IMG/VR virus record: IMGVR_UViG_2919450847_000005
Location: 1 to 64,000 of that record
DNA from: a virus
Lineage: Duplodnaviria; Caudoviricetes
Direction: 5' to 3' (one strand)
DNA length: 64,000 nt
Shown: positions 1 through 64,000 of the stretch, one piece after another
How positions within the stretch are numbered: the first letter of the stretch is position 1
Layout: every line of letters starts with the position of its first letter
The notes under the pieces: generated by a model
Database searches by the model: none
What the model was told of the DNA's origin: nothing
What the model saw: only the letters and a program-made list of their open reading frames with translations
Translations under genes and position numbers: made by a program

Positions 1-678
1 TCAATCCCTGTATCGCCCACCATTCTGTTCCTGTTCGTCAGTCTGCCGAGAAGTCCTTGCCTTACGGATTTCGTGAAGGCGATTGCTGAGCTCTGCAATT
101 TCCTGATCGAAGATCGAGAGGTCTGGTGCTGAGCTGTTCCGTCGCGAGCCGAGTTCTGTCAGGTCTTTTGGATTGCGCGGACCGCACCTGTCGCGGGGAA
201 TGTATGCATAGGGTTGCACTTCACCCAGTGGGATTATGAGCATTTTGACAACGTCATCCCGCGGGCTCCGCTGCTCAATTGCGATCCTCGCGCGGGTGAG
301 TTGCGTCTGAGCGTAAAATCCAAGTGTTCGCATAGTTTGAACGTCGATCGCTGCTTCTTTGCCAGGGAGCGGCGCCATCACAAGAATATCGAGCATCGAC
401 AAGGAAGATCGCACTTCTGAGAGCGAGTCACCGGCAAAATACAAAGACCCGTAGCCATCCTTTATCATTTTCGCAGCTTCGTAGAGAGAATTTGATATCC
501 GCCGGAACATGTCCTCAGCAATCTCATAATTGATTTTCTTTTGTTCAGCCTCGGCGTCCAATCTCTTGCGATCGCTGCGTTGCCCCTGCCACCATGCAGC
601 CCAGATCGCCAGTATGGCGCCGACGGCCTGCGCCCAACCGGACAAATCCCCGGCTGACATACCCGCTGCCTCTGTCAT
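1..678 (-). CDS. Hypothetical membrane-anchored protein (moron-like, lower GC)
   Basis: ORF 1..726; likely start MTEAAG at 678 after GGGGAA; N-terminal hydrophobic helix WAQAVGAILAIWAAWW followed by a charged helical region. Confidence 0.65.
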   Translation of the reverse strand: MTEAAGMSAGDLSGWAQAVGAILAIWAAWWQGQRSDRKRLDAEAEQKKINYEIAEDMFRRISNSLYEAAKMIKDGYGSLYFAGDSLSEVRSSLSMLDILVMAPLPGKEAAIDVQTMRTLGFYAQTQLTRARIAIEQRSPRDDVVKMLIIPLGEVQPYAYIPRDRCGPRNPKDLTELGSRRNSSAPDLSIFDQEIAELSNRLHEIRKARTSRQTDEQEQNGGRYRD

Positions 679-890
679 GAGGAATTCCCCCGCCCGCCAG
701 AATGGGTCGCCTATGATGCTCGACATTTCTCACCTCAGAAATGAGGATGGCAGGATGCCTGTCGGTGTCCAGATGGGGCATGCGGCGCGTCGAGATGCAC
801 GGCGGTTCAAGCCGGTGCGTGCCGATGCGTTGCGCGATGGGCGGGCATGTGCGAGTGTTCGCCAAATCGGACGAACCAACGTCGACCGAT

Positions 891-918
891 AAAAAAGAGG
901 CCCCGCCAAAGCGGGGCC
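891..918 (-). terminator. Rho-independent terminator
   Basis: GGCCCCGC-caaa-GCGGGGCC stem (899-918); A-run at 891-896 reads as a U-tract on the minus strand. Confidence 0.75.
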
Positions 919-950
919 AAGTCCTGCGGAGAAATTGCCTGTCGGGCCGA

Positions 951-1070
951 TCAATGGCTCGGCAGGCGCCGGCAGTGAGAGCGGACATGCTCCCACCTTC
1001 CAAAGCGGTGGCGCTTGTAGTCGGTGACCGACACTGGCGACACCACGGGACAAACCTTCTTCTTCGTCAT
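951..1070 (-). CDS. 39-aa basic peptide (below the ORF-track cutoff)
   Basis: Translated by hand: MTKKKVCPVVSPVSVTDYKRHRFGRWEHVRSHCRRLPSH; GGAG RBS 9 nt upstream; terminator directly downstream. Confidence 0.7.
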   Translation of the reverse strand: MTKKKVCPVVSPVSVTDYKRHRFGRWEHVRSHCRRLPSH

Positions 1071-1411
1071 CTTCACTTGCTCCTAGTTGAGCGGAACATC
1101 CGCTCGGCCCTTCGGCACTTCGCCGAAGTTGGTAGGAGGATTGACGCGAAGCGCCGACCTAGAAGCCGTGACGCAAGATTTATCCTAGGATGAAGTTAGC
1201 CGAGCCGCTCTTCGGCGCCAAGCCCGATGATAAAACAGAACGGGAACGAAAATGATGCCCATGGGGATGAATTGTCCCTGGATGTAATTCAGAGGGAAAA
1301 AGGGCAGAAAATTGCGTTGCGAAAACTGTGGATAAGTTCGTGCATCGCGGGTAGATCGACTATCGAGGTGGCGGAAATTTGCGTCGCGCAAATCCGGGGT
1401 AGGACATAGCA

Positions 1412-2128
1412 ATGTGTAACCTCTACAGCCACCATTCAAACCTGCAGGCGATCACCGACCTCGTCGGCACCCTGCGCAATGGCGCCGGCAACCTGGCGCC
1501 ACAGCCGGGCATCTATCCCGACTATCCGGCGCCGATCGTGCGCACCGCCGCCGACGGCCAGCGGGAGATCGTCATGGCTCGCTGGGGCATGCCGACATCT
1601 CAGGTCGTACAGATGGAGGCCACGAAGAAGCGCGCCGCCAAGCTGGAGGCGAAAGGCCAAGCCGTCGACTTCAAGGCTCTTCTGCGGATGGAGCCGGATA
1701 AGGGCGTCACCAACATCCGCAATACCGCCAGCCGCCATTGGCAGCGCTGGCTCGGCCCCGAGCATCGATGCCTGGTGCCCTTCACATCGTTCTCGGAGCC
1801 CCCGGCCGGCGCCAAGGGGCCCGACACCTGGTCATGGTTCGCATTGTCGCCTGACGAGCCGCTCGCCTTCTTCGCTGGGATCTCGACCACTTGGACGGGC
1901 GTGCGGAAGATCAGGGAGGGCGAAATCACCGCCGACCTCTACGGCTTTCTCACCACCGAACCCAATGCGGTGGTCGGGTCCGTCCACACCAAGGCCATGC
2001 CGGTGATCCTCACCACGGCAGAGGAGCGCGACGTTTGGTTGCGCGCGCCATGGGATGAAGCGAAGGCGCTTCAGCGGCCGCTGCCGGACGATCAGATCGT
2101 GATCGTGGAGCGGCCGGCTGCAGCCTAG
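1412..2128 (+). CDS. SOS response-associated peptidase (SRAP/HMCES-YedK family, abasic-site crosslinking protein)
   Basis: N-terminal MCNLY with catalytic Cys2, ARWGMP, NIR, RCLVP, H-x-x-AMPVIL motifs. Confidence 0.92.
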
Positions 2129-2391
2129 AACGGCGCTTGGCACGACCACTCTTTAGCTTCGGCCTCGCTCTTGATCGGTTGCCAGCTTGCACCCTTGCCG
2201 CCACACGGCCCACATCTCGCCCTACGCGCCATCTCATCGAGGCTGCCCATCTCGGCGACTTGGCTGTGCTTCATCAAATCGTCAGTCGTCAGCACCGACC
2301 GATGTCCGCACTTCAGGCATTCGAGGCCCATGCGCCAACCGTGATTGCGGAGGCTGAGAATATTGGGCGGGCTATAGCTTCCTTGGACCAT
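2125..2391 (-). CDS. Small zinc-ribbon protein
   Basis: CLKC...CGPC pairs; start MVQGS inferred. Confidence 0.6.
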
Positions 2392-2416
2392 GTCAATCAC
2401 CCTTGCGCGGCATCCT

Positions 2417-2635
2417 TCAGCTTCCGCGAGGCCCGAGCCCGGATGTAACCCCAACTCGTTTCTTGCCTTGCTTCCTTGAGATCGGCCTCATGAACTGGCC
2501 GGCGATCAGCAGTGTCCGGATCGCCTCGCGCGCGTCGCCGCCACAAGCCGCTATGGCCTCATCAACATCCACGTCCGTGATGACAATAGGCTGCTGTTCG
2601 GCGGGCGGCTGCTCGCTCGGCATGGTCGGCTCCAT
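2417..2635 (-). CDS. Small hypothetical protein
   Basis: 72-aa ORF with DVDEAIAACGGDAREAIRTLL helix; LexA box just upstream. Confidence 0.6.
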   Translation of the reverse strand: MEPTMPSEQPPAEQQPIVITDVDVDEAIAACGGDAREAIRTLLIAGQFMRPISRKQGKKRVGVTSGLGPRGS

Positions 2636-2662
2636 CGGTTGATGGGCGGATTGATTCCATGA

Positions 2663-2677
2663 GAACGAAAATAGAAC
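2663..2677. promoter_or_regulatory. Alphaproteobacterial LexA (SOS) box
   Basis: Exact GAAC-GAAAATA-GAAC (GAAC-N7-GAAC) in the intergenic gap between divergent genes. Confidence 0.75.
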
Positions 2678-2740
2678 AAGCCCTCCGGGGTAAGGGGTGA
2701 TAGAACCTCCTCTCGGTGCTCAACCGGAGGAGCGACGCAA

Positions 2741-2980
2741 ATGGCGAGCGTGACTTATTACGTGGTGCTGCCGTTCGTGCGGAATGAGGAGGGCGACCTC
2801 GTCGCCCTGGAAGCGATCGAAGCGCAGAGCGCCACCTCGGCGGCCTCAAAGGCTCTCGTTCTGTCTCGGCAAAACGCTGGCGCGGTGGCCTTCTCGCGCA
2901 CCGGTGATCCGAGCCAAGGCGAGTTCGAACCGGCGGTGGTGATCGCGCGCTATGGTGACACGCCGGACGATCTGGAGTGA
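2741..2980 (+). CDS. Small hypothetical protein
   Basis: 79-aa ORF with GGAGGAG RBS. Confidence 0.7.
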   Translation: MASVTYYVVLPFVRNEEGDLVALEAIEAQSATSAASKALVLSRQNAGAVAFSRTGDPSQGEFEPAVVIARYGDTPDDLE

Positions 2981-3018
2981 TCGTCGACAAGCTTGCCGGC
3001 CCACATTAAAATACCGAC

Positions 3019-3237
3019 ATGCGTAACCTCGAAATTAATGCTCGGCGCCTTTGCACAATCGACCTCATGGAAAGAGGCTACAGCCGTGAGGAGGCCGCCA
3101 AGCTTGTTGATCGTTTTTGGCCGGTGACCGCCAACGAGATCCGTGGCGGCCTGGTCATCCAAGGGGAATGGCCGTTCTCCCCGGATGAGATCGCAAAACT
3201 CGAAGCCGACTACCGCGCTCTCGGCAAACGGGGCTAG
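3019..3237 (+). CDS. Small hypothetical protein
   Basis: 72-aa ORF, compact and protein-like. Confidence 0.55.
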   Translation: MRNLEINARRLCTIDLMERGYSREEAAKLVDRFWPVTANEIRGGLVIQGEWPFSPDEIAKLEADYRALGKRG

Positions 3238-3470
3238 GCCAGGATCCCGGCCTCTTCGGCCGCGGCGACGAAGGCGGCCCGGAAATCCGCCACGAAGATG
3301 ACGCCGTTCATCGCGTCAAGCGCGGCCTGACGGGCGGCTCGGTGAAGATCCGTGTCGATGGGCGCCGGCCAGCGCTCCAGCAGAAATCGGGCTGCACCCT
3401 CGACATCCGCCAGAGTGCGCTTGGTGCTGTCGGTCTCCCAGATGAAGACGGGATCCATTGGCATGTACAT
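3234..3470 (-). CDS. DUF982-like protein
   Basis: V-x-x-A-A-x-FLLERWP ... ARQA-x-L-x-A ... FR-x-AF-x-x-AA-x-EAGIL pattern. Confidence 0.7.
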   Translation of the reverse strand: MYMPMDPVFIWETDSTKRTLADVEGAARFLLERWPAPIDTDLHRAARQAALDAMNGVIFVADFRAAFVAAAEEAGILA

Positions 3471-3631
3471 CCCGCAACAACGAGAAGCCGAGGCCGAGGT
3501 TGCGCCAGAAACGAAAAAAGGCCCGCCCTCCTTGAGGAGAGCGGGCAGGGGGGAGAAACGGACGTGTATGGGCGACAGGACCCCGTCATCGCCGGCAAGC
3601 CGCCGTCGGAATCCGCGGCGCAGCGCAGATT

Positions 3632-3850
3632 TCAGATTCCCTCGCGGGTGAGTTGGTCGAGAAAGTGGGGAGGCGGCGGAGCACCCCGCAGCACCGACTC
3701 GGCGGCGTCGCACGCTGCCAGGACGGCGCGGGCCTGCCGCCGGAGTTCGCGGATCTCGCCCATCACGTCGTTGTGGGCCCTGACCACGAAGAGGCGGCCT
3801 GATCGCTCGTCGAAGCCCACATGGTCAGCGCCTGGCACGTTCAGCTTCAT
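3632..3850 (-). CDS. Hypothetical protein, end of lysis cluster
   Basis: Start MKLNVP overlaps the upstream stop (ATGA). Confidence 0.55.
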   Translation of the reverse strand: MKLNVPGADHVGFDERSGRLFVVRAHNDVMGEIRELRRQARAVLAACDAAESVLRGAPPPPHFLDQLTREGI

Positions 3851-4350
3851 CCCGGCACCAGGAAGCGAGGAAGTTGCGCCCCGATGACGATGCCCGCTAG
3901 CAGCGCGGCGATCGCCGTGCCGGCAATGAGCAGAATCCAGCTGCGTCGCGGCACCAGCCCGCCGACGTCGCGCGGCGACGTGACATGCATCGTTCCGCCG
4001 AGCACCTTCATGTAGAGAAGCGCGGCGAGCGCCGGCGAGTTCAGCATCCAGGATTGATCGCTGACCCGCCATACGAACGACCAGAGGCCGATGCAGAACT
4101 CGCTCGCCCATACCAGCAAGATGCCGAGGATAAGCTGCGAGCCCTGATCGAGCTCTCGCTGGGCAAGAAGATTGGAAATGCCCGGCGAGAAAGTGGCGAT
4201 CACCACCGCGGCGACGCACAGCCGGAGGGCATGCAGCACCGGGAAGTAGATCTCGGGGGGCAGAAATGTGACGGCCGCCAAGAAGCCGACGGTGTGGAAG
4301 GCCACAATCCAGAAGAGGTGGCTTCGGACAAAATTCGCGACGGCGCTCAC
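3847..4350 (-). CDS. Multi-pass membrane protein (lysis cluster)
   Basis: Four to five hydrophobic segments; GTGA coupling to the upstream gene. Confidence 0.7.
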   Translation of the reverse strand: MSAVANFVRSHLFWIVAFHTVGFLAAVTFLPPEIYFPVLHALRLCVAAVVIATFSPGISNLLAQRELDQGSQLILGILLVWASEFCIGLWSFVWRVSDQSWMLNSPALAALLYMKVLGGTMHVTSPRDVGGLVPRRSWILLIAGTAIAALLAGIVIGAQLPRFLVPG

Positions 4351-4574
4351 CGGTGCCCCCTGTTCTCAATGTGTCGGATCGCGGCGATCGCGGCGCCCCG
4401 GACTTCCTCTCCGGCGACGCGGAGGTTTTCAGCGGCTTTGACTTGCTCCTCTACGGCGCTTTCCAGGCGCTGCCGGATAGCCGCCGTCATGGCGTCGTTC
4501 GCCTCCGTCGTGATCGGTCGTTGCACGCGCCCGACCCCGAAAACCTTCATGAGTAGGGAAGCCCAAGCGCTCAT
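4347..4574 (-). CDS. Small coiled-coil protein (lysis cluster)
   Basis: ATGA-coupled ORF, amphipathic N-terminus. Confidence 0.6.
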   Translation of the reverse strand: MSAWASLLMKVFGVGRVQRPITTEANDAMTAAIRQRLESAVEEQVKAAENLRVAGEEVRGAAIAAIRHIENRGHR

Positions 4575-4849
4575 CGGCTGCCTCCGCGGTTCATCCCGGC
4601 CTCAACCACTCGTCGCAGGGTGTCGATGGACTCCTTGTTGGCGTCCATCGCTTCCGTGCTGGTGACCAGCGCGGTCGACATCTTCGCGACGTCCTCGCGG
4701 CTTTCCTCCACCCTCTTGTCCTGGAGGTCGTTGATGCGCTGCTGAAGCGCTTCGATGTGCTTCTCCCGCTGCACCAGCAGCCAACCGAAGAAGGCGGCGA
4801 GGAGTCCTCCTGGGCCCCATTCGATCAGCTTCTGGAGGATCAGATCCAT
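4571..4849 (-). CDS. Holin-like single-TM protein with coiled coil
   Basis: WGPGGLLAAFFGWLLV TM then heptad-rich tail; downstream of endolysin. Confidence 0.55.
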   Translation of the reverse strand: MDLILQKLIEWGPGGLLAAFFGWLLVQREKHIEALQQRINDLQDKRVEESREDVAKMSTALVTSTEAMDANKESIDTLRRVVEAGMNRGGSR

Positions 4850-4870
4850 TCCCGCCCCCTGCCGCGCCGC

Positions 4871-5245
4871 TTAATTCCCGAGGGGCTTCTTCGCGACCCA
4901 GCGGCCGTAGAGCACGCCGAACTGCGTTCCGATGGCGGCAAGGTAGCCGCTGAAGGCCTCTACGGTCGGCGGCGTGCCGTCGCTGAAGTCGAGCCCGGCG
5001 GTGTAAAGCGTGGTGAGAATGCCGCCGATGGCGAACAAGGTGACGCGCGAAAGGAACCACGGCTCATTGTTGGTCTGGTTTATGACGACGGCCGACACCT
5101 CCTTGACGATGCGTCCGGTATCGACCGCCTCACCAGCGGCGAGGCCGACAGCCTCCCTCCTCACAGCCGAATGCGTTGCCGCCGCGATGGCAGGCGTGAT
5201 CGAGGCCAGCACGGCTTGCGCCGCCGCCTTTGAGGTCGTGCTCAT
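4871..5245 (-). CDS. Holin-like two-TM protein
   Basis: EPWFLSRVTLFAIGGIL and YLAAIGTQFGVLYGRW hydrophobic segments; GGAGACC RBS before MSTTS. Confidence 0.6.
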   Translation of the reverse strand: MSTTSKAAAQAVLASITPAIAAATHSAVRREAVGLAAGEAVDTGRIVKEVSAVVINQTNNEPWFLSRVTLFAIGGILTTLYTAGLDFSDGTPPTVEAFSGYLAAIGTQFGVLYGRWVAKKPLGN

Positions 5246-5260
5246 GGTGGTCTCCAAATG

Positions 5261-5288
5261 AAAAGGCCCCGCTTCTGGCGGGGCCCTT
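5261..5288 (-). terminator. Rho-independent terminator after the CapRel-like gene
   Basis: GGCCCCGC-ttctg-GCGGGGCC stem; AAAA at 5261-5264 reads as a U-tract on the minus strand. Confidence 0.7.
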
Positions 5289-5312
5289 GTGATAAGCGTA
5301 AGTAAGGACGGC

Positions 5313-6569
5313 CTATTTCTTCCGTTCATCCCATCGGGAATAACGCCTCCTCAGCCAACCGACGTCACCCCAACGGGTTGACGTAGGCGCCACAACTTCC
5401 TGCGGTGCCATTGTGTATTCAACGGCTTCTCGACCGTCACATATTCTTCTTAGATTAGAAACAAACAAAGAAACGTCTCCAAAGTAATTTGGATAGGTAT
5501 CAATCAATTTGTCGACTTTATCTACCTCAACCAATACGGCACGAGAGCCGTCGTTAGCCTCTTCAATCGTCGCCTCGAGTCGACCAAAATCATTCGACAT
5601 TGCGATGGGACTTTGATAGCTCTCGACCTTCACAGTGTGGTCAGGAAAATATCTGATCAGAAAGTATTTTGGCCCTCTCTCGTAGACGAAATTTTCCGCG
5701 TAGTGCGTTGCGTTTTTTATATTCTCCAGCATTGCAGCAGCACCAAGCCTACCGTCGAGCTCCTTTATCTCGGCGATACGGCTTGAATGGTCAGGCATAT
5801 CCTGATGAACTGGACATCCCTCGACATATGCAAACTCCGCTGATGCCAGCGCAAACAACCTCAACCAATCCTGATCGCCCTTGCCGTGTTTAAGATCCTG
5901 ACCTCGGTATAGGCTGACTGCTTCCACGGCCGTTGCCCAAGCATGTTGGAGGCGCGTCCGTACTTGAAGTTCAATACGGCGCCCGTCAAATGCTTCGGCT
6001 TCCTTTGAACGGGGACGGTAAATAAAGACAACATGGTGACTACGATAGCCATCACTCTTAGGATTGTCGATATAGGTATAATGTTGGCGAGCATCGTGGG
6101 GAAATTCGTCGCCGATCGCGGCCAACAGCGAGCGAACACCAGCTATTTCGTCCATGATCGCTCGGCATCCACCTAGGTCATTCATTTGATCGAGGCGTAC
6201 GGTCGATTCCCTTAGCTTGCGGCGTATCGATCCCATTGTCTTGGGTCGCGACGCCATTACGCCATATGCCTCAGCTTTATTCATTCGGTGGCGAACAGAA
6301 TACCTGATGCTTCGCATGGGATAGATATGCGAATCCCGCCAACTATTGGCTACCGTGAATGTTTCGACAATTTCTTCGTGAGATTCCGGCGTGAAAGCCA
6401 GATGCCGAGAGAGATGCTCCCCCGCCTTTCGGACGGCATTCATTGTGAAGGCTAGGCGAGGATAATCTGCCATTGGCCCCAGGTGGCGGATCTCGCCCGC
6501 CACCTCCTCGGATGCGCTGGAATCGATAGTTGCAACCTTACCCATGATGATCGTTGATTCACAACCCAT
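5313..6569 (-). CDS. capRel: CapRel-like fused toxic small alarmone synthetase plus C-terminal antitoxin domain
   Basis: RelA/SpoT synthetase motifs RPKTMGSIRRKL, DLGGCR, YIDNPKSDGYRSHH, ELQVRTRLQHAWATAVE; no hydrolase domain; C-terminal YFLI..Y region and YPNY (YxxY) motif; lower GC than flanks. Confidence 0.85.
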   Translation of the reverse strand: MGCESTIIMGKVATIDSSASEEVAGEIRHLGPMADYPRLAFTMNAVRKAGEHLSRHLAFTPESHEEIVETFTVANSWRDSHIYPMRSIRYSVRHRMNKAEAYGVMASRPKTMGSIRRKLRESTVRLDQMNDLGGCRAIMDEIAGVRSLLAAIGDEFPHDARQHYTYIDNPKSDGYRSHHVVFIYRPRSKEAEAFDGRRIELQVRTRLQHAWATAVEAVSLYRGQDLKHGKGDQDWLRLFALASAEFAYVEGCPVHQDMPDHSSRIAEIKELDGRLGAAAMLENIKNATHYAENFVYERGPKYFLIRYFPDHTVKVESYQSPIAMSNDFGRLEATIEEANDGSRAVLVEVDKVDKLIDTYPNYFGDVSLFVSNLRRICDGREAVEYTMAPQEVVAPTSTRWGDVGWLRRRYSRWDERKK

Positions 6570-6680
6570 TGCACCTTCACAGAGAAGGTTGAGGTAATAG
6601 GGAGATCCACCACAACGTCTCTGGGAAAAGATGATCCTTGACGTCGATGGCGATTGTTTTCGTCTCTTCCATGACGATCC

Positions 6681-7391
6681 TTACGCGGCGACGCTGATCG
6701 GCCGTGCATCGGTCGACCGGGCCTTGGGCAGCGAGGCGCTGTAGGGCGTGACGAACTGGTCGGCCTCGCCGGTGCGGCGGGAGATGATCTCGGAAGGCTT
6801 GCGCCACATCATGATGGCGGCGCGGATCCTCGCGGGCGTCTCGCCGGCATTGATCCGCTTCACAAAGGTCGCACCCGGGAAGGCACCAGTGCCGATGTTG
6901 TAGCAAACCGAGGTGAGCGCATCGAATTGGTGATCGGCCAGGCTCACCTTGATCGCGGCGCGCACCGCGTCCTCATACTGGACGATGTCGCGGGCGAAGA
7001 TCGCGTCCGCCTCGGCGGCCGTGATCGTCAGGCCGGCATAAGGGATCGGCGCGCCGGCGGCGGCGGTGTGGCCGATGCCGATGGTCCAGATACCCTTGGT
7101 GTCGCGATAAGCCGTCAGCTTGCGCGCCTCGCGGCTGATCAGCGCGGCGAGGCCGATCGCGCTCATGCTCTGGCGCGGCGGGGCCGGCGTCGGATCGACG
7201 GTGGCGCGAGCTTCAATGGCCGCCTTCAGCGCCGCCTGCGTCTTCGGGCCGGCGATGCCGTCGGGGTAGAGGCCGACCGACCGCTGAAACGCCACCGTCG
7301 CCGCCGTGGTCAGCTTGCCGGGACGGCCGTCGATCGGCCCCGGCGCATAGCCGAGCTTCGTCAGCTGCGTCTGCAGCTCACGTGGGTCCAT
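6681..7391 (-). CDS. Endolysin (peptidoglycan-binding domain + GH24 lysozyme)
   Basis: GPIDGRPGKLT and DGIAGPKT PG-binding repeats; REARKLTAYRDTKGIWTIGIGH lysozyme motif; QFDALTSVCYNIG. Confidence 0.92.
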   Translation of the reverse strand: MDPRELQTQLTKLGYAPGPIDGRPGKLTTAATVAFQRSVGLYPDGIAGPKTQAALKAAIEARATVDPTPAPPRQSMSAIGLAALISREARKLTAYRDTKGIWTIGIGHTAAAGAPIPYAGLTITAAEADAIFARDIVQYEDAVRAAIKVSLADHQFDALTSVCYNIGTGAFPGATFVKRINAGETPARIRAAIMMWRKPSEIISRRTGEADQFVTPYSASLPKARSTDARPISVAA

Positions 7392-7530
7392 TTCGGTGTT
7401 CCTTGCGATGGGAGTGGAATATGGTTGCGCCGGCCGGCCGCTCGGCTCCCCTGCGAGGCGGCAGGCTCGGCCGGGGGCGTTCGGCAAAGCCGCCCCCGGC
7501 CGCACCAAAAAATGCCCGTTCCGCGTCAGC

Positions 7531-7830
7531 TCAGTCTGGCAGGACCAGCAACTGCCAGCCTGTGAGCGTCGCGTCTGATGGTTCGACCGCGAAGCACTCC
7601 ATCGGTTCTTCGAGATCGAAGAAGGCGGGACGCTCCCAGTCTTCCGGCGGACCCGCCTCTTTCTGGGCAAGGAAATGCACGTTGTTGGTGTCGGCGAACA
7701 CCATGACCCGCTCGCGATACCGGAGCCCGGTGTCCAGGATCTGGTGGGAGACGAGCCAGTAATCGGTGTCGGTGCCGCCAGCGATCGATTGAAGACGGTC
7801 GCGAGTGAAGGTTCGCGCAAGGTTGGCCAT
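7531..7830 (-). CDS. Hypothetical protein
   Basis: Start MANLAR after GGAGAC RBS; in the late operon. Confidence 0.6.
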   Translation of the reverse strand: MANLARTFTRDRLQSIAGGTDTDYWLVSHQILDTGLRYRERVMVFADTNNVHFLAQKEAGPPEDWERPAFFDLEEPMECFAVEPSDATLTGWQLLVLPD

Positions 7831-7841
7831 GGAAAGTCTCC

Positions 7842-9293
7842 TCAAGCCGCCAGACGCTCGACATCGATGGCGCCGGAAGTGGCCACGGAGTCGTTCGTGT
7901 ATCGCGTGGGGTGAATGCCGTCCGCAGTCCACTTGTTGGCCGTCCCGTCGACCTTCCATCGACCGGAATTGCGGGCGGTTTCGACCTGGTCCGCCACTTC
8001 GAACACACCATAGAGGGGATGGCCGGCCTCTCCGGCTCGCACTGCGCCGCTGGCGCCGGTCAATGCGGGTGCGGGGGCGCCCCCGATAAGTGGCGCGCGA
8101 TCGCGCAACCAGTCATTCAGTTGCTCGCGAACACCGTTTCCGGAGGTGGAAAAGCCGCTGCGCGCGGTTTGACCATTCGCGGTGGCAAAGTTGTCGGTCG
8201 AGGTGGTCTCCGGTGTCAGCGTGGTCTGGAACCGCCGCGTGTCGGGATTCACTGAGTATTTTTCGCCGAGCCTCCACAGGGCCAGCATGTTCGTCTTCAT
8301 GGTCGCCAGGGCTATGGCGGGATCGACGGCCGCGAGGCCGGAGATCGAGTTCACGCCGTGCTCGAAGACGATGCGCTTCACATAGGTCGCCAGCGAAAGG
8401 CGCTTGTGATGGCTCTGGAGGATGGTCTCGATGTCATCGCCCGCCATGGCGGCGCTGATATAGGCGTGGGTCGGGGCTACCGCGCGCCCGACGAGGCCGA
8501 AACCTTTGTCGACCGCATCCTCGGCCGCGTAGATATCGCCCGTCCCCTCGTTGATCGAGTCGCCGATGATCAGCACGCCCGGATGTGTGGTGCGGGCGAT
8601 GATACCGACCGGCCACGTGCCAACGGAGCGCGGCGGCGGATCGGTCGCAACCGTCGCGAAGCGCCGAGTCAGGTCTGGCACACGGGCCGGGGTGCCGGTT
8701 CCGCCGGAGGCCGTCGAACCTTCGGGGAAAGTGGCGTACTGGTTCTGCCGAAAATTGGCATGGGCGTAGCCGACCGAGCCATAGAGCGCGATCCGCGTCT
8801 CGATCTCCGTTCCCGCCGGCAGCACCTCACTGGCGCCATTGGTCAGGTCAGAAACCTTGATGAAGTTTGTGCAGATCTGGCCGCCCGCGGCCATGCCGCC
8901 CTGGGCGGCGCCGCCAAAGCCGAGCGTCTTGATGGTGCCAGCCGGGAACTGGATCCCGACCGACGCCACGACACCTGACTGGATACCCGTCTCCCATTTG
9001 TCGCCGTTGCGATTGGCGAACCAGTTCGGAAGGACGATGGCGATCTCGGTGACATCCGCTCGAAGGGTATGCCGGTTATGCGAGAACGTGCTGAACAACC
9101 CGTCCGTCGATTGCGCCGTGGCGATTCGGCAGTTGGTGGCCACTTGGCCATAGTGCTCGCCGTCGCCCAGGGGGAACTCGCGGAAATTCGGCGGCAGCAC
9201 GCCTTCACGGATGAGTTGATCATCGCTGAGGCTGCGGACAAGGCGCGGCGAGGTGACGCCGCCGGCGCGCTCGATATCGGCTTCGCTCAGCAT
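7842..9293 (-). CDS. SGNH/GDSL-family esterase domain protein, probably virion- or tail-associated
   Basis: IIGDSINEG (GDS), HGVN block, DGIHP (DxxH) catalytic motif; TGATG coupling to the upstream gene. Confidence 0.8.
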   Translation of the reverse strand: MLSEADIERAGGVTSPRLVRSLSDDQLIREGVLPPNFREFPLGDGEHYGQVATNCRIATAQSTDGLFSTFSHNRHTLRADVTEIAIVLPNWFANRNGDKWETGIQSGVVASVGIQFPAGTIKTLGFGGAAQGGMAAGGQICTNFIKVSDLTNGASEVLPAGTEIETRIALYGSVGYAHANFRQNQYATFPEGSTASGGTGTPARVPDLTRRFATVATDPPPRSVGTWPVGIIARTTHPGVLIIGDSINEGTGDIYAAEDAVDKGFGLVGRAVAPTHAYISAAMAGDDIETILQSHHKRLSLATYVKRIVFEHGVNSISGLAAVDPAIALATMKTNMLALWRLGEKYSVNPDTRRFQTTLTPETTSTDNFATANGQTARSGFSTSGNGVREQLNDWLRDRAPLIGGAPAPALTGASGAVRAGEAGHPLYGVFEVADQVETARNSGRWKVDGTANKWTADGIHPTRYTNDSVATSGAIDVERLAA

Positions 9294-9637
9294 CACTGGC
9301 GCTCCCACTTGGAGACGGCGGACAGGTTCCCGTTGGCGTCGCGGGTGATCGTCTGCACCCAGGACGTCGTGCCGTCGCTGATCGTCTGCTTCAGCAGGTT
9401 GCCGTTGGCATCGCGGGTGACAGCGGTCACGGCGCAGTCGTCGGGGTAGAGCAGCGCGCCGGTGTCGTCCTTCACCGCATTGCGGGCAGACGACGGCATC
9501 GGGTTGTCGCGGGTATAGGGCGTGCCGGTCTGATCGCTCGGAAGCGACTTCGGGATGTGGAGATCGGAGCCGAGATCCTTGGTGGCGAGGTTTCGCGCAA
9601 AGCCGTCGGCATCCATCGACTTAACGAAGTCGGGCAT
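9293..9637 (-). CDS. Small protein with two YD/RHS-like TRDANGNL repeats
   Basis: TRDANGNL occurs twice. Confidence 0.65.
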   Translation of the reverse strand: MPDFVKSMDADGFARNLATKDLGSDLHIPKSLPSDQTGTPYTRDNPMPSSARNAVKDDTGALLYPDDCAVTAVTRDANGNLLKQTISDGTTSWVQTITRDANGNLSAVSKWERQ

Positions 9638-9639
9638 AA

Positions 9640-10254
9640 TCAGCTCCAGAAAACGAGGGGCATGAGTAGGGAGTTGCGCGGCTTGGAGAAATCCAGCCGG
9701 TGCGGTGAAATTCGCTCGATCTCGGCTTGGGCATCGGCGAGCGCAGCTTGGGCGTCCTCAGCGGCCTGCCGTGCCTCGGCCGCTTCCTGCTGCGCGGCGT
9801 CCCGGGCTGCGATTGCGTCATCGAGCGCTTGCTGTGCCTCCGGCGTGACGTCTCCGGTGTCGCCCTTGTCGCCCTTCCGGCCCTGCACACCAGGTGCCTC
9901 GAATTCAAGCGGGGGCGCGTCCTCGAAGTCGCTGTTGGTCAGCAACCGGACCACGCCGGCGCCGATAGGCTCGCGCTCGTCTCCATCCAGCCGAAAGAGC
10001 TTGAAAGGGGATCGGTAGGCGTGCAGCAGCTTTTCGAGCTGGTTCTCCGGGTAGTGGACCAGGAAGCCGTGCGGCGGGAGGATTTCGATCTCCCCTTCTG
10101 CCGAGGACAACACGATCTCGGTGTCCTCGTCTCCGATGAATTTGGCCGTGATCACCAGTTCCAGATGCGAGTCCGTGAGATCGACATTCTTGACGACACC
10201 GGGAACCGATGGGCCTGTGGCGTTCAGGTGAAAGCGGAGGATCTGGCAGGGCAT
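9640..10254 (-). CDS. Tail fibre or adaptor-like protein with a short collagen-like segment
   Basis: GVQGRKGDKGDTGD Gly-X-Y run followed by an Ala-rich coiled coil. Confidence 0.65.
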   Translation of the reverse strand: MPCQILRFHLNATGPSVPGVVKNVDLTDSHLELVITAKFIGDEDTEIVLSSAEGEIEILPPHGFLVHYPENQLEKLLHAYRSPFKLFRLDGDEREPIGAGVVRLLTNSDFEDAPPLEFEAPGVQGRKGDKGDTGDVTPEAQQALDDAIAARDAAQQEAAEARQAAEDAQAALADAQAEIERISPHRLDFSKPRNSLLMPLVFWS

Positions 10255-10333
10255 CGATGACTCCAGGGCGCGCGCCGGGAGCGGCGGGCTTGCGCTCGCC
10301 GGTTGGCAGGACAGTTGTCGCTAGGGTGGAAAG

Positions 10334-10573
10334 TCAGTCCCAGAGCTGTCGGAATGTCGGGACCGCGCTCGGGGTCGAGACGGTGGGCAGCACGATAGCG
10401 ATGCCCGCCGCTAGGGCCGGGCCGAGATCCGCCAGGCCGGGGTTTGCTTCGAGGATCGCTTCGGTGTTGGTGCCGTGCGTGCCGTAATAGCGCTCGGCGA
10501 TCGAATCGATCATCTCGTTATCGACGGTCACATATACGGTGGTGCCATCGGCACGCGTCACGACCCTATCCAT
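10334..10573 (-). CDS. Tail protein X (P2 gpX-like)
   Basis: IAERYYG...ILEANPGLA..GP.L.AG..I.LP pattern. Confidence 0.85.
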   Translation of the reverse strand: MDRVVTRADGTTVYVTVDNEMIDSIAERYYGTHGTNTEAILEANPGLADLGPALAAGIAIVLPTVSTPSAVPTFRQLWD

Positions 10574-11582
10574 CTGGCTGCTCCTCGGATGGCTCTCCGC
10601 AGGCCAGCGTCGTCACGTAGGGCCCATAAGCGGAAAACTGGTGGGTGACGGTGGCGATGCGCCAGAGACCGTCCACGCCCTGCCTGCAGCCACTGACGGC
10701 GGCAATGGCGCCTGACTGGGCAAAGGGGGCGCCGTCGATCGCGAAATTGGCGTCGCCCGACATGCGCTTGAGCTCTCGAGCCTGTGCTGCTGCCGCGCTC
10801 TTCGCCTCCGCTTGATTCTGGAACGGTGTGCGGATCAGGAACTCGGGTCCGTCCAGACCGGTGTCCTCCTCCTCCGTCTTGAACTCATTCTCCGCGCGGT
10901 CGTACCAGCTGGCCTTGACCTTGCTGTGCTTCGGCTCGTCCTTAACATTAACCGAGTAGGACAGGATGTTTCCGCCGACGCCCGAGGATACGATCACGCG
11001 GCTGAGGGATGCGCCGCTGGCAGATTTGCCGGCGCCTTTCACTACCACCACCAAGTTCTTTGCCTTTACGGTGATCGAGGCGTTGATCTTCTCGCCGATG
11101 CGGGTCAGGAACTCGAGCGCGTTCTCGTCGGCCTGAGCTTCATACTGGTTGCTGATGCTCTTCAGCGACGGGTCCATTCTCAGCGTCAGGCCGATCTTTC
11201 CGGCTACAGACTCGAAGATGTCGCCATAGGTGGGGTAGTCATCCGGCGGGAAAGCCTTCGGCTCGCGCTTCTTGGCCTCCGACTTCGCGTCTACAGACTT
11301 GGCGCCGACGGAGATGCGCTGCGGCCAGCCGGAATAGTTGACGCTGTCGACGACGAACTGGCCGAAGTCGCGCATCAACTCCTCGTAGCCGCCGACCGGG
11401 TTCAGCGTGGCGCCGGTGCGCGGTGCCGGTACCACTCCGCCAGGGTCGTCGATGTCGATCTGCAGGGTGTCGGCTTGGTCGCCGTCGGAGTCGGTGATCG
11501 TCATGGTCATCAGGCCGGCACTGGTGAGGTTCGGCGTGATGTCTTTGCCATCGGCGTAGACGCGGAAAACGGGAGTAGGCAT
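10566..11582 (-). CDS. Late control protein D / baseplate hub (P2 gpD-like)
   Basis: MPTPVFRV start overlapping the upstream TGA; ITDSDGDQADTLQIDIDD, GDFGQFVVD-type N-terminus. Confidence 0.85.
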   Translation of the reverse strand: MPTPVFRVYADGKDITPNLTSAGLMTMTITDSDGDQADTLQIDIDDPGGVVPAPRTGATLNPVGGYEELMRDFGQFVVDSVNYSGWPQRISVGAKSVDAKSEAKKREPKAFPPDDYPTYGDIFESVAGKIGLTLRMDPSLKSISNQYEAQADENALEFLTRIGEKINASITVKAKNLVVVVKGAGKSASGASLSRVIVSSGVGGNILSYSVNVKDEPKHSKVKASWYDRAENEFKTEEEDTGLDGPEFLIRTPFQNQAEAKSAAAAQARELKRMSGDANFAIDGAPFAQSGAIAAVSGCRQGVDGLWRIATVTHQFSAYGPYVTTLACGEPSEEQPDG

Positions 11583-12133
11583 CAGAGTCCGATCCCCGCA
11601 CTGAGGTTGAGGGCGCCGGCGGACGCGCTCACTCCCACGCCGCCGGTGCCATACGTGATGCTCGTCGAGACGCTGAGGCCGCTGGTGTCGAAGCCCATGG
11701 TGCCGAGCACCGCGATCTCGGCGATGGCCCGCGCCTCCGAACCGCCATACTGAATCATCGACAGGTGCGCAGAGACCATCTGCGGTGTGCCGCGTGTGTC
11801 GAGCATGGTCTCCTCGGAATCGAGGCTCACCGCGATCCAGAGGCCGAAGATGTTGATGCCGGCTCCGTTGAAGTGCACCAGCTGCATCGGGGTCAGCCGA
11901 TTCACCGCCAGGCGAACGCCGGCGAGCTGCGCCAGCCCGCGGCCGTTCAAGTGGCGCGGGTGGAAGGTCGACTCGAGGCTGATCGCTTCGTTGGCCGGGC
12001 CCAGTCGGTGAATCGACGGCATGGCGCCAATCACCGGCTGGGGTTCCACTCGCGGCTGAAGAGATCGCCGGATGCTTTCGACGGAGTAGTTCGGGACGGT
12101 GAACCGAAACGGTCCCCAGGCCATGAGCATCAA
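11582..12133 (-). CDS. Tail tube initiator (P2 gpU-like)
   Basis: MLMAWGPFRFTV...QPVIG...GP..E.ISL pattern; position after tape measure. Confidence 0.8.
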   Translation of the reverse strand: MMLMAWGPFRFTVPNYSVESIRRSLQPRVEPQPVIGAMPSIHRLGPANEAISLESTFHPRHLNGRGLAQLAGVRLAVNRLTPMQLVHFNGAGINIFGLWIAVSLDSEETMLDTRGTPQMVSAHLSMIQYGGSEARAIAEIAVLGTMGFDTSGLSVSTSITYGTGGVGVSASAGALNLSAGIGL

Positions 12134-15060
12134 GCGTCTCCGTAGTTCGCGCCTCCGAATGCGATCTGGACGGCGCGATTGAGCCTCTGGTCGAGGACAT
12201 CGACCAGCATCTTGGCGTCGGACTTGGTCGCGCCGCCGTGAAGGTGGATGGTGACCGGCATGTTGACCATCGGGCCGCCGCCGCCCATTGCTGAGCGGAA
12301 ATCGCGGTTGGACATGATCCGGCCGTTCTGCGACGGGATGAACGGTTCCGGTCCGCGCTCGCCGACCAGATAGGTCTTGCCAGCTTGCACCGGGCCACCG
12401 TCGGCGCGCGGCCCACCGAACTTGTTGGCGTTCGGCGGCGTAACGTACTCGGTCCCGCCGCCACCGCCGCCAATCGCGTTGATGGCGCCGGCGACCTGCC
12501 GCGCGAGGTTGAGGGCCTTCTCCAACCTCGTGGTGTCGACGTCGGGATGCCCGGTGACGGACAACTCCTTCTCGATCTGCTTGGCGATCTCCGCCGCCTT
12601 GGCTTCCGCCTCAGGCCCGCCCTGCTGGATAGCGAAGCCGTAATCGTCCATCGCCGCCTTGGCCTTGTCAGGCCAGGAGGAGATCGCCGAGTCCAGCTTT
12701 TCGAGCTCCGACTGGGTCGCCTTCGACTTCGCCGCATCGACCGAGGAGTGGTACTGCCCTCGGGCGCGCGACTTTCCGATGTTCGACGGGTTCACCCCAT
12801 AGTTGCGGATAAACCATCCGTCGATCGGATCCGTCAGTCCCCAGAGGTTGCCGTCCGGGTCCACCTCGTCGAGCGCGTCCATTGCCAGCACGCCGGTGCC
12901 GACGGCAGTGCCGCCACGTAGCAGCCCGACGCCCATGCGCTTCAGCAGGCTGCCGCCCACCTTGCCGGCCACAGCGCCGCCGACAGCCGCGCCAGCTTTG
13001 CCAAGGCCGCGCCCGCCTTTGCCGCCGCCAGGGAGACCGAGCACGTCGCCGATAAGCCCGGTGCCAGCCTTGAAGGAGGCATAGGCGGCGAGCACGCCGG
13101 CCGCCACCACCGCCGCCTCGGCCAGCCGGCGCACGGCCGGCCCAGCTTCAGTCAGCTCGCTCACCAGGTCGTCGGTGGTCTTGATGACCGGGCGGATCAC
13201 ACCCTCCCAATCCTGTACTGCCGTCGTGAGCGCCGTCTCGATGGTGCCGGTCAGCTTGGTCCAATCGCCATAGAGGCCCTTATTCGCTTCCGTTCCGATC
13301 TTGTTGGCGACGCCCGTGGGTGGCGCCTCCATCATCTGACGGAACTGCTGGAAGAGCGCCCACTGCTGGGCGATCATGTTCGCGCGGCCGCCCTGGCGAT
13401 CAGTGAAGAAGGCATTCAGGTTTCCAAGGGTCGGGTTGCTCGACATGATGGAGTTGAAAAGACCAACCACATCAACACTATCGACCGAATACTTGTGGTA
13501 GTCGGCGAGCCCCTTCGACAGAGCCGAGGCATCTCGAGCGGGCACCTTTCCCTTATTGTCCGTGAACAGTGGCTCCAGGATCTCGGTCATCCGAGTGACG
13601 AACTCGCCGCTGTCCGAGCTGACCGAGCGAGTCTCGCCGGTCTCCGGGTCGGTGAACTCGCCATTTTCCAGCAAGTCCTTGACCTTCGCCTCCATCTCCG
13701 GCGTCAGGCGCTTGCCGAAGTTGTTCTTCATCATGATGCCGATGCCCTCGGAATTGAGGGCGTCCGGCATGCGGACATAGTCGCTGTAGTTGATGCCCAT
13801 GGCGGCAAGGGCATCGCGGCCCTTCTTGGTCGGCGCCACCAGCTTGGAGGAGGCCGAGCGCGCGAACACGCCAGCTTCGTCACCACGCACACCGGAGCGG
13901 CGCAGGATCATGCCAACAGCGGCGGAATAGGGGTCCGGAAGCCCGGCGCCGGTCGTCGATGCCCCGCCATACTTCATGTACTGGCGGACGTCGTCGTCGC
14001 TCATGCCAGAGTTCTTCGCCATCCAGACCATGCTGTCGACGAAGTTCTTGATGGCCTTCACGTCGCTGAGGTCGACGCGCTTGGAGAGCGCCGCGCCGCG
14101 GATCGTCTCGGCGCCTTCCTCCAGCGTGACACCCATGGCGAGCGAGTAGTCCGTCACCTGGCGGGTGAGGTTCATGATCGTCTTGGTGTCGCGGATACCG
14201 CCCTGCAGGATCTGCGTCTGCGCCTGGATGACATCGACGTTCGAGAAGCGCGTCTCGCCGCCGATGTCCTTGGCCTGCTGGTTCAGCATGCCGCGCTCGG
14301 AGCTCGAAAACCCGCCAAGCGCCTGCTGGTAGTCAGCCGCCCGGCTGAAGTCGACGGCATAGGTGAAGCCCTGCTGCGCTCCCTCCCTCACCTTGGAGGC
14401 AATGATGCCGCCGCCGACGGCCACCGCGCTCTCGCGCTCTGGACTACGTCCGGAATAGCTTCCGGCGCCGCCGCCCGCCGGCCGCGGCACAGCCGGTGGG
14501 CGGCTAGGGCGCGGTATGGGCGCCGGCGACGGCCGATTGCGCAATTCGCGGTCCATCTGGCGGATCTGCCGGATGGTGTCGGCCATCTGTTTGCGGATGG
14601 CGCGCTGCGACCCGCTGATGTCCTTCTGGCTGTTGATGCCGAAGGTGCGCAGGTTACGCATCGACGCGAGGGCAGCCTGCCCCTGATCACGGAAGGCCTG
14701 CGTCGACTGCTTCAGCGCCGCTCGGGCGCTGCGCAGCTGCGTTTCCATCTGCTTGGTCGGCTTGGCCGCGGCGCCGAAGGCTGCCTCGAGGGTCTTCACC
14801 CGCGAACGCGCCACCTTCATCTCGACCGAGGTTTCCTTCAACCCGCGCAGAAGACCACGGAACTCGTTGATCGCGCCGGCTTTCTCGCGGAGGCCTTCCA
14901 GCTGCCGCGTAAGCTTGCCGACACCGGGCGCGCCGGATTTGCCCAGTCGAGACAGGGCCTGGTCGAGACTCTTCGCCGAGTTGGCGATGGACTTGGAGTT
15001 GCCGCTGAAGGAATCGATCAGCTGCAGGCGCAGGGACGCCGTGCGGGAGGAGGGAGCCAT
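12130..15060 (-). CDS. Tail tape measure protein
   Basis: ~976-aa Ala/Gly-rich helical ORF after the chaperones; C-terminal RADGGPV..G..YLVGERGPE motif. Confidence 0.9.
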   Translation of the reverse strand: MAPSSRTASLRLQLIDSFSGNSKSIANSAKSLDQALSRLGKSGAPGVGKLTRQLEGLREKAGAINEFRGLLRGLKETSVEMKVARSRVKTLEAAFGAAAKPTKQMETQLRSARAALKQSTQAFRDQGQAALASMRNLRTFGINSQKDISGSQRAIRKQMADTIRQIRQMDRELRNRPSPAPIPRPSRPPAVPRPAGGGAGSYSGRSPERESAVAVGGGIIASKVREGAQQGFTYAVDFSRAADYQQALGGFSSSERGMLNQQAKDIGGETRFSNVDVIQAQTQILQGGIRDTKTIMNLTRQVTDYSLAMGVTLEEGAETIRGAALSKRVDLSDVKAIKNFVDSMVWMAKNSGMSDDDVRQYMKYGGASTTGAGLPDPYSAAVGMILRRSGVRGDEAGVFARSASSKLVAPTKKGRDALAAMGINYSDYVRMPDALNSEGIGIMMKNNFGKRLTPEMEAKVKDLLENGEFTDPETGETRSVSSDSGEFVTRMTEILEPLFTDNKGKVPARDASALSKGLADYHKYSVDSVDVVGLFNSIMSSNPTLGNLNAFFTDRQGGRANMIAQQWALFQQFRQMMEAPPTGVANKIGTEANKGLYGDWTKLTGTIETALTTAVQDWEGVIRPVIKTTDDLVSELTEAGPAVRRLAEAAVVAAGVLAAYASFKAGTGLIGDVLGLPGGGKGGRGLGKAGAAVGGAVAGKVGGSLLKRMGVGLLRGGTAVGTGVLAMDALDEVDPDGNLWGLTDPIDGWFIRNYGVNPSNIGKSRARGQYHSSVDAAKSKATQSELEKLDSAISSWPDKAKAAMDDYGFAIQQGGPEAEAKAAEIAKQIEKELSVTGHPDVDTTRLEKALNLARQVAGAINAIGGGGGGTEYVTPPNANKFGGPRADGGPVQAGKTYLVGERGPEPFIPSQNGRIMSNRDFRSAMGGGGPMVNMPVTIHLHGGATKSDAKMLVDVLDQRLNRAVQIAFGGANYGDA

Positions 15061-15064
15061 GTCG

Positions 15065-15253
15065 CTACCTTGCGAATTGGACCGAAGCCTCCCAGAGCGA
15101 GGCGAGGTCATGGAACATCAGGCCCTCGATGTATTCGATCGAGACGCCGCCATGGCTCGTCGCCATCACCTCCATCGCTACCGCGAGCCATCCTCGGATG
15201 TGGAGGTCGGTTGGCTGGCCGCCGCGTCCGGCAACCCGGACTGAGCGAAAAAA
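15065..15253 (-). CDS. -1 frameshift extension of the tail chaperone (gpE+E' / GT-like)
   Basis: T-TTT-TTC slippery heptamer at 15247-15253; the -1 frame stays open to 15065. Confidence 0.7.
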   Translation of the reverse strand, partial: FFRSVRVAGRGGQPTDLHIRGWLAVAMEVMATSHGGVSIEYIEGLMFHDLASLWEASVQFAR

Positions 15254-15582
15254 CCTTCCTGCCCCGCCTCCACGCGGTTGCCGTCGGCGAGGTCCAGGCT
15301 GTTCAGGACCACTGCGGGCACACTGAGCCACGACATGTCGACTTCATCCTCGGCCGCCGGACCGCGCTCGCGCACCGCATCCTCCACCCGCCGGACATAC
15401 GCCTTCCATTCGCCCGTCGTTGGCCGGCGGATGACGACCTCCTTGTAGACGACGCCATCGTATTCCACCGGGAAGGTGAGGGGCACCGTCAGCGTGCGCG
15501 CCGGCCCCTCTCCGGTGAATCTCGGCAACGGCTTGAGGCGATCCATTTCCTTCTGGCTGAGCGCCCGTGTCACCTGGTCCAT
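15178..15582 (-). CDS. Tail assembly chaperone (gpE/G-like)
   Basis: VPLTFPVEYDG...V.IRRPT pattern; lies between tube and tape measure. Confidence 0.85.
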   Translation of the reverse strand: MDQVTRALSQKEMDRLKPLPRFTGEGPARTLTVPLTFPVEYDGVVYKEVVIRRPTTGEWKAYVRRVEDAVRERGPAAEDEVDMSWLSVPAVVLNSLDLADGNRVEAGQEGFFAQSGLPDAAASQPTSTSEDGSR

Positions 15583-15593
15583 TCGTCGGTTCC

Positions 15594-16103
15594 TCAGTAT
15601 CCGAGAGCCGCGTTGAGACCGGCCAACTGGTCGACCCCGTTGATGATGCGCTTCGGCGGCCAGGCGCCGAGCTCATGCACAATCTGAGCGTTGGCCTCGT
15701 AGCGGTAATACTTCACGCCGTTGATGACGAACTCGAGCCCCACCTTCTCGCCGCGCGACCAGGTATCCCGGCTGCTGCCGTTGATGTGGCCATCGGCGAC
15801 GCAGACGTGCGAGACGATGGAACCGTCCGTCTCCTGCAGCACACCGCCGCGGAACGTGATGCGGCGGGTGGTGCCAGGAGCCATGGCCATGCGACCCATG
15901 ATGTCGGGATTCAGGCCCGACATCTTGACCGTGATACTCAGCGCGCCGATCGCCGCCATCGGCAGCTCGACGGCGAGGTCCATGCCGCCGCCCCGATATT
16001 CCTGCGTCGTCGGGATCGGCAGCGGGAGCTCGACCGTCTCGGTGTCGATACCGAAGTCGAGGGTATCGATGTACATGGTGAAGCCCTGCAGAATATGGCG
16101 CAT
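15594..16103 (-). CDS. Tail tube protein (P2 FII-like)
   Basis: ELPLP....EYRGGGMD...ELPM pattern; downstream of sheath. Confidence 0.9.
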   Translation of the reverse strand: MRHILQGFTMYIDTLDFGIDTETVELPLPIPTTQEYRGGGMDLAVELPMAAIGALSITVKMSGLNPDIMGRMAMAPGTTRRITFRGGVLQETDGSIVSHVCVADGHINGSSRDTWSRGEKVGLEFVINGVKYYRYEANAQIVHELGAWPPKRIINGVDQLAGLNAALGY

Positions 16104-16135
16104 CGCGCGTGCCTCCTATGGGATTTGGGTGCAGG

Positions 16136-17833
16136 TCACGCGGCGGACAGGACCGTGCCGCCAATGCGGGCGATCTCGCGGATCGCGGCGGCAGACAGGG
16201 TGTCGTAATAGCCGGTGTTGCGATTGAAGACGAAGGTGATGTGCTCCATCGGCGCCGGCGCCTCGGAGTCGTAGTGGATGTAGAGGTGTCCCGCCGCCCA
16301 GGTGGCCGCGGTGTTCAGCGTCGGGTCCAGCCAGACCCGCCCGCCGAGCGTCGCTCCCAGCGCCTGCCACCGGCGCAGGCCGGCACTCACCGTCTCGCCG
16401 ATGTCGACGAGGTTCTGCAGGCTGAAGGGCTTGTCGATGAACGGTTCGCAGGCGCGTTCGATCGAATCGATGATCGTGTCGTGCGCGCGGCGCACCGGCA
16501 GGAACAGCTTCAGGCTGTCCGAGGACGGGACCCGGTTGCCCCACAGCTTCAAGCCGCCACTCGGCGCCCGCACCACGCAGGCGATCGCGTTTCGATTGAG
16601 CAGCTGGGACTCGGCGGAAGGATCGCTGATCGAATGCTCGATCGGTCGGCCCGTGCCGATGATGCCTTCGATCACGTGGTTCGATGGCGAGACCCAGAAC
16701 CCCTCGGTGTAGTCGACACGGGCGATCAGGCCGGCGACGCGCGCCGAGACCGGCTCCGGCACCACCTGCGCATCCTTGAAGACCTTCACCGTCGGGTCGA
16801 CGATGTAGAGGCGGTCGGTGTCGTAGTCGGCACGGTCGGTAATCGCCGCCGCCGTGGTGGTGGAGGGGCCGTCCTTGATCACCACAGCGCGGAACTTTGC
16901 CGCCAGCGGCAGCATTTCGGCGATCACCGGGTTGGCGGCGGTGCCGAGCGTGGCGGTCGCGGTGGCCTGCGTGCCGCCCGCGGCCGGCGCGCCGATCACC
17001 ACGGTCGGGGCGGCGGCGTAGCCGTAGCCATTCTTGGTGAGCACGATGCCGGTCAGGCGACCAGAGAGCACTGCGGTTGCCACAGCGCCGGTGCCCGCAC
17101 CGCTGAAGCTGACGGCTGGCGGGTTGATGTAGCCGGACCCGGGGTTGGTGACCGTGATCCCGGTGACTGCGCCTGCCGCCACGGTAGCCGTCGCCGTCGC
17201 CTGCACGCCCCCGGTCGGCGGCGCCTCAATCACGACGGTCGGCGCCACCGTGTAGCCCGTGCCGCCGGCGCCCAGCGTGATCTTGATGCCCTTGGTAATC
17301 GTCGACACCGCCTCAGCGCCCGCGCCGCCGCCGCCACCGGTGAAGCTGATCGCCGGGGCCTCGGCATAATCGCTGCCGGCCGTGCCCACCGCGATAGAGG
17401 CGACGCCGTCGGTGGGGCGCTGCGAGGTGAAGCCGGGCGAGCAGAAGATTTTCGGCGTGAGGCCCTGCTCGTTCGGCGCACGCCGGAAAGCGTGCACGCC
17501 GGTATAGGCAGTCGAGCTTCCAAGGATGTTTTGGAAGGTCTGGTTCAGCGTCCCGCCGGCGGCGACGCGGACCACCAGGATGGTCTGAGACACGCGGGTG
17601 GCCTGGTCGAAAATGCCTTCGATGGCGTCCAGCAGGGTGCCGGACTCGCCGAGGCCCTCGACGGCACCGTTGGCGCCATAGACCGGCACCACGGTGTTGA
17701 GCGGCCAGAGCTCGCTGTTCGCATCGGGCGCCGTGCCGATGAGCGCGATGATGCCGGTATCGATGGTTTCGATCGGGCGCGGCCCAGTGGTGTTCTCGGT
17801 CGTCTCGAGACCGTGGAGAACCAGATCCGCCAT
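16136..17833 (-). CDS. Contractile tail sheath protein
   Basis: HG.ET.E...G.RPI...T.IIALIGTAP N-terminus; GFW.SPSN, LWGNR, PVRR C-terminal motifs. Confidence 0.92.
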   Translation of the reverse strand: MADLVLHGLETTENTTGPRPIETIDTGIIALIGTAPDANSELWPLNTVVPVYGANGAVEGLGESGTLLDAIEGIFDQATRVSQTILVVRVAAGGTLNQTFQNILGSSTAYTGVHAFRRAPNEQGLTPKIFCSPGFTSQRPTDGVASIAVGTAGSDYAEAPAISFTGGGGGAGAEAVSTITKGIKITLGAGGTGYTVAPTVVIEAPPTGGVQATATATVAAGAVTGITVTNPGSGYINPPAVSFSGAGTGAVATAVLSGRLTGIVLTKNGYGYAAAPTVVIGAPAAGGTQATATATLGTAANPVIAEMLPLAAKFRAVVIKDGPSTTTAAAITDRADYDTDRLYIVDPTVKVFKDAQVVPEPVSARVAGLIARVDYTEGFWVSPSNHVIEGIIGTGRPIEHSISDPSAESQLLNRNAIACVVRAPSGGLKLWGNRVPSSDSLKLFLPVRRAHDTIIDSIERACEPFIDKPFSLQNLVDIGETVSAGLRRWQALGATLGGRVWLDPTLNTAATWAAGHLYIHYDSEAPAPMEHITFVFNRNTGYYDTLSAAAIREIARIGGTVLSAA

Positions 17834-17885
17834 GGGGGATTCCTCTTATGGCCCGGCTCGGCCTCTGCCGCGGCCAGGTGAAACC

Positions 17886-17907
17886 AAAAAAGCCGCCATG
17901 CGGCGGC
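17886..17907 (-). terminator. Rho-independent terminator between tail fibre and sheath genes
   Basis: GCCGCC-atgc-GGCGGC stem with an A-run read as a U-tract on the minus strand. Confidence 0.55.
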
Positions 17908-18042
17908 CGGGGTTGGATTTTTGGAACTGAGTTCTGATAGGGCTTATGAGGCCACACGATCTGCAGGCGCTTCCAGCCGTCACAGAACCCGAAGATAGCC
18001 AGAACGAGCCTTTTCCCGTCACTGCGGAGATGTTGAAGTCAC

Positions 18043-18588
18043 ATGTTCACTTTTCCATTTGAGCAGCCCGAAGTTTATGTGGGCAAGAATTGCCACATAA
18101 ACCCGCCGACTGTTTATTATTGGGGGGCTGGGAACAAGGTTTCCATTGGGAATTATTGTTCTATCGCCTCGGGAACAACGTTCATTCTTGGTGGAGAGCA
18201 CCCAAAAGCGTCTTTATCGACGAATACTATTTTGCATCAGATTGAAAAGACCCCGCGGTGCAAGGGTGACATCACCATAGGTCATGATGTATGGCTCGGG
18301 ACCAATGCAATTCTGCTGTCCGGCGTTGATATTGGAACCGGCGCTATAGTGGGAGCCGGAACAGTCGTTTCGAAAAACATCGAGCCGTATTCGGTCGTTG
18401 TTGGGAACCCAATGCGGATTATCCGCTATCGATTCTCGCCGCCAACTATTTCGCGCTTGCTGCATTCATCGTGGTGGGACATGGATCCCGACGCACTGAA
18501 CGAAGTGCTCCGCAGGAGTTCATCTGTCGATGAATTTCTTGATCTTTTCGAGCGTGAACATAATCTTCGCGGAGGTCAGACGTACTGA
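18043..18588 (+). CDS. Hexapeptide-repeat O-acetyltransferase (XAT / CatB-Vat-like fold)
   Basis: IGNYCSIA, GGEH, KGDITIGHDVWLG, GAIVGAGTVVSK, PYSVVVGNP.R.IRYRF, WWD motifs; antisense, low GC. Confidence 0.88.
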   Translation: MFTFPFEQPEVYVGKNCHINPPTVYYWGAGNKVSIGNYCSIASGTTFILGGEHPKASLSTNTILHQIEKTPRCKGDITIGHDVWLGTNAILLSGVDIGTGAIVGAGTVVSKNIEPYSVVVGNPMRIIRYRFSPPTISRLLHSSWWDMDPDALNEVLRRSSSVDEFLDLFEREHNLRGGQTY

Positions 18589-20066
18589 CCTCCGCTCTGA
18601 GAGCTACCCGCACCGTTGCCGGGCAGGTAGTTCGGGTCACCGCTCGAAGTATCGATGAGGGCATTCGTCGATACGAAGTACCTGATGCCAGTGGCGGCGC
18701 CCGAAAACGTGAAGTTGTTGATGAACATCCGGGAAATGCCAGTTGCCGAGGCGAAGTAGTCAGAGAAGGCCGGAGTTCCAGTGATGGTCACTGTCTTGGT
18801 CGAGCTGTCATGTTCGATCATGCCGCCATGTGCCAGAGATATATGGCGGCCAGCAGCGCCCGTGATGCGGTAGTTTCCGTCCACATAGACGGTGCCGTTC
18901 ACACAGTTGATGTGTCGGTCGATGGAGGTCGAAAAATCGATATTCTCCATGTAGATCGTGCCGCCACCGTTCGCAACGATGCAGGCATTGTCCACGCCAG
19001 TGCCGGGATCGACCGCGGTCTTACCGACCTTGAAGCCGTTCACCTTATAGAAGGCGCCGTTCGCGGCCATGAACGACGCATAGGCGCCGGGAGCAACGAC
19101 GCAGTTGGCGGGTGTGCTCGGGTTTCCCCTGATGATCACAGACCGGGCCATCGAGGCCCCTACGAACGGGCCATAGACGTGCGGGCCGCTCGTATAGGTG
19201 CCGTCCGCGACCTGAACCGTTGCGGTGAAGCCGTTCAGATCATAGCGAGAATGGAGCCTTGAAACCATTTCGGTGATGGTCGCAACGGCACTGCCAGGTG
19301 AAAGTCCGTCGTTGGCGTCATTTCCGGTCGACGCATTGACATAGAAGGTGGTGTCGGCGGTCAGGAGTGTTCGCCACGCCAGCAGCACATACGAGCCGTT
19401 GATGCGCATATAGATGCGCCCATCCGGCAAGCCGATGCCATGACCATCTCGGGGGGGCATGATTGCCCATCCGGCTGTCGTATACTGGGCAATCTTGCCG
19501 GCCTGCCCCGACCAGGCCCCGGTTGCGCCGGTCGGGATCAGGTAGGTTGAGCCGATTGGGGGAGAGCTCGGCGGGGAGGCAGTCGTCGTCGACACCACAG
19601 GAATCCAGGGCAAGGTCGTGAGCCGCTGGAGCGCGATCATCATTGAGGGGTCCACTACGATGGTCACATTCGCGAGGTCGCTGAACGCCACCTCGAGCCG
19701 GACCGTGCCTTCAACCGTCTGGCCTGAGGAGGGGATCGGCTTGTTGATAGGAGGATCGTAGTGCGCGATGGCGATTAGGTTGCCAGCGTCGTCGATCAGG
19801 CCTGCTTCCCTGATCGTGTAAGGCCCCTCGGCAGCCTCAAGAAACGCATCGAAGAAGGCCACATTCGAGGTGCCCACCACCGTGCCGCTGGCTGAAATCG
19901 TCTTGCGCGCCACCTCATGATAGAGCGCGGTCTCGCCGCCGGAGGGGACCGTTGCACCGTCGCCAATGGCGATATGCGTGATGTTCACCGTTGTGCCGGC
20001 GGCCAGGGCTGCGGCTTCTCTCGACCTGCCCATGTTGGTCAGGATCGCAAACGAGGTCTGGGGCAT
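18576..20066 (-). CDS. Tail fibre (P2 gpH-like N-terminus, DUF2793-like segment, beta-helix-like C-terminus)
   Basis: ILT..G...EA.A...G..V.ITHIAIGDG; GP.TIREAGL; PP.SP..G..Y....GATGAWSGQ. Confidence 0.85.
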   Translation of the reverse strand: MPQTSFAILTNMGRSREAAALAAGTTVNITHIAIGDGATVPSGGETALYHEVARKTISASGTVVGTSNVAFFDAFLEAAEGPYTIREAGLIDDAGNLIAIAHYDPPINKPIPSSGQTVEGTVRLEVAFSDLANVTIVVDPSMMIALQRLTTLPWIPVVSTTTASPPSSPPIGSTYLIPTGATGAWSGQAGKIAQYTTAGWAIMPPRDGHGIGLPDGRIYMRINGSYVLLAWRTLLTADTTFYVNASTGNDANDGLSPGSAVATITEMVSRLHSRYDLNGFTATVQVADGTYTSGPHVYGPFVGASMARSVIIRGNPSTPANCVVAPGAYASFMAANGAFYKVNGFKVGKTAVDPGTGVDNACIVANGGGTIYMENIDFSTSIDRHINCVNGTVYVDGNYRITGAAGRHISLAHGGMIEHDSSTKTVTITGTPAFSDYFASATGISRMFINNFTFSGAATGIRYFVSTNALIDTSSGDPNYLPGNGAGSSQSGGQYV

Positions 20067-20078
20067 ATTGAGCCTCTA

Positions 20079-20741
20079 TCAGGGGGCGCGCGGGTGGGCC
20101 GTGGCAGACGTGAATGTGGCCGCCGTTGCCGCCATGCTTGTCGTGGCGCGCAGAACGGTGGCATCGAAGACGAACGGGTGTGCCACGGCGAGGAGTTGCG
20201 TGCGGGCATAGCCGCCGACGTAGAGCGGCCCGCGCGCGCCGAGGACCGCCCGCGTGGTGAACACCCGAGTTTTCGGTTTGGCCGACCGCACCGCGGTAAT
20301 AGCCTGGCCCTGCAAAATGGGATCAAAGATCGGACTGCCGTCGTGGTAGTTGATCTCGACACGGAAGGTTCCGCGTCGCGCATCGTCTTCCCACCACTCG
20401 ACCACGTTGGTATCGAGAGAAAACGCCGCCAAAGACCGCTTGACGGCGCCTAGGGTGCCTTTCAGCCGATGTACGATGGGGGAGGCGGCGATCACCGCCC
20501 GCTTCTGAGATTCCGACCAGCCGTCGGACCAAACGTCCACGGACACGGCTTGAGCAAGCCACGGCAGCAGCACCACCGGACACGTCGCCGGGTTCCAGAT
20601 GGTCGCGATCACCCTCGGGTCGACCGTGGCCAGCCGTGCGAGTTCTGCAGTCAGGATCGCCTTCTCGAGCGGCGTTGCGTTTGCCGGCAGCATGGCATCG
20701 GCGATAGGTGCGACTGCGGCAATCTCAGTCTCAATCGTCAT
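20079..20741 (-). CDS. Tail protein I (P2 gpI-like)
   Basis: LP.NAT.LE, WNPATCP..LLPWLA...SVD.W, HRLKGT motifs. Confidence 0.9.
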   Translation of the reverse strand: MTIETEIAAVAPIADAMLPANATPLEKAILTAELARLATVDPRVIATIWNPATCPVVLLPWLAQAVSVDVWSDGWSESQKRAVIAASPIVHRLKGTLGAVKRSLAAFSLDTNVVEWWEDDARRGTFRVEINYHDGSPIFDPILQGQAITAVRSAKPKTRVFTTRAVLGARGPLYVGGYARTQLLAVAHPFVFDATVLRATTSMAATAATFTSATAHPRAP

Positions 20742-21786
20742 CCCAGGTGCCCTGCGTCTGGACGGCGGTCACCGTGACCGTTCCGACCTGTGCCGCACCC
20801 TTCGGGCCAGGCTCGATGTCGGTCGCCGGCTCAGTGATCACCACCGTCACGGTGTCGTCGATGGCGGCGCGTCCGCCGATCACCTCGCGCTGCACGGAAA
20901 GGCCGATGCGCCGGCGGGCCGCTGCATAGGTCTCGAGACGAGTCTTTGCCTCCGCCGCGATCGTCGCGGTGTCGGCACCCGGCGCGTAGTAGAGGATGAC
21001 CGCGATGTCGTAGTCGGTGACGGTCGCCGCCTCGATGCGAACATTGTCGCCAAGCGGCCTGACATCTTCCGGCGTCACCGCCGCGAATACACGGTCCAGC
21101 AGCGGCTGGTCAGCATCGCCATAGGAGAGGGTTGGCAGCACCACCACCAGCGCCTCTGGCGCCAGCACCGGGTCACCCTCGTCGCGGCCGGCGAACGGGG
21201 TGGAACGCTTGCCGGCGGTATGTGCGTCGGCGTGCAGCGTATCGCTGTAGGTGGCCTCGTCCTCCTCGGAGTACACCACCGCGTCGGCGACGTCGCGCAC
21301 ACCATCGAGTTCCAGGGCGTGGAAGACATAGGCGCCTTCCGGCCCGGCCGTGCTGAACGCCTCATAGGCCAGCTTGATGCGCTCGCGGAAGACGGAGTCG
21401 AGCTCCACCCATTTGCCGAGCGTCGCATCCCACTGCGAATTGGGCGGCTGGTCGTCAGGGGCGTTGTCGTAGACAAGCCTCCCGATGCCGGCATTGGTGG
21501 CGCCGATATGATCGAGGTCACCGGTGAGCGCTGTGGCGAGCGACAGTGCCCGGATCGACTCGTTGACGCGCTGGCGGAACAGCGCTTCCTGGTAGCCACC
21601 GCCTTCGCTGTAGGCGATCACCAGAGGGTCGGTTTCAAGGCCGGTCACATCGTAGACGATGCCGCGCTGTGCCAGCGCCTCGACGAGATAGGCGTCGCGG
21701 CTCGACTTTATGTCCTCGAAATTGACCGGGACGACGGCGGGAACATCGCCAAGCTGCGACAAGTCCGGTGCGATGAAACGGCTCAT
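20731..21786 (-). CDS. Baseplate J-like protein
   Basis: DLSQL, A.A...DLDHIG, FSTAGPEGAY.FHAL, VRPL.D.V motifs. Confidence 0.9.
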   Translation of the reverse strand: MSRFIAPDLSQLGDVPAVVPVNFEDIKSSRDAYLVEALAQRGIVYDVTGLETDPLVIAYSEGGGYQEALFRQRVNESIRALSLATALTGDLDHIGATNAGIGRLVYDNAPDDQPPNSQWDATLGKWVELDSVFRERIKLAYEAFSTAGPEGAYVFHALELDGVRDVADAVVYSEEDEATYSDTLHADAHTAGKRSTPFAGRDEGDPVLAPEALVVVLPTLSYGDADQPLLDRVFAAVTPEDVRPLGDNVRIEAATVTDYDIAVILYYAPGADTATIAAEAKTRLETYAAARRRIGLSVQREVIGGRAAIDDTVTVVITEPATDIEPGPKGAAQVGTVTVTAVQTQGTWDDD

Positions 21787-22208
21787 GTGACGGCCTCGAC
21801 GGTGACGCCCAGCAGCTGCGGCGTGATGGTGTAGGCGATCTCTTGCAGGGACGGGTTGCTGTAATCCCCCAGGTGCCCCCGCTCGAAGAACACTCCGCTT
21901 ATCAGCAGGATGACGTGCCCCGGGGTGCTCGCATCAATGCTGGTGCGCATCAGGACGAAGCCCGGCTCCCCGTATTGGCGGCCCTCCACCAGGCGGGGTT
22001 GAAGCGCCTCGGCCACCGCGACGTAGAAGCTGATGATGGTTTCTTCGTTTTGCGGCTTGTCGATGAGGCCAGGCACGTTCGAACCGAACTTGCGGCGCTG
22101 CACGCGCTCACCGATCTCCGTGGTGAGGATCTTGCCAATGCTCTGAACGCAATGCGACCAGCCGGAGAGGATCTGGCCTGTCTTGGCGTCCAGGCCGACC
22201 CTCGCCAT
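21783..22208 (-). CDS. Baseplate wedge protein (gpW / gp25-like)
   Basis: G.D..TG..L.GW.H..QSI..ILTT..GERV.RR.FGS. Confidence 0.88.
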   Translation of the reverse strand: MARVGLDAKTGQILSGWSHCVQSIGKILTTEIGERVQRRKFGSNVPGLIDKPQNEETIISFYVAVAEALQPRLVEGRQYGEPGFVLMRTSIDASTPGHVILLISGVFFERGHLGDYSNPSLQEIAYTITPQLLGVTVEAVT

Positions 22209-22417
22209 CAGCGCGTCTTCCGCTCAAGCATCGCCGGGTCGGGCTCAGGCTTGGGCGGGCTTTCGACCGCCCCGACCACCGGGGGGTCTTGTCCCAGCAG
22301 GCCGGCCAATTCCGGGTATTTCGCCTCGCGCTCGGTCAGAGGGCCGACCGGGTCGCCCTTCTTGCGCATCGCGCCGGCAATGAAGCCGTCGACCTGGGCA
22401 TAGTAGTATTTCCGCAT
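22208..22417 (-). CDS. Small hypothetical protein
   Basis: 69-aa ORF with GGAGAC RBS, coupled to gpW. Confidence 0.6.
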   Translation of the reverse strand: MRKYYYAQVDGFIAGAMRKKGDPVGPLTEREAKYPELAGLLGQDPPVVGAVESPPKPEPDPAMLERKTR

Positions 22418-22429
22418 CGTCGTCTCCTT

Positions 22430-22999
22430 TCAGGGGCTCGTCTGGGGCGGACCAGAGATGTCGTCGCCGCCCTGCACCTCGATGTGGCGATGGGTGTCGC
22501 CGATGTTCCGGCCGTTGTGGGTCATGGCGCCGCCAGACGCCGCCAGCCCGGCATTGCTGATCTCGAGCATCCCCTCGGTGAACCGATAGGTCGCGCCGCC
22601 AACGCCGATTTCGAGGCTGCTGCCGTTGTGCTTGATGGTGACGTTGCCGACCTTGGTGGTCTTCTGGCCGGCAGTATTGTCCGGCTGCGGCACGTCGTTC
22701 GTGTAGCCGCCGGGGATGATGAAGGCGCGCCCCATGTCCCCGTTCGGGCTCATCAGCACCACCCGTTGGCCGGCGCTCAGAGGTATCCACTCGACGATGT
22801 CGCCGGCCTGCGCCTGCCAAGCGGACTGCTTGCTCTTCACGCCCTGGGCATCGACGATCGCAACGCCGGACTCGAGATCGACGGAGATCACCTTGCCGTC
22901 GCGGATCATGTTGTTCTGGCGGACTTGCAGCCGAGCCACCTGCTTGCTCAGCGCCTGAACCTGCGTGATTAGCCGAGCGAGGGCGACCTCATAGTTCAT
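22430..22999 (-). CDS. Baseplate spike (P2 gpV-like)
   Basis: W.P.S.GQRVV..SP.GD and C-terminal THRH iron-binding motif. Confidence 0.88.
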   Translation of the reverse strand: MNYEVALARLITQVQALSKQVARLQVRQNNMIRDGKVISVDLESGVAIVDAQGVKSKQSAWQAQAGDIVEWIPLSAGQRVVLMSPNGDMGRAFIIPGGYTNDVPQPDNTAGQKTTKVGNVTIKHNGSSLEIGVGGATYRFTEGMLEISNAGLAASGGAMTHNGRNIGDTHRHIEVQGGDDISGPPQTSP

Positions 23000-23760
23000 G
23001 GCTCACCTCCCGATAGGAGCGTGAAGTCGATCGCCGGCGGCAGCACGATGGTTGGATTCGCCGGCATGCCGAGCGCATCCATGACCTGGCGCGAATAGCC
23101 GAAGTTTCGCATCTCCCGCTCGTAGGCGGTGGCGCCAGCGCCCCGGGTGAGGCCCTGACGGATCATCGCCACTCGCGGCCCGTAGTCGGCGTGCTTTTCG
23201 AGCTCGGCGAGGAAGGCCTCGACGGGCTTCATGAGCGTGCCCATGAGCGGCTCACGAGACGCTTTCATCTCGGTGGTGATCTGTCGCGCCGCCAGCCGTT
23301 GGCCGCCCTCCACCGACGCGCCGCGCCGGCTGATCGTGGTGTTGAGGTTCGGGCAGATCGCGTTAAAGGCATCGCTCGCCAGTGAGCCGGCATTCAGCGC
23401 CCAGAGGATCTGGGATTCGAGATCGTCGAGATCCTGCTCAATCTCACTGTCAGTCAGCGGGCAGCCGGCGCGATAGGTGTTCGGCTTCTTCTTGTCTTGC
23501 TCCATCTGGACGACAAGCAGTTCCATCGTCACGGATAGCAGGCGGTCCTTGTGCGACATGGACCCCTTGGTCCAGTGGTCCTTGTCGTAGTCGGTGTAGA
23601 CGACAACGCAGGGGAAGGCCCGGTCGGCTGCCATGTCTTCGATCGGTTCGATCTTGGAATCGAAGATGTTCCTGCCGGCCAGCGTCGGCCAAGGCTCCTT
23701 GAGGTAGTTGTTGAGCGCATGGACGACCGCCAGCCGTGCGACCGTGCGGAGCATGCTCAT
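22996..23760 (-). CDS. Putative tail completion / terminator protein
   Basis: ATGA-coupled ORF between head-tail joining and gpV genes. Confidence 0.55.
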   Translation of the reverse strand: MSMLRTVARLAVVHALNNYLKEPWPTLAGRNIFDSKIEPIEDMAADRAFPCVVVYTDYDKDHWTKGSMSHKDRLLSVTMELLVVQMEQDKKKPNTYRAGCPLTDSEIEQDLDDLESQILWALNAGSLASDAFNAICPNLNTTISRRGASVEGGQRLAARQITTEMKASREPLMGTLMKPVEAFLAELEKHADYGPRVAMIRQGLTRGAGATAYEREMRNFGYSRQVMDALGMPANPTIVLPPAIDFTLLSGGEP

Positions 23761-24182
23761 ACCTGGCCTCCGATCATTGCCATCTCCAGCACCAAGCGGG
23801 AGAGGCCATCGCGCTGCACCGACACCACCTCGAACTTGGGCAGCTCGCAGTTCTTGGTGAACGTGACGATGTCGCCCTGCCGCGGCTCGCGCTGAGTGGC
23901 GTTGTCGAAATAGCGGCGGTCGATCGAGAGTTGCGGATCTCGGCCAACTTGGAGCGCGCGGAGATCGTTCGCCTCCCGGTAGGATCGACGCACACCAAGC
24001 TGCACACCGTATTCGACCGAGACGAAATCGAAGATGCCGTACCCTGTGATGGTGATCCGGGTCGGGTCAGGCTGCGGCCGGCCGTTCGGCGTCGATTGCG
24101 TTGGATCGATCCTGAAGGCGATCGCATTGACCCGATCGACCGCCCGGCTCGTGCTTCTATCCAGGCGGTCGAAAATGCTCAT
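23757..24182 (-). CDS. Head-tail joining protein (lambda FII-like position)
   Basis: MSIFDRLD start; P.QGD.V....F.V..V..DG pattern. Confidence 0.65.
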   Translation of the reverse strand: MSIFDRLDRSTSRAVDRVNAIAFRIDPTQSTPNGRPQPDPTRITITGYGIFDFVSVEYGVQLGVRRSYREANDLRALQVGRDPQLSIDRRYFDNATQREPRQGDIVTFTKNCELPKFEVVSVQRDGLSRLVLEMAMIGGQV

Positions 24183-24184
24183 GG

Positions 24185-24514
24185 TCAGAAGTCGCTGTTC
24201 AGGCGCACCCGGCCGGTGGCCGACGGGTTCGCCGCCGCAGCGGTTGCGACGCCGACCTTGGTGTTGCTGGTGGCCGTGGTCGTCATGACGCCGGCGGCCG
24301 TCGCATAGATCGTGGCGCCGACGGTCCACGCCTCGGCCGAGGTCTTGTCGAGGTCGTACACGCCACCGGTCTCGAGGTCGAACAACTCGCCCTCGTTCGC
24401 AGAGTAGACGGCCACGCCGAAGATGCCGCCGATCTTGTAGAATTTGCCGCCGATGACGCCGCCGGTCGGGGCCGGCAGGGTGAGCGTCTTCCCGGGCTGC
24501 ACGTAGTTCTTCAT
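24185..24514 (-). CDS. DUF2190-family capsid cement/decoration protein
   Basis: MKNYVQPG..LTL.AP.GGV..G...G..FGVA...G.....G.V...GV.L pattern. Confidence 0.88.
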   Translation of the reverse strand: MKNYVQPGKTLTLPAPTGGVIGGKFYKIGGIFGVAVYSANEGELFDLETGGVYDLDKTSAEAWTVGATIYATAAGVMTTTATSNTKVGVATAAAANPSATGRVRLNSDF

Positions 24515-24542
24515 GGGATATCTCCCTTGCTGGAAATGGAAA

Positions 24543-24562
24543 CGCCGGCCCGAAGGCCGGCG
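24543..24562 (-). terminator. Hairpin/terminator after the capsid gene
   Basis: CGCCGGCC-TTCG-GGCCGGCG on the minus strand (UUCG loop) followed by a short U-run. Confidence 0.55.
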
Positions 24563-24591
24563 CGCGCATCAGCTCTGTTCGGGGTCCCCGA

Positions 24592-26796
24592 TCAGAGGCC
24601 CGGGTTCTTGTAGGCGAAGCGGTAGTCGGTCAGGCCCGCGCCAAAGTAGTGGTCGAGGCGATACTCGACGCCGTCATAGTCGAAGCCATGACGCTCCATC
24701 GTGCGCGGCGTCTCGTAGCCCGCGAGGTAGGCGTACTGCAGGCCGCGACCGAGCGTGGCGGCCGGCGACGCGAACAGGAACCAGGCCTTGGCGGACAGGC
24801 CATCGATACGGCTCTCGTAGACCGGCTGCATCGACTTGATCGCCTGGGGCACGATCTGGTCGGTGGTGGTCGGCGAGGTGATACCCTGGATGAGGGTCTG
24901 GGCGTCCACCTCGAGATCGGTGCCGGTGAACACGTAGGTCGGGGCGAGCGAGATCTGCTGGCCGTCGATGTCCTTCATGAGACGGAACGCCTTGCGGGCC
25001 GCGATCAGGTTGGCCTTGTCCAGCGCGGTGCCGGCCGCGGCGAGGTTGCCGTGGTTGGCATGGAAGAGGGCCGTGTTGTCGCTCTTCAGCTTCTTGTTGC
25101 TGATGATGACGCCCCAAGTGATATTGCCCTCAAGGCGGGCCACCACGCGGCCCCAGTTCGCGATGAGGTTGGAGAAGGCTCCGAGCTGATCGTTGATGAT
25201 GATCTTCTCGGTCAGGCCGATCACCTTGCCGTAGTGGCTGATGGTGAAGCCTTCCTCGCTCTCGCGGACGGTCCCGCGCTTGTACTCGCCCTTCTCGGTG
25301 ATCTCCTCGAGCTCGGGGCCGTTGCCCATCTCGAGCACTTTCACCTCGCGCAGATCCGGGAGCACGTTCCGGCTTCCGATCAGCTGGAAGGTGTTCTGCT
25401 CCTGCTCGAGGGTATAGGCATTCATCATCGTCTGGCGGGTAATGTCGCCGAGGATGATCGGGAAGTCGGTAGACGCATTCAGCGAGCGCCGGACGATGTC
25501 GATGGCCGCCCCACGCGGGCTCTCGCCGCGCGCCGCCAGACACTCGCGGGCGAGGTCGACGAGCGTCATGTTGCGGTACTCGTTCGCACCGGCCTCCAGC
25601 GTCGGTGCCAGGCCATGGCGATGCATGATGCCGTTGGCCGCGAGCCGGCGCATGGTATCCTGCGCATCGCGCCCGCCGCGCGTCGAGACGTGCGGGAAGG
25701 TGGGCGTCTGCGCCTGACGTGCGATCATCACGTCGAACGCCGTGTTGCGGAACGCCTCGATCGTGGTGCCGGTATCGATGGCCGTGCGCACCTGCTGGTC
25801 GTCGAGGGCGATACCGGCAGAGCGCGCCAGTTCCTCGATCTCGCGCACGCGCCGACGCTCATTGGCGACCGCCGTGCGGGACTGCTCCTCAACCTGCGCC
25901 TGCGTGACCGCAGGCTGCAGAGGGGCGAGGCCGCCAATACCAGTGGCGCTGGCGGCGCGGAGCGCGGCCTCCTCCTGCTCCCGGCGGGTGGCCTCTTCGG
26001 CAGAGCGCCGCTGCGCCTCCTCGGTGGCGCGGGCCGCGGCGTCTTCGGCGTCGTAGGCCGCCAGCAGGCGCACGCTCAGCGCCTCGTCGGTCTCGTTCGC
26101 GTTGCGGGTGATCCCGGCGCCGAGGGCCAGGGCGTCCAGCTTCTCGCCCTTGTAGGACTTGGCGGCGTCGCGCTTGTTCATGATGGAGTCCTTCTTCGTA
26201 GCGGCGGGCGCCGCGCCAATGGGGGTGTCCTGGCGAACCAGGACGGTGTCGTAGTCGTCGCCGCTGGGCTGCGATCGTGAGTAGGCGCCGGCATCCGCGG
26301 GCACCGGGACCGCTGACAGCTCCATGGGCTCCCAGTCGGTCGCACGAAGGATCGGCAGCTGGCCGTCGGACCCTTCGGTTTTCTCGTAGCGGTGGATTTT
26401 GTAGCCGACCGAGATGGAGACCGGATGCCCGTCCCGGAGATCTTGCAGGATCTCCTCCGCCTTTTGCTTCCGCGAGAACTTGATCGTCGCGTAGCCCTTG
26501 CCGCCGTCGATGCGGATACTGCCGGGCACCACCGTGCCAAGGCGCGAATCCATCGACCAGCTTTCGTGCGTGTCGAGCAGTGCCATGGCGCCAAAGCGGT
26601 CCATCCGGATCGCCTTATTGTCCACGGCAAGCTCTTCCATGTAGTACCCCTCATCCCAGGAGTACCTCTTCACCCTCGCGCCAGTGGTCCAGCAGACCTC
26701 GACGGTACGATCATCGACGTTCAGAGTGTCAGAGCGCACCTCGACGGCACCGAAGCCCTTCGGGATGCGAATTTCCTTCTCATTGGGTGCCGGCAT
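24592..26796 (-). CDS. Prohead protease - major capsid protein fusion
   Basis: N-terminal HK97-type protease (LLDTH, SVGY, W.P.ELSAVPVPADAG); linker; capsid domain (STDFP.IL, E..E.GEYK.G, GF..DG.E...R...G). Confidence 0.88.
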   Translation of the reverse strand: MPAPNEKEIRIPKGFGAVEVRSDTLNVDDRTVEVCWTTGARVKRYSWDEGYYMEELAVDNKAIRMDRFGAMALLDTHESWSMDSRLGTVVPGSIRIDGGKGYATIKFSRKQKAEEILQDLRDGHPVSISVGYKIHRYEKTEGSDGQLPILRATDWEPMELSAVPVPADAGAYSRSQPSGDDYDTVLVRQDTPIGAAPAATKKDSIMNKRDAAKSYKGEKLDALALGAGITRNANETDEALSVRLLAAYDAEDAAARATEEAQRRSAEEATRREQEEAALRAASATGIGGLAPLQPAVTQAQVEEQSRTAVANERRRVREIEELARSAGIALDDQQVRTAIDTGTTIEAFRNTAFDVMIARQAQTPTFPHVSTRGGRDAQDTMRRLAANGIMHRHGLAPTLEAGANEYRNMTLVDLARECLAARGESPRGAAIDIVRRSLNASTDFPIILGDITRQTMMNAYTLEQEQNTFQLIGSRNVLPDLREVKVLEMGNGPELEEITEKGEYKRGTVRESEEGFTISHYGKVIGLTEKIIINDQLGAFSNLIANWGRVVARLEGNITWGVIISNKKLKSDNTALFHANHGNLAAAGTALDKANLIAARKAFRLMKDIDGQQISLAPTYVFTGTDLEVDAQTLIQGITSPTTTDQIVPQAIKSMQPVYESRIDGLSAKAWFLFASPAATLGRGLQYAYLAGYETPRTMERHGFDYDGVEYRLDHYFGAGLTDYRFAYKNPGL

Positions 26797-28351
26797 TGCC
26801 GTCTCCGTTCTTGCCTCCCGGCTCCATCTGGAACTGGCCGTTGTTGGTGACCTTCCGTGGATCGGAATCGAGGATGACCTTGCTCGAGGTCTGGTCGACG
26901 GCGGTGTTCCACTCGTCGATTTCCTGCAGCACCTCCTTGGGATCCCGACCGGTTTTGCCGATGACCTCCTGCGGCGAGCGCTTGCCCATCCGCATCTCGA
27001 TGAGATCGGCGCGGGCATCGTCGAGGCGCGTGATGCTCTCGACTTCCGGCGGGTTCCACTCCACGCCGATCTTCCAGGCCCGAGGGATTTTCCCTGCGTC
27101 CTTTGCGGCGGCGATGAACCACTCCCAGACCTGCTGAAGCACCGGTGGGATCATGAAGTGCCACTGCACGGCGGACACGAAGGTCTGGTACTCGAGGAGA
27201 CCCAACTTGCCGGACGCGAAGTTCGCCTGGCTGAAGTCCCCCGTCAGCAGCTCGTAAGGCAGCAGCACGCCGGCGGCGATCGTGCGGTGCCGGGTCCTGA
27301 TGTAGGCCTCGATGCCGGCAGAGATGGCGGGCGTGTTGAACTTCACGTCCTTGCCGCCGCGCAGGATCGCAAACGACCCGGGCTCCATAGTTTCGAATGG
27401 GTTGCCCTGGAAGTCCTCGATCGGCGCACCCTTTTCCTTACCGTCGGCAGGGTCGAGGAGGCCGATGTTGGGATCGTCGGCGTTGTCGTCGGCGGGAATG
27501 ACCAAGCCAACGACGGCGGCCTCGGTCTTCTTGCGAATGTTCTCCGAAAGCTCGTAGTCAGCGAGGTTGTCGATGTCGTTCATCACCGGCGCCATCCAGG
27601 GCACGCCGTGCACCTGGTTGGTATCGGGGCGGTAGATGTGGGCGACGTCCGATGCGGGGATGAACTTGCTCGCCAGCGCCGTGCCGGTGCCCCAACCGAG
27701 GATGTCCTTCGGGTTCCGGGGGAACATCCAGTAGCCGGCTCGATTGCCGATCAGATCGAATTCGACGCCTTGCCGGATCTCATGGCCCGTGTCGGACGCC
27801 GTCGTCTTGCTCCAGTCGCAGTATTCGGAATCGAGGATCTGCAGCTGCAGCGGGACCGGCAATCCATCCGACGGGCGACGGCTGCGCTTGCGGAGGTACG
27901 CTTCGCCGTCCGTCACCATCATCCTGGTGAGCATGTACTGGGCGCCATAGAAATCCATGGCGCCGCCAGTTATGCACACCTTCGACCATTCATCGAAGAG
28001 CTCGTTGACCTTCTTGGCCTTATCCTTGGTCTTGCCGTCACCTTCGACTTTCGCCCGCGGCCTGATGCCGAAGCCGGTGATGTTGTTCGCGTGCGACGTT
28101 ACGATCTTTGCCGCGAGCGGATTATTGCGGACAAGATCGCGCGACCGGTCGCGAAGGCGCTGCCCTGCCTTTCCGATCTCAGCATCAGCGCCAGCCGATG
28201 AGCCGTGCCAGTATGCCGAGATGCGTCCGCGACCGGCAGCTTCGTATCTACGGGTGCCCTCGAGGAGGGCGATCCGTCGCCTGTTCGCTGCACGCTGTGC
28301 TCCGATTTTCGGGCTGAAGTAGCCGATCGCCTTATCCAGAAGGTTCGTCAT
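26780..28351 (-). CDS. Portal protein, lambda family
   Basis: RDRSRDL.RNN, GVEFD..G....YW, HI....R..Q..G.PW, Y..LTGD.S.AN..S motifs. Confidence 0.92.
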   Translation of the reverse strand: MTNLLDKAIGYFSPKIGAQRAANRRRIALLEGTRRYEAAGRGRISAYWHGSSAGADAEIGKAGQRLRDRSRDLVRNNPLAAKIVTSHANNITGFGIRPRAKVEGDGKTKDKAKKVNELFDEWSKVCITGGAMDFYGAQYMLTRMMVTDGEAYLRKRSRRPSDGLPVPLQLQILDSEYCDWSKTTASDTGHEIRQGVEFDLIGNRAGYWMFPRNPKDILGWGTGTALASKFIPASDVAHIYRPDTNQVHGVPWMAPVMNDIDNLADYELSENIRKKTEAAVVGLVIPADDNADDPNIGLLDPADGKEKGAPIEDFQGNPFETMEPGSFAILRGGKDVKFNTPAISAGIEAYIRTRHRTIAAGVLLPYELLTGDFSQANFASGKLGLLEYQTFVSAVQWHFMIPPVLQQVWEWFIAAAKDAGKIPRAWKIGVEWNPPEVESITRLDDARADLIEMRMGKRSPQEVIGKTGRDPKEVLQEIDEWNTAVDQTSSKVILDSDPRKVTNNGQFQMEPGGKNGDGNAGTQ

Positions 28352-28581
28352 CAGACGCCCCTCCGGAACGTGGTGAGTACGACCTGGGGCCGCTTCGGCT
28401 TGCCGGCGATCGCGGCCTCGAGGTCGGTGATGATCGCCTTCATCTCCTCGATCGACCGGTACGTGACGTCGCGCTCGCGGAACCGGACACGTGTGGCGCC
28501 GAGGTAGTAGGCCTCTGTGAGGTCTCGCAGCAGTTCGCGCTTATCGGCCGGCGATAGAACGTCGATGTCGATGCCGGGCAT
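28351..28581 (-). CDS. Head completion protein (lambda gpW-like)
   Basis: L.EAY..G...V....R.VTYRS..E...I..LE pattern; TAATG coupling to terminase. Confidence 0.82.
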   Translation of the reverse strand: MPGIDIDVLSPADKRELLRDLTEAYYLGATRVRFRERDVTYRSIEEMKAIITDLEAAIAGKPKRPQVVLTTFRRGV

Positions 28582-30659
28582 TACCAGAAGCTCTCTTTGC
28601 GGCCTCCCCAAAAGCTCGAGGACCGCCGCGCCCCCTGCCGGGGAGGCGAGGCTGGCGGAGTTCCGGATGGAGGCGGGACGTCGGGGGGCGGATCGGCGGC
28701 GGCCCGCCTAATCAGCGGCGGCCCGTCGCGCAGCTTGGAGAGGTTGAGCATCACGAGGGCCGCGCCCTGCATGGCCTCGCAGTCGAGGAAGTGGTTCTCT
28801 CTTGAGCGTCGAGCCCACTTTACCTTGCCGTTCGGAGCCACCGTGCGCGCTTCAGCGACGATCTGTCGGCAGTAGTCTTCCGTGATGTCCTTCGGAAGAT
28901 ACCAAGATCCCGGCGTGTTGTGCAGCCATCTCACCTTCTGCTGAACCCAAGATTTAAGATAATCTGGGTCCAGAAAGACGAGATCGATGCCTTTCTTTAT
29001 TTCCTTGCCATTGATCTTGATGTCGATCTTGCTCACGGAGATCGGCTTGCGCATTGGGCGCGACGAGCCCTTGGTGGCGCGTACCAGGTTGGGGAACCGA
29101 CGTGCGAAAGCATAGACCCGATGTTCGGGAACTATGTACGGCTTGCCGGGGCGGAAGCCTGAATCAACCAGCACCAGCTTGAGCGGCATGCCGCTATAGG
29201 CCTTCGGGTCGGTGATGATGTCGGCGAGTTGCGCCCAGACATCCTCGTCCTCTGGCGCGCCCATCAACTCCGCGGCGTCCACCAGCCAGGACGTTCCGAA
29301 CGCGCCCCATGCACGCACGGTGAAGACGAGACGATCCTTCTGCACGTCGACGGTCATGGTCAACACGCGGCTGCCCGCTGGGACAACCCCCATCTTGTAG
29401 CTGTCGATCGCGCAGTTCTGGACCTCCTTCCACTCCGGCACGTCCCCGCCGCCCGGCGCGTAAAGCTCTCCGAACCCCGCGTTCTTCGCGGTCTGGACGT
29501 CGCCCGGATTGCCGGATCGAACTGCCTCTACATACTCGGCGGCGCGCTGACCGAACGATACGAACGGCGAGCACAGGCCAGACGCCCAATAGCTGATCGT
29601 CCAACTCTCCGGCGGTAGGCCGTGCACGATACCGTCGGAGGTGACGCGCTGCCCCGGCGCCACGTAGACGCCGCGGCGGTTCATCTCCTCCTTGTGCGAC
29701 TCGAGGATGGGATCGGCGCACCCCTGCGGGCATTGGAGGTATGCGGTCTTGCCCGCCAGGACCGGGGTCGAGGGCCGTTCCTTTCCGTCCTTACCCTTCG
29801 GCTTTTCCCACTTCAGGCACTCGAACCGAGGGATGAAATACTCGGCGCAATGCGGGCAGGGCCAAGCCCAGTGATAGCGCGTTCCGCTGAGCCAGAGGCG
29901 CCAGATCGTCGATTGAACCTGCGCCTGCAGCTCTTCCTCATCCTCGGGGCAGGACCAGAAGTCGAGGCCGCTCTCTTCGTCCCTCTCCACCTCGGCAACC
30001 CCCTCGCTCGGCGTCGACGTGATGACGTGGACGAAGTCCGCATAGGTGTACCCTCGGGCGTCCACCGCCGCGACCGGGTTACCGAGACCCTTCAGCGTGG
30101 CCATCATCTCGTCGGCTTCGTCGGTGAGCGCTAAGCCGATCGAATCTGATTTCAGCTCGCCGCTGGATCCGCCATGGGCCATGCGCAGAGAGACGCCGCT
30201 TACAATGCGCGCGGTCTTCATCTGCATCCGACTTGGCGCCATCAAGCTAGCGAGGCTCGTGTTCTCGAGCAGGTCGTCCATGCGCGGGGATAGCCGCTTG
30301 CGGATGAAGCCTTCCGAAGGGGCGACCCACAAAATCGGCACCGGCGACGTGGCGAGGCGCGTGCCGGCGATGTCGAGCATCGTCTCGGTCTTGCCCATCT
30401 GCGCGCCGACCACCACGACGATGCGCCGATGCAGCCGGGAGTGCGCGGCCAGCGCCGGCGCGATCATGTAGGGGGTCTTGTAAGGATCGCGGGGCCCCGG
30501 CACGCCAGTCGAGGATTTATGAACGCGGTTCTCGGCCGCCCATTCAGGCGGCGTCTTCTGGGGCTTGGGCTGCCATAGCCGAATTGCCGACTCGTAGAGC
30601 TTGCTGGCGTTTTGCCGCGCGATCGGCCAATCGTAGTCGGCCCTTGTCGATGATGCCAT
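28581..30659 (-). CDS. Terminase large subunit (lambda GpA family)
   Basis: TPYM, AQMGKT Walker A, DEAD Walker B, STP coupling motif, WPCPHC.E, TVDVQKDR nuclease motif. Confidence 0.93.
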   Translation of the reverse strand: MASSTRADYDWPIARQNASKLYESAIRLWQPKPQKTPPEWAAENRVHKSSTGVPGPRDPYKTPYMIAPALAAHSRLHRRIVVVVGAQMGKTETMLDIAGTRLATSPVPILWVAPSEGFIRKRLSPRMDDLLENTSLASLMAPSRMQMKTARIVSGVSLRMAHGGSSGELKSDSIGLALTDEADEMMATLKGLGNPVAAVDARGYTYADFVHVITSTPSEGVAEVERDEESGLDFWSCPEDEEELQAQVQSTIWRLWLSGTRYHWAWPCPHCAEYFIPRFECLKWEKPKGKDGKERPSTPVLAGKTAYLQCPQGCADPILESHKEEMNRRGVYVAPGQRVTSDGIVHGLPPESWTISYWASGLCSPFVSFGQRAAEYVEAVRSGNPGDVQTAKNAGFGELYAPGGGDVPEWKEVQNCAIDSYKMGVVPAGSRVLTMTVDVQKDRLVFTVRAWGAFGTSWLVDAAELMGAPEDEDVWAQLADIITDPKAYSGMPLKLVLVDSGFRPGKPYIVPEHRVYAFARRFPNLVRATKGSSRPMRKPISVSKIDIKINGKEIKKGIDLVFLDPDYLKSWVQQKVRWLHNTPGSWYLPKDITEDYCRQIVAEARTVAPNGKVKWARRSRENHFLDCEAMQGAALVMLNLSKLRDGPPLIRRAAADPPPDVPPPSGTPPASPPRQGARRSSSFWGGRKESFW

Positions 30660-31077
30660 TGAGCCGCTGCCTCTCCGCCGGGGTGCTCGAAATCTCGGCC
30701 GGCAGACCTTGAAGCCATGTGATGAAATCGGCGATCAGCCCCTGCGTGACGGCATCCGCAAGATCGAGGGGGATGAGCTCGCCTTCCTTCTGCAAACGCT
30801 TCATTCGAAAATCGAGCGCGCGTTCTGTGTGCCAGTCATCGACAGACCCGGTGGCGACCTTCTTCTCAGCGCTGGCGCGAAGGAACTCGCAATAGGCGGC
30901 CGTCGCCATATCCGGGTCGAACTGACCACGGCCGATTGCTGGGATCGTTCCTTCTTTCACGAGCTGTTGCAGCCACCGCGTCTTGATGCCGAGATGCTTC
31001 GCCATGCCCTGAGAACTCAGGCTGATGCCACTCAGATCGTCGCGGCGCACGTCCGCCGGCTTCCGCTTGGTGACCAT
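30544..31077 (-). CDS. Terminase small subunit (Nu1-like)
   Basis: Winged HTH (AKHLGIKTRWLQQL..EG.IP), overlaps the large subunit start. Confidence 0.8.
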   Translation of the reverse strand: MVTKRKPADVRRDDLSGISLSSQGMAKHLGIKTRWLQQLVKEGTIPAIGRGQFDPDMATAAYCEFLRASAEKKVATGSVDDWHTERALDFRMKRLQKEGELIPLDLADAVTQGLIADFITWLQGLPAEISSTPAERQRLNGIIDKGRLRLADRAAKRQQALRVGNSAMAAQAPEDAA

Positions 31078-31763
31078 CAGAACCTCATCAGCTTGGTCAG
31101 TCGCTTTTCGACGGATTGCAGCAGGAATACCGGCCCCTCCCTCATGAAGATCTCGAGGGATTCATCCTCGGGAATTTCCTTCATGAGCGACGGACCGAAC
31201 AGCCGGCGGACCTTGCCGTACTGGACGTTCGTCGACGCGAAGCGGCCATTGGCGCCGCGCGGCTGGTTCTCCTTCAGCCCGTAGGTCCAGAGGATTTTCG
31301 GTGCCTGGCTGGTCGTGCCAGCTTCTGGTGGCCGGAACGCATAGAACCCGCTGTCAGTCGCGAACGACCGCTTGAACACACGCGGGTTGTTCCACACGCT
31401 CGACCTGACTGTGCCGCGTTCGATGCCGCGGCGGCCCAGGTTCATGCGGTTCGATCGCGCCACGGCACGCAGGCCGCGGTACTCTTCGATGTCCGTTCCA
31501 CCCTTCACGCCGAAGATGTCGAAGGCGAGCAGTTCCCGGCGCGGGATGCCCCGCGTCCCGGCCACCACGTAGCTCTGGTAGTTGCCCGACCGCAGCGCCA
31601 TCTGGTGCGCCACGGCCTTCTGCACTCGGGTCTTGATCTTGCGGCCGGCATCCACCACGCCGCGATGCAGCTCAGTGCGCGCTCGCTCACTCGCCAGGAT
31701 CTCCGCCATCCCGGCGAAGCGGCCAATCAGCTGCAGATCCTTCCCGCTTTTCACGATGCGCAT
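31077..31763 (-). CDS. Hypothetical virion-associated protein (gpZ-like basic protein)
   Basis: 228-aa basic ORF coupled to terS; RLFGPSL motif. Confidence 0.6.
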   Translation of the reverse strand: MRIVKSGKDLQLIGRFAGMAEILASERARTELHRGVVDAGRKIKTRVQKAVAHQMALRSGNYQSYVVAGTRGIPRRELLAFDIFGVKGGTDIEEYRGLRAVARSNRMNLGRRGIERGTVRSSVWNNPRVFKRSFATDSGFYAFRPPEAGTTSQAPKILWTYGLKENQPRGANGRFASTNVQYGKVRRLFGPSLMKEIPEDESLEIFMREGPVFLLQSVEKRLTKLMRF

Positions 31764-31943
31764 AATGCGGGGCCCTCAACCTATTGGTGCTGTATCCCCG
31801 GGGGTCGAGGGCATTTCGCCATTCGGATTGCAACCTGAGATCGGCGACGTCGACCTCATCAAGCGAGGAAAGGCGCCCTGGAATACGAATCCGCAGCGCA
31901 AAATCAAAAGCCCCTCAAAGGGGCGGATATCGCGCTGCCGCGC

Positions 31944-31978
31944 ACCCGCGGAGGCCGGCCCCACCCCCCGAAGAACCT
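31944..31978 (-). other. Candidate cos site (cosQ/cosN-like)
   Basis: Minus strand reads AGGTTCTTC-GGGGGGT-GGGGCCGGCCTCCGCGGGT, resembling lambda cosQ GGGTCCT and cosN GGGGCGGCGACCTCGCGGGT, upstream of terS. Confidence 0.45.
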
Positions 31979-32643
31979 AACCCCGGGGGAGGGTTCCAAC
32001 CCATTGGCAATGCTAGGCTTTATGCCGCGGAGGGCGCAGCGGCCGGAGGAGGGCAGGCGAGGGCAAACCCCTTGAAGCGCAAGGCTTTGGTGCCTGTAGC
32101 GTGGTGTGCCGCCGTGGTGCATCCCCCAAGGGTAGGGTGGCACGGGGCATGCTACGTGCGACGCGCACGGCTTTGCCGAATAGGCGCGGGCAGGGCATGG
32201 GGCTGGCGCTGTCGTCGCGGGGGGTGCGGGTGGCGTTCGCCGTGCCGGGGATCGCAGATCACTGCGAATCAGTTCCGACAGGCACACTGCGACCGTTCGG
32301 CGTCGGATATGACTCGCGGCGGGTGTGACACGCAAATGCAGCGTCGCGCGCTCCCCTGTCTCCTCCGCTTCGCTCTCCCTGTCCCTTCCCTGTCTTCTCC
32401 TCCCTTGAGGGTGGCTATGGGGCGGGGTTGCGACGGCGTATCGGCGGCGCAATGCGCACCTGGTGCGCGGGGTAAGGGGCTTGGTCGCCGGAGTGGCGCG
32501 AATCAGCCGGGTTTTTCTGCGTCTGTGCCTCGCAACCCGTTGATATTTCGAAGAAAGTTTTGCGCGGAGCGATCTGAAAAACTGGCAAAAACGGGCAAGT
32601 TTTCATGAGCTCCGGATTTTCGAAATCCTTATTTTTCAACGAC

Positions 32644-32696
32644 TTACACATTTCATACGAAACGGCTTTGCATATCGTACAAAACGTACGAATATT
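32644..32696 (+). promoter_or_regulatory. Promoter with repressor operators at the head of the accessory operon
   Basis: Perfect TCGTAC-AAAAC-GTACGA at 32675-32691 inside TTGCAT-N17-AATATT; weaker site TTACAC-ATTTC-ATACGA at 32644-32660. Confidence 0.7.
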
Positions 32697-32712
32697 CACT
32701 TGCCGACGCGGT

Positions 32713-32761
32713 GAGCCGCAGAGGCAGCCGGGCCGAAAGGCACCCGGCGGCTCTTTGAAAA
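32713..32761 (+). promoter_or_regulatory. boxB-like GAAA hairpin followed by boxA-like sequence
   Basis: GAGCCGC...GCC-GAAA-GGC...GCGGCTC hairpin, then GCTCTTTGAAAA at 32750-32761. Confidence 0.5.
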
Positions 32762-33236
32762 TCAGGCATCTGCTCTTGCCTTCCTGCCGGAAGGTGTACC
32801 GGGAACGTGGTTGCTTAGGCGACGTGGTTTCTGGCGATTGGACGGCAGGCGGGAGCGACAAGGGACGATGACGCAATAGGGGTGCATCCGTGTCGGCCGT
32901 GACGGGCTGGCCAGTGTACGGGCTTTGCAAGGGGGCTGCTTAGAACTGACCTTGCCGTGTGGATAGCGGGAGACCGTGCCAATCTGCACCATAGCCAGCG
33001 GGAACGCTGGTTTGAGCGAGCTGCGGCATGCGGCGAGGCTTAGGAACCGGTCAACAAGCGGCCGGCGGGGCGGAGGGTCTAACCGCCGAAACAACCGAGA
33101 CACAAACCCAATTCGTTGGAAGCCGGTGCGGTATGTGCTGCACCGGCTTTCAGCATTTCAGCGTCAAAGCGATGACGTCGCTTTGGCGGTGCAATGCACC
33201 TTCCCCCGCCGCTCATGGCACAAATGGAGACCTCTC

Positions 33237-33785
33237 ATGACCAAGTTCACGATCCTGACCGGCGCCGCTATCGGCAAGGCCATCGCTGGTTTCGGCAAGG
33301 CAATCGAGACGTTCAAGGCGCGTGAGCATCAGCTGGCGTTCTCGGCGCTTAACCACGTCGACATGCACAATGATCCCAAATATCTCAATGCCCTCTACGC
33401 GGCGACGCCGGCCAACTATCGCGGCGGCCTGCGCCTCTGGGCGACGCATTTCGGCGCCGTGAAGTTCGACGAAAAGGCGGAGTCGGGCCCGTTCGTCTAC
33501 GCCAAGGGCAAGACGGCGGACATGGAAGGCGCGATGAACACGGCGCCGGCGGACTTCGTGAAGTCGCAGAAGGGCGACGCGGCAGACAAGGCGTTCGACA
33601 TGGTCGTAGAGCTGGAGCGGCTGCTGAAGCGAGCTGGCGACAAGGGCGCCGGCCTGCGCGAGCTCAACGCGGTCAAGCTGGCGATTTCCAGCCTCAAGGG
33701 CGCCGAGATCGTCAGTGCCAAGCCGGCGCCGATCGTGAAGAAGGCCAAGCCGGCGGCCGTGGCCGAGGTGCAGGCCGCCGCCTGA
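33237..33785 (+). CDS. Hypothetical phage protein, first gene of the accessory operon
   Basis: MTKFT start after GGAGACC; biased codon use. Confidence 0.8.
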   Translation: MTKFTILTGAAIGKAIAGFGKAIETFKAREHQLAFSALNHVDMHNDPKYLNALYAATPANYRGGLRLWATHFGAVKFDEKAESGPFVYAKGKTADMEGAMNTAPADFVKSQKGDAADKAFDMVVELERLLKRAGDKGAGLRELNAVKLAISSLKGAEIVSAKPAPIVKKAKPAAVAEVQAAA

Positions 33786-33924
33786 CTGTCCTCGCCCTTC
33801 GCGGTAATTCAGGGGGGGCGGCGCTAATGCCGCCCCTGTCTGCCGTGTCCCTACGTGAGCGCGCCTTCTACGCGCTGACGCGGCGACATGCCGATCCCGC
33901 AATCATGCGACAATGGAGACTTCT

Positions 33925-34284
33925 ATGCGCCGCCCGACGCCCGTATTGCGTCCGCACTATCGCACGCCGTTCATCAGCCGGGAGGGCGCCCGCGCGCTCA
34001 TTGCTGCCGCGGTGCTTTCGTTCACGGGTGCGGCCATCCCCGTCGCGCTGATCTTGAACGACATGCCGCAGATGCCGCTGGTGCAGCGCATCGCGTCGGC
34101 TCGCGCGGATGTGCTCGCCCGTCCGTGTTTCACCGACACGGACTGCCGGCGCCGCATCGCTGCGCACGGCGTGGATCCCGTCTACTATGAGGGGCCCGAC
34201 GAGTGGCTGGAGTCCGGCTGCCTCGCGAAGCGTGATCGGACCGCGTGCGCCTATCTGGCGGCTTGGCGGCAGATCGAACCGTGA
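33925..34284 (+). CDS. Hypothetical membrane or exported protein
   Basis: GGAGAC RBS; TM ALIAAAVLSFTGAAIPVALIL; four Cys. Confidence 0.6.
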   Translation: MRRPTPVLRPHYRTPFISREGARALIAAAVLSFTGAAIPVALILNDMPQMPLVQRIASARADVLARPCFTDTDCRRRIAAHGVDPVYYEGPDEWLESGCLAKRDRTACAYLAAWRQIEP

Positions 34285-34505
34285 GCCAAGTTCACAATGA
34301 GCGCACCAAGCTGACAGCCAATGCGCTCGACCGGGCCTCTACCGCCTGCCTGACGGTCGGGGTACTTGGGCCCGGCGCCGCCGCGCTCTACGGCGTGGGC
34401 GGAGCGTCGGCCGGCGGGTGGATCGTCGCCGGCGCCCTGCTTTGGCTGTCCGCCGCTGCGGTGCTACACTCCATGGCACGCCGCACCCTCGGGAGCCTCA
34501 GATGA
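34281..34505 (+). CDS. Small two-TM membrane protein
   Basis: GTGA-coupled; HNERTKLTANALDRAS then two hydrophobic helices. Confidence 0.7.
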   Translation: MSQVHNERTKLTANALDRASTACLTVGVLGPGAAALYGVGGASAGGWIVAGALLWLSAAAVLHSMARRTLGSLR

Positions 34506-34615
34506 CCGGCCTTTGGATCTTCGCCTTCGTGGTGCTGCCCATCGTCGTCGTCGCCATGGGCTATGCCGCCATGCGCCTCAACGAGCGCAACATCGGCCTT
34601 CCCGCCGGCGAATAG
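34502..34615 (+). CDS. 37-aa single-TM peptide
   Basis: ATGA-coupled MTGLWIFAFVVLPIVVVAMGYAAMRL. Confidence 0.6.
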   Translation: MTGLWIFAFVVLPIVVVAMGYAAMRLNERNIGLPAGE

Positions 34616-34641
34616 CCGCAGCACCAGCACCATTCGCACAG

Positions 34642-34672
34642 GGCCGCCCGCTCTCGGGCGGCCTTTTGCTTT
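34642..34672 (+). terminator. Rho-independent terminator
   Basis: GGCCGCCCG-ctct-CGGGCGGCC followed by TTTTGCTTT. Confidence 0.75.
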
Positions 34673-34857
34673 CCCACGCCCGGGCTCTTCTGCGCCGCCG
34701 GCTGTAGGCGGGCATGAGACCGTGCGCAGCATAGGAGACTGCCATGCGCCGGGCCTGAAAGCCGGCTCCAGCACCATCGGCGGGAGATCAGCGCGCCCGT
34801 CCCGCCCGTGAAACCGGACGCGCACCCCTGCAATCATGCACCCCCACGGAGACCCCC

Positions 34858-35109
34858 ATGTTGCGCTACCTGCGCATGACGTGGATCGTTGTGCGGTTCT
34901 CGCTCAACGTCCGCGCCTCCTTCGCCGACTTTGTCGAACTGCACGCCCTCTGCACGTTGGTCGTCGCCAGAGCCCAAACCCCGACCGGGCCCATGCTCCT
35001 TGGCCAGGCTCGCGCCAAGGTGCGCCGCATGCGCATCGCTCGCGCGCTTTCCCGTGCCCGGCGGGAAGCGCCCCGCGGCTGGTACACGCCGCCGCCGCAC
35101 GTCGCCTGA
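34858..35109 (+). CDS. Small hypothetical protein
   Basis: GGAGACC RBS, 83 aa. Confidence 0.5.
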   Translation: MLRYLRMTWIVVRFSLNVRASFADFVELHALCTLVVARAQTPTGPMLLGQARAKVRRMRIARALSRARREAPRGWYTPPPHVA

Positions 35110-35120
35110 CGGAGGCGGTC

Positions 35121-35351
35121 ATGAAGAGTCGCGACCGCCGAAAATGGCTGGAAATGCGCGCCGAGACGCTGGGCGATATCCGGTTCTGGCAGAATCAGCA
35201 CCACCAGTCCTACGCGCTCGCCGTCTCAAGCATGGCCCTTAAGCGATACGGCCAAGCCGCCACCGCACAGCGCCGCCAAGCCTGCGCGCACACCAAAATG
35301 TCGGGCGCCCTCCGGCACCTCGCCGAGATCAACGACGCGCTCGGGCTGTAG
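35121..35351 (+). CDS. Small hypothetical protein
   Basis: GGAGG RBS before MKSRD. Confidence 0.6.
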   Translation: MKSRDRRKWLEMRAETLGDIRFWQNQHHQSYALAVSSMALKRYGQAATAQRRQACAHTKMSGALRHLAEINDALGL

Positions 35352-35440
35352 CTCCTGCTGCACCTGCGCGCTTTCTCACGACCTGCACTTTCTTCGACGA
35401 CCAGCACCCCGGCGAACATGCCTCCAGGAGACCAGCCCCC

Positions 35441-35632
35441 ATGAAACCCGCCATCCCCTACGTCTATCGCGTCAGCCGCCGTCAGCGCGCCCGCCGCAAC
35501 CGGTGGACGCTGTCTGTCATCCCTCCGCATGGCCAGCCCGACATCCTCGCCCGTTACGGCTCCCGCCGGCAGGCGGTCGAGGCCGCCGATATTCTCGCCT
35601 CATGCGGCGGGATGGTTGAGGTGCGGTCATGA
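35441..35632 (+). CDS. Small hypothetical protein
   Basis: GGAGACC RBS, 63 aa, ATGA-coupled to the next gene. Confidence 0.6.
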   Translation: MKPAIPYVYRVSRRQRARRNRWTLSVIPPHGQPDILARYGSRRQAVEAADILASCGGMVEVRS

Positions 35633-35913
35633 TCAAGAACGCTCTGCACACGCCTCTGCGGCTCTCGGACCGCCGATCGGATGTGGTCACCAATGCATTC
35701 GGCGTCGACATCGCGCAGTGCATGTCGGTCGACCATGCTTTGCCGCTGATCCATGCCGCAAACTGCCATGACGACATGCTGGCGGCGCTGATCGGCCTCG
35801 TTGGTAACGGGTTCACTGACGAAGAGCTGGCGCGACGTTGGTCGTGGCGCATTGAGGATATCCGCACGGCCCGCGCCGCCATCGCCAAGGCGGAGGGCCG
35901 GGCCGATGGCTGA
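35629..35913 (+). CDS. Small hypothetical protein
   Basis: Coupled ORF, 94 aa. Confidence 0.65.
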   Translation: MIKNALHTPLRLSDRRSDVVTNAFGVDIAQCMSVDHALPLIHAANCHDDMLAALIGLVGNGFTDEELARRWSWRIEDIRTARAAIAKAEGRADG

Positions 35914-36160
35914 GGCATCCGGCTTCTGCACCTGGCTCGCCGCCCGCCATGGCACCCGCTGGTGCGTGGCGCAGCGCCTCACCGACCGCCTGCGTCGGCA
36001 GGGCTATGACCTCGCCCTGTCCCCGAAGAAGTATGCCGCGCTCGAGGCGGAATACGAGCGCCTGACCGGCGAGCAGGCCCGCCAGATCGCCGCCGACTAT
36101 GAACGCCGCTACGGCGCGCCGCTCGCCGCCATGCTGAACGGGGGCTACACCAATGGCTAA
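35906..36160 (+). CDS. Small hypothetical protein
   Basis: GGAGGG RBS before MAEAS; overlaps neighbours by 8 nt. Confidence 0.6.
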   Translation: MAEASGFCTWLAARHGTRWCVAQRLTDRLRRQGYDLALSPKKYAALEAEYERLTGEQARQIAADYERRYGAPLAAMLNGGYTNG

Positions 36161-36401
36161 GGGGAAAATCGTCTACCAGAAGTCCGTCGCGGTCGAGCCG
36201 AACGAGTCGATCACGGCCTACTGGTTCAAGCACTACCTGAACCCCGGCGTCGGCTTGTGCGGCCTGTGCGGGAACTCCGGCACGATCGACACCACGGCAA
36301 CGGCGATCAGCGCCGCAGGGGTCCGCGCCGGCGGCCGGTTCCTCTGCATCTGTCCGAACGGGCAGGCTTTGCGCAATGCTGGAGAGCACCTCGATGCCTG
36401 A
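36153..36401 (+). CDS. Small Cys-rich (zinc-finger-like) protein
   Basis: CGLCGNSG...CICPNG. Confidence 0.65.
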   Translation: MAKGKIVYQKSVAVEPNESITAYWFKHYLNPGVGLCGLCGNSGTIDTTATAISAAGVRAGGRFLCICPNGQALRNAGEHLDA

Positions 36402-36681
36402 CCATCCCAACATCCGCCGCTTCCTCGACCTGTCGACGGCGCACCTCAAGCTGGAGACGCGCGGCCTCTGGTCGACCACGTTCAATCGCCCGGTTCATGT
36501 CCACCAGATCGAGTACGGCTTCTTCGTCTGGGCCGGCACCGATGAGGACGATGGCACGGACGACGGCTGGCCGACCGAGGTCGCCGCCTGCCGCAAGCTC
36601 GCCCGCTCGCTCGACTGCGACTACCTGCTGTTCGACGCCGATGCGGACACCGTCGAAGGACTGGAGGTGTTCGATGACTAG
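36394..36681 (+). CDS. DUF5983-like protein
   Basis: RFLDLSTAHL...EYGFFVW...AR..DCDYLLFDAD pattern. Confidence 0.6.
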   Translation: MPDHPNIRRFLDLSTAHLKLETRGLWSTTFNRPVHVHQIEYGFFVWAGTDEDDGTDDGWPTEVAACRKLARSLDCDYLLFDADADTVEGLEVFDD

Positions 36682-36910
36682 GTGGCTCTCCCCGACCGGC
36701 AGCCTGATCATCGGCACGCTGGAGAACATCCCCGGCATCGCCCGGCTCATCGATATCAGCGACGATGGCCGCATCGAATACCTGGGCGGAACTGACATCC
36801 TTTGGGATGGGCAGGCGACCGTCCAGCGCGACGGCAAGTCGGTCTTCGTCGACGAGGGCGGGGACGAGTGGGCCTTCGACCAGCTGGTGAAGGCGCCGGC
36901 CGATGGATGA
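36674..36910 (+). CDS. Small acidic hypothetical protein
   Basis: GGAGG RBS before MTRWL; coupled. Confidence 0.65.
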   Translation: MTRWLSPTGSLIIGTLENIPGIARLIDISDDGRIEYLGGTDILWDGQATVQRDGKSVFVDEGGDEWAFDQLVKAPADG

Positions 36911-37511
36911 CCTCACCTCTCGACTAGCCGCTAAGCTCCGCGAGGTCTTAGAGTTCTTCAACGACGCGCCCCGCTTCAGCCTGCGCAACAACCGCCGGCG
37001 GGACTCCTATCAGATCGCCGGTGAGATCGACCTCCTGCTCGAGGAAGCGGACGGTTCGGCCCCGCCACCCGCGCCTAGCATCCCCTCGGACACGGCGCTG
37101 AATGTCCGCATGTCGGACGCCAAGAGCTACACGCCGCTGCAGATGGAGGCGGCTCTCTGCGCCTGGGAATGGATGCTCGAGCACCAGTCGCTTGGAGCCG
37201 ACAACACCGACCTCTGGGAAGCCATGGGCGCCAGCGCCATGCGCAATTGCTCGATACAGGCCGGCTGCATCGCGCTGCTGGTCCACGAGCACATGGAGGC
37301 GCAGGGATACGAGTTCATCGGGGCGTACGATTGGGAGTTCGTTCCCTCCATTCTGGAGCGGCTGGACTGGCGGGCACTGGCAAACGACAACCAGTATCAC
37401 CTCGTGCCCTACAGGCCCGATGTCGCGGCGCTGTTCGTGGTCGTCCTCACCGCGGATATGGCAACTCATCCGCCTAGCCACCGCCTCTTTTTCAAGCGGG
37501 GCGCCGCATGA
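36903..37511 (+). CDS. Hypothetical protein
   Basis: 202-aa coupled ORF. Confidence 0.7.
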   Translation: MDDLTSRLAAKLREVLEFFNDAPRFSLRNNRRRDSYQIAGEIDLLLEEADGSAPPPAPSIPSDTALNVRMSDAKSYTPLQMEAALCAWEWMLEHQSLGADNTDLWEAMGASAMRNCSIQAGCIALLVHEHMEAQGYEFIGAYDWEFVPSILERLDWRALANDNQYHLVPYRPDVAALFVVVLTADMATHPPSHRLFFKRGAA

Positions 37512-37912
37512 TCGGCGACCTGTTCCGCGAGGCTCTCCCGCATCGGCTCGCGCCAGACCATCCCGTCCATCTTGTCGGCCCCTATGCCCGCCAGACTCTA
37601 CACGGCTTCCGGCTCAAGTTCTGGTTCGCCATGACGGGGCACAAGGATGGCACTCGGAGGTACGAACTGGCTTTCGATGTCGGCGACCCGAAAGGCAGGC
37701 ACAGGTATCGCGGATCGGGCGAGCCGGGCGACTATCGGGAGCACACCCTGCCGGGTGACCTGTCGCTCTATCCTTCGATGCCGTTCCCGGCGCACGGCCA
37801 GCGCATCGAAGACGCGCTGACGTCGATGCTCACCGGAGACGACCTTGCCGACGTCGTTCGGCTCACGCGCTTCGGCATCATGCCGGCGCGCTGCATCATC
37901 GAGGAGGGCTGA
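37508..37912 (+). CDS. Paralog-array protein P1
   Basis: FWFAMTGHKDGTRRYELAFD and LTSMLTGDDLADVV match the array pattern. Confidence 0.65.
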   Translation: MIGDLFREALPHRLAPDHPVHLVGPYARQTLHGFRLKFWFAMTGHKDGTRRYELAFDVGDPKGRHRYRGSGEPGDYREHTLPGDLSLYPSMPFPAHGQRIEDALTSMLTGDDLADVVRLTRFGIMPARCIIEEG

Positions 37913-37913
37913 C

Positions 37914-38264
37914 GTGCCCGACATCGAAGCGATCAAGGCGAGGATCGACTACCTAGGACGAGCGCCGCACGGCCATAAGGCACGTGTGCTCCATTGGACT
38001 TTCTTCGCGAAGCCCCCGGGCAAAGCCGTCTGGGAGATCACTTTCGACCTAGACGAACGGAGCTTCTCATCCCGAGGGAGGAGGCGAGATCGCATAAAAT
38101 CCGCGCGGACGCCCGCCAGCTTTCACGCCATCCTGATGGCGCTCTTACCGCCTGATGAAATCGCCTATGCAACGGCGGCTTCGATTACAGGCCTGACGCC
38201 GCGGAAGCGCCCGCGCAAGCCAAGCCCCCCCGCCGAGAATGGCACAACCCGGAGACCAGCGTGA
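37914..38264 (+). CDS. Paralog-array protein P2
   Basis: GTG start after GAGGAGG; HWTFF..WEITFDLDERSF; LLPPDEIAYATAASI. Confidence 0.7.
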   Translation: MPDIEAIKARIDYLGRAPHGHKARVLHWTFFAKPPGKAVWEITFDLDERSFSSRGRRRDRIKSARTPASFHAILMALLPPDEIAYATAASITGLTPRKRPRKPSPPAENGTTRRPA

Positions 38265-39166
38265 ACGTCATGACCCAACACCAGTCCGTATCCACCGTCC
38301 TTGCCTCCCGGGCGATGCTCGTATCGCTGTCCATCTCGCAATGGTCCGGCCACAGGCTGGACCGGAAGGTCACCGACGAGGTGAACCAGCAGCACAACGC
38401 CGCCGCTGACGCCGGCCGCTACAACAAGCATCTTCTTCCGAAGGCGGCACTCGCCGGCATCGTCAGCGTCGTGAGCGAGACGAAGGCCGGCTTCTATGGC
38501 CGGACTCTGCCGTGGATGGACAGCGGCGCCCGGATCATGGCGGCGCACGCCTACCTCCCTCACATGGCCTGGATCCGCAAGCAGTCGAGCAAGTTCGACA
38601 AGGCCGTGGACACCTTCATCGGCGCCTATCCGGGATACGTCCGGGACGCCCAGGCCCGGCTGAACGGCATGTTCAAGCCGGAGGATTACCCCGACGCCGA
38701 TGTGCTGCGCGGCAGGTTCGCCATGCAGGTGAAGGTCCTGCCGGTGCCGACCTCCGATGACTTCCGGGTCGATATGAGCGAGGCGCAGGCAGCGATTATC
38801 CGCAAGGAGATCGAGCAGCAGGTGACCGACGCCACCACGTCGGCGGTTCGGGACATCTACGACCGCGTCGCCGAGGTCACGGGCCGCATGGTCGAACGGC
38901 TGAACGCCTACCGGCCGGCGGTGAAGGAGGGAGACCGCGCCGAGGGCGTCTTCCGGGACTCCCTGGTCGGCAACATCCGCGACCTGATCGACGTGCTGCC
39001 GGGGCTCAACATCACCGGGGATCCCCAGCTGGCCGCGATGGTCGAGAAGCTGCGGCCGCTCGCCGAGCACGACGCACATGTGCTGCGCGACAACCCGAGG
39101 ATCCGGCGCGATGTCGCAGCCGAGGCGCAGGCGATCCTCGACAGCATCGGGGGCTTCCTGGCGTGA
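38261..39166 (+). CDS. DUF3150-like protein
   Basis: LVSLSISQWSG.RLDRKVT, AGRYNKHLLP, TLPW, L..MF...DYP motifs. Confidence 0.7.
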   Translation: MNVMTQHQSVSTVLASRAMLVSLSISQWSGHRLDRKVTDEVNQQHNAAADAGRYNKHLLPKAALAGIVSVVSETKAGFYGRTLPWMDSGARIMAAHAYLPHMAWIRKQSSKFDKAVDTFIGAYPGYVRDAQARLNGMFKPEDYPDADVLRGRFAMQVKVLPVPTSDDFRVDMSEAQAAIIRKEIEQQVTDATTSAVRDIYDRVAEVTGRMVERLNAYRPAVKEGDRAEGVFRDSLVGNIRDLIDVLPGLNITGDPQLAAMVEKLRPLAEHDAHVLRDNPRIRRDVAAEAQAILDSIGGFLA

Positions 39167-39459
39167 AGGCGCTCCCGGACGACTTGTGCTTCATCGCAGG
39201 ACGGACGGTCACGGCGCACACGATCACCTGGGAGTTCCGCAGCGAGGCCGAGTTCGCATCGCGTCGGCCTACCCGCTTCTTCCTGGTGATGGACATCGCC
39301 AGCAGAACCTTCGACACGACGCAGCGGCCGACCGCCCCGGCGATTAAGAGCGACTATCCGGCCGGAGTCGAAACCCTGCGCTCGCTCCTTCCGACGAAGG
39401 AACTGGTGTTGGCGACCGCTCTCTCCATCACCCACCGACAATCGGCTCCCCCCGCTTAG
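39163..39459 (+). CDS. Paralog-array protein P3
   Basis: TWEF...FFLVMDIASRTF; LRSLLPTKELVLATALSI. Confidence 0.7.
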   Translation: MKALPDDLCFIAGRTVTAHTITWEFRSEAEFASRRPTRFFLVMDIASRTFDTTQRPTAPAIKSDYPAGVETLRSLLPTKELVLATALSITHRQSAPPA

Positions 39460-39543
39460 CCAGGGCGCGGCAGGCGAGGGCAGGGGCGGGGCGCCATCAC
39501 CCCCAAGATGGCGCCCCGTTTCCTATCAACTGGAGGACCAAGC

Positions 39544-39951
39544 ATGCCGCCAACTTCAAGGCCGGCACCGCCGTCGCACACCATCACCTACCTGCTCATC
39601 CCGGTGATCGGTGACATCAAGACATTCGAACTCGCACGACCTCGCGATGAAGAAGATTACGGCCGGATGCTCCAAGGCATTCGCCAGCATTTCGATGAAC
39701 GTTTCGAGCATGTGGCCGTGCTCTACAACGGAGAGCGCCGGGACATGTTCGTCGGAGAGACCTCGGCGATCAACGGCCGCCACATCCGCAACGTGCGGGC
39801 CACCGCGATCTACCGGGCCAATGCTCGGGCCCAATGGTTGGCGGGGCTGCACTCCCTCGACCGCGTCCCCGTCGTCGGCTTCAACGCCGAAGCCCTGCCG
39901 GCCATCAGCGGCCCGGCGGTCCTATTCCCTGCCACACTCGTCTGGCGCTAA
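39544..39951 (+). CDS. Hypothetical protein (DUF3846-like motifs)
   Basis: GGAGGA RBS; NVRATAIY and ISGPAVLF. Confidence 0.6.
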   Translation: MPPTSRPAPPSHTITYLLIPVIGDIKTFELARPRDEEDYGRMLQGIRQHFDERFEHVAVLYNGERRDMFVGETSAINGRHIRNVRATAIYRANARAQWLAGLHSLDRVPVVGFNAEALPAISGPAVLFPATLVWR

Positions 39952-40007
39952 GCCCTGTGCAGGGCCGCTCCGCATCCCCGCCGATCATGGCGCAAATGGA
40001 GACCTCC

Positions 40008-41009
40008 ATGCATATCAAGTCCGCCGCCCTCAATCTGGCCGACTATCTCGATGAGGACACGCCCGCCTTCATGATGGGGCCGCCTGGCATCGGCAAGTCG
40101 GCCATCGCCCGGCAGATCGCCGTATCGCGCGGCTGGAACCTGATCGACTTCCGCGCCTCGACCCGCGATCCCGTTGCCCTGATGGGGCTGCCCGACCTCT
40201 CCGACGCGACCACGAAGTGGAAGGTTCCCGACGAGTTCCCGCAGGTGGAGCGCGATGGCGAGGAGGGCATTCTCTTCCTCGACGAGCTAAACGCCGCGGC
40301 GCCGTCCATGATGGCCGCCATGTTCGGCCTGGTGCTGGACCGGCGTGTCGGCGACTACCAGCTGCCGCCGGGCTGGCGCGTGGTGGCGGCGGGCAACCGG
40401 CAGGCGGACCGCGCGGCGGCGCAGCGCATGCCGACGGCCCTGGCCAACCGCTTCGCTCACATCGAAGTCAGCGCCGACACCAGCGGCGACCACGACAACG
40501 TCCACGTCGAGCACTTCAACACGATCGGTGTCGACCCGATCCTCATCGCCTTCCTGCGCTTCCGGCCGGCGCTCATCCACAGCATGCCGACCAATGATGC
40601 GCTGGCCTTCCCCACGCCGCGCTCTTGGGAGCAGGCGGCGAAGTACATCGGCAAGCCGTCATCCCGTCGGCTCAGCCTCATCACCGGCGTGGTTGGGGAG
40701 GGCGCGGCGGCCGAGCTCGAAGGCTTCATCCGCGTCTACCAGAACCTCCCGTCGCTCGACCTGGTGCTGTCGAAGCCTGACACCACGCAGCTGCCCGCCG
40801 ATCCGGCGGCTCGCTTCGCCATCTCGGCCGGCCTCGCCCGGAAGGTGGACGAGAGGACGTTCGCCAACGCCATGGTCTACATGCGCCGGCTGCCGCGCGA
40901 GTTCGAGATCATGTTCACCGTCGACGCCGTGCGGCGCGACACCAAGCTCTCGCACACGCCCACCTTCACCGACTGGGCCGTGCGCAACCAAGACGTGACG
41001 CTCGGCTGA
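40008..41009 (+). CDS. MoxR-type AAA+ ATPase
   Basis: GPPGIGKS Walker A, LFLDELN Walker B, VVAAGN sensor 1, LANRF arginine finger, PTPRSWE sensor 2. Confidence 0.92.
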   Translation: MHIKSAALNLADYLDEDTPAFMMGPPGIGKSAIARQIAVSRGWNLIDFRASTRDPVALMGLPDLSDATTKWKVPDEFPQVERDGEEGILFLDELNAAAPSMMAAMFGLVLDRRVGDYQLPPGWRVVAAGNRQADRAAAQRMPTALANRFAHIEVSADTSGDHDNVHVEHFNTIGVDPILIAFLRFRPALIHSMPTNDALAFPTPRSWEQAAKYIGKPSSRRLSLITGVVGEGAAAELEGFIRVYQNLPSLDLVLSKPDTTQLPADPAARFAISAGLARKVDERTFANAMVYMRRLPREFEIMFTVDAVRRDTKLSHTPTFTDWAVRNQDVTLG

Positions 41010-41012
41010 GCC

Positions 41013-41402
41013 ATGGCGAATGCCCCCATCGTGTGGATAGCCGGACCGGTCGGGTTCCAGATCAGCAACTCCATCGAAGCGGATGCGACCATTACCCGGT
41101 TCAGCCATGTGGTCACAGCCGCACGATGGGAGTTCGTCGGCCGCAGCGAAGCGGACGAACTCCGCCGCTGGGCCCTGCGGTTCGAGCTGAGCTCGCGGAA
41201 GTTCACGGTCAACAGCCTGAACGTCAGCAAGTGGGAGCAGGCGCACAGACAGCGCCTGTTCGACCTCTACCGGCCGGCCGCCATTCTACGCCGTGACCTT
41301 GCGGGCCGAAGCATGCTTGCCGCCATGCGATCGATGCTCACCGATATCGAGATCGCGGAGCTCACCGCGCTGGCCATCCGTGGCGGAGCCGCCGATGGCT
41401 AG
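41013..41402 (+). CDS. Paralog-array protein P4
   Basis: RWEF...WALRFELSSRKF; MRSMLTDIEIAELTALAI. Confidence 0.7.
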   Translation: MANAPIVWIAGPVGFQISNSIEADATITRFSHVVTAARWEFVGRSEADELRRWALRFELSSRKFTVNSLNVSKWEQAHRQRLFDLYRPAAILRRDLAGRSMLAAMRSMLTDIEIAELTALAIRGGAADG

Positions 41403-41715
41403 GATCAAGCGCATCTGGGGGCCGAGCAAGCGCGCCGACAGCCCCGGCATGGCGGTGTGGACGTTCTCGGCTGAGCATGAGGACGGTCGCACCGCCATGT
41501 ACCGGCTGACCTTCTTCCTCGACAGCCGGCGATTTAAGGTCAACCACCTCGGCGAGGACAAGCAGGCCAAGGCCTATCTGCAGACCATGCATACCTTGAT
41601 GAAGCCGGACGACGGGATCTTCGAGGGCAAGGTCACCGACATCCTCAAAGCGCGGATCCCTCCGGAGCAATTGGCGGCCGTCACGGCGCGCGCCCTCCTG
41701 CATGGGAGAAAGTGA
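41395..41715 (+). CDS. Paralog-array protein P5
   Basis: VWTF...YRLTFFLDSRRF; ILKARIPPEQLAAVTARAL. Confidence 0.75.
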   Translation: MARIKRIWGPSKRADSPGMAVWTFSAEHEDGRTAMYRLTFFLDSRRFKVNHLGEDKQAKAYLQTMHTLMKPDDGIFEGKVTDILKARIPPEQLAAVTARALLHGRK

Positions 41716-42089
41716 TGGCAATCATCCGCAAGGTGCTCGGCCCGTTCAGCCCTGAGGCTGTTCACCCAGGCACGAAGGACGCGGAGCTGCGCTGGTACTT
41801 CGTCGGCATCCGTGGCGACCAGACCACCGCGCATTGGGCGCTGATCTTCAAGGCAGAGGATCGGAAGTTCACCGTCTCCACCAGCCAACTCGGCAGCGCG
41901 TGGCGCGGGAATTCCATGGCGCGCGCGTCGAGGGAACTCGGCGACGCGTACCCAAGCGTGGTGGTCCATCCCGATGCGTTTCTCGACGGCAGCCCAGTGG
42001 AGGAGGGACGTGTCGTCGACATCCTGCGCAAACGCCTGAACCCTGAGGATTTCGCCAAAGCCACGGCGTTGGCGATTGCTAGGAGGTGA
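41712..42089 (+). CDS. Paralog-array protein P6
   Basis: RWYF...WALIFKAEDRKF; ILRKRLNPEDFAKATALAI. Confidence 0.75.
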   Translation: MMAIIRKVLGPFSPEAVHPGTKDAELRWYFVGIRGDQTTAHWALIFKAEDRKFTVSTSQLGSAWRGNSMARASRELGDAYPSVVVHPDAFLDGSPVEEGRVVDILRKRLNPEDFAKATALAIARR

Positions 42090-42436
42090 GAATGGAGCGT
42101 GCCTATGGCGTAAAGAGGAGGGGGGACTTCCGCTGGATGATCGAGCAGCGCGTCGCTAAGGCGCCCATCATGCGGTTCGATCTGAGGTTCTCGATCGCAA
42201 CCCGCACCTTCGACTGCTCCGTCTGGAAGAGGTATTCAAAGGCCAGCCCATGGATGAATCGCAAACCCGCTACTGAAGCCGAGCTCGCCATGGCGAAGCA
42301 GGCCATCGGCGCCGAAGAAATTGCCCGCTGCGTCGCCGCCTCTCTCGCGACTTCAGGATCGATCGCGGACACCAGGCGCGCCGTGAATTCCTGGCTTATC
42401 GGGACCTCCGACGGCATTCACCCGAGGCGCGCGTGA
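42086..42436 (+). CDS. Paralog-array protein P7
   Basis: RWMI...FDLRFSIATRTF; AKQAIGAEEIARCVAASL. Confidence 0.7.
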   Translation: MRMERAYGVKRRGDFRWMIEQRVAKAPIMRFDLRFSIATRTFDCSVWKRYSKASPWMNRKPATEAELAMAKQAIGAEEIARCVAASLATSGSIADTRRAVNSWLIGTSDGIHPRRA

Positions 42437-42756
42437 CAACACGGCAAGAGCGTTGGCTTGTCGCGATCGAAGGCCCCACCGAACGCACGGCCATTCCCGA
42501 CTGGCATCTCGATAGAGGCGGCGCCATCGAGTGGTGCTGGCGCTTCCACCGGCGCGGCGATAAGACCCGGTCTTATCTTCTTTCGATCAACCTGGGCTCA
42601 AGGGAGTGGCAGGCTCTGCATAAGCCTCGCCGCATTGAAGAAGGGTACAGGTTCCCTTCGCTGTCCCGAGCCATCCCGCTCCTCCGCTCCAGACTTTCTC
42701 ACCAGGACGTCGCCGAACTGACAGCGGCGCTGATCACACGCGGGGCGAAGCCATGA
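42433..42756 (+). CDS. Paralog-array protein P8
   Basis: EWCW...YLLSINLGSREW; LLRSRLSHQDVAELTAALI. Confidence 0.7.
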   Translation: MTTRQERWLVAIEGPTERTAIPDWHLDRGGAIEWCWRFHRRGDKTRSYLLSINLGSREWQALHKPRRIEEGYRFPSLSRAIPLLRSRLSHQDVAELTAALITRGAKP

Positions 42757-43172
42757 AAGCCGAGACGCTGCGCAAATACTATGGCGCTCCGACGCTCGAC
42801 CGGAGTCTTCCGATCCCCAGCTTCGTATGGCACCCGAAGAAGAGAGGGTGGCCGAAGACGAGCTACCGCCTCAGCTACAGCCCGAGCGGCAGGATGTGGT
42901 TCGGTTCGACCCACATTCGCATCAGTCGCCTCACGAAGAATCCCAGCGCAACCGGGCCGCTCAACCCGCCGGATGTCGAGATCCTAAAAGCCGCGCTCAA
43001 GCCCGAGCAGATCGCCATGTGCGCCGCAGCCTCGATCGAGGCGACCAAGCGACCGCAGGGCGATGCGGTCGTGACGGTTTCCCACGTCCAGTACACCCGC
43101 GTCATCAACCTCAAGATCTCCGCCGGGGGGCATACCTTCACCTCTCCGCCCACCAACAGAGGCGTACCATGA
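42753..43172 (+). CDS. Paralog-array protein P9
   Basis: VWHP...YRLSYSPSGRMW; ILKAALKPEQIAMCAAASI. Confidence 0.7.
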   Translation: MKAETLRKYYGAPTLDRSLPIPSFVWHPKKRGWPKTSYRLSYSPSGRMWFGSTHIRISRLTKNPSATGPLNPPDVEILKAALKPEQIAMCAAASIEATKRPQGDAVVTVSHVQYTRVINLKISAGGHTFTSPPTNRGVP

Positions 43173-44326
43173 ACACCGACGATAAGATCCTCGCCGCGAA
43201 GACGGCGCTCATGTGGGACCACCCGTTCTTCTCGGTGCTGCTGGTCCAGCTGAAGATGATCGATGCGACAGACGACCCGCGCATCAACACCATGGCGACC
43301 GATGGGCGGCACCTCTACTACGACCGGAAGTTCGTCGACGGCCTGAAGAAGGACGAGCTCGTCTTCGTGCTGGCCCACGAGGTCATGCACAACGCGATGC
43401 TGCACAGTATCCGACGGCAGGAGCGGCACCACATGCTGTTCAACATCGCCTGCGACTACGCGATCAACGGCGAGCTCAAGGCGTGCAACGTGGGTACGAT
43501 GCCGAAAGCTGGGCTCATCGACGATCGGTTCACAGGCCTCGGCGCCGAGGAAATCTACCGCATCCTGCTGGAGGAGAACCCGGCGGCAGCAGCCGCGGCG
43601 TCGCAGCCTGGCGCGGACCCAGGCGGGTGCGGCGGCGTGCTCGATGGCTGCGCACAGCACGACGAGGCGGCCAAGGCCGAGCTGAAGGCCGAGATCATGA
43701 CGCAGGTGCAGCAGGCGGCGATGGTCGCCAAGGCCACCCAAGCCGGGAAGCTGCCCGCCGGCATCGCGCGGCTCATCGACCAGCTGCTCGCGCCCAAGGT
43801 CGACTGGCGCGCCGTGCTGCGCCGCTTCATCGACGAGTCCTCGCACCGCGATTTCAGCTGGGCCAAGCCGAACCGCCGGCTCATCCCGCACGGCATCTAT
43901 ACCCCGAGCACGATCAGCGACGGCGTCAGCCACATCGTGATCGCGGTCGACACGTCAGGGTCCATCGATGACGCGATCCTTCGGGACTTCGCCGCCGAGA
44001 TCAACGGGGCGTTCGGCGAGGGGGCGGTCGATCGGCTGTCCGTGATCTACGCCGACGCCCAAGTGAACCACATCGAGGAGTTCGAGACCGGCGACGAACT
44101 GGTGCTGCACCCCGCCGGCGGCGGCGGCACGGCATTCAGCCACACGTTCAAGACGATCGCTGACCAGTTCCCGGATGCGCGGGCCACGATCTACCTGACC
44201 GACATGCACGTCTGCGACTTCGGCGAGGAACCGCCCATGCCGACGCTCTGGGGCGTCTATGGGCGGACCAAAGACTTCGGCTCGCTTACCCCGCCGTTCG
44301 GCGAATGCATCAATATCAGCGTCTAG
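43169..44326 (+). CDS. DUF2201-type putative metallopeptidase with C-terminal VWA-like domain
   Basis: TMATDG, LAHEVMH (HExxH), NIACDYAIN, V.AVDTSGS MIDAS, GGGGT.F, YLTD motifs. Confidence 0.9.
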   Translation: MNTDDKILAAKTALMWDHPFFSVLLVQLKMIDATDDPRINTMATDGRHLYYDRKFVDGLKKDELVFVLAHEVMHNAMLHSIRRQERHHMLFNIACDYAINGELKACNVGTMPKAGLIDDRFTGLGAEEIYRILLEENPAAAAAASQPGADPGGCGGVLDGCAQHDEAAKAELKAEIMTQVQQAAMVAKATQAGKLPAGIARLIDQLLAPKVDWRAVLRRFIDESSHRDFSWAKPNRRLIPHGIYTPSTISDGVSHIVIAVDTSGSIDDAILRDFAAEINGAFGEGAVDRLSVIYADAQVNHIEEFETGDELVLHPAGGGGTAFSHTFKTIADQFPDARATIYLTDMHVCDFGEEPPMPTLWGVYGRTKDFGSLTPPFGECINISV

Positions 44327-44338
44327 AAAGGGGCGAAG

Positions 44339-45058
44339 TCACTTTTCCTCCCGCTGAGTGGTGGCAGTGGACACAGCTAAGAAGGCAAAATCCGCCATGA
44401 TAAGCGCGTTGACGCTCGATTTCATGGTGGAATAGGTCACGATACCATGAATGCAGGCATGTCGGTTGGGGACTGGGTCTCGTGAAATGGCCTCGATGGA
44501 TTCCTTTGTCTTCAGCTTTTTGTACATGTGATTTGTTAACTTCTCAATGAGCCCGTACGTAAACATACCGCCACCATCTGCGTACTCTGCGATTACTTCG
44601 CCGGAGCTCCTTTGCAATTCATGGAGGCTTGAAATCATTTTCCCGGGCTCATCTTTTTTATGCCAAGTGATGCGCCCCAATCGCTCAAGTTCCGGAAATA
44701 TCAATCGAGGTACAGATCTATAAAATCCTGCCTCATGGCAATTGATAGCCTCTTCGAATGTCGCTTTAGCTTCATCGTCGATATTGTGTTTGGAGACCGA
44801 GCTGAGCAAAGTGTGGCGGACCGCGATCCAGTTGTCGCGATAAAATTCTTCGAGTCGCAGGTCTAGTATTGCTGGGTCCAGAAATACGGATTCTTCAAAA
44901 TCTGGTGTCGTTGCGTGAGGTAGCCATCCGGATAAGATGACCTGATCAGATCTAGCGATAGCTTTATTGAAACCTTCGACGGCTCTAGATATGTTCCGAA
45001 GGATGTTCGTGAACGGAGTTATGTCGATGCGAGGGAATAACTGTCGAATCGTGGTCAC
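44339..45058 (-). CDS. Low-GC antisense moron with an Rx4H (HEPN-like) motif
   Basis: 239 aa, GAGGGG RBS, NRHACIHG near the C-terminus; AT-richer than flanks. Confidence 0.7.
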   Translation of the reverse strand: MTTIRQLFPRIDITPFTNILRNISRAVEGFNKAIARSDQVILSGWLPHATTPDFEESVFLDPAILDLRLEEFYRDNWIAVRHTLLSSVSKHNIDDEAKATFEEAINCHEAGFYRSVPRLIFPELERLGRITWHKKDEPGKMISSLHELQRSSGEVIAEYADGGGMFTYGLIEKLTNHMYKKLKTKESIEAISRDPVPNRHACIHGIVTYSTMKSSVNALIMADFAFLAVSTATTQREEK

Positions 45059-45183
45059 TTTCCCCTCATCAATCTCAAGAGCATGAGGTGTGATATATAA
45101 CCGTAGTTATCTCATTCTGACAGAAATTTTTAGATCCGCTCACGACCAACGCCCCGCCGCTAATGGCAATCAAGGAGACCGGC

Positions 45184-45792
45184 ATGCCCATCTTCGACAT
45201 CTTCGTGACCAAGAGCGGCGTGGAGCGCCATAGCGTGAATGCTGCTTCTTTCGCTGACGCGCTGAAGCTTTTTCATTTCGGCGAAACGACCATCAAAGAC
45301 GACGTGACGAGTGACATCGCGCAAGTCATTTTCGAGGATCGGGAGACGGGAGCGCGTCTCACCGACGAGCAGATCGAGGCGGGTGCGAGCGAGAACGCCG
45401 AACCCGTCGTCCGCTCGTATGGCGTCCGGCTGTGGGGCACCTTCCGCGGCTGCGCCACCACGGAGGTCGAGGCGACCAGTTTCGAAGAGGCGATGGCGAA
45501 GGCAGCCGAGCTTGAGCACTTATACTTCGGGTTCTCGCTCGAGGACGGGATCGAGGGCGATCAGACGATGAGCGTGTTCGGCCCGGCGGACGACGCTCCC
45601 GACGATGAGGATGCCTGGGGCGGGGACGGCACGGAAATCGACAAGCGCGACGACGGCGAGCCCTTCAGCTGGGACGCGGTGAACATCGTGAAGGATCTGG
45701 CCAAGGCCAGCCCCGACGGCAACACCGAGATCATCATGACGCTATCGACGTTCATCGACCGTGCGAAGAATGCCTGCTCGAAGGAATCGTAG
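45184..45792 (+). CDS. Acidic hypothetical protein with an internal V.A.S..[DE]A repeat
   Basis: GGAGACC RBS before MPIFD. Confidence 0.7.
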   Translation: MPIFDIFVTKSGVERHSVNAASFADALKLFHFGETTIKDDVTSDIAQVIFEDRETGARLTDEQIEAGASENAEPVVRSYGVRLWGTFRGCATTEVEATSFEEAMAKAAELEHLYFGFSLEDGIEGDQTMSVFGPADDAPDDEDAWGGDGTEIDKRDDGEPFSWDAVNIVKDLAKASPDGNTEIIMTLSTFIDRAKNACSKES

Positions 45793-45794
45793 AC

Positions 45795-46085
45795 GTGAAC
45801 CCGGCGCGTCTCCGGCCGCTGATCGCAAAGGTCGAGGTATGCGAGAGCCACACCGACAAGAACGCGATCTACATCGACTTCTGTGACGAGCAGCGCACAC
45901 GCTGGTACGTCATATTCCTGACCAAGCGGCGGGGCTTCGGCGTCGCGCGGCGCTTGCGCCCGGATGGGCAAGGCGGCTGTGAAATTCCTGCCCGCCTCCG
46001 AACCTACCTGATCTCCATCATACCGCCCGACATCATCGCCCGCTGCACGGCCGCCACGCTCGGCCTTAACGCCGCCCGAGACTGA
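45795..46085 (+). CDS. Paralog-array protein P10
   Basis: YIDF...WYVIFLTKRRGF; LISIIPPDIIARCTAATL. Confidence 0.7.
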   Translation: MNPARLRPLIAKVEVCESHTDKNAIYIDFCDEQRTRWYVIFLTKRRGFGVARRLRPDGQGGCEIPARLRTYLISIIPPDIIARCTAATLGLNAARD

Positions 46086-46161
46086 CGCGCCACAATCCGC
46101 GAACTGCCGCCGACGGCCATCTCTGGCCCGCCGGGAGGCCTTCTATTGCCAGGAGAACCCT

Positions 46162-46575
46162 ATGACCCAACTCCACCTTCAGCCGGAGGCGGACGACATC
46201 CCGTGCCGCTGCGAGAATTGCGACGCCACCATGCCGGCGTCGGAGCTCGTTATGGTCACCGACATCGAGGAGCGCATCAGTCCCGGCTGTATAGTGCCGG
46301 CCGGCCAGTGCCCGCACTGCCATGGCCTGGCCTACTACGAAGACGCCAGCGCGCCCAGCTGGACGGCGCAGGCGATTGGTTACCGTCTCCTCGCCGAAGC
46401 GGGCGTGACGAAGACCGCGCTGCAAAAAGCCGAGAGCGCCCTGGTCGGCGCCTATGGCGAACCGGTGGCGGGCGCCAGCCTGCAGAGCGCTACCGGCGTG
46501 GACGCGATCATCGCCGTGCAGTTCGCGCTGTCGGGTGCGCCGGCGGACGAAGTGGCGGTCAATGCCAATGGATGA
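46162..46575 (+). CDS. Zinc-finger-containing hypothetical protein
   Basis: CENC...CPHC; GGAGAA RBS. Confidence 0.7.
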   Translation: MTQLHLQPEADDIPCRCENCDATMPASELVMVTDIEERISPGCIVPAGQCPHCHGLAYYEDASAPSWTAQAIGYRLLAEAGVTKTALQKAESALVGAYGEPVAGASLQSATGVDAIIAVQFALSGAPADEVAVNANG

Positions 46576-46825
46576 GCACGACTCCAGGACCAGCGACGCC
46601 CTTCGCCGCGCCAAGAACGCGCACGCCCGGCACTTCGGTCGGCTGAATGGCCTCGTCGCCCGGGTCTGCACGGGCACCGACCGGCGCCTGCCCGGCGCCC
46701 GTCACTATCCGAAGCGGTTCATCCGCGTGGAAGACCAGGAGAGCGGCGCCATCACCGACTGGGCCTTCCACCGGCCTCGCCTCGAGAAGATCGCTGAGCG
46801 GCCGCCGAGCGGCGCGGAGGCGTGA
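46568..46825 (+). CDS. Small hypothetical protein
   Basis: Coupled ORF MDEHD. Confidence 0.55.
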   Translation: MDEHDSRTSDALRRAKNAHARHFGRLNGLVARVCTGTDRRLPGARHYPKRFIRVEDQESGAITDWAFHRPRLEKIAERPPSGAEA

Positions 46826-46940
46826 CGTGGACCACAGGACACGCATCCCATCCCCGGCGGAGCGCGCAGTGCTGCGCCAGCGGCGCCTGATGCGCCGCCT
46901 ATCCGGAGGCGCCCGCCTCGGCAGGCGAGGAAAAGAGGCG

Positions 46941-48254
46941 CTAGTCTTTCTTGCCGGTGATCAACTCGATGAGGTTGGGAGGAATGACGTCCGGTTCGCC
47001 ACTGCCGGGCGGAGCCCGGAAAAGCGCGTTCAGTGCGAGCGCGCGCTCTTCCCGGCTCACCTTGACCCCGGGTTCACCCACGAGACCGATGAATGTGTCT
47101 GCGATGGCCTTTCTTTGGCGTGCGTCATCAAGCATAGCTAGGTTCTGCATCATGAACCGGCTGATGATGCGCAGAAGCCACGCGGCGCCAAGAACTGGCG
47201 CCGCTATAAGCGCGGTGACCGCCAGTTGGTTGTTCTGTCCAGCCACATCTATGAGGCCGCGCACGTAATCCCCGCCGAATTCATACAGCAGCAATACCGA
47301 TCCGACGAGTACAAGAACAAAAAAGAAAATATTAGCCGCGAGCCATTTGCTATGTCCGTCTCCCTTGCTTTTCCATAGGGCAACGACGGGGGAAATCGTA
47401 GATAGCTCTTTCTGAGCAGATCTCAGAAGTTCTATCTGCTCTTCAGTCGCCTTTTTTGCCTCGTTCATGTCATGTATCATGCCGGCGGCCTGGTCTTTTA
47501 TCAATTGCGCCGCTGACTCCGCCGAGCTTTTATATATTTCGATATCAGTATTGGCGTAATTCAACTCTTTCAATATAGATTCTATTTTTGTTGTTGCCGA
47601 TTCATTTATTCTGTCGTTAATGGATGAAAGTAATTTCTCGGTTTCATCGACTGCAGAGTTGATCTTGTCAACGGCAAGTCTGCTGCTTTCTTCGGCAGAG
47701 ATAATAAGTTTTTCCGCGTTTTTTCTTATTGCAGTTTCGTATACTTCTGTTGAACTCGCAATATGTTGAACTCTGTCTTTAATGGTAGAGCCGAGGATGA
47801 ATTGCCAAGTCGAATCCGATATGGCGACCCCTTTGTTATTTAGTTGCTCTTTGATCATTATCATGGATTGATACGGGTACAATTTAACGTAGTCCCCGAT
47901 TTCCTCCCCGGCTGCTTGTCTCAGCCCAAGCGCTTTTCGAGGCTTAGCAGAGCCTAAGGCGTTTTCAAAAACCCGAGCGGTTTCTGGCCCATAAAGTGAT
48001 ATAAAGTTAGAAAAAACTGCTGCGATAGCTTTATCTTGTTCGCTTAAGCTTAGTGCTCCGACCGAATTTGCTGTAGCGATTACCTGTAAATTGTGGATAA
48101 GCCACTCAGAAAAATCCATACCGGACATCGTCATTTTGATTCCCAGGGGCAAATTTGCGGGAGAGTTTCTGTGAAGGTCGATCTTTCCGGCCGAATCTGG
48201 GTACGTCGTATTCTCTTCGTACTCATCATCGTGGTAGTGGTGACGGCATGGCAA
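46941..48254 (-). CDS. Low-GC antisense coiled-coil membrane protein (DUF6161-like C-terminus)
   Basis: Long heptad region, two C-terminal TMs, then L.DARQR..IA.TF..L...ER..AL.ALFR; start uncertain. Confidence 0.7.
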   Translation of the reverse strand: MPCRHHYHDDEYEENTTYPDSAGKIDLHRNSPANLPLGIKMTMSGMDFSEWLIHNLQVIATANSVGALSLSEQDKAIAAVFSNFISLYGPETARVFENALGSAKPRKALGLRQAAGEEIGDYVKLYPYQSMIMIKEQLNNKGVAISDSTWQFILGSTIKDRVQHIASSTEVYETAIRKNAEKLIISAEESSRLAVDKINSAVDETEKLLSSINDRINESATTKIESILKELNYANTDIEIYKSSAESAAQLIKDQAAGMIHDMNEAKKATEEQIELLRSAQKELSTISPVVALWKSKGDGHSKWLAANIFFFVLVLVGSVLLLYEFGGDYVRGLIDVAGQNNQLAVTALIAAPVLGAAWLLRIISRFMMQNLAMLDDARQRKAIADTFIGLVGEPGVKVSREERALALNALFRAPPGSGEPDVIPPNLIELITGKKD

Positions 48255-48273
48255 TGGCTGATCGGGTGACGAA

Positions 48274-48483
48274 CTACTCCGGCTGTCCGGTCACCGCGAT
48301 CCGGGCCGCCCGAGCGTAAAACGCCATCTCGGTATCACCGTCGATCAGCCGGTCGAGCAGCTCCTTCATGTCCCGCTGGTCCGACAAGGACTGGAACGGG
48401 CCCGGCTGCCTTTCAATCGCCAGCACGGCGATCGCCAGTGCCTTCTTCACCAAGTGAAGATCTCGCCCCGTAAACTCGACCAT
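48274..48483 (-). CDS. Small hypothetical protein
   Basis: 69-aa helical ORF with GAGGGG RBS. Confidence 0.6.
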   Translation of the reverse strand: MVEFTGRDLHLVKKALAIAVLAIERQPGPFQSLSDQRDMKELLDRLIDGDTEMAFYARAARIAVTGQPE

Positions 48484-48530
48484 CCCGATTCCCCTCTACC
48501 CCTCGCGATTATGCGATCACGGAGACCGCC

Positions 48531-49697
48531 ATGAACGCTCACGCCCGTATTGCGTCTGCCGCTACCTTCGCCTCGCTCGATTATCCGGCATTCAAACTCG
48601 CCATGGTCAACGCCTGCAAGGTCATCGACCGGCGGAACACCATCCCCGTGCTCGCGATGGTGATGATCAAAGCCACGAAGGGCGGCGCCTCCATCATCGG
48701 GACCGACCTCGATCTCTACACCACGACCTTCGTGCCCGGCACGGTGACGTCCGACTTCACGGTGCTGGTCGATGCCCACCGGCTGAAGGCGACGCTGGAC
48801 AAGGTCAAGGATGCTGCAACCATCAATTTCGCCATCGATGACGCCGCGCTCGTCACGTCGATCGGCAAGCTGAACCTGTCCCTGCACCGCGGCCTGGACG
48901 CCAGCGAGTTCCCGCTCGAAGCGGCCTTCCGCACGGCGTTGGGCACTTCGAACTGCTCCTTCGTGCTGCCGGCCGCGACCATCGCCGCTGTCCTCGACAA
49001 GGTCTCCTTCGCCGTCTCGACGGAGGAGACCCGCTACTACCTCAACGGCATCTACATGCACGTCGACGAGCACGAGCAGAAGCTCTGCTTCGTCGCCACC
49101 GACGGGCACCGCGCCGCGCTCTACAAGGTCGATGTGCCCGCCGGCGCCGGCGCGCTCCCGGACGCCGGCATTATCATCCCGCGCAAGACAGTCGCCGAGC
49201 TGCATCGGATGGTCAGCCGCAATGGGCGAGCCCAGGATGCCATGGTGACGGCTGCTGAGAAAGGCGTGTCCTTTCTGGTGGGCGAAGACGAGCTACTCGA
49301 GTCGAAGGCGATCGACGGCACCTTCCCCGACTACGGCCGCGTGATCCCAACCAGCAACCGGCACCGTGTCGGCATCCCCTCGGCCCCCCTGATCGATGCC
49401 ATCAGGCAGGCGAGCTCAATCATGTCGGAGAAGAGCCGGCGCACCAGCCTTTCGTTCTCGCCGGGCCGCCTGGTTGTCAGCTGCTCTTCTCCCGAGTTTG
49501 GCACCGCCTCAACGGAAGTGCGCATCACCAGCGACTTCGAACTCTCCATCGGCTTCAACGCCGGGTACCTCATGCAGCTGCTCGGCCAGCTGGATGGCGG
49601 CGCCATGCTGGAAATCGACGACCCGTCCGGCCCGGCGGTGATCAAGGATGGCGCAGATCCAGCCATCACCTATGCGCAGATGCCGATGCGCATCTGA
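48531..49697 (+). CDS. dnaN: DNA polymerase III beta sliding clamp homolog
   Basis: R.TIPVL, GTDLD, FAVSTEETRYYLNGIY, VATDGHR, IIPRK, IDGTFPDYGRVIP, IGFN..YL motifs. Confidence 0.93.
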   Translation: MNAHARIASAATFASLDYPAFKLAMVNACKVIDRRNTIPVLAMVMIKATKGGASIIGTDLDLYTTTFVPGTVTSDFTVLVDAHRLKATLDKVKDAATINFAIDDAALVTSIGKLNLSLHRGLDASEFPLEAAFRTALGTSNCSFVLPAATIAAVLDKVSFAVSTEETRYYLNGIYMHVDEHEQKLCFVATDGHRAALYKVDVPAGAGALPDAGIIIPRKTVAELHRMVSRNGRAQDAMVTAAEKGVSFLVGEDELLESKAIDGTFPDYGRVIPTSNRHRVGIPSAPLIDAIRQASSIMSEKSRRTSLSFSPGRLVVSCSSPEFGTASTEVRITSDFELSIGFNAGYLMQLLGQLDGGAMLEIDDPSGPAVIKDGADPAITYAQMPMRI

Positions 49698-49761
49698 CAA
49701 CCTGCCGGGAGGCGGATAGCCGCCTCCCACCCCCGCCGATCATGGCATTCAGGAGATACCC

Positions 49762-51321
49762 GTGACTGCACTCCTCCCCACCAACACCGTCGAGCAGATC
49801 TGCGCCTTTCGCGACGAAGCCATCCGCCGCTACGACGCGGCCTTCGACGTCATCCAGGCCGCCGGCGACGCCGTGAAGGAAGCCGGGATCCTTTGGGAGA
49901 AGGCCTCGCCCGGGCGGCATGCCCACTGGTCCGATCAGGCGGAGGAAGTGAAGGCCTTCTTCCATGCCGTGCGTGTACCCGATCGCGAGCAGTTCCGGCG
50001 CACGGCGCGTCGGCTCATCGACGTCACCGTGTGGACGCACATTATTGAGCTCTCCGGCATCGAGGCGCTGATGGACGCGCAGGCGAAGCAGGAGCTGCGC
50101 GACCAGATGCGCTATGTCCCCGAGCGCACCGACAGGGAAGGCCAGTTGATCAATCAGGACGAGATCGCTCGCATGCTGCCGGAGGTCACGCCCGAGAACG
50201 TCTACGCCACGCTCGAGCACTTCCAGAGCCAGGCCGAGATCATCTTCCGCCGCGGAATCGTCAACGTGTTCTCGAAGCTGGACCGGCGTTTCCGCTCGCA
50301 CGACGGGTTCAAGGTCGGGTCCCGGCTGATTCTGAACTACCTCGTGAGCAGCGACACCGGGCACTTTTCCAACTATGGCGACCGCGCCGACATGCTGGCG
50401 GACGTCGAGCGAACCTTCCTCGTGCTGGACGGCAGGCCGGCGCGTGCACGGTATGCCGGCATCGGCGAGCAGATTTCGGCAGAAAGGCGCTTCAACGCCT
50501 TCAAGCCGCACCAGTCCGAGCACCAAGGCGACTACTTCAAGGTGAGGATCTTCAAGAACGGGAACGCCCACCTGTGGTTCGCCCGGGATGATCTCGTCGA
50601 GAAGGTGAACCGCATCCTCGCCGACCACTATGGCGAGGTGCTGGGCGACGGCCAGACGCAGGAAGCCGACCCGCTGCAGGAGAAGAAGCTGACGCCGGCG
50701 CGCCGCTTCGGCTTCTTCCCCAGCCCTGACGAGGTGGCCGAGCGCGTCGTGCGCAATGCCTATGTCCTCCGTCCCGCCAACCAGGAGCGGCTGCGCATCC
50801 TCGAGCCGTCGGCCGGCACCGGCAACCTTGCCCGGCGTTGCGTCAAGCGGTTCGATCCCAAGGACTGGGGCCATTACGCCGAGCGCTATCGCGATGAGTA
50901 TCGCTGGGACAACCTGGTCGACTGTGTCGAGATCCAGCCTGAGCTGGCCAACCAGCTGACCGCCGAGGGCATCTACAATCGGGTCACCTGCGCCGACTTT
51001 CTCGCGATCCGCCCCAACGAGCACCGGCTATATGACCGGGTGGTGATGAACCCGCCGTTCGATCGCGAGCGGGACATCGACCACGTCATGCACGCCCTCG
51101 ACTTCCTGAAGCCGGACGGCTGCCTGATCGCCGTCATGTCGGCCGGCACCGAGTTCCGGGAGACCCGCAAGTCCATCGCGTTCCGCGCGCTGATGGAGAA
51201 GATGAAGGCGGTTTGGGATGACCTTCCGGCTGGCTCCTTTGCGGAGGCCGGAACCTACGTTAACACCATGATCCTTCGAGTCTGGAAGGATGGGCGACAT
51301 CAGTACGGGCTCGATCGATGA
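49762..51321 (+). CDS. Orphan amino-DNA methyltransferase with DUF4942-like N-terminus
   Basis: ILEPSAGTGNLA SAM-binding motif, VMNPPF catalytic motif; YFKVRIFKNGNAHLWF. Confidence 0.88.
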   Translation: MTALLPTNTVEQICAFRDEAIRRYDAAFDVIQAAGDAVKEAGILWEKASPGRHAHWSDQAEEVKAFFHAVRVPDREQFRRTARRLIDVTVWTHIIELSGIEALMDAQAKQELRDQMRYVPERTDREGQLINQDEIARMLPEVTPENVYATLEHFQSQAEIIFRRGIVNVFSKLDRRFRSHDGFKVGSRLILNYLVSSDTGHFSNYGDRADMLADVERTFLVLDGRPARARYAGIGEQISAERRFNAFKPHQSEHQGDYFKVRIFKNGNAHLWFARDDLVEKVNRILADHYGEVLGDGQTQEADPLQEKKLTPARRFGFFPSPDEVAERVVRNAYVLRPANQERLRILEPSAGTGNLARRCVKRFDPKDWGHYAERYRDEYRWDNLVDCVEIQPELANQLTAEGIYNRVTCADFLAIRPNEHRLYDRVVMNPPFDRERDIDHVMHALDFLKPDGCLIAVMSAGTEFRETRKSIAFRALMEKMKAVWDDLPAGSFAEAGTYVNTMILRVWKDGRHQYGLDR

Positions 51322-51350
51322 TCGAGCTTGCCGCATTGGAAGGAAGCAGC

Positions 51351-51794
51351 ATGAGCAACAAGCCGGCGTCCAGGCTGATCGCGAAGGCCTTGCCTCGCGG
51401 GTCACAGTTCGCGGCGCAGTTTGCCCTGCCCGGGCTGGTTCCCGATCTGGTGCGCGACCGGGCTGGAGTGTGCCTCTACGACGATGAGCGAGCAGCTGAG
51501 ATTGCAGCCAAGGAGGCGGTGCTGCGCCTCTATGACAGCCGCACCCGCGATACTCGGAAGGCCGGCGGGTATCAGCGGCTCACCGGCGCCGAGCTCGCCG
51601 ATCTGATCGAGAAGATGGACACCACGGTGACCTACTTCTCTGAGCTTGCCGGTTTCCCCCAGAGTCGGGTCATGGGGTGGATCGATGGAGAGCAGGACAT
51701 ACCGCACAGTGTGCATGTCCTGGCGAGGCTCTTGGCGGCGAGCGACGAGAACTTCGAGCTCGCCGAGCGCATCACCGAGCAGGCGCAGCGGTAG
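51351..51794 (+). CDS. Protein with C-terminal XRE-like HTH
   Basis: FSELAGFPQSRVMGWIDGEQDIP; last gene of the accessory operon. Confidence 0.65.
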   Translation: MSNKPASRLIAKALPRGSQFAAQFALPGLVPDLVRDRAGVCLYDDERAAEIAAKEAVLRLYDSRTRDTRKAGGYQRLTGAELADLIEKMDTTVTYFSELAGFPQSRVMGWIDGEQDIPHSVHVLARLLAASDENFELAERITEQAQR

Positions 51795-52527
51795 AGCGCT
51801 GCCACCTGCGAACCGACGGCGGCATGACCGGTGCGCCATCGGGCCACCGGCGCTTGAAGCCGGCTCGGTTAAGGTTGCCCAGTTCAACCGCCACGACATC
51901 CAGACCAAAGCACAGCGCCGAAATCGTCCGGTCCCGCCGCCCATCTCCATTGTCGTGCTCAGCACGCAGGTCGAACCATTGGTCTCGGACGACGGCCGCC
52001 TCGAACATGGGATAAAGCCAGGGCTTCGGCATTGCTGCTCGGATCCGCTCGATGTGCTTGATGCAGTCCAGCTGATAGCCGGACAGATCCGAGGAGGCGC
52101 CGCCGCCGTCCACGCGCTCGAGCGAGAACGACTTGTAGCCGCGCCCGCCCGCGCTTGAGTGGAGATCCCTGAAGCGCACCGCCGAGTAGAAGCGGACGCC
52201 CGCCATCCCCTCGTCGTCGAGAGGCGTCTCGAGCTCACCCCGGTACACCAGAAGCTCTATCGGGCTGGCGTCCACGTTGAGGATGCCGACCGCGTCGCCC
52301 CAGTCGAGGAGCATGTGGTGCTGGCGCACAGGGGTGTCGGCGGGCAGGCGCGCATCGTCCATCGCCATGACGCGCTCGATTGCGTCATACATCTTTCGGC
52401 GCATCGCCTCACTTTCCGGCTCGCGCCCGTAGAAGGCGACGAGCGGCAAGACGCCCCGCTTCATGGGCGCCGACGCGCCGGCCTTCACCCGCTTCAGGCG
52501 ATCGAGAATCCCCTGTCCAGTCGCCAT
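51772..52527 (-). CDS. Hypothetical protein, possible late-gene regulator (DUF6456-like C-terminus)
   Basis: End of the replication operon (Q-like position); AL..GLDVVA..LG ending. Confidence 0.5.
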   Translation of the reverse strand: MATGQGILDRLKRVKAGASAPMKRGVLPLVAFYGREPESEAMRRKMYDAIERVMAMDDARLPADTPVRQHHMLLDWGDAVGILNVDASPIELLVYRGELETPLDDEGMAGVRFYSAVRFRDLHSSAGGRGYKSFSLERVDGGGASSDLSGYQLDCIKHIERIRAAMPKPWLYPMFEAAVVRDQWFDLRAEHDNGDGRRDRTISALCFGLDVVAVELGNLNRAGFKRRWPDGAPVMPPSVRRWQRSTAAPAR

Positions 52528-52528
52528 C

Positions 52529-52852
52529 TCAGCTGCTCCCCTTCCTTCGCTGTGCCCGCCGAAGCGGGATGATCTTCATGGGCACCCGGTCCAGGATCCC
52601 GCCGTCCACCGTTTTTCCGTCCTCGCCGAGCCTGACGGCCAGCAACTCGTTAATCGCGGCTTGCCGCTCCGCGTCCGTCATTTCCGACCGCTTGGCGTAA
52701 GGCGATCGGTCTACGATGCCGGCGACCTGCTTGCGCCGCTTCAGCAGCACCGCGGCGATGGAGCTCTGCGACATGCCGATCAGCCAGAGCACCCACGCGA
52801 CGTATGCAGTCCGGTCAGTGTGCTGCGTTGTGCGCTTTCCGGCCGAACCCAT
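52529..52852 (-). CDS. Small hypothetical protein (HTH-like)
   Basis: MSQSSIAAVLLKRRKQVAGIV; start inferred. Confidence 0.55.
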   Translation of the reverse strand: MGSAGKRTTQHTDRTAYVAWVLWLIGMSQSSIAAVLLKRRKQVAGIVDRSPYAKRSEMTDAERQAAINELLAVRLGEDGKTVDGGILDRVPMKIIPLRRAQRRKGSS

Positions 52853-53126
52853 GCTTCCCCCGTCGCCTCTTCCGCCGGACCTCCGGCTTGAAAAACTGGT
52901 CTGCCGCTGCCTCGGCCTGGGCAATCTCGCCATCCCGGACCAGATTGCCGTTGATGTATTGGATGAGGTGCTTCATCGCCTCGCGGGTGGCTTCTAGCTC
53001 TGTGGCGAACACCGCCGGCTTACCTCCCTTGGAGAGGATAGGCTTTGCCGCGGCGTCGCGGACGGTACGAAGGAAGGCGATGAAGCCGCCGGGCACAGGT
53101 TTCGCGAAGGCATTACACTCGTTCAT
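52815..53126 (-). CDS. Small basic hypothetical protein
   Basis: MNECN start after GAGG. Confidence 0.55.
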   Translation of the reverse strand: MNECNAFAKPVPGGFIAFLRTVRDAAAKPILSKGGKPAVFATELEATREAMKHLIQYINGNLVRDGEIAQAEAAADQFFKPEVRRKRRRGKHGFGRKAHNAAH

Positions 53127-53134
53127 TGGGCGCC

Positions 53135-54529
53135 TCACAGCGTGATCGCGTCGTCGAAAAGGGCGGTCTGGGAAGCCTGATCCCGGAAGACGGTGCTCGC
53201 GCCGTCCCACTCGAAGATCCGACGATCACGTGGGGGGCCGAACCTATCCTTCAGCTTGTAGACTTCGATCTTCCCGGCGGTGCTGTTCTTGTTGCTCAAC
53301 CATTCCTCATAGGCCTTGCCCTGCTTCGTGACCGGCGGGTTGCGGTTGTGCCAGTCGTTGCGGTTGAAGTTTGCGAGCATCAGGTCGGCGTGCTCCTCCA
53401 GTGAGCCACCGTAGAAGTCCTCCATCTCGGGCTCGGGGTGCTCCTTCTGCCGCGCAGCTTTGGTGAACTGGCAGAGGCCGATCACCACGCAGCCGAGGTC
53501 CTTTGCCAGCGCCTTGAGATCGCGCGCGTTCTCATAGGCGCGCTCCACCGGGTCCATGCGGTTCTTGGTTTGGCGCTCGACTAGCTTGATGTGGTCGACG
53601 GCGAGGAGATCCAGGCCGTATTTGCGCTTATGCGCGTAGGCGCGGCTGCGGATCTGCTGGATGGTCATCTTCGCCGGGTGGACGATGGTCATCTTGAGGC
53701 TGGCGAAGTCCGCCTTCGCCTTCATCAGCGCCTTGTACTGAGCCTCGGTCAGGCCGTTTGCCATATTGCGGAGCGACACGCCGGTCTGGCCAGACGTCGA
53801 ACGGGTCACGAGAGATTCCGAGTCCATCTCCAATTCGAAAAGAGATGTCGGGTGGACCGTGCTGGAGAACAGCATTTGCTGCATGGCGATGGCGGTCTTG
53901 CCGCTGCCGGGCGCTCCGCCCCAGAGGACGAGAGAGCCGGGCCGGAAGGTGCCGACCATTTCCTCCAGCCCGATCAGGCAGGGGCGCAGCACCACACCGC
54001 TGCCCTTCGTCGAGTAGGATTCCGCGATCTTGGCGAACACGCCCGACACCGTGGATTCTTGCTCGATCGCCGCCGAGCGCGAGATATCGGAAAGGCGCTC
54101 CGACGCCCGGTCCGCTATCTGGTCCGGGTCATATTTCACATCCTGCGCGGCCTTGACGATGCTCTCACCGAGGGCAATGAGCTTCCGCCGTGTCGCCGAC
54201 GAGCGCAGTTCAAGCGCATAGTCGCTCAGCGGGATGGAATCCTCTCGAGACGCCACGTGCAGGAGCATCGAGGTATAAGCCTCGGCATCCTTACCGTCGC
54301 TCAGACCTCCAATCCGCCCGGCAACGATGGGGACCCGGATTGCCTTTCCGTCAGAGGCAAGCTCGTAGATGATCGCGTATATTTTCTGGTGGTCCTCCGA
54401 TCCGAACATGTCGATAGAGAGGATGTCGTGGACAGCCCAGTAATTTTCCTCGTTCATAAGGATGGCGCCGAGGACGATTTGCTCGATCTTGACGTTAGAA
54501 ATATTGGACGAAGCGCTGTTGCCGCTCAT
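53135..54529 (-). CDS. dnaB: Replicative DNA helicase, DnaB family
   Basis: EQIVLGAIL, GGAPGSGKT Walker A, FELEM, VDHIKL, LCQF, GSLEEHAD, K.RFGP motifs. Confidence 0.92.
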   Translation of the reverse strand: MSGNSASSNISNVKIEQIVLGAILMNEENYWAVHDILSIDMFGSEDHQKIYAIIYELASDGKAIRVPIVAGRIGGLSDGKDAEAYTSMLLHVASREDSIPLSDYALELRSSATRRKLIALGESIVKAAQDVKYDPDQIADRASERLSDISRSAAIEQESTVSGVFAKIAESYSTKGSGVVLRPCLIGLEEMVGTFRPGSLVLWGGAPGSGKTAIAMQQMLFSSTVHPTSLFELEMDSESLVTRSTSGQTGVSLRNMANGLTEAQYKALMKAKADFASLKMTIVHPAKMTIQQIRSRAYAHKRKYGLDLLAVDHIKLVERQTKNRMDPVERAYENARDLKALAKDLGCVVIGLCQFTKAARQKEHPEPEMEDFYGGSLEEHADLMLANFNRNDWHNRNPPVTKQGKAYEEWLSNKNSTAGKIEVYKLKDRFGPPRDRRIFEWDGASTVFRDQASQTALFDDAITL

Positions 54530-55601
54530 CTTTCTTCCTCTGAACCCAGCAATCCAGCCAGTCGTCAGGCTCAGGCGACGGATAGACAGCCGCCTCGATG
54601 CCCTCGTTGATGGCTCGCTCCTGCAGGATCTTTGCTGCCTTGATACCCGGCGGATCGGAGAGGCCGCCGGTCTGAATGTTCTCGCGGTAGCGGTCCGCGT
54701 CCGCGTAAATCTCGATCCGGCGCACGCCGGCGGGGATCTGAAAGTTGACCATCCCAGAGGTCGACAGGGTCGCCCACACCGGCACCCTGCAACAGGTGAG
54801 CAGCATGACTCCGAGACCGGTCTCGATGCCCTCCGTGAGCCGAAGTACAGGCCCTTGCGGAGCCAGCCTAACGGCACCGCCGGCCGCCGGCCCGAGGCCT
54901 AGCTTGATCTTCTTCCCGTCGCCGTCGAGGAGGGGGCGACCGTCCGGCCCGATGAATATGCGCCAGATAGCGATAAGCTTCCGATTGGCTGCTTGGACGC
55001 CGCCGATCAGAGCAGGGTGCCGTTCCCGGCCGAGCATGACAGCGGGATGGTAGCGAAGGCTCGGCATCCAGCCGGTGCCTTGCGGGAAGTCAGTCAGCTC
55101 GATCGAGCGGGTGCGCAAATATTCCTCGGCCGGCGTGCCAGCTATCGGCACCGCTTCGTGCCAGACAGCGCTCGCCGTCTCCGCCTTCCGCTGCCTATCC
55201 CGCTCGTCGGCACGCCGACGCTTCTCCGCCTGCCGCTTGGATGCATCCTGCTGCCGCGCCCATTCCCGCTTCTCTTCGGCCGTGAGCTCGCGACGCCCTT
55301 CCAGACCGAGGAAGCGGGTCTTTGCAATCTGCACTGCATCGCCGTGGGTCTTGCAGTTGAAGGCGAGTTCGATCAGCGTGATCAGGTTGCCGCCGCCCTT
55401 GGCATTGGCGACGTGCTGCCCCTGCCAGTATCCCACAGTGCCCGCCCGGCCGCCGCGGATATGGACGGACACCTTGCCGTGCAGGTCGCCGCGCCAGTAA
55501 ACGCCCTCGCGCTTTCCATTCGGGATGCACTGCTCGGCAATCGCTTCCGCCATGTCGTTCAGGCGGTTGACGATCTCTTGATACGTGAGGTCACTCGACA
55601 T
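54495..55601 (-). CDS. Primase-like protein with Toprim domain
   Basis: YLRTRSI, GAVRL, TEGIETGL, IYADAD, DDWLD Toprim motifs. Confidence 0.85.
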   Translation of the reverse strand: MSSDLTYQEIVNRLNDMAEAIAEQCIPNGKREGVYWRGDLHGKVSVHIRGGRAGTVGYWQGQHVANAKGGGNLITLIELAFNCKTHGDAVQIAKTRFLGLEGRRELTAEEKREWARQQDASKRQAEKRRRADERDRQRKAETASAVWHEAVPIAGTPAEEYLRTRSIELTDFPQGTGWMPSLRYHPAVMLGRERHPALIGGVQAANRKLIAIWRIFIGPDGRPLLDGDGKKIKLGLGPAAGGAVRLAPQGPVLRLTEGIETGLGVMLLTCCRVPVWATLSTSGMVNFQIPAGVRRIEIYADADRYRENIQTGGLSDPPGIKAAKILQERAINEGIEAAVYPSPEPDDWLDCWVQRKKDERQQRFVQYF

Positions 55602-56188
55602 CAGAGGAGCGTCTGCTGCTGGACGTAGGACTTGCCCCTGTCGAAGGCGAGCCCGGGCTCGTGCTCGATCCGCAGTGCGTGAAGCATGCACAGCGCCTCG
55701 GCCTCGTCTTCGGTGTTGTAGGACCACCCCTCCCGGTCGCAGTAAATTATGGCCTGCTGCTTGAGCCATTTGCTGCGTTGAGCCTGCGGCGCCTTCTCCA
55801 GATCCTTTGGCACGCGAGTCTTCCCGTGCGTGCGGGAGCGCCAGGTCGCGATCGCTATGGTCTCGGCGGGCCGCAGCCTCATCTGGAAGCAGACGGCCTT
55901 GGCAATCGCCTGCCAGCCGGCGGAGAACGCAATCTGCTCGGGGTCGATAACTTGGTTCGGGCCGTGCGCGACGATGGTCATCAGCTCCATCGTAAGCTGG
56001 GGATCCGGCAGGCCCGACAGCAGCCGCCTCAGGTACGCTGCAAATTCCGCATACGCCTCGCCATGGTCTTCCTGCTTAAAGCGCCATGTCCCGTGCCGGA
56101 GGCCTGCACCTCCGGCAAGGCAATAAGCAAACCCTGCGGTTCGGCCGGGATCGAGGACAAAGTAGGAGCCGGGCGCGCCATTTCGCAT
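55601..56188 (-). CDS. RuvC-like Holliday junction resolvase / endonuclease
   Basis: VLDPGRTAG, mid-region E, EDEAEAL acidic motifs; coupled to primase. Confidence 0.65.
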   Translation of the reverse strand: MRNGAPGSYFVLDPGRTAGFAYCLAGGAGLRHGTWRFKQEDHGEAYAEFAAYLRRLLSGLPDPQLTMELMTIVAHGPNQVIDPEQIAFSAGWQAIAKAVCFQMRLRPAETIAIATWRSRTHGKTRVPKDLEKAPQAQRSKWLKQQAIIYCDREGWSYNTEDEAEALCMLHALRIEHEPGLAFDRGKSYVQQQTLL

Positions 56189-56763
56189 GCCGCTTTCTCC
56201 GTGTTGAATTTGGTGGTCTCGTTACCGAATGCGTGCCAGCCCGGCCGCTGCTCGCGCGCGAAAACGTCGGCGCGGCGGGCGTGGGGCATCACGCGGTCGC
56301 AAATGGCGTAGAACTCGTCGGGCTTGCGGCTGTGTTCACGCACGACCCCGTCGAATACCGTGCGTGGCACCCAGCTCTGCCTTGGGTTACCGATGGCACC
56401 AACTACAACGATCTCGCCGGTGGTGCGGACACGATATCCTGTACCCATCCGCTCCTTGCCCTTGGCCGTGCGCTTCCGCCAGACCAAGAAGGACTTGTAC
56501 TTGAACCCCCACGCCTTGACGCAGTCGATGGCGAGGGGGAGTTGCGGTGCCGTCGCCCAGAGGTAGAGGAGGCAATTCATCGAAGCGAGCGAACCCACCG
56601 GCAGGGCAAGGATCTCGTGGTCCATCATGCAGGGGTATTGCCGCTGCGCCGATTTGGCGTTGCCCTTCTCGCTATACAGCCCGAAGTCCCACGGTGGGTC
56701 GACCACAATGAGTTCGTAGTGCAGCGGGAGCAGGGGATCGAAGAACCATGTGCTCGCGCTCAC
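56029..56763 (-). CDS. MT-A70 family adenine methyltransferase
   Basis: IVVDPPW, L.LWAT, WGF.YK, W.K, HSRKPDE, VFARE.RPGW..FGNE motifs. Confidence 0.9.
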   Translation of the reverse strand: MSASTWFFDPLLPLHYELIVVDPPWDFGLYSEKGNAKSAQRQYPCMMDHEILALPVGSLASMNCLLYLWATAPQLPLAIDCVKAWGFKYKSFLVWRKRTAKGKERMGTGYRVRTTGEIVVVGAIGNPRQSWVPRTVFDGVVREHSRKPDEFYAICDRVMPHARRADVFAREQRPGWHAFGNETTKFNTEKAACEMARPAPTLSSIPAEPQGLLIALPEVQASGTGHGALSRKTMARRMRNLQRT

Positions 56764-56776
56764 GTTCCCGCCGCCC

Positions 56777-57028
56777 TTAGCGCTTCGGTGCCGGGACGTC
56801 GCGGCCGGGGGTAGCGCCGTTGTCGAGCGTGATTTGCCCGATTACGGCAACCTCCTCGAGCCGCTGCTCATCAAACCAGTGCCCCTCCAGCAGCTTGCCG
56901 TCCTTGTCGACGCCCGGCTGGAGAAGCACCTGCGAGCAGCCGGAGATGTAGTGGGAGTGGCCGGTGGCGATACCCTGGAATCGGGTGATGCAGTCGCGAT
57001 AGGTACGGCCGAACTCGATCTTGCTCAC
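56777..57028 (-). CDS. Small conserved-type phage protein
   Basis: ITRFQGIATG...YISGC.Q..LQP...WFDEQRL. Confidence 0.7.
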   Translation of the reverse strand: MSKIEFGRTYRDCITRFQGIATGHSHYISGCSQVLLQPGVDKDGKLLEGHWFDEQRLEEVAVIGQITLDNGATPGRDVPAPKR

Positions 57029-57096
57029 GGAAATTTCCTCATGATGTCGGTTGACGAAAGGCGGCGATCCAGTTGAGGGATCGCCGTTCTGGGTTG

Positions 57097-57597
57097 TCAG
57101 TCTGGCTGCTCTGCCATCGCGCCGGCGAGCTCCTTGTTGACGAGCTTGTTGCCGTCGCGGATGCCATCCTCCCAGCGCTCGAATTCTCTCGTGCTGGGCT
57201 GATAGGGATTGGCGATCTGCTTTCGGAGCCGTCCCGCCGCGAAGCCCGCCTGATAGGCTCGCTCGTCCTGCGACGCGGGATCCTCGTCGAGGAGGCTCAT
57301 TTGCCGGCCGATACGGTGGCCGAACAGCTTCGCGATGCGGATCTTCCGCTCGAAGTCGGCGACCACCTGGCCGACGTCCTTGTCCTCGAGCGTCTTCGCG
57401 AATTCGAGGTCCTTCTTCGTCCAGCCCATATCCTTCAGGCGCTTCAGCGCGGCGCCGATATCACCCTTTGTGCTCGCCATGTCGGACTCGAGGCGTTTGA
57501 TCTCCCCGAAGGTGTCGAGGAACTTCTGGTCCTCCCAGATCTCCTGCTGCGTCTTCTCATTGTGCTCGCTGGTCACGATGCGCTCCTTCTTGGCCAT
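57097..57597 (-). CDS. GapR/DUF2312-like DNA-binding protein
   Basis: EIKRLE.D......DI......LK..GW..K.L pattern; GGAGACC RBS. Confidence 0.55.
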   Translation of the reverse strand: MAKKERIVTSEHNEKTQQEIWEDQKFLDTFGEIKRLESDMASTKGDIGAALKRLKDMGWTKKDLEFAKTLEDKDVGQVVADFERKIRIAKLFGHRIGRQMSLLDEDPASQDERAYQAGFAAGRLRKQIANPYQPSTREFERWEDGIRDGNKLVNKELAGAMAEQPD

Positions 57598-57616
57598 CGT
57601 CGTTGGTCTCCTCGGT

Positions 57617-57934
57617 TCAGTCTTTCTCGATGCCTAGCTGCTGGCGGGCTTCCTCGATCGGCAGGCCTGACCTCAGGAGCTCGGCATACCGAGGCTCCAG
57701 GTCGGGCGGGACGTAGAAGCCGCGGCGTGCGCGGTTGAAATCTTGGATGTGGCGCGGCATCCGCGCCCCCGCCGGCGCGCTGGGCTCATTGAGCCCCAGT
57801 TTCTTGATGCGCCGGCGCACTACTTCTCGATGGATTCCCAGATCACGAGCGATCGCGCGCTCGGACTTCTTCAAAGAAACCAAAACGCGAAGAGCATCGT
57901 CTCGCTCAGAATTCCAAAATGGAACGCCCCCCAA
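57617..57934 (-). CDS. GcrA-like HTH protein
   Basis: W..ERDD.LR.L......ER.IA..LG..R..V..RI.KLGL resembles the GcrA N-terminal HTH. Confidence 0.5.
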   Translation of the reverse strand: MGGVPFWNSERDDALRVLVSLKKSERAIARDLGIHREVVRRRIKKLGLNEPSAPAGARMPRHIQDFNRARRGFYVPPDLEPRYAELLRSGLPIEEARQQLGIEKD

Positions 57935-57988
57935 GAAACGCCTCCAAACATGTAGTTTCTATGGAGAGATCGATACGTGACGAGGAGA

Positions 57989-58234
57989 TTATGCCTTCGA
58001 TTTCGCGTTAGCCCGCCCAAGCCACTCCCAATCGATACCGGGAATTTCTCGTTTCTTGCAGGAGGCAATGAGCGCCTCCCAATAAATGGGAGCAATACTC
58101 TCCCTTCTATACATTTGCCTTGCCGCCTCATATCCGCAGCCGACGTCGTTCGCGAACTCCACGAACGTTTTCCAACGACCAATCAGGTCGGGGATGGAGG
58201 CCGGGATAGATGAGTTCAGGTCAACGGTTGTCAT
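57989..58234 (-). CDS. cro: Cro-like repressor
   Basis: Small HTH (FANDVGCGYEAARQM.RR.SI) divergent from cI. Confidence 0.75.
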   Translation of the reverse strand: MTTVDLNSSIPASIPDLIGRWKTFVEFANDVGCGYEAARQMYRRESIAPIYWEALIASCKKREIPGIDWEWLGRANAKSKA

Positions 58235-58272
58235 GTGGTCCTGTGCCGGGTTCCGGTTGGCCAGTTCCCAAA

Positions 58273-58347
58273 CAGTACATTTCGTACGAAGGTTGTTCAA
58301 GAGGAAATCGTACGCCTTGGACGAGGAAAATCGTTCATCGTGTACGG
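58273..58347. promoter_or_regulatory. Three 17-bp operators (OR-like) between cro and cI
   Basis: CAGTAC-N5-GTACGA (58273-58289), TCGTAC-N5-GGACGA (58308-58324), TCGTTC-N5-GTACGG (58331-58347). Confidence 0.8.
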
Positions 58348-58965
58348 ATGGAAGAGCCGAAGAACAGATTGCAGAAGGCGAGGGCGGCTGCGGGATTTAA
58401 GAGTCCTGCTGAGGCGGCCCGTGCGTTCCCGCGCCTCATCAACCAGAACACCCTCACCAGTAACGAGAACGGCAACCGCCCGATCTCGCGGAAGATGGCG
58501 CCGATCTATGCGGACGTCTTCGGCGTGGATGCTGGATGGCTGTTGTACGGGCAGAAAGGGAAGGGCGCCCAAACGTCAGAAGTGGACGTTCCCGTCCTTT
58601 CCATGGTGAGTGCCGGCAATCTTCGACACCAGCCAACGGTGGAGGAGCACGACGTACTCCGACGCATCAAGATCGGTGATCTCCCGGAGGGCGAGTGGGT
58701 TGCTCTTCAGGTGGATGGCGACTCCATGAACAGGGTCGCGCCTGACGGAGCCATCATTGTGATCAACCGGGCGGATACGCGGCTCATTGACGGTAGGTTC
58801 TATGTGTTTTCCCTCGACGAGGGAGAGGCCACCTTCAAGATGTTCAAACGCGATCCTGATCGCCTTCAGCCGTTCTCAACGAACCCGGACCACATGGCGA
58901 CGCCGGCGGACCGCGAGGATCTCTATGTGTTCGGCCGTGTGAGAAGGGTCATCCATGACATCTGA
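58348..58965 (+). CDS. cI: CI-type repressor (XRE HTH + S24 autopeptidase)
   Basis: RLQKARAAAG, NTLTSNENG HTH; VSAG cleavage site, GDSM serine, TFK lysine. Confidence 0.9.
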   Translation: MEEPKNRLQKARAAAGFKSPAEAARAFPRLINQNTLTSNENGNRPISRKMAPIYADVFGVDAGWLLYGQKGKGAQTSEVDVPVLSMVSAGNLRHQPTVEEHDVLRRIKIGDLPEGEWVALQVDGDSMNRVAPDGAIIVINRADTRLIDGRFYVFSLDEGEATFKMFKRDPDRLQPFSTNPDHMATPADREDLYVFGRVRRVIHDI

Positions 58966-59296
58966 AAGGATCGTGCTCGCCGGCTTTCTTTCCGCCATCC
59001 TGGCTGCTTCGCCAGCAGTCGCAGATTCAATCCCGATCGATAAATTTTCGGTGTTCGGCAAGCCAGATGATAGAGCCGAGGCGGTTGAGGCGGCGACATT
59101 CGTCAAATCGTCGGGGAACATCTGCTTCAGCATTTCTGGGGGCATTTCAATGCCAAGCAGGGATGGGGCGGTGGGGTTCCGACTCATGTGCGATAAGTTC
59201 CTGCGCACATATGATGTCGTCGACAATGGCGTAAACCGGGTCATCTTCCAGATGGAATCCGGGTCGCCGTTCGTTTTAGGGAACGCCCCTCAATAG
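58955..59296 (+). CDS. Exported protein downstream of cI
   Basis: Signal peptide IVLAGFLSAILAASPAVA; overlaps the cI stop. Confidence 0.65.
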   Translation: MTSERIVLAGFLSAILAASPAVADSIPIDKFSVFGKPDDRAEAVEAATFVKSSGNICFSISGGISMPSRDGAVGFRLMCDKFLRTYDVVDNGVNRVIFQMESGSPFVLGNAPQ

Positions 59297-59340
59297 AACG
59301 TACACCATTCTTCTCATGTCTTGCTCTTGTTCTATCTTTC

Positions 59341-59578
59341 GCTCTGCTTGATCAGTGGTGAGCCTAGAGCCCGGACATAGGAGGACTAAGCCCCGTGCTC
59401 TGAGAGCATCCGGGGTTAGCCCCTATGCCGAGTGACTTGATCAGCGGAGCCGCCTGTCACCCATCCCCGACGGTCGTCTTCCAGCGCCGCCAGTCGTCCG
59501 CACTTTTTCGTCGCTCCTGGTAGAGCAACGGCAGGTACCCCTTCGGACTTTCGGAGTGGGGCTTCTATTTACCTGCGC
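59341..59578. ncRNA. Candidate structured RNA (long rod-like hairpin plus a second hairpin)
   Basis: Nested pairings across 59341-59450 and 59531-59576; no convincing ORF. Confidence 0.4.
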
Positions 59579-59650
59579 CCGATGGTATAGAACAAACCGC
59601 GATCAAACGGAGAGGTCGCCACCGTCTTCAAACCAACCGACCTCTTTTCG

Positions 59651-59684
59651 AAGCCCCGGGTCTCCAGCCCGGGGTTTTTCGTTT
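59651..59684 (+). terminator. Rho-independent terminator
   Basis: AAGCCCCGGG-tctccag-CCCGGGGTTT followed by TTCGTTT. Confidence 0.8.
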
Positions 59685-59716
59685 GTACGACCAGCCGCAC
59701 CCCTCGGCAAGATTTT

Positions 59717-59760
59717 TCGTACAAAACGTACTTGACCATGTTTCGTACATAACGTACGTT
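59717..59760 (+). promoter_or_regulatory. PL-like promoter with two operators
   Basis: TTGACC-N17-TACGTT (59732-59760) overlapped by TCGTAC-N5-GTACTT (59717-59733) and TCGTAC-N5-GTACGT (59743-59759). Confidence 0.75.
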
Positions 59761-59997
59761 TCGATCGTCAGCCGGGCGAGGCGGCTATGCCGAGCGGCAC
59801 ATCCCAACTGCAGGCGGAAATGGCAGGAGCCATCCGAGCCTTGCACAGCGGCGATGAGCCCTCGGAGAGGTGACGCGATCACATGAAATTCGCCCGGATC
59901 GCGTGTCTGGCCCACTGCCACGGGGTGGTTCTTTAGCCACGCCTTCGCGCCAACGATTCCGTCGGGGGATGTGAGGTTCCTCGACAAGGGGAGCCTC

Positions 59998-61296
59998 ATG
60001 AAAATCGTCTCGCTTCGCGCCGAGAACATCAAGCGACTGACCGCCGTCGAGATCACGCCACAGGGAAATGTGGTGGAGATCACCGGCAAGAATGGCCAGG
60101 GCAAGACGTCCATCCTGGATGCGATCTGGTGGGCGCTCGGCGGCAAGAAGCCGGTGCAGTCGAAGCCGGTGCGGGACGGCGCCGAGAAGGGCGTCATCGA
60201 GCTCGACATCGGCGACTACGTGGTCACCAAGACCTTCAAGGTGAAAGAGGGGGGCGACTACACCGAGATCCTGACGGTCAAGAACCGCGACGGCTTCAAG
60301 GCATCAAGCCCCCAGGACGTGTTGAACGGCTTCCTCGGCGAGCTCACTTTCGACCCCCTATCGTTCTCCCGCATGAAAGCGGCCGATCAGGTGACCGCGC
60401 TGCGCAGCATGGTGCCCGGCTTCGACTTCGCGGCCGCCGACCAGGCCAACAAGGAGGACTTCGCGGCCCGCACCGAGGTGAACCGCAAGGCCAAGGATCT
60501 CGTCCCGGTGATCGACGATATCCGCGTTCCCGACGACACGCCGGACGAGCGGATCAGCGTCGAAAGCCTGATGGCCGAACTGAGCGGTGCGCTGGACCAC
60601 AACAGCAAGATCGACCAGCAACTCGCCAACCAGCGGCGGCTGCAGGATGGCATCGCGTCGTTCAAGGCCACGCGGCTGCGGAACGCCGAGCGCATCGCCA
60701 ACCTGGAGAGGCAGATCGAGGATCTGAGGAACGAGGATCTTCAGACCACCGAGGCGCAGGCGGAAGCGGAACGCCTGCTCGGGACACTGGTCATCGACGA
60801 CCCGATCGACATCGTGCCGATCCGGCAGCGCATCAGCGAATCCGAGACCACCAACCGCAACGTCGACCAGAAGGACCGGCTCGCGTCGCTGGTGAAGCAG
60901 CGGAAGGGCCTGCTCGATGAGAGCGAAGCCCTCACCAGGGCGATGGAGGCTCGAAAGGAGGCCGCGGCGAAGGCGGTGCGCGAGGCGAAGCTTCCGGTCG
61001 CCGGGCTGGAGCTCGCCGAGGACGCGGTGCTCCTCAATGGCCAGCCCTTCGACCAGGCCAGCGATGCCGAGCAACTGCGGGTGTCGGTGGCCGTCGCCGG
61101 CGCGATGAACCCGAAGCTCCGAGTCGTGCGGGTGCGCGATGGCTCGCTCCTCGACGAGGACTCCATGGCGGCGCTTGCCCGCTATGCGGAGGAGAATGAC
61201 CTGCAGATATGGGTCGAGACTGTCCAGTCGGGCCGCGACAGCGCGATCGTCATCGAGGACGGCATGGTTGCTCAGGTTCGCGAGGCTGCGGAATGA
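59998..61296 (+). CDS. SMC/SbcC-like AAA ATPase (phage recombination module)
   Basis: ENIKRL, GKNGQGKTSILDAI Walker A, long coiled coil, S..EQLR signature, RDGSLLD. Confidence 0.85.
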   Translation: MKIVSLRAENIKRLTAVEITPQGNVVEITGKNGQGKTSILDAIWWALGGKKPVQSKPVRDGAEKGVIELDIGDYVVTKTFKVKEGGDYTEILTVKNRDGFKASSPQDVLNGFLGELTFDPLSFSRMKAADQVTALRSMVPGFDFAAADQANKEDFAARTEVNRKAKDLVPVIDDIRVPDDTPDERISVESLMAELSGALDHNSKIDQQLANQRRLQDGIASFKATRLRNAERIANLERQIEDLRNEDLQTTEAQAEAERLLGTLVIDDPIDIVPIRQRISESETTNRNVDQKDRLASLVKQRKGLLDESEALTRAMEARKEAAAKAVREAKLPVAGLELAEDAVLLNGQPFDQASDAEQLRVSVAVAGAMNPKLRVVRVRDGSLLDEDSMAALARYAEENDLQIWVETVQSGRDSAIVIEDGMVAQVREAAE

Positions 61297-62390
61297 GCGA
61301 GCTGCTCCCTTTGGGCCTTCACCTCGGCCTTGCGGAGGAGGCCTACCACGCCGATCCGGCTCTCGGCTCCACCTCGATCAAGGGGCTGGCGACCAAGCCG
61401 TGCAAGTGGCAGTACGACCGCCTACGGCCGCGCAAGGACGTGGAGCCGGAGCATCTGGTCTGGGGGCGGGCATGGCATTGCCGCGTCCTGGAGGGCAAGG
61501 CTGCGTTCGAACAGCGCTACGCCAAGCCGCCGCGCCCGGAAGATTATCCCGACGCCCTTAATACGACCGACCAGATCAAGGATTTCCTGCGCATGCATGG
61601 CCAGAAGCTGACCGGCAACAAGCCGGAGCTGATGGCGCGCGCAAAGGAGATGGACGACTGCCCGGCGTTCTTCGACGAAATCTTCGCGCGGTGGTCGGCT
61701 GAGCATCCCGACCATGTGCAGCTGACTGATCGGCAGGTGCAGGAGATCGAGGACGCAGTCGCCAACATGGAGCGGGATCCGACCCTCTCCTCGGTCATGA
61801 CCGCGGGCTCGCTGCTCGATGGCGCCGCCGAGATGTCGGTCATTTGGGTTGATGAGCGCGGCATCCGCCGGAAGTGCCGTTACGACTACGGCATTGGGCC
61901 AACGCCTCAGCGCCCAAAGTCTCTCATTGTCGATCTCAAGTCATTCACCTCCTACAAGGGCGGCTCCGACGAAGAGGCGGCGATCCGCAAGGTCTACGAC
62001 GAGTTCTATGACTTGCAGACCGGCGGGTACATGGACGGCTACGTGGCCGGCCGCGCCTTCCTGAGTGAAGGGCAGGTATTTGGCATCCCGCCAGCGCCTG
62101 GCTATCTCGAGTCGTTCTTCAACGCGCCCGGCGTCGACTGGGTGTGGATCTTCATGCGGCGGGACAATGGGATGATCCCGATCACGCTGTCGATCGATAC
62201 CGAGGACGTGATGTTCGTCGAGGCGCGCAAGACCGTCACCGCGGCGCTCGACACCTACCTCGCCTACGTCGCCCGGTTCGGTGTCGACCAACTCTGGACG
62301 CCGCCGCCGAAGGCTCCCCTCCGGCTGAACCACACCGTCATGCCCACCTACAACCGAGGGATCCTCCATGAGCAGCCGAACCACCGCTAA
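61293..62390 (+). CDS. RecE / Exo VIII-like PD-(D/E)XK exonuclease (DUF3799-type)
   Basis: YHADPALGSTSIK, G.AWH..VLE, AEMSV.W, KCRYD, IVDLKS. Confidence 0.8.
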   Translation: MSELLPLGLHLGLAEEAYHADPALGSTSIKGLATKPCKWQYDRLRPRKDVEPEHLVWGRAWHCRVLEGKAAFEQRYAKPPRPEDYPDALNTTDQIKDFLRMHGQKLTGNKPELMARAKEMDDCPAFFDEIFARWSAEHPDHVQLTDRQVQEIEDAVANMERDPTLSSVMTAGSLLDGAAEMSVIWVDERGIRRKCRYDYGIGPTPQRPKSLIVDLKSFTSYKGGSDEEAAIRKVYDEFYDLQTGGYMDGYVAGRAFLSEGQVFGIPPAPGYLESFFNAPGVDWVWIFMRRDNGMIPITLSIDTEDVMFVEARKTVTAALDTYLAYVARFGVDQLWTPPPKAPLRLNHTVMPTYNRGILHEQPNHR

Positions 62391-63630
62391 GGCAGTGGCG
62401 CTCGCCACCGATCCGGCGGCCATCCTCGATGAGGTGAGGGGAGATATCGCCCCGCTGCTCGCGGAGAACGGTCAGAGCTACGACCGCCTTCGGTCGACGC
62501 TGATGATCGCGATCCAGCAGGAGCCGAAGATCCTGGAATGCACGGCCGACAGCCTGCGTCGCGAGATCATGAAGTGTGCCGCCGACGGTCTGGTGCCCGA
62601 CTCCAAGGAAGCGGTGCTGCTCCCGTACTGGGATAGCAAGGCTGGCGTCATGCTGGCGAACTACCAACCCATGGTTCACGGCGTTATCAAGCGCCTGCGC
62701 GAACTTGGCGGCGTGTTCTCGATCGTCTGCAAGCTGGTCTACGAGAAGGACGAGTTCATCCTCGACGAGGCTGATCCCGACTCCCTCTCGCATAAGTCCG
62801 ACCCGTTCTCCAAGGATCGTGGACCGGTGGTTGGCGGCTATGTGGTGTTTCGCGACGACCAGAAGCGGGTGATGCACCTCGAGACCATGTCGGTCGACGA
62901 GTTCGAGAAGGTGCGCAAGGCGTCGAAGGCACCCAATAGCCCGGCCTGGACGAACTGGGGCGACGAGATGCGGCGCAAAGCCGTGCTCCGCCGCGGTTCG
63001 AAATACATCTCGGTCGACAACGACAAGATCCGCGCGCTGCTCCAGCGCCAGGACGACATGTTCGATTTCAGCCAGCCGCGCGTGGCCGAGCGTGTCGATC
63101 CGTTCTCCGGGCGGATCATTGAAGGGGAGACCCGCCCTGCCGTCCAGAGTGCCGCCACCGCGGCCATCGAGAACAAGCCGGCCATCGCTATGCCGCAGGA
63201 CCGGCAGCCGGCTCCAGCGTCGAATGTCAACAGCGGCGATGCCGCGCCGCGTGAGACAGGGCGTGTCGAGAGTGACACGGGCAGGAACGAAGGGCCGAAG
63301 CCGGCACCGCTGGACCTGCCTGACATGACCGTCGACGCGGCCGACCGCGAGAAGGCCATTGAGGGCGTCACCAAGCTGCTCGCCATTGGCCTGGAAGCTG
63401 GCATCACGCCGAAAGAGCGCAGCGACATGCTGAAGGATGCCGCGCCGCTCTGGAAGGGGGCGACCCCCGAATATCTGCACCCGCTGCTGAAGGCCTGTGT
63501 CGACATCACCCTGTGGGCGGTCAAGGCCGATGCCGAGGGCCGTCCCTGGACGGCGGATCACGCCATGTTCGTCCACAAGGTTCGGGCCCTGCTCGACGTT
63601 CCTAAGCTTGCCATCGGCAAGTATCCGTGA
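62368..63630 (+). CDS. recT: RecT-family ssDNA annealing protein
   Basis: CAADGL.PD..EA.L.PY, P...G, V...D.F, W....EM.RK.VLRR..KY. Confidence 0.88.
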   Translation: MSSRTTAKAVALATDPAAILDEVRGDIAPLLAENGQSYDRLRSTLMIAIQQEPKILECTADSLRREIMKCAADGLVPDSKEAVLLPYWDSKAGVMLANYQPMVHGVIKRLRELGGVFSIVCKLVYEKDEFILDEADPDSLSHKSDPFSKDRGPVVGGYVVFRDDQKRVMHLETMSVDEFEKVRKASKAPNSPAWTNWGDEMRRKAVLRRGSKYISVDNDKIRALLQRQDDMFDFSQPRVAERVDPFSGRIIEGETRPAVQSAATAAIENKPAIAMPQDRQPAPASNVNSGDAAPRETGRVESDTGRNEGPKPAPLDLPDMTVDAADREKAIEGVTKLLAIGLEAGITPKERSDMLKDAAPLWKGATPEYLHPLLKACVDITLWAVKADAEGRPWTADHAMFVHKVRALLDVPKLAIGKYP

Positions 63631-63640
63631 GGCCGCTGCC

Positions 63641-64000
63641 ATGAAAATTCGCGTCGTGGACTTCGAGACGACCGGCATGGTCGGCAAGGACGAGCCGGTC
63701 GGCATCGTCGAGGCGGGATGGACGGATGTCCTTCTCGGCGGCTCCATGCCCCACATCACCCGCCCCAGCTTCCTGATGGTGAATCCCGGCATCCCGGTGA
63801 TGCCGGAGGCGCGAGCCGCCCACCACCTCACCGACGACGAGATAGCCGGCGGCGTGTCGCCGGAGGACGCGCACGCGTTTCTCTACACGGGCATGGAGTT
63901 GGGCGACGTGTTCGCCGCGCACCATGCGAAGTTCGACCGCGCGCTGTTTTCTGGCGATCCGTTCCCGTGGATCTGCACCATGGTTTGCGCCAAGCACCTG
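63641..64000 (+). CDS. DEDDh 3'-5' exonuclease (partial, cut by the window end)
   Basis: VVDFETTG ExoI, AHH.KFD ExoII, WICT; not in the ORF track because it has no stop in the window. Confidence 0.85.
   Translation, partial: MKIRVVDFETTGMVGKDEPVGIVEAGWTDVLLGGSMPHITRPSFLMVNPGIPVMPEARAAHHLTDDEIAGGVSPEDAHAFLYTGMELGDVFAAHHAKFDRALFSGDPFPWICTMVCAKHL

Follow-up and report, generated by a model that had tools for sequence, protein, structure and literature searches.

Within the window, the 64,000-nt stretch of prophage DNA analyzed here, an intact ORF on the minus strand (5313..6569) encodes a 418-aa CapRel-type fused toxSAS toxin–antitoxin. The initial annotation had given the span as 5261-6569; the ORF itself is 5313-6569, and a start at 5261 takes in the terminator described below. 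The public protein collection begins the protein at the second ATG (6545), giving a product of 410 aa, and many homologues begin at a Met equivalent to the ATG at 6473, so the true start is 6569, 6545 or 6473. The ORF sits in an inserted cassette of 1,435 bp (5246..6680, minus strand), which stands in place of a spacer of ~25 nt in related prophages. The upstream border of the insertion is an endolysin gene (6681..7820 as the longest ORF, minus strand) combining PG_binding_1 and phage lysozyme domains (phrog_7, E 9e-42; Pfam Phage_lysozyme, E 2.7e-29, and PG_binding_1, E 5e-14), whose true start probably lies further in. The downstream border is a conserved endolysin partner gene (4871..5245, minus strand) assigned to phrog_29088, ‘unknown function’. 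The location had been described as lying between endolysin and holin-like genes, and the endolysin half of that description holds. In the case of the partner gene, the holin label is an unproven lead: the Atlas holin score of 0.86 is below the reliable range, the product had no Pfam match, and it has two weakly hydrophobic C-terminal segments with no 19-residue segment above a KD of 1.6.

The CapRel-type ORF is preceded by a leader of 111 nt (6570..6680, minus strand), which runs from the endolysin stop to the first ATG and contains a 31-codon ORF (6577-6672) with no known relatives. A consensus scan of this leader, of a kind that covers alphaproteobacterial promoters poorly, found no sigma-70-like promoter. 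At the other end of the cassette, an intrinsic-terminator-like hairpin with a U-run is predicted at 5256..5288 (minus strand; RNA fold dG -21.6 kcal/mol, z -2.3), in agreement with the earlier proposal that the gene has its own terminator. The hairpin (5262-5288) has 11 bp, 8 of them G-C pairs, and the loop CAGAA, and is followed by UUUUCAUUU; it lies 25 nt past the stop codon, and the U-run ends immediately upstream of the Shine–Dalgarno sequence of the next gene (GGAG, 5252-5255). The hairpin was detected by direct folding and missed by a consensus terminator scan, perhaps because the stem can run on into the T-run through three A-U/G-U pairs.

The composition of the cassette differs from that of its surroundings. 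Its GC content is 0.509 versus 0.638 and 0.658 in the flanks, confirming the lower GC noted initially, and only 1.1% of equal-sized windows within the 64 kb have a GC content this low. Likewise, GC3 is 0.50 versus 0.79-0.88 in neighboring phage genes. The host is an alphaproteobacterial, Ancylobacter-like soil bacterium, and the prophage is myovirus-like, so that both the prophage context and the host group originally proposed were confirmed. Comparison with related Ancylobacter prophages also upheld the claim of an insertion: in L029 (contig 10 of the same genome) and L032, ~25 nt separate the stop of the endolysin gene from the ATG of its partner, and the same junction holds other cargo in L028 (a two-ORF cassette, 6913-7781), L030 (a DUF6527 gene, 6560-6874), and L031 (6805-7023) and L033 (6778-7116), the last two with reverse-strand ORFs. 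PADLOC and Pfam searches of these alternative cargos returned nothing except DUF6527 in L030. Since the two border genes are either ~25 nt apart or separated by other cargo in related prophages, the CapRel-type cassette is a moron, and the junction that it occupies is a hotspot for cargo.

The nearest known system is CapRel SJ46, from Salmonella phage SJ46 and E. coli prophages (7ZTB, 9ERV; Zhang et al. 2022, PMC9712102; 2024, PMC11578894), and homology to it extends over the full length of the protein. BLASTP against the SJ46 protein gave 25% identity over 366 columns (E 4e-26), with an alignment reaching through the antitoxin/sensor domain, and 7ZTB/9ERV was the closest relative of solved structure (E 2e-21, query 67-375 versus chain 36-368, 25% identity). 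Among 50,697 phage records, the only full-length matches were SJ46 and, after it, gp29 of Phrann. The PADLOC model PDC-S33 was matched over the full length (E 9e-102, 339 bits) and is the one PADLOC match of CapRel SJ46 itself (E 7e-87, 290 bits); a literature search on PDC-S33 found no paper. The AF2 model (pLDDT 90.6, pTM 0.86) retrieved CapRel structures as its top three Foldseek matches (E 2.5e-18), and VIA-align superposed residues 30-371 of the model on 12-372 of 7ZTB with a Z of 26.7 and an rmsd of 3.5 Å over 278 residues. The next structural matches were small alarmone synthetase (SAS) enzymes at a Z of ~15 (15.3), compared as catalytic-domain chains of ~190-200 residues and covering the N-terminal domain alone. 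The structural comparison with CapRel SJ46 called for initially thus places 7ZTB/9ERV as the best match by far.

The domain layout follows the same scheme. RelA_SpoT (PF04607; residues 107-223, E 2.5e-18) was the only Pfam match and no hydrolase domain was found by Pfam, bearing out the reading of a complete, synthetase-only RelA/SpoT domain, which is followed by a C-terminal region of ~190 aa. The toxSYNTH core (5901..6251, minus strand; residues 107-223) contains R108, R136, the G-loop Y175 (codon 6045-6047, minus strand) and the ELQVRT catalytic strand. The antitoxin/sensor region (5439..5900, minus strand; residues 224-377) aligns to residues ~205-370 of CapRel SJ46 and comprises anchor helices, a variable pseudo-zinc-finger-like beta domain and anchor-2. 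The ‘YFLI..Y’ (in KYFLIRYF) and TYPNYF segments singled out initially are both in the C-terminal region. The first lies in the pseudo-zinc-finger-like domain and aligns to a sensor-domain strand; the YxxY motif is the YPNY within TYPNYF (5484..5495, minus strand), where Y359 and Y362 align to Y352 and Y355 of SJ46. The protein ends in a tail of ~40 aa (5316..5438, minus strand; residues 378-418; EYTMAPQE...D.GWLRRRYSRW).

Sequence alignments equate R108, R136 and Y175 with R79, R116 and Y155 of SJ46, where the two arginines coordinate ATP, the tyrosine belongs to the G-loop, and a YXXY motif in anchor-2 neutralizes the enzyme (PMC9712102). The proposal of a CapRel-like toxin–antitoxin fusion is therefore supported by full-length homology, by the shared PDC-S33 model and by conservation of R79, R116, Y155, Y352 and Y355. 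In an alignment of 85 homologues, R100, R128, Y167 and E192 (410-aa numbering) are invariant; within YPNY, the P, N and second Y are kept in 98-99% (98% for the second Y), and the first Y in 73%, with F in about a quarter. In SJ46, substitutions of the intramolecular interface residues A77, R116, V338, L339, A341 and A351 are activating (PMC9712102). Four of these are conserved here (A106, R136, V345 and L346, corresponding to A77, R116, V338 and L339) and two are changed (A341 to E348 and A351 to T358); the position of A351 is occupied by A in 71 of the 85 homologues. Mean column entropy in this alignment is 2.80 in the pseudo-zinc-finger domain versus 1.87 in the toxSYNTH core and 1.81 in anchor-2, the same pattern of a conserved catalytic core and a variable sensor domain as reported for CapRel. 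The C-terminal tail (pLDDT 61-82 in the AF2 model) is at least 25 residues long in 73 of the 85 homologues and has no counterpart in CapRel SJ46, which ends at aligned position 370-371. A conserved tail of this kind means that regulation may differ from that of SJ46.

The CapRel-type family is large, already modeled in PADLOC and known from prophages. The branch represented here contains 875 clusters at 50% identity (E below 1e-30), and the nearest homologues share 74% and 61-64% identity with our protein. Its distribution in the genus is patchy, with relatives in 3 of 42 genomes. Through an alignment-based search, we found relatives in at least 277 IMG/VR viral contigs, where a single-protein search had found none. 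These homologues occupy many prophage positions, beside integrase, repressor, Q, holin and tail genes; across 144 flanking ORFs from 80 viral loci, DUF968, integrase and S24/HTH repressors were the commonest neighbors, while holin S appeared twice and Q once. We considered the endolysin as a usual neighbor of the family and rejected this, as a related endolysin was near in one locus only. A conserved upstream partner gene was likewise rejected: the ~100-aa ORFs upstream in five Mesorhizobium loci are mutually dissimilar and unlike the 31-codon leader ORF, and PHROGs gave no phage function for them. A literature search returned nothing specific on CapRel as a prophage moron beside an endolysin.

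Set against known systems, the protein resembles CapRel SJ46 in joining an N-terminal toxSYNTH domain and a C-terminal pseudo-zinc-finger sensor/antitoxin with anchors in one polypeptide, in its ATP arginines, G-loop Tyr, YPNYFG motif and PDC-S33 match, and in being prophage-borne with a variable sensor domain. It differs in its low identity, its extra C-terminal residues and the two substituted interface alanines, and in being carried by a myovirus-like integrated prophage of an alphaproteobacterial host, in contrast to the P1-like plasmid prophage of SJ46. PhRel-ATphRel (gp29-gp30) of mycobacteriophage Phrann has a homologous toxSAS toxin (tblastn E 4e-7, query 32-263). PhRel-ATphRel is a prophage-encoded superinfection defense, and the CapRel-ATcapRel pairs of Actinobacteria are bicistronic (Jimmy et al. 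2020, PMC7229694). In both of these systems toxin and antitoxin are encoded by separate genes, whereas here they are fused and there is no neighboring partner gene.

Classical morons, for example those of lambdoid phages, are extra genes, equipped with their own terminator, that lie between two genes which stand side by side in related phages. The cassette is like them in its precise insertion, deviant GC, 3′ terminator and re-use of the site by different cargo, but unlike them it has no recognizable promoter of its own, and the slot that it occupies, between the endolysin and phrog_29088, is peculiar to this lysis module of Ancylobacter prophages.

We consider it likely that the gene encodes a CapRel-family fused toxSAS, that it reached the myovirus-like prophage of its Ancylobacter-like host by horizontal transfer as a single-gene moron, and that it acts in an SJ46-type defense. 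Its toxicity, tRNA pyrophosphorylation, triggering by a phage protein and protection of the host are what we infer from homology to CapRel SJ46. In such a scheme, the protein would rest closed in the lysogen, with YPNY blocking the ATP site, until the variable sensor domain captures a protein of an infecting phage (capsid or another small protein), an event that would open the enzyme. Once open, the enzyme would pyrophosphorylate tRNA 3′-CCA ends, translation would stop and the infection would be aborted, protecting the lysogen population and with it the prophage. The terminator may serve to stop lysogenic transcription of the moron from entering the downstream lysis genes. As noted initially, the prophage carries its own protease–major capsid fusion, located outside the cassette (24592..27018, minus strand; phrog_4523, ‘major head and protease protein’, E 1.6e-183), and this capsid would presumably have to avoid triggering the protein. 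The genome has two further capsid fusions, on contigs 5 and 20.

There are other possible explanations for the gene. One, to which we give a small chance, keeps the same defense logic and changes the chemistry: a fused toxSAS making the alarmone (pp)pApp and depleting ATP, like FaRel and Tas1, in place of tRNA pyrophosphorylation. The toxSYNTH fold is common to both activities, Tas1 (6OX6) is among the structural matches (Z 10.8), and substrate choice is not readable from sequence by the methods used. However, the Tas1 score is far below that of CapRel, and the nearest characterized relatives in sequence and structure are CapRel SJ46, a tRNA pyrophosphokinase according to its PDB title, and PhRel.

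A slightly smaller chance attaches to a role in the phage’s own lytic cycle, as a late-operon enzyme that shuts off host translation or times lysis and has no part in defense. The gene is on the same strand as, and inside, the late/lysis gene string, and it could be transcribed solely with the late operon, as no promoter was recognized in the leader; defense requires expression in the lysogen. Against this role, the same lysis module occurs in related prophages that lack the CapRel-type gene or carry unrelated cargo at the site; in addition, the composition of the gene is foreign and a terminator follows it. Homologues at many prophage positions are typical of lysogen-expressed morons, and the autoinhibition motif implies a protein that waits for a trigger.

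We regard as highly improbable an ordinary small alarmone synthetase that makes (p)ppGpp for host physiology and in which the C-terminal domain is merely regulatory. The SAS structures at a Z of ~15 and weak matches to NCBIfam GTP diphosphokinase models are consistent with such an enzyme, but the latter reach 37 bits versus cut-offs of 320-947, the SAS matches are confined to the N-terminal domain while the C-terminal domain and YPNY are specific to CapRel, and the host genome has its own long Rel/SpoT. Least probable of all is that the gene is a non-functional passenger in decay. The ambiguous start codon could be cited for this, but the reading frame is unbroken over its 418 codons, the protein has every residue that is invariant in the family, and the structural model is very confident.

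Returning to the CapRel-type defense moron, two more speculative extensions, which we consider unlikely, are that the tail is an extra regulatory or target-binding element, and that the junction is a dedicated defense-cargo hotspot at which the unannotated cargos of L028, L030, L031 and L033 are undescribed anti-phage genes. The tail has the consensus EY.h.PQE ... D.SWLR ... R.RRW in most members of a soil and alphaproteobacterial clade and is absent from every characterized CapRel; were this reading of the tail true, this branch would have a different activation or substrate logic. The variable cargo slot beside the endolysin is, in addition, a cheap place to seek further prophage-borne defense genes.

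To our knowledge, CapRel is among the few bacterial immune proteins in which the direct sensing of a phage protein is understood structurally, and the experiments on it have all used three enterobacterial proteins that are close relatives of one another. The gene described here extends current understanding of the family and does not change it. It offers a tractable representative of a very large branch that differs in host range and has the additional conserved tail, and because the resident capsid genes are usable as negative controls, it could serve as a test of the capsid-sensing paradigm. With its defined prophage context, such a representative could show how far that paradigm reaches.

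The CapRel ORF encodes a further member of the CapRel family, which is already described, and lies at a site of a familiar type. Its gene (5313–6569, minus strand) is a single intact reading frame of 418 codons; the public protein collection holds a 410-aa product from the second ATG (6545), and many homologues start at the methionine matching the ATG at 6473. Because the first ~24 residues show no conservation in the alignment and are poorly modeled by AlphaFold2, the start is taken to be one of these three ATGs. Pfam detects a single domain, the RelA_SpoT synthetase (residues 107–223, E 2.5e-18), and no hydrolase domain, as expected from the synthetase-only RelA/SpoT domain read in the initial annotation. 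The protein scores far under the cut-offs of the NCBIfam GTP-diphosphokinase models.

The best relative of solved structure is CapRel SJ46, the type member from Salmonella phage SJ46 (PDB 7ZTB and 9ERV; E 2e-21), and since the alignment pairs query residues 67–375 with chain residues 36–368, both the toxin and the antitoxin parts are covered. BLASTP against the SJ46 gene product gave E 4e-26 at 25% identity over 366 columns, and among 50,697 phage records SJ46 was the only near-full-length match, followed by an E. coli phage and Phrann gp29 (PhRel), both matched only in part. The only PADLOC match of the window protein is PDC-S33 (full length, E 9e-102). As CapRel SJ46 also matches only PDC-S33 in the same library (E 7e-87), this candidate model is in effect a CapRel family profile, on which the window protein outscores the type member.

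AlphaFold2, run on an alignment of 85 homologues, gave a model of very high confidence (mean pLDDT 90.6, pTM 0.86), whose top three Foldseek matches are CapRel chains (E 2.5e-18). The structural comparison with CapRel SJ46 that had been proposed as a check ranked CapRel first in VIA-align (Z 26.7, rmsd 3.5 Å over 278 residues, model 30–371 against chain 12–372), ahead of small alarmone synthetases, catalytic-domain chains of ~190–200 residues that reach a Z of about 15. At full coverage the Foldseek superposition has a global rmsd of about 10 Å; CapRel SJ46 was crystallized in its open state (PMC9712102), and the figure would fit a domain orientation that differs between the model and that crystal.

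Residues of known function in SJ46 (Zhang et al., PMC9712102) were mapped onto the window protein from pairwise alignments (418-aa numbering). The G-loop tyrosine Y155 (window Y175), the ATP-coordinating arginines R79 and R116 (R108 and R136) and the YXXY tyrosines Y352 and Y355 (Y359 and Y362) are all kept. Of the interface residues reported in the same work, A77, V338 and L339 are retained (A106, V345 and L346), and A341 and A351 are replaced by E348 and T358. All 85 sequences share the two arginines, the GYR of the G-loop and the E-Q-R of the catalytic strand; in YPNY the proline, asparagine and second tyrosine are present in 98–99% and the first tyrosine in 73%. Both the SJ46 alignment and this conservation identify the autoinhibition motif as the YPNY within TYPNYF. 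The strings KYFLIRYF and TYPNYF singled out in the initial annotation both occur in the protein, but the ‘YFLI..Y’ stretch aligns to a sensor-domain strand (SJ46 ‘FFLVRM’) and was rejected as the motif.

Column entropy in the same alignment is low in the catalytic core (1.87) and in the YxxY block (1.0; residues 351–360 of the 410-aa form) and reaches its maximum of 2.80 in the pseudo-zinc-finger region. CapRel shows the same pattern of conserved core and variable sensor, with the pseudo-zinc-finger domain setting phage specificity (PMC9712102). Unlike SJ46, 73 of the 85 homologues, the window protein included, continue for ~40 aa in a C-terminal tail (5316–5438, minus strand) of the pattern EY.h.PQE ... 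D.SWLR ... basic end. In sequence and modeled structure the predicted enzyme is intact and built like CapRel, lacks none of the known catalytic and autoinhibitory elements, and is encoded on an inserted cassette.

The gene is surrounded by late genes of a myovirus-like prophage, all on the minus strand: terminase (28581–30659), portal (26780–28351), the protease-major-capsid fusion noted earlier (24592–27018; phrog_4523, E 1.6e-183), baseplate and fiber genes, sheath (16136–17833), tape measure (12130–15111), esterase (7842–9308) and endolysin (6681–7820; PG_binding_1 and Phage_lysozyme). Of the endolysin and holin-like flanks originally described, the endolysin holds. The partner gene 3′ of the CapRel ORF (4871–5245, minus strand) matches phrog_29088 (‘unknown function’) and has no Pfam match and no strongly hydrophobic 19-mer; the protein atlas points to a holin only below its threshold, and the holin label is a guess from position. 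Beyond it, a 92-aa protein (4571–4849, minus strand) without a family match has a hydrophobic N-terminal stretch, GPGGLLAAFFGWLLV, then a charged, probably helical region, a predicted layout like that of an i-spanin. Close to where the late region ends, the opposite strand carries a gene for an SRAP (SOS-response-associated peptidase; 1412–2128, plus strand; Pfam E 3.9e-18).

The long Rel of the host clusters at 90% identity with that of Ancylobacter oerskovii (Alphaproteobacteria, Xanthobacteraceae), which supports the alphaproteobacterial host first suggested. Two more protease-major-capsid fusions in the host genome, about 30% identical to that of the window (contig 5, 31490–33640; contig 20, 13145–15190), indicate several prophages with the same head-gene layout in one host.

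Endolysin relatives were searched and six close copies (73–86% identical) compared at the junction; a homologue of the partner gene follows the endolysin in all six. In L029 and L032 about 25 nt separate the endolysin stop from the partner ATG, against 1,435 bp in the window. L029, a second prophage of the host genome (contig 10, 156617–157312), carries an 85% identical endolysin and no cargo; it matches the window as far as the stop codon of the endolysin and again from the ATG of the partner gene onward, making it a natural ‘empty site’ control for the insertion. The other four copies, in related Ancylobacter prophages, each have a different filling: a low-GC (0.56) segment of ~1 kb in which ORFs of 153 and 156 aa overlap (L028, 6913–7781), a DUF6527 gene (L030, 6560–6874), and reverse-strand ORFs of 72 aa (L031, 6805–7023) and 112 aa (L033, 6778–7116). 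None has a PADLOC match, and they could be further unannotated lysogen-expressed genes.

The lower GC claimed for the insert was borne out, at 0.509 for the cassette (5246–6680) versus 0.638 and 0.658 for its flanks (GC3 0.50 versus 0.79–0.88). Five Mesorhizobium homologues are equally low (~0.51–0.52 in surroundings of 0.56–0.63), so the composition is a property that the gene carries with it. The terminator attributed to it is predicted as an 11-bp hairpin and U-run 25 nt past the CapRel stop codon (dG -21.6 kcal/mol by RNA folding), directly followed by GGAG and the ATG of the next gene. The one missing moron element is a recognizable promoter, in a sigma-70-type scan of the leader that covers alphaproteobacterial promoters poorly. 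This is how a moron is built, and the slot it occupies has taken up cargo more than once. Most of the endolysin-CapRel gap is occupied by a 31-codon ORF (6577–6672, minus strand; MEETKTIAIDV...), probably not a gene, which resembles nothing that precedes the Mesorhizobium homologues. Elsewhere in the window, GC below 0.55 (background 0.63) at about 17900–19300, 43800–45900 and 46600–49000 suggests other morons of the same prophage; two of these stretches coincide with an acetyltransferase and a HEPN-like gene singled out in the initial annotation, neither with a PADLOC match.

The CapRel-type family is large and mobile, with 4,199 representative clusters matched at E ≤ 0.001 and 875 at E ≤ 1e-30. 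The closest named relatives (55–64% identity) are from Mesorhizobium, Rhizobium, Sinorhizobium and Methylovirgula; within the host genus the family occurs in 3 of 42 genomes, the other two copies being merely 37–42% identical. Relatives are encoded on at least 277 IMG/VR contigs, and in 80 of these the commonest flanking ORFs are DUF968, integrases and S24/HTH repressors, with holin S (two cases), antiterminator Q (one) and some tail proteins rarer. These are usual moron positions in temperate phages, and the tally rejects the endolysin as a preferred neighbor. Upstream ORFs of the Mesorhizobium homologues revealed no conserved partner gene.

By analogy with CapRel SJ46, the resting enzyme would be closed, with YPNY occluding the ATP site; a phage protein binding the sensor domain would open it, and pyrophosphorylation of tRNA CCA ends would lead to translation arrest and abortive infection. 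Four rival readings are a toxSAS making (pp)pApp, which would share this logic with another chemistry, a late-expressed gene serving the phage's own cycle, a plain (p)ppGpp synthetase and a dead gene; all four account less well than a CapRel-type defense moron for the way the cassette is built and for a CapRel architecture that spans the full length of the protein. For such a moron, the terminator would insulate the downstream lysis genes from its lysogenic transcription, and late transcription would have to read through it. The resident capsid would, logically, have to avoid triggering the protein, and the two extra protease-capsid fusions of the host genome would need tolerating too. Just two features are not part of the textbook picture: the C-terminal tail specific to this clade and the slot next to the endolysin with its variable cargo.

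Follow-up and report, generated by a model that had tools for sequence, protein, structure and literature searches.

A prophage MoxR-VWA locus filled with a new family of divergent small proteins

The prophage in the window (i.e. the whole 64,000-nucleotide stretch of viral DNA that was analysed) contains ten very divergent copies of one family of small (about 95-140 aa), mostly basic proteins, woven through an ATPase/protease module that is widespread in phages and plasmids. This locus is a new form of MoxR-VWA system, filled with a new small-protein family. No description of such an array was found in the literature searched, in agreement with the initial annotation, whose ten ORFs were all confirmed at their positions. 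The features of the locus are as follows.

36903..37511, + strand: 202-aa protein of no known family (no Pfam, PHROG, NCBIfam or PADLOC match); ends in a stop that overlaps the member 1 start
37508..37912, + strand: member 1, 134 aa, pI 6.7 (external HMM E 1.1e-11)
37914..38264, + strand: member 2, 116 aa, pI 11.1 (leave-one-out E 1.6e-7; external HMM E 3.3e-14)
38261..39166, + strand: divergent DUF3150-like protein, 301 aa, the conserved third gene of the module (homologs carry PF11348)
39163..39459, + strand: member 3, 98 aa (leave-one-out E 1e-6; external HMM E 1.1e-8)
39508..39951, + strand: conserved 147-aa protein, no family match (same-position homologs in loci L018, L019 and L024-L026)
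39976..40006, + strand: repeated leader motif that includes a Shine-Dalgarno sequence and immediately precedes the ATPase start
40008..41009, + strand: MoxR-type AAA+ ATPase, 333 aa (AAA_5, phrog_1297, Walker A)
41013..41402, + strand: member 4, 129 aa (leave-one-out E 5.5e-12); belongs to the 'first after the ATPase' subfamily
41395..41715, + strand: member 5, 106 aa, the modelled representative (leave-one-out E 6.4e-12; AF2 pLDDT 89.7)
41712..42089, + strand: member 6, 125 aa (leave-one-out E 3.8e-13)
42086..42436, + strand: member 7, 116 aa, pI 10.8 (leave-one-out E 1.5e-5; external HMM E 5e-12)
42433..42756, + strand: member 8, 107 aa (leave-one-out E 1.4e-8; external HMM E 3.2e-13)
42753..43172, + strand: member 9, 139 aa (leave-one-out E 5.7e-5; external HMM E 1.6e-15); its stop overlaps the VWA start (ATGA)
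43169..44326, + strand: DUF2201 metallopeptidase-VWA protein, 385 aa (DUF2201_N, DUF2201, phrog_1314)
45163..45792, + strand: 209-aa protein, no family match (Pfam, PHROG, NCBIfam, PADLOC), followed by member 10; same gene pair in L024
45795..46085, + strand: member 10, 96 aa (leave-one-out E 0.008; external HMM E 1.6e-8)

All ten ORFs are genuine genes and belong to a single family. Leave-one-out HMMs (Z=1000) recovered eight members with E-values of 1.5e-5 to 3.8e-13 and members 37508 and 45795 with E ~0.008, and a second HMM, built solely from relatives outside the window, scored all ten (E 1.6e-8 to 2.3e-29). Matches to the family HMM in the window, and in the whole 5.6-Mb genome, were exactly these ten. 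The proposal of a single paralogous family with a conserved scaffold and a variable remainder is supported. The members had also been said to share little else, and BLASTP reached E<1e-3 in just 4 of 45 paralog pairs. Such weak pairwise similarity, and the abundance of spurious ORFs in high-GC DNA, would suit a chance or compositional resemblance or ORFs that are not genes, but this is extremely improbable and is ruled out by the profile searches and conserved synteny: profile E-values fall to 1e-29 with the next best window ORF (six-frame) at 0.3, homologs are conserved at the protein level in many independent contigs, GC3 in frame is 0.69-0.87 and the model of member 41395 is confident. Descent of the members from the DUF3150-like or the VWA protein was rejected using HMM search and hhalign (probabilities <=0.2%). 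No family match was obtained for any of the ten in Pfam, or for two or three members each in the PHROG, NCBIfam and PADLOC libraries. A PDB profile search with the family gave a best E of 0.034, and a homolog search by word index, run with the family profile, yielded just 11 proteins, none with a name beyond 'hypothetical protein'.

Motif conservation was scored on an alignment of 105 sequences using the numbering of member 41395. Both motifs of the initial annotation coincide with conserved columns of this alignment. In the N-terminal motif, W22, F24, W/Y36, L38, F/Y40, R45 and F47 each occur as listed in 90-97% of sequences, or in 94-100% when positions are scored by class (i.e. aromatic at 22, 24, 36, 40 and 47). 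In the second motif, L84, K/R85, L88, I/L93 and A94 occur as listed in 79-92%, and T97 and A98 in 65-68%. The polar near-invariants are R45 (102/105) and an acidic residue at 91/92 (99/105) in proteins that are otherwise basic, with a family median pI of 10.0 and 92% of members above pI 8. The AF2 model of member 41395 is a five-stranded beta-meander packed by C-terminal helices. An earlier suggestion that the C-terminal helix forms a conserved tag was not upheld, as its conserved positions are mostly hydrophobic or small with helical-face spacing and the modelled helix (pLDDT ~95) lies inside the compact fold. Since the N-terminal motif is equally conserved, both motifs look like the fold core; that both consist mostly of core hydrophobic residues argues against an exposed C-terminal tag. 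Searches with the member model gave a best E of 0.1 for Foldseek against the PDB, a best Z of 4.5 (SpoVG) for VIA-align (wide), where the stated noise range is Z under 8, a best E of 0.007 with TM 0.31 for BFVD, and sub-threshold matches only (best 0.79) for an ESM Atlas feature search. As modelled, the small proteins thus constitute an undescribed family with a confidently predicted fold and no clear relative in the PDB or BFVD.

The basic character of the family raises the possibility that the members are small nucleic-acid-binding proteins that, early in infection, coat the DNA or RNA of the phage or help to organise it; loading or remodelling of them by the machine would be optional in this view. 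The high pI values, the near-invariant Arg together with a conserved Lys/Arg, and the position of the module beside replication genes (DnaN here; helicase and polymerase in N4-like phages) are consistent with such a role, as are the weak top structural neighbours, which are beta-beta-beta-beta-alpha nucleic-acid binders (SpoVG; Pur-alpha, Z 4.1, rmsd 1.6 over 45 residues). This role is nonetheless improbable, as the structural scores lie inside the noise range, searches gave no match to a known motif or family for DNA or RNA binding, and one member is near-neutral (pI 6.7).

The ATPase, whose start was corrected from 39834 to 40008, scored above the Pfam thresholds for AAA_5 (29.1 bits, cut-off 22) and AAA (26.5 bits, cut-off 21.2), contains the Walker A motif GPPGIGKS, matches phrog_1297 (E 2.3e-82) and has a VWA partner gene in the same operon, as is characteristic of a MoxR-type ATPase. 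The core of the leader motif before it also occurs upstream of the ATPase in L039. The VWA gene, with its true start at 43169, matches DUF2201_N (E 1e-47, 163.5 bits), DUF2201 (E 6.4e-20, 71.9 bits) and phrog_1314 (E 8.6e-99). Its product has an N-terminal HExxH metallopeptidase-like domain and a VWA domain with an intact MIDAS motif, and both HEVMH (H70/E71/H74) and the MIDAS residues DTSGS..T..D (D261/S263/S265/T321/D345) are invariant in 15 relatives. By sequence, these features identify it as a DUF2201 metallopeptidase-VWA protein. The DUF3150 label proposed for 38261-39166 draws on homologs and not on the window copy, which is best called DUF3150-like: the latter falls below the Pfam threshold (no Pfam match at E<=0.01; no hit to PF11348 at E<=1 in a six-frame search of the genome), but several homologs with 50-62% identity carry PF11348 or are named DUF3150. 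A model of this protein (pLDDT 88.8) is a long helical bundle with a small sheet, and its structural matches (Z<=9.6; designed proteins, talin, ClyA/XaxA) were taken as uninformative generic helical bundles. In L021 and phage Phosso no gene separates the ATPase gene from the VWA gene, and in the distant relatives L033 and L038 the DUF3150-like gene lies between them.

Among 1.8 billion proteins, ~178 representative clusters matched the family at E<=1e-3. All nine representatives looked up (E 1e-13 to 1e-4) were encoded between the ATPase and VWA genes or directly after the VWA gene, confirming the anticipated linkage to the triad of MoxR ATPase, DUF2201 VWA and DUF3150-like genes. Related loci were gathered with the VWA protein as probe. 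Every family-bearing locus fetched had the order DUF3150, ATPase (phrog_1297), 3-6 members, VWA (phrog_1314). These loci belong to temperate Hyphomicrobiales myoviruses, and the family is specific to the early operon of one lineage of them. Copy number varied between related prophages (0, 3, 4, 5 and 6), as had been predicted, and the ten copies of the window were the highest number seen. The module occurs without members in L021, L027, N4-like and jumbo phages and plasmids, and no member was seen without the module among the representatives and loci examined, so that dependence is one-way. In L027, the slot between ATPase and VWA holds an unrelated low-GC antisense cassette, indicating that the array is dispensable and the slot tolerant of foreign cargo. 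No family member was found in 60 related genomes (36 of the same genus) outside the genome of the window, megablast of the locus against plasmids and phages and tblastn of member 41712 against isolated phages gave no match, and the family was absent from isolated phages and both plasmid loci scanned. Small ORFs between the ATPase and VWA genes of Ralstonia and Simplicispira plasmids were rejected as distant members (HMM, nothing below E 0.36), as was a paralogous relationship of the 202-aa and 209-aa proteins (BLASTP E 90). A weak homolog of the 202-aa protein sits after the VWA gene in L004. In the window, the VWA gene is directly followed by a low-GC antisense gene; the operon also includes an orphan methyltransferase and further early genes, and DnaN is encoded near the module.

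The diversified effector repertoire put forward in the initial annotation finds no support here: by their phylogeny the paralogs are old and fall into positional ortholog groups common to several phages, not into recent lineage-specific bursts. Positional clades are retained between phages with enzymes of 48-83% identity. In other phages, the subfamily of member 1 is encoded ahead of the ATPase gene (it forms a clade with L019/L024/L025/L020/L039 members, support 100/98), member 4 belongs to a positional clade of 7 rows (support 95/85), the clade of member 6 takes in Brucella prophage members and the sister of member 10 is an L024 member likewise placed after a 209-aa gene (support 100/95). 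A 71%-identical homolog (P0003) backs the start of member 5. Members evolve approximately twice as fast as the module enzymes: across the six closest loci, members share 33-49% identity as compared to 66-83% for the neighbouring enzymes. GC3 is also lower (0.69-0.87 versus 0.90-0.92).

Faster evolution and lower GC3 would suit a reading of the members as independent early accessory proteins (e.g. for host takeover or anti-defence) that occupy a permissive slot, are transcribed together with the ATPase and VWA genes and do not work with their products. This is a realistic possibility: the slot takes other cargo (the L027 cassette; an HNH gene in an N4-like phage), copy number ranges from 0 to 10, and the antisense gene after VWA, the orphan methyltransferase and other early genes fit the same pattern. 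Against it, members were never away from the module in the nine look-ups, subfamilies such as 'first after the ATPase' are stable across divergent phages, PADLOC yielded no known anti-defence or defence family and translational coupling is tight on both sides. For six members (37508, 39163, 41712, 42086, 42433 and 42753) the start precedes the upstream stop by 4 nt, member 41395 overlaps the upstream gene by 8 nt, members 37914, 41013 and 45795 start 1-3 nt past the upstream stop and the VWA start forms an ATGA overlap with the end of member 42753. Through these stop/start overlaps, members are translationally coupled to the ATPase, VWA and DUF3150 genes.

The members most likely work, we tentatively propose, with the MoxR/VWA machine as interchangeable specialised partners. 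This proposal draws on linkage and translational coupling, with physical interaction and any target inferred. Members in the early operon are co-transcribed and translationally coupled with the ATPase, DUF3150-like and metallopeptidase-VWA genes, and would act as clients or substrate adaptors of the machine. The conserved core would keep the fold, the near-invariant Arg and a conserved carboxylate where the last helix begins may form a common contact (e.g. with the VWA MIDAS site), and the fast-evolving surface could give each paralog its own target. Family specificity, linkage to the module in 9/9 cases, positional clades, polar near-invariants and invariant MIDAS and HExxH motifs favour the partnership. 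Against it, most phages and plasmids have a module that works with no members, four of the ten are encoded outside the stretch from ATPase to VWA, the array is dispensable (L027) and no sequence or fold similarity points to any function. As the family-bearing loci are all of one syntenic prophage lineage, linkage may also reflect shared ancestry of gene order and not function. It is conceivable, if rather doubtful, that a single remodelling or proteolytic engine is aimed at several host or phage targets through paralogs with a shared core and docking residues and different surfaces. If true, this would provide a first functional handle on a module of hundreds of phages and plasmids. The up to ten fast-evolving paralogs in the operon are candidate partners or substrates open to direct testing; as adaptors they would make the targeting of a viral AAA+ machine modular, and if they are not adaptors they remain a set of early phage paralogs that is ancient and unusually large.

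The locus was compared with known systems. T4-type internal proteins (IPI-IPIII) are small, basic and variable, and share a conserved targeting peptide that the prohead protease cleaves. By description, the members resemble them in being small, basic, fast-evolving and variable in number, with a conserved element and a protease encoded nearby. They differ in that their conserved elements are fold-core residues and not a short cleavable leader, the locus lies outside the head-gene module and relatives of the module occur on plasmids. For jumbo phages, a role of a MoxR and metallopeptidase-vWA pair in virion assembly with proteolytic processing was proposed by Iyer et al. 2021 (PMC7824862), the only proposal found for the MoxR/peptidase-VWA pair. 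The window shares both gene families (phrog_1297/phrog_1314). They are paired in about 750-810 phage records, N4-like and jumbo phages among them, and in 133 plasmid records (many Burkholderiales, Rhodococcus and others). In contrast to the virion-assembly proposal, the neighbours of the pair are early or replication genes both in the window and in an N4-like phage, and plasmids also carry the pair. MoxR hexamers act via a VWA partner, and the NorQD target requires specific surface carboxylates and an intact VWA domain (PMC9976466). As in NorQ-NorD, CbbQ-CbbO, RavA-ViaA and CobS-CobT, a MoxR-type ATPase (AAA_5) gene adjoins a VWA gene with an intact MIDAS. Unlike in these couples, the VWA protein of the window begins with an HExxH peptidase-like domain, a prophage carries the locus and a DUF3150-like third gene is conserved; no large client enzyme is obvious nearby, and 3-10 paralogous small proteins are encoded in the operon.

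All ten small ORFs that the initial annotation had grouped as one paralogous family (named by their starts, i.e. 37508, 37914, 39163, 41013, 41395, 41712, 42086, 42433, 42753 and 45795) exist as described. In leave-one-out searches of a nine-member profile against the tenth (Z=1000), eight of the ten were recovered with E-values of 1.5e-5 to 3.8e-13, the two weakest, 37508 and 45795, scoring about 0.008. A profile built from 145 non-window relatives matched 10/10 members at E<=1.6e-8, the next six-frame ORF of the window having an E-value of 0.3, and family profile searches of the window and of the whole genome returned these ten and no others. A single family is thus borne out by both types of profile. 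As BLASTP gave E<1e-3 in only 4 of 45 member pairs, the initial description of two shared motifs and little similarity otherwise is justified. In an alignment of 105 sequences (numbering of member 41395), the first motif corresponds to W22, F24, W/Y36, L38, F/Y40, R45 and F47, and the second to L84, K/R85, L88, P90, E/D91-92, I/L93, A94, T97, A98 and I/L101.

The members are interspersed with a three-gene module inside a large prophage; the genome that carries the prophage measures 5.63 Mb in 55 contigs.

Genes of the module and of the surrounding prophage
28581-30659, minus strand: terminase gpA
minus strand: lambda-type portal, capsid, tail sheath, tape measure, baseplate J, tail fibre and lysozyme genes
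38261-39166: DUF3150-like gene
40008-41009: MoxR-type AAA+ ATPase (AAA_5 above threshold; phrog_1297, E 2e-82)
43169-44326: DUF2201 protein, with DUF2201_N (HExxH) and DUF2201 (VWA) domains (phrog_1314 match)
48531-49697, plus strand: DnaN clamp
49762-51321, plus strand: DUF4942 protein with a C-terminal DNA methyltransferase domain (PADLOC mad2-like, E 5e-14)

Both HEVMH and the MIDAS residues (D-x-S-x-S, T, D) of the VWA protein were invariant across 15 relatives. The label DUF3150 is correct if the gene is taken as a divergent member, since homologs at 50-62% identity reach PF11348, although the window copy itself falls below it. Distant relatives (VWA 31-38% identical) have the gene order ATPase, ~250-300-aa protein, VWA, as do Ralstonia and Simplicispira plasmids, and the middle protein in two fetched loci (L033 and L038) is recognisably homologous to the DUF3150-like gene product; the order in distant relatives therefore identifies these three genes as the core module. 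The module is widespread: matches to its VWA protein numbered 752 among phage records and 133 among plasmid records, and its ATPase matched 810 phage records.

Early or accessory genes form a long plus-strand run from ~33 kb, with DnaB, primase and RecT farther along. A DUF4942 gene is syntenic across all related prophages and also lies near the ATPase/VWA module on a Simplicispira plasmid (L002). The locus is most closely related to prophages of Brucella (formerly Ochrobactrum) tritici and pecoris, Ensifer and Rhizobium, and to IMG/VR contigs; named homologs of one gene occur in Shinella, Aurantimonas, Pseudovibrio, Roseibium and Phyllobacteriaceae. These hosts and homologs therefore place it in a Hyphomicrobiales temperate myovirus lineage. 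Among the structural genes, the capsid domain (Phage_capsid_4) of an 808-aa ORF (24592-27018, minus strand) is confined to residues 488-805, which suggests either a fused protease/scaffold and major capsid protein or a mis-called start overlapping the portal gene.

Two gene boundaries were revised within the block. The ATPase starts at 40008, not 39834, directly 3' of a repeated leader motif containing GGAGA, and the start of the VWA gene, at 43169, forms an ATGA overlap with the end of member 42753. With corrected starts, the junctions of each member with its neighbours are either overlaps of 4-8 nt or gaps of <=3 nt, and these tight junctions include the ATPase, VWA, DUF3150-like, 202-aa and 209-aa genes. 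The leader motif (core CCCGCCGnnnATGGC) has five exact plus-strand copies in the window (33205, 38229, 39977, 45153 and 49732) versus 1.56 expected, and extends to about 31 nt ending in GGAGACC in three of them. Four copies (38229, 39977, 45153 and 49732) lie just upstream of the starts of block-leading genes (DUF3150-like, ATPase, 209-aa and DUF4942-methyltransferase, one copy overlapping the start); no clear gene start follows the copy at 33205. Among the fetched loci, L039 carries this core ahead of both the DUF3150 and the ATPase gene, L040 has it ahead of DUF3150, and in L018 and L019 it lies 3' of the VWA gene. The motif may partition the early operon into units of translation or processing. 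Three conserved plus-strand genes of no known family belong to the same syntenic block (147 aa, 39508-39951; 202 aa, 36903-37511; 209 aa, 45163-45792), and a member directly follows each of the last two. An antisense gene (44339-45058, minus strand, 239 aa) directly 3' of the VWA gene, with a GC of 0.48 and GC3 of 0.53, had no match in Pfam or PADLOC and looks like a moron.

A full HMMER scan of 1.84 billion representatives yielded 178 clusters at E<=1e-3, 17 of them at E<=1e-10, all of 85-198 aa. Nine of nine representatives looked up, spanning the whole score range, were flanked by an AAA ATPase gene and a DUF2201 gene or came immediately after DUF2201. Gene order was constant in the fetched loci, i.e. 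DUF3150, (147-aa gene), (member), ATPase, 3-6 members, VWA, and at some distance beyond it the 209-aa gene, a member, DnaN and DUF4942. No members were found in 60 related genomes, in isolated phages or in the two plasmid loci scanned. Dependence is therefore one-way: members always occur with the module, whereas the module often occurs without members. The initial annotation's linkage to MoxR/DUF2201/DUF3150 loci thus held, as did variable copy number: family-bearing relatives had 3, 3, 3, 4, 4, 4, 4, 4, 5, 5, 5, 6 and 6 members, the window's ten were the most among the loci scanned, and two relatives (L021 and L027) had none. The ATPase gene of L021 directly adjoins its VWA gene. L027, a related IMG/VR prophage, has in the ATPase-VWA slot, in place of members, a low-GC (0.52-0.55) antisense cassette (8989-9902, minus strand) whose products are a membrane-like protein of 191 aa and a second protein of 107 aa. 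Foreign cargo is thus accepted in this slot.

In a maximum-likelihood tree of 54 members, well-supported groups shared gene position.

Positional groups in the tree (support)
first gene after the ATPase, including 41013 (95/85)
group with 41395 (96/94)
group with 41712 (97/82)
group upstream of the ATPase in other phages, including 37508 (100/98)
member after the 209-aa gene, 45795 with L024 (100/95)

The positional groups argue that the paralogs are old and partly specialised by position, rather than products of a recent burst. Six window members have a recognisable ortholog by position, and their best matches among the loci sampled were 34-49% identical; those of the other four were 31-37% identical. 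In the six closest loci (L018, L019, L024, L020, L026 and L025), the ATPase and VWA proteins were 66-83% identical and the DUF3150-like protein 54-73%. GC3 was 0.69-0.87 in members versus 0.90-0.92 in the enzymes.

An AlphaFold2 model of member 41395, generated from the 105-sequence alignment, was confident (pLDDT 89.7, pTM 0.78), with strands at 2-8, 14-28, 33-41, 46-51 and 72-78 and helices at 56-68, 80-85 and 90-104. Aromatic, aliphatic or small residues occupy the great majority of conserved positions, and the conserved positions of the last helix (93, 94, 97, 98 and 101) have the spacing of one helical face in a segment with pLDDT of about 95. Both motifs are therefore predicted to form the core of the fold, which argues against the conserved C-terminal tag proposed initially. 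Three polar features are nearly invariant: R45 (102/105), K/R85 (93/105) and an acidic side chain at position 91 or 92 (99/105). The family had no match in Pfam (all ten members searched), in PHROG, NCBIfam or PADLOC (two or three members each) or in PDB sequences, and the model had no clear structural match with Foldseek against the PDB (best E 0.1) or in BFVD (best E 0.007 at TM 0.31). Nucleic-acid binding, a secondary rival reading of the members' role that is compatible with the others, is suggested by the basic charge of the family (median pI 10.0; 92% above pI 8; 9/10 window members at pI 9.1-11.1) and by a weak likeness to SpoVG (best Z 4.5) and Pur-alpha (Z 4.1) in VIA-align against 48,161 chains. 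The basic pI rules out a DNA-mimic type of anti-restriction protein.

The best reading, we infer, is a functional tie of the members to the ATPase/VWA-peptidase module, on account of exclusive one-way linkage, translational coupling on both sides and persistent positional subfamilies. The main rival reading takes the members as independent, fast-evolving early proteins having only the operon in common with the module. Two caveats attach to a functional tie: a single syntenic lineage accounts for every family-bearing locus, so that linkage may be inherited gene order, and the slot takes up foreign cargo and the array can be lost. For a functional tie, NorQ-NorD offers an analogy: activation there depends on specific carboxylates at the surface of the target and on a VWA domain that is intact (PMC9976466). 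By this analogy the conserved carboxylate and arginine of the members are candidates for docking, and the specificity of each paralog would come from its variable surface.

The initial observation is thus confirmed and extended, and its interpretation partly supported, in that family, linkage and variable copy number hold; the proposed tag and effector roles are not borne out or are only hypothetical. The module is already known; what appears undescribed is the family of small proteins and the way it is interwoven with the module, no account of such an array having been found in the searched literature, as initially stated. The sole discussion of the MoxR and peptidase-vWA pair found there concerns jumbo phages, for which a role in virion assembly with proteolytic processing was proposed (PMC7824862). 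In contrast, the pair lies among early/replication genes both here and in an N4-like phage, and is also present on plasmids, a location and an occurrence that do not fit well with the virion-assembly proposal.
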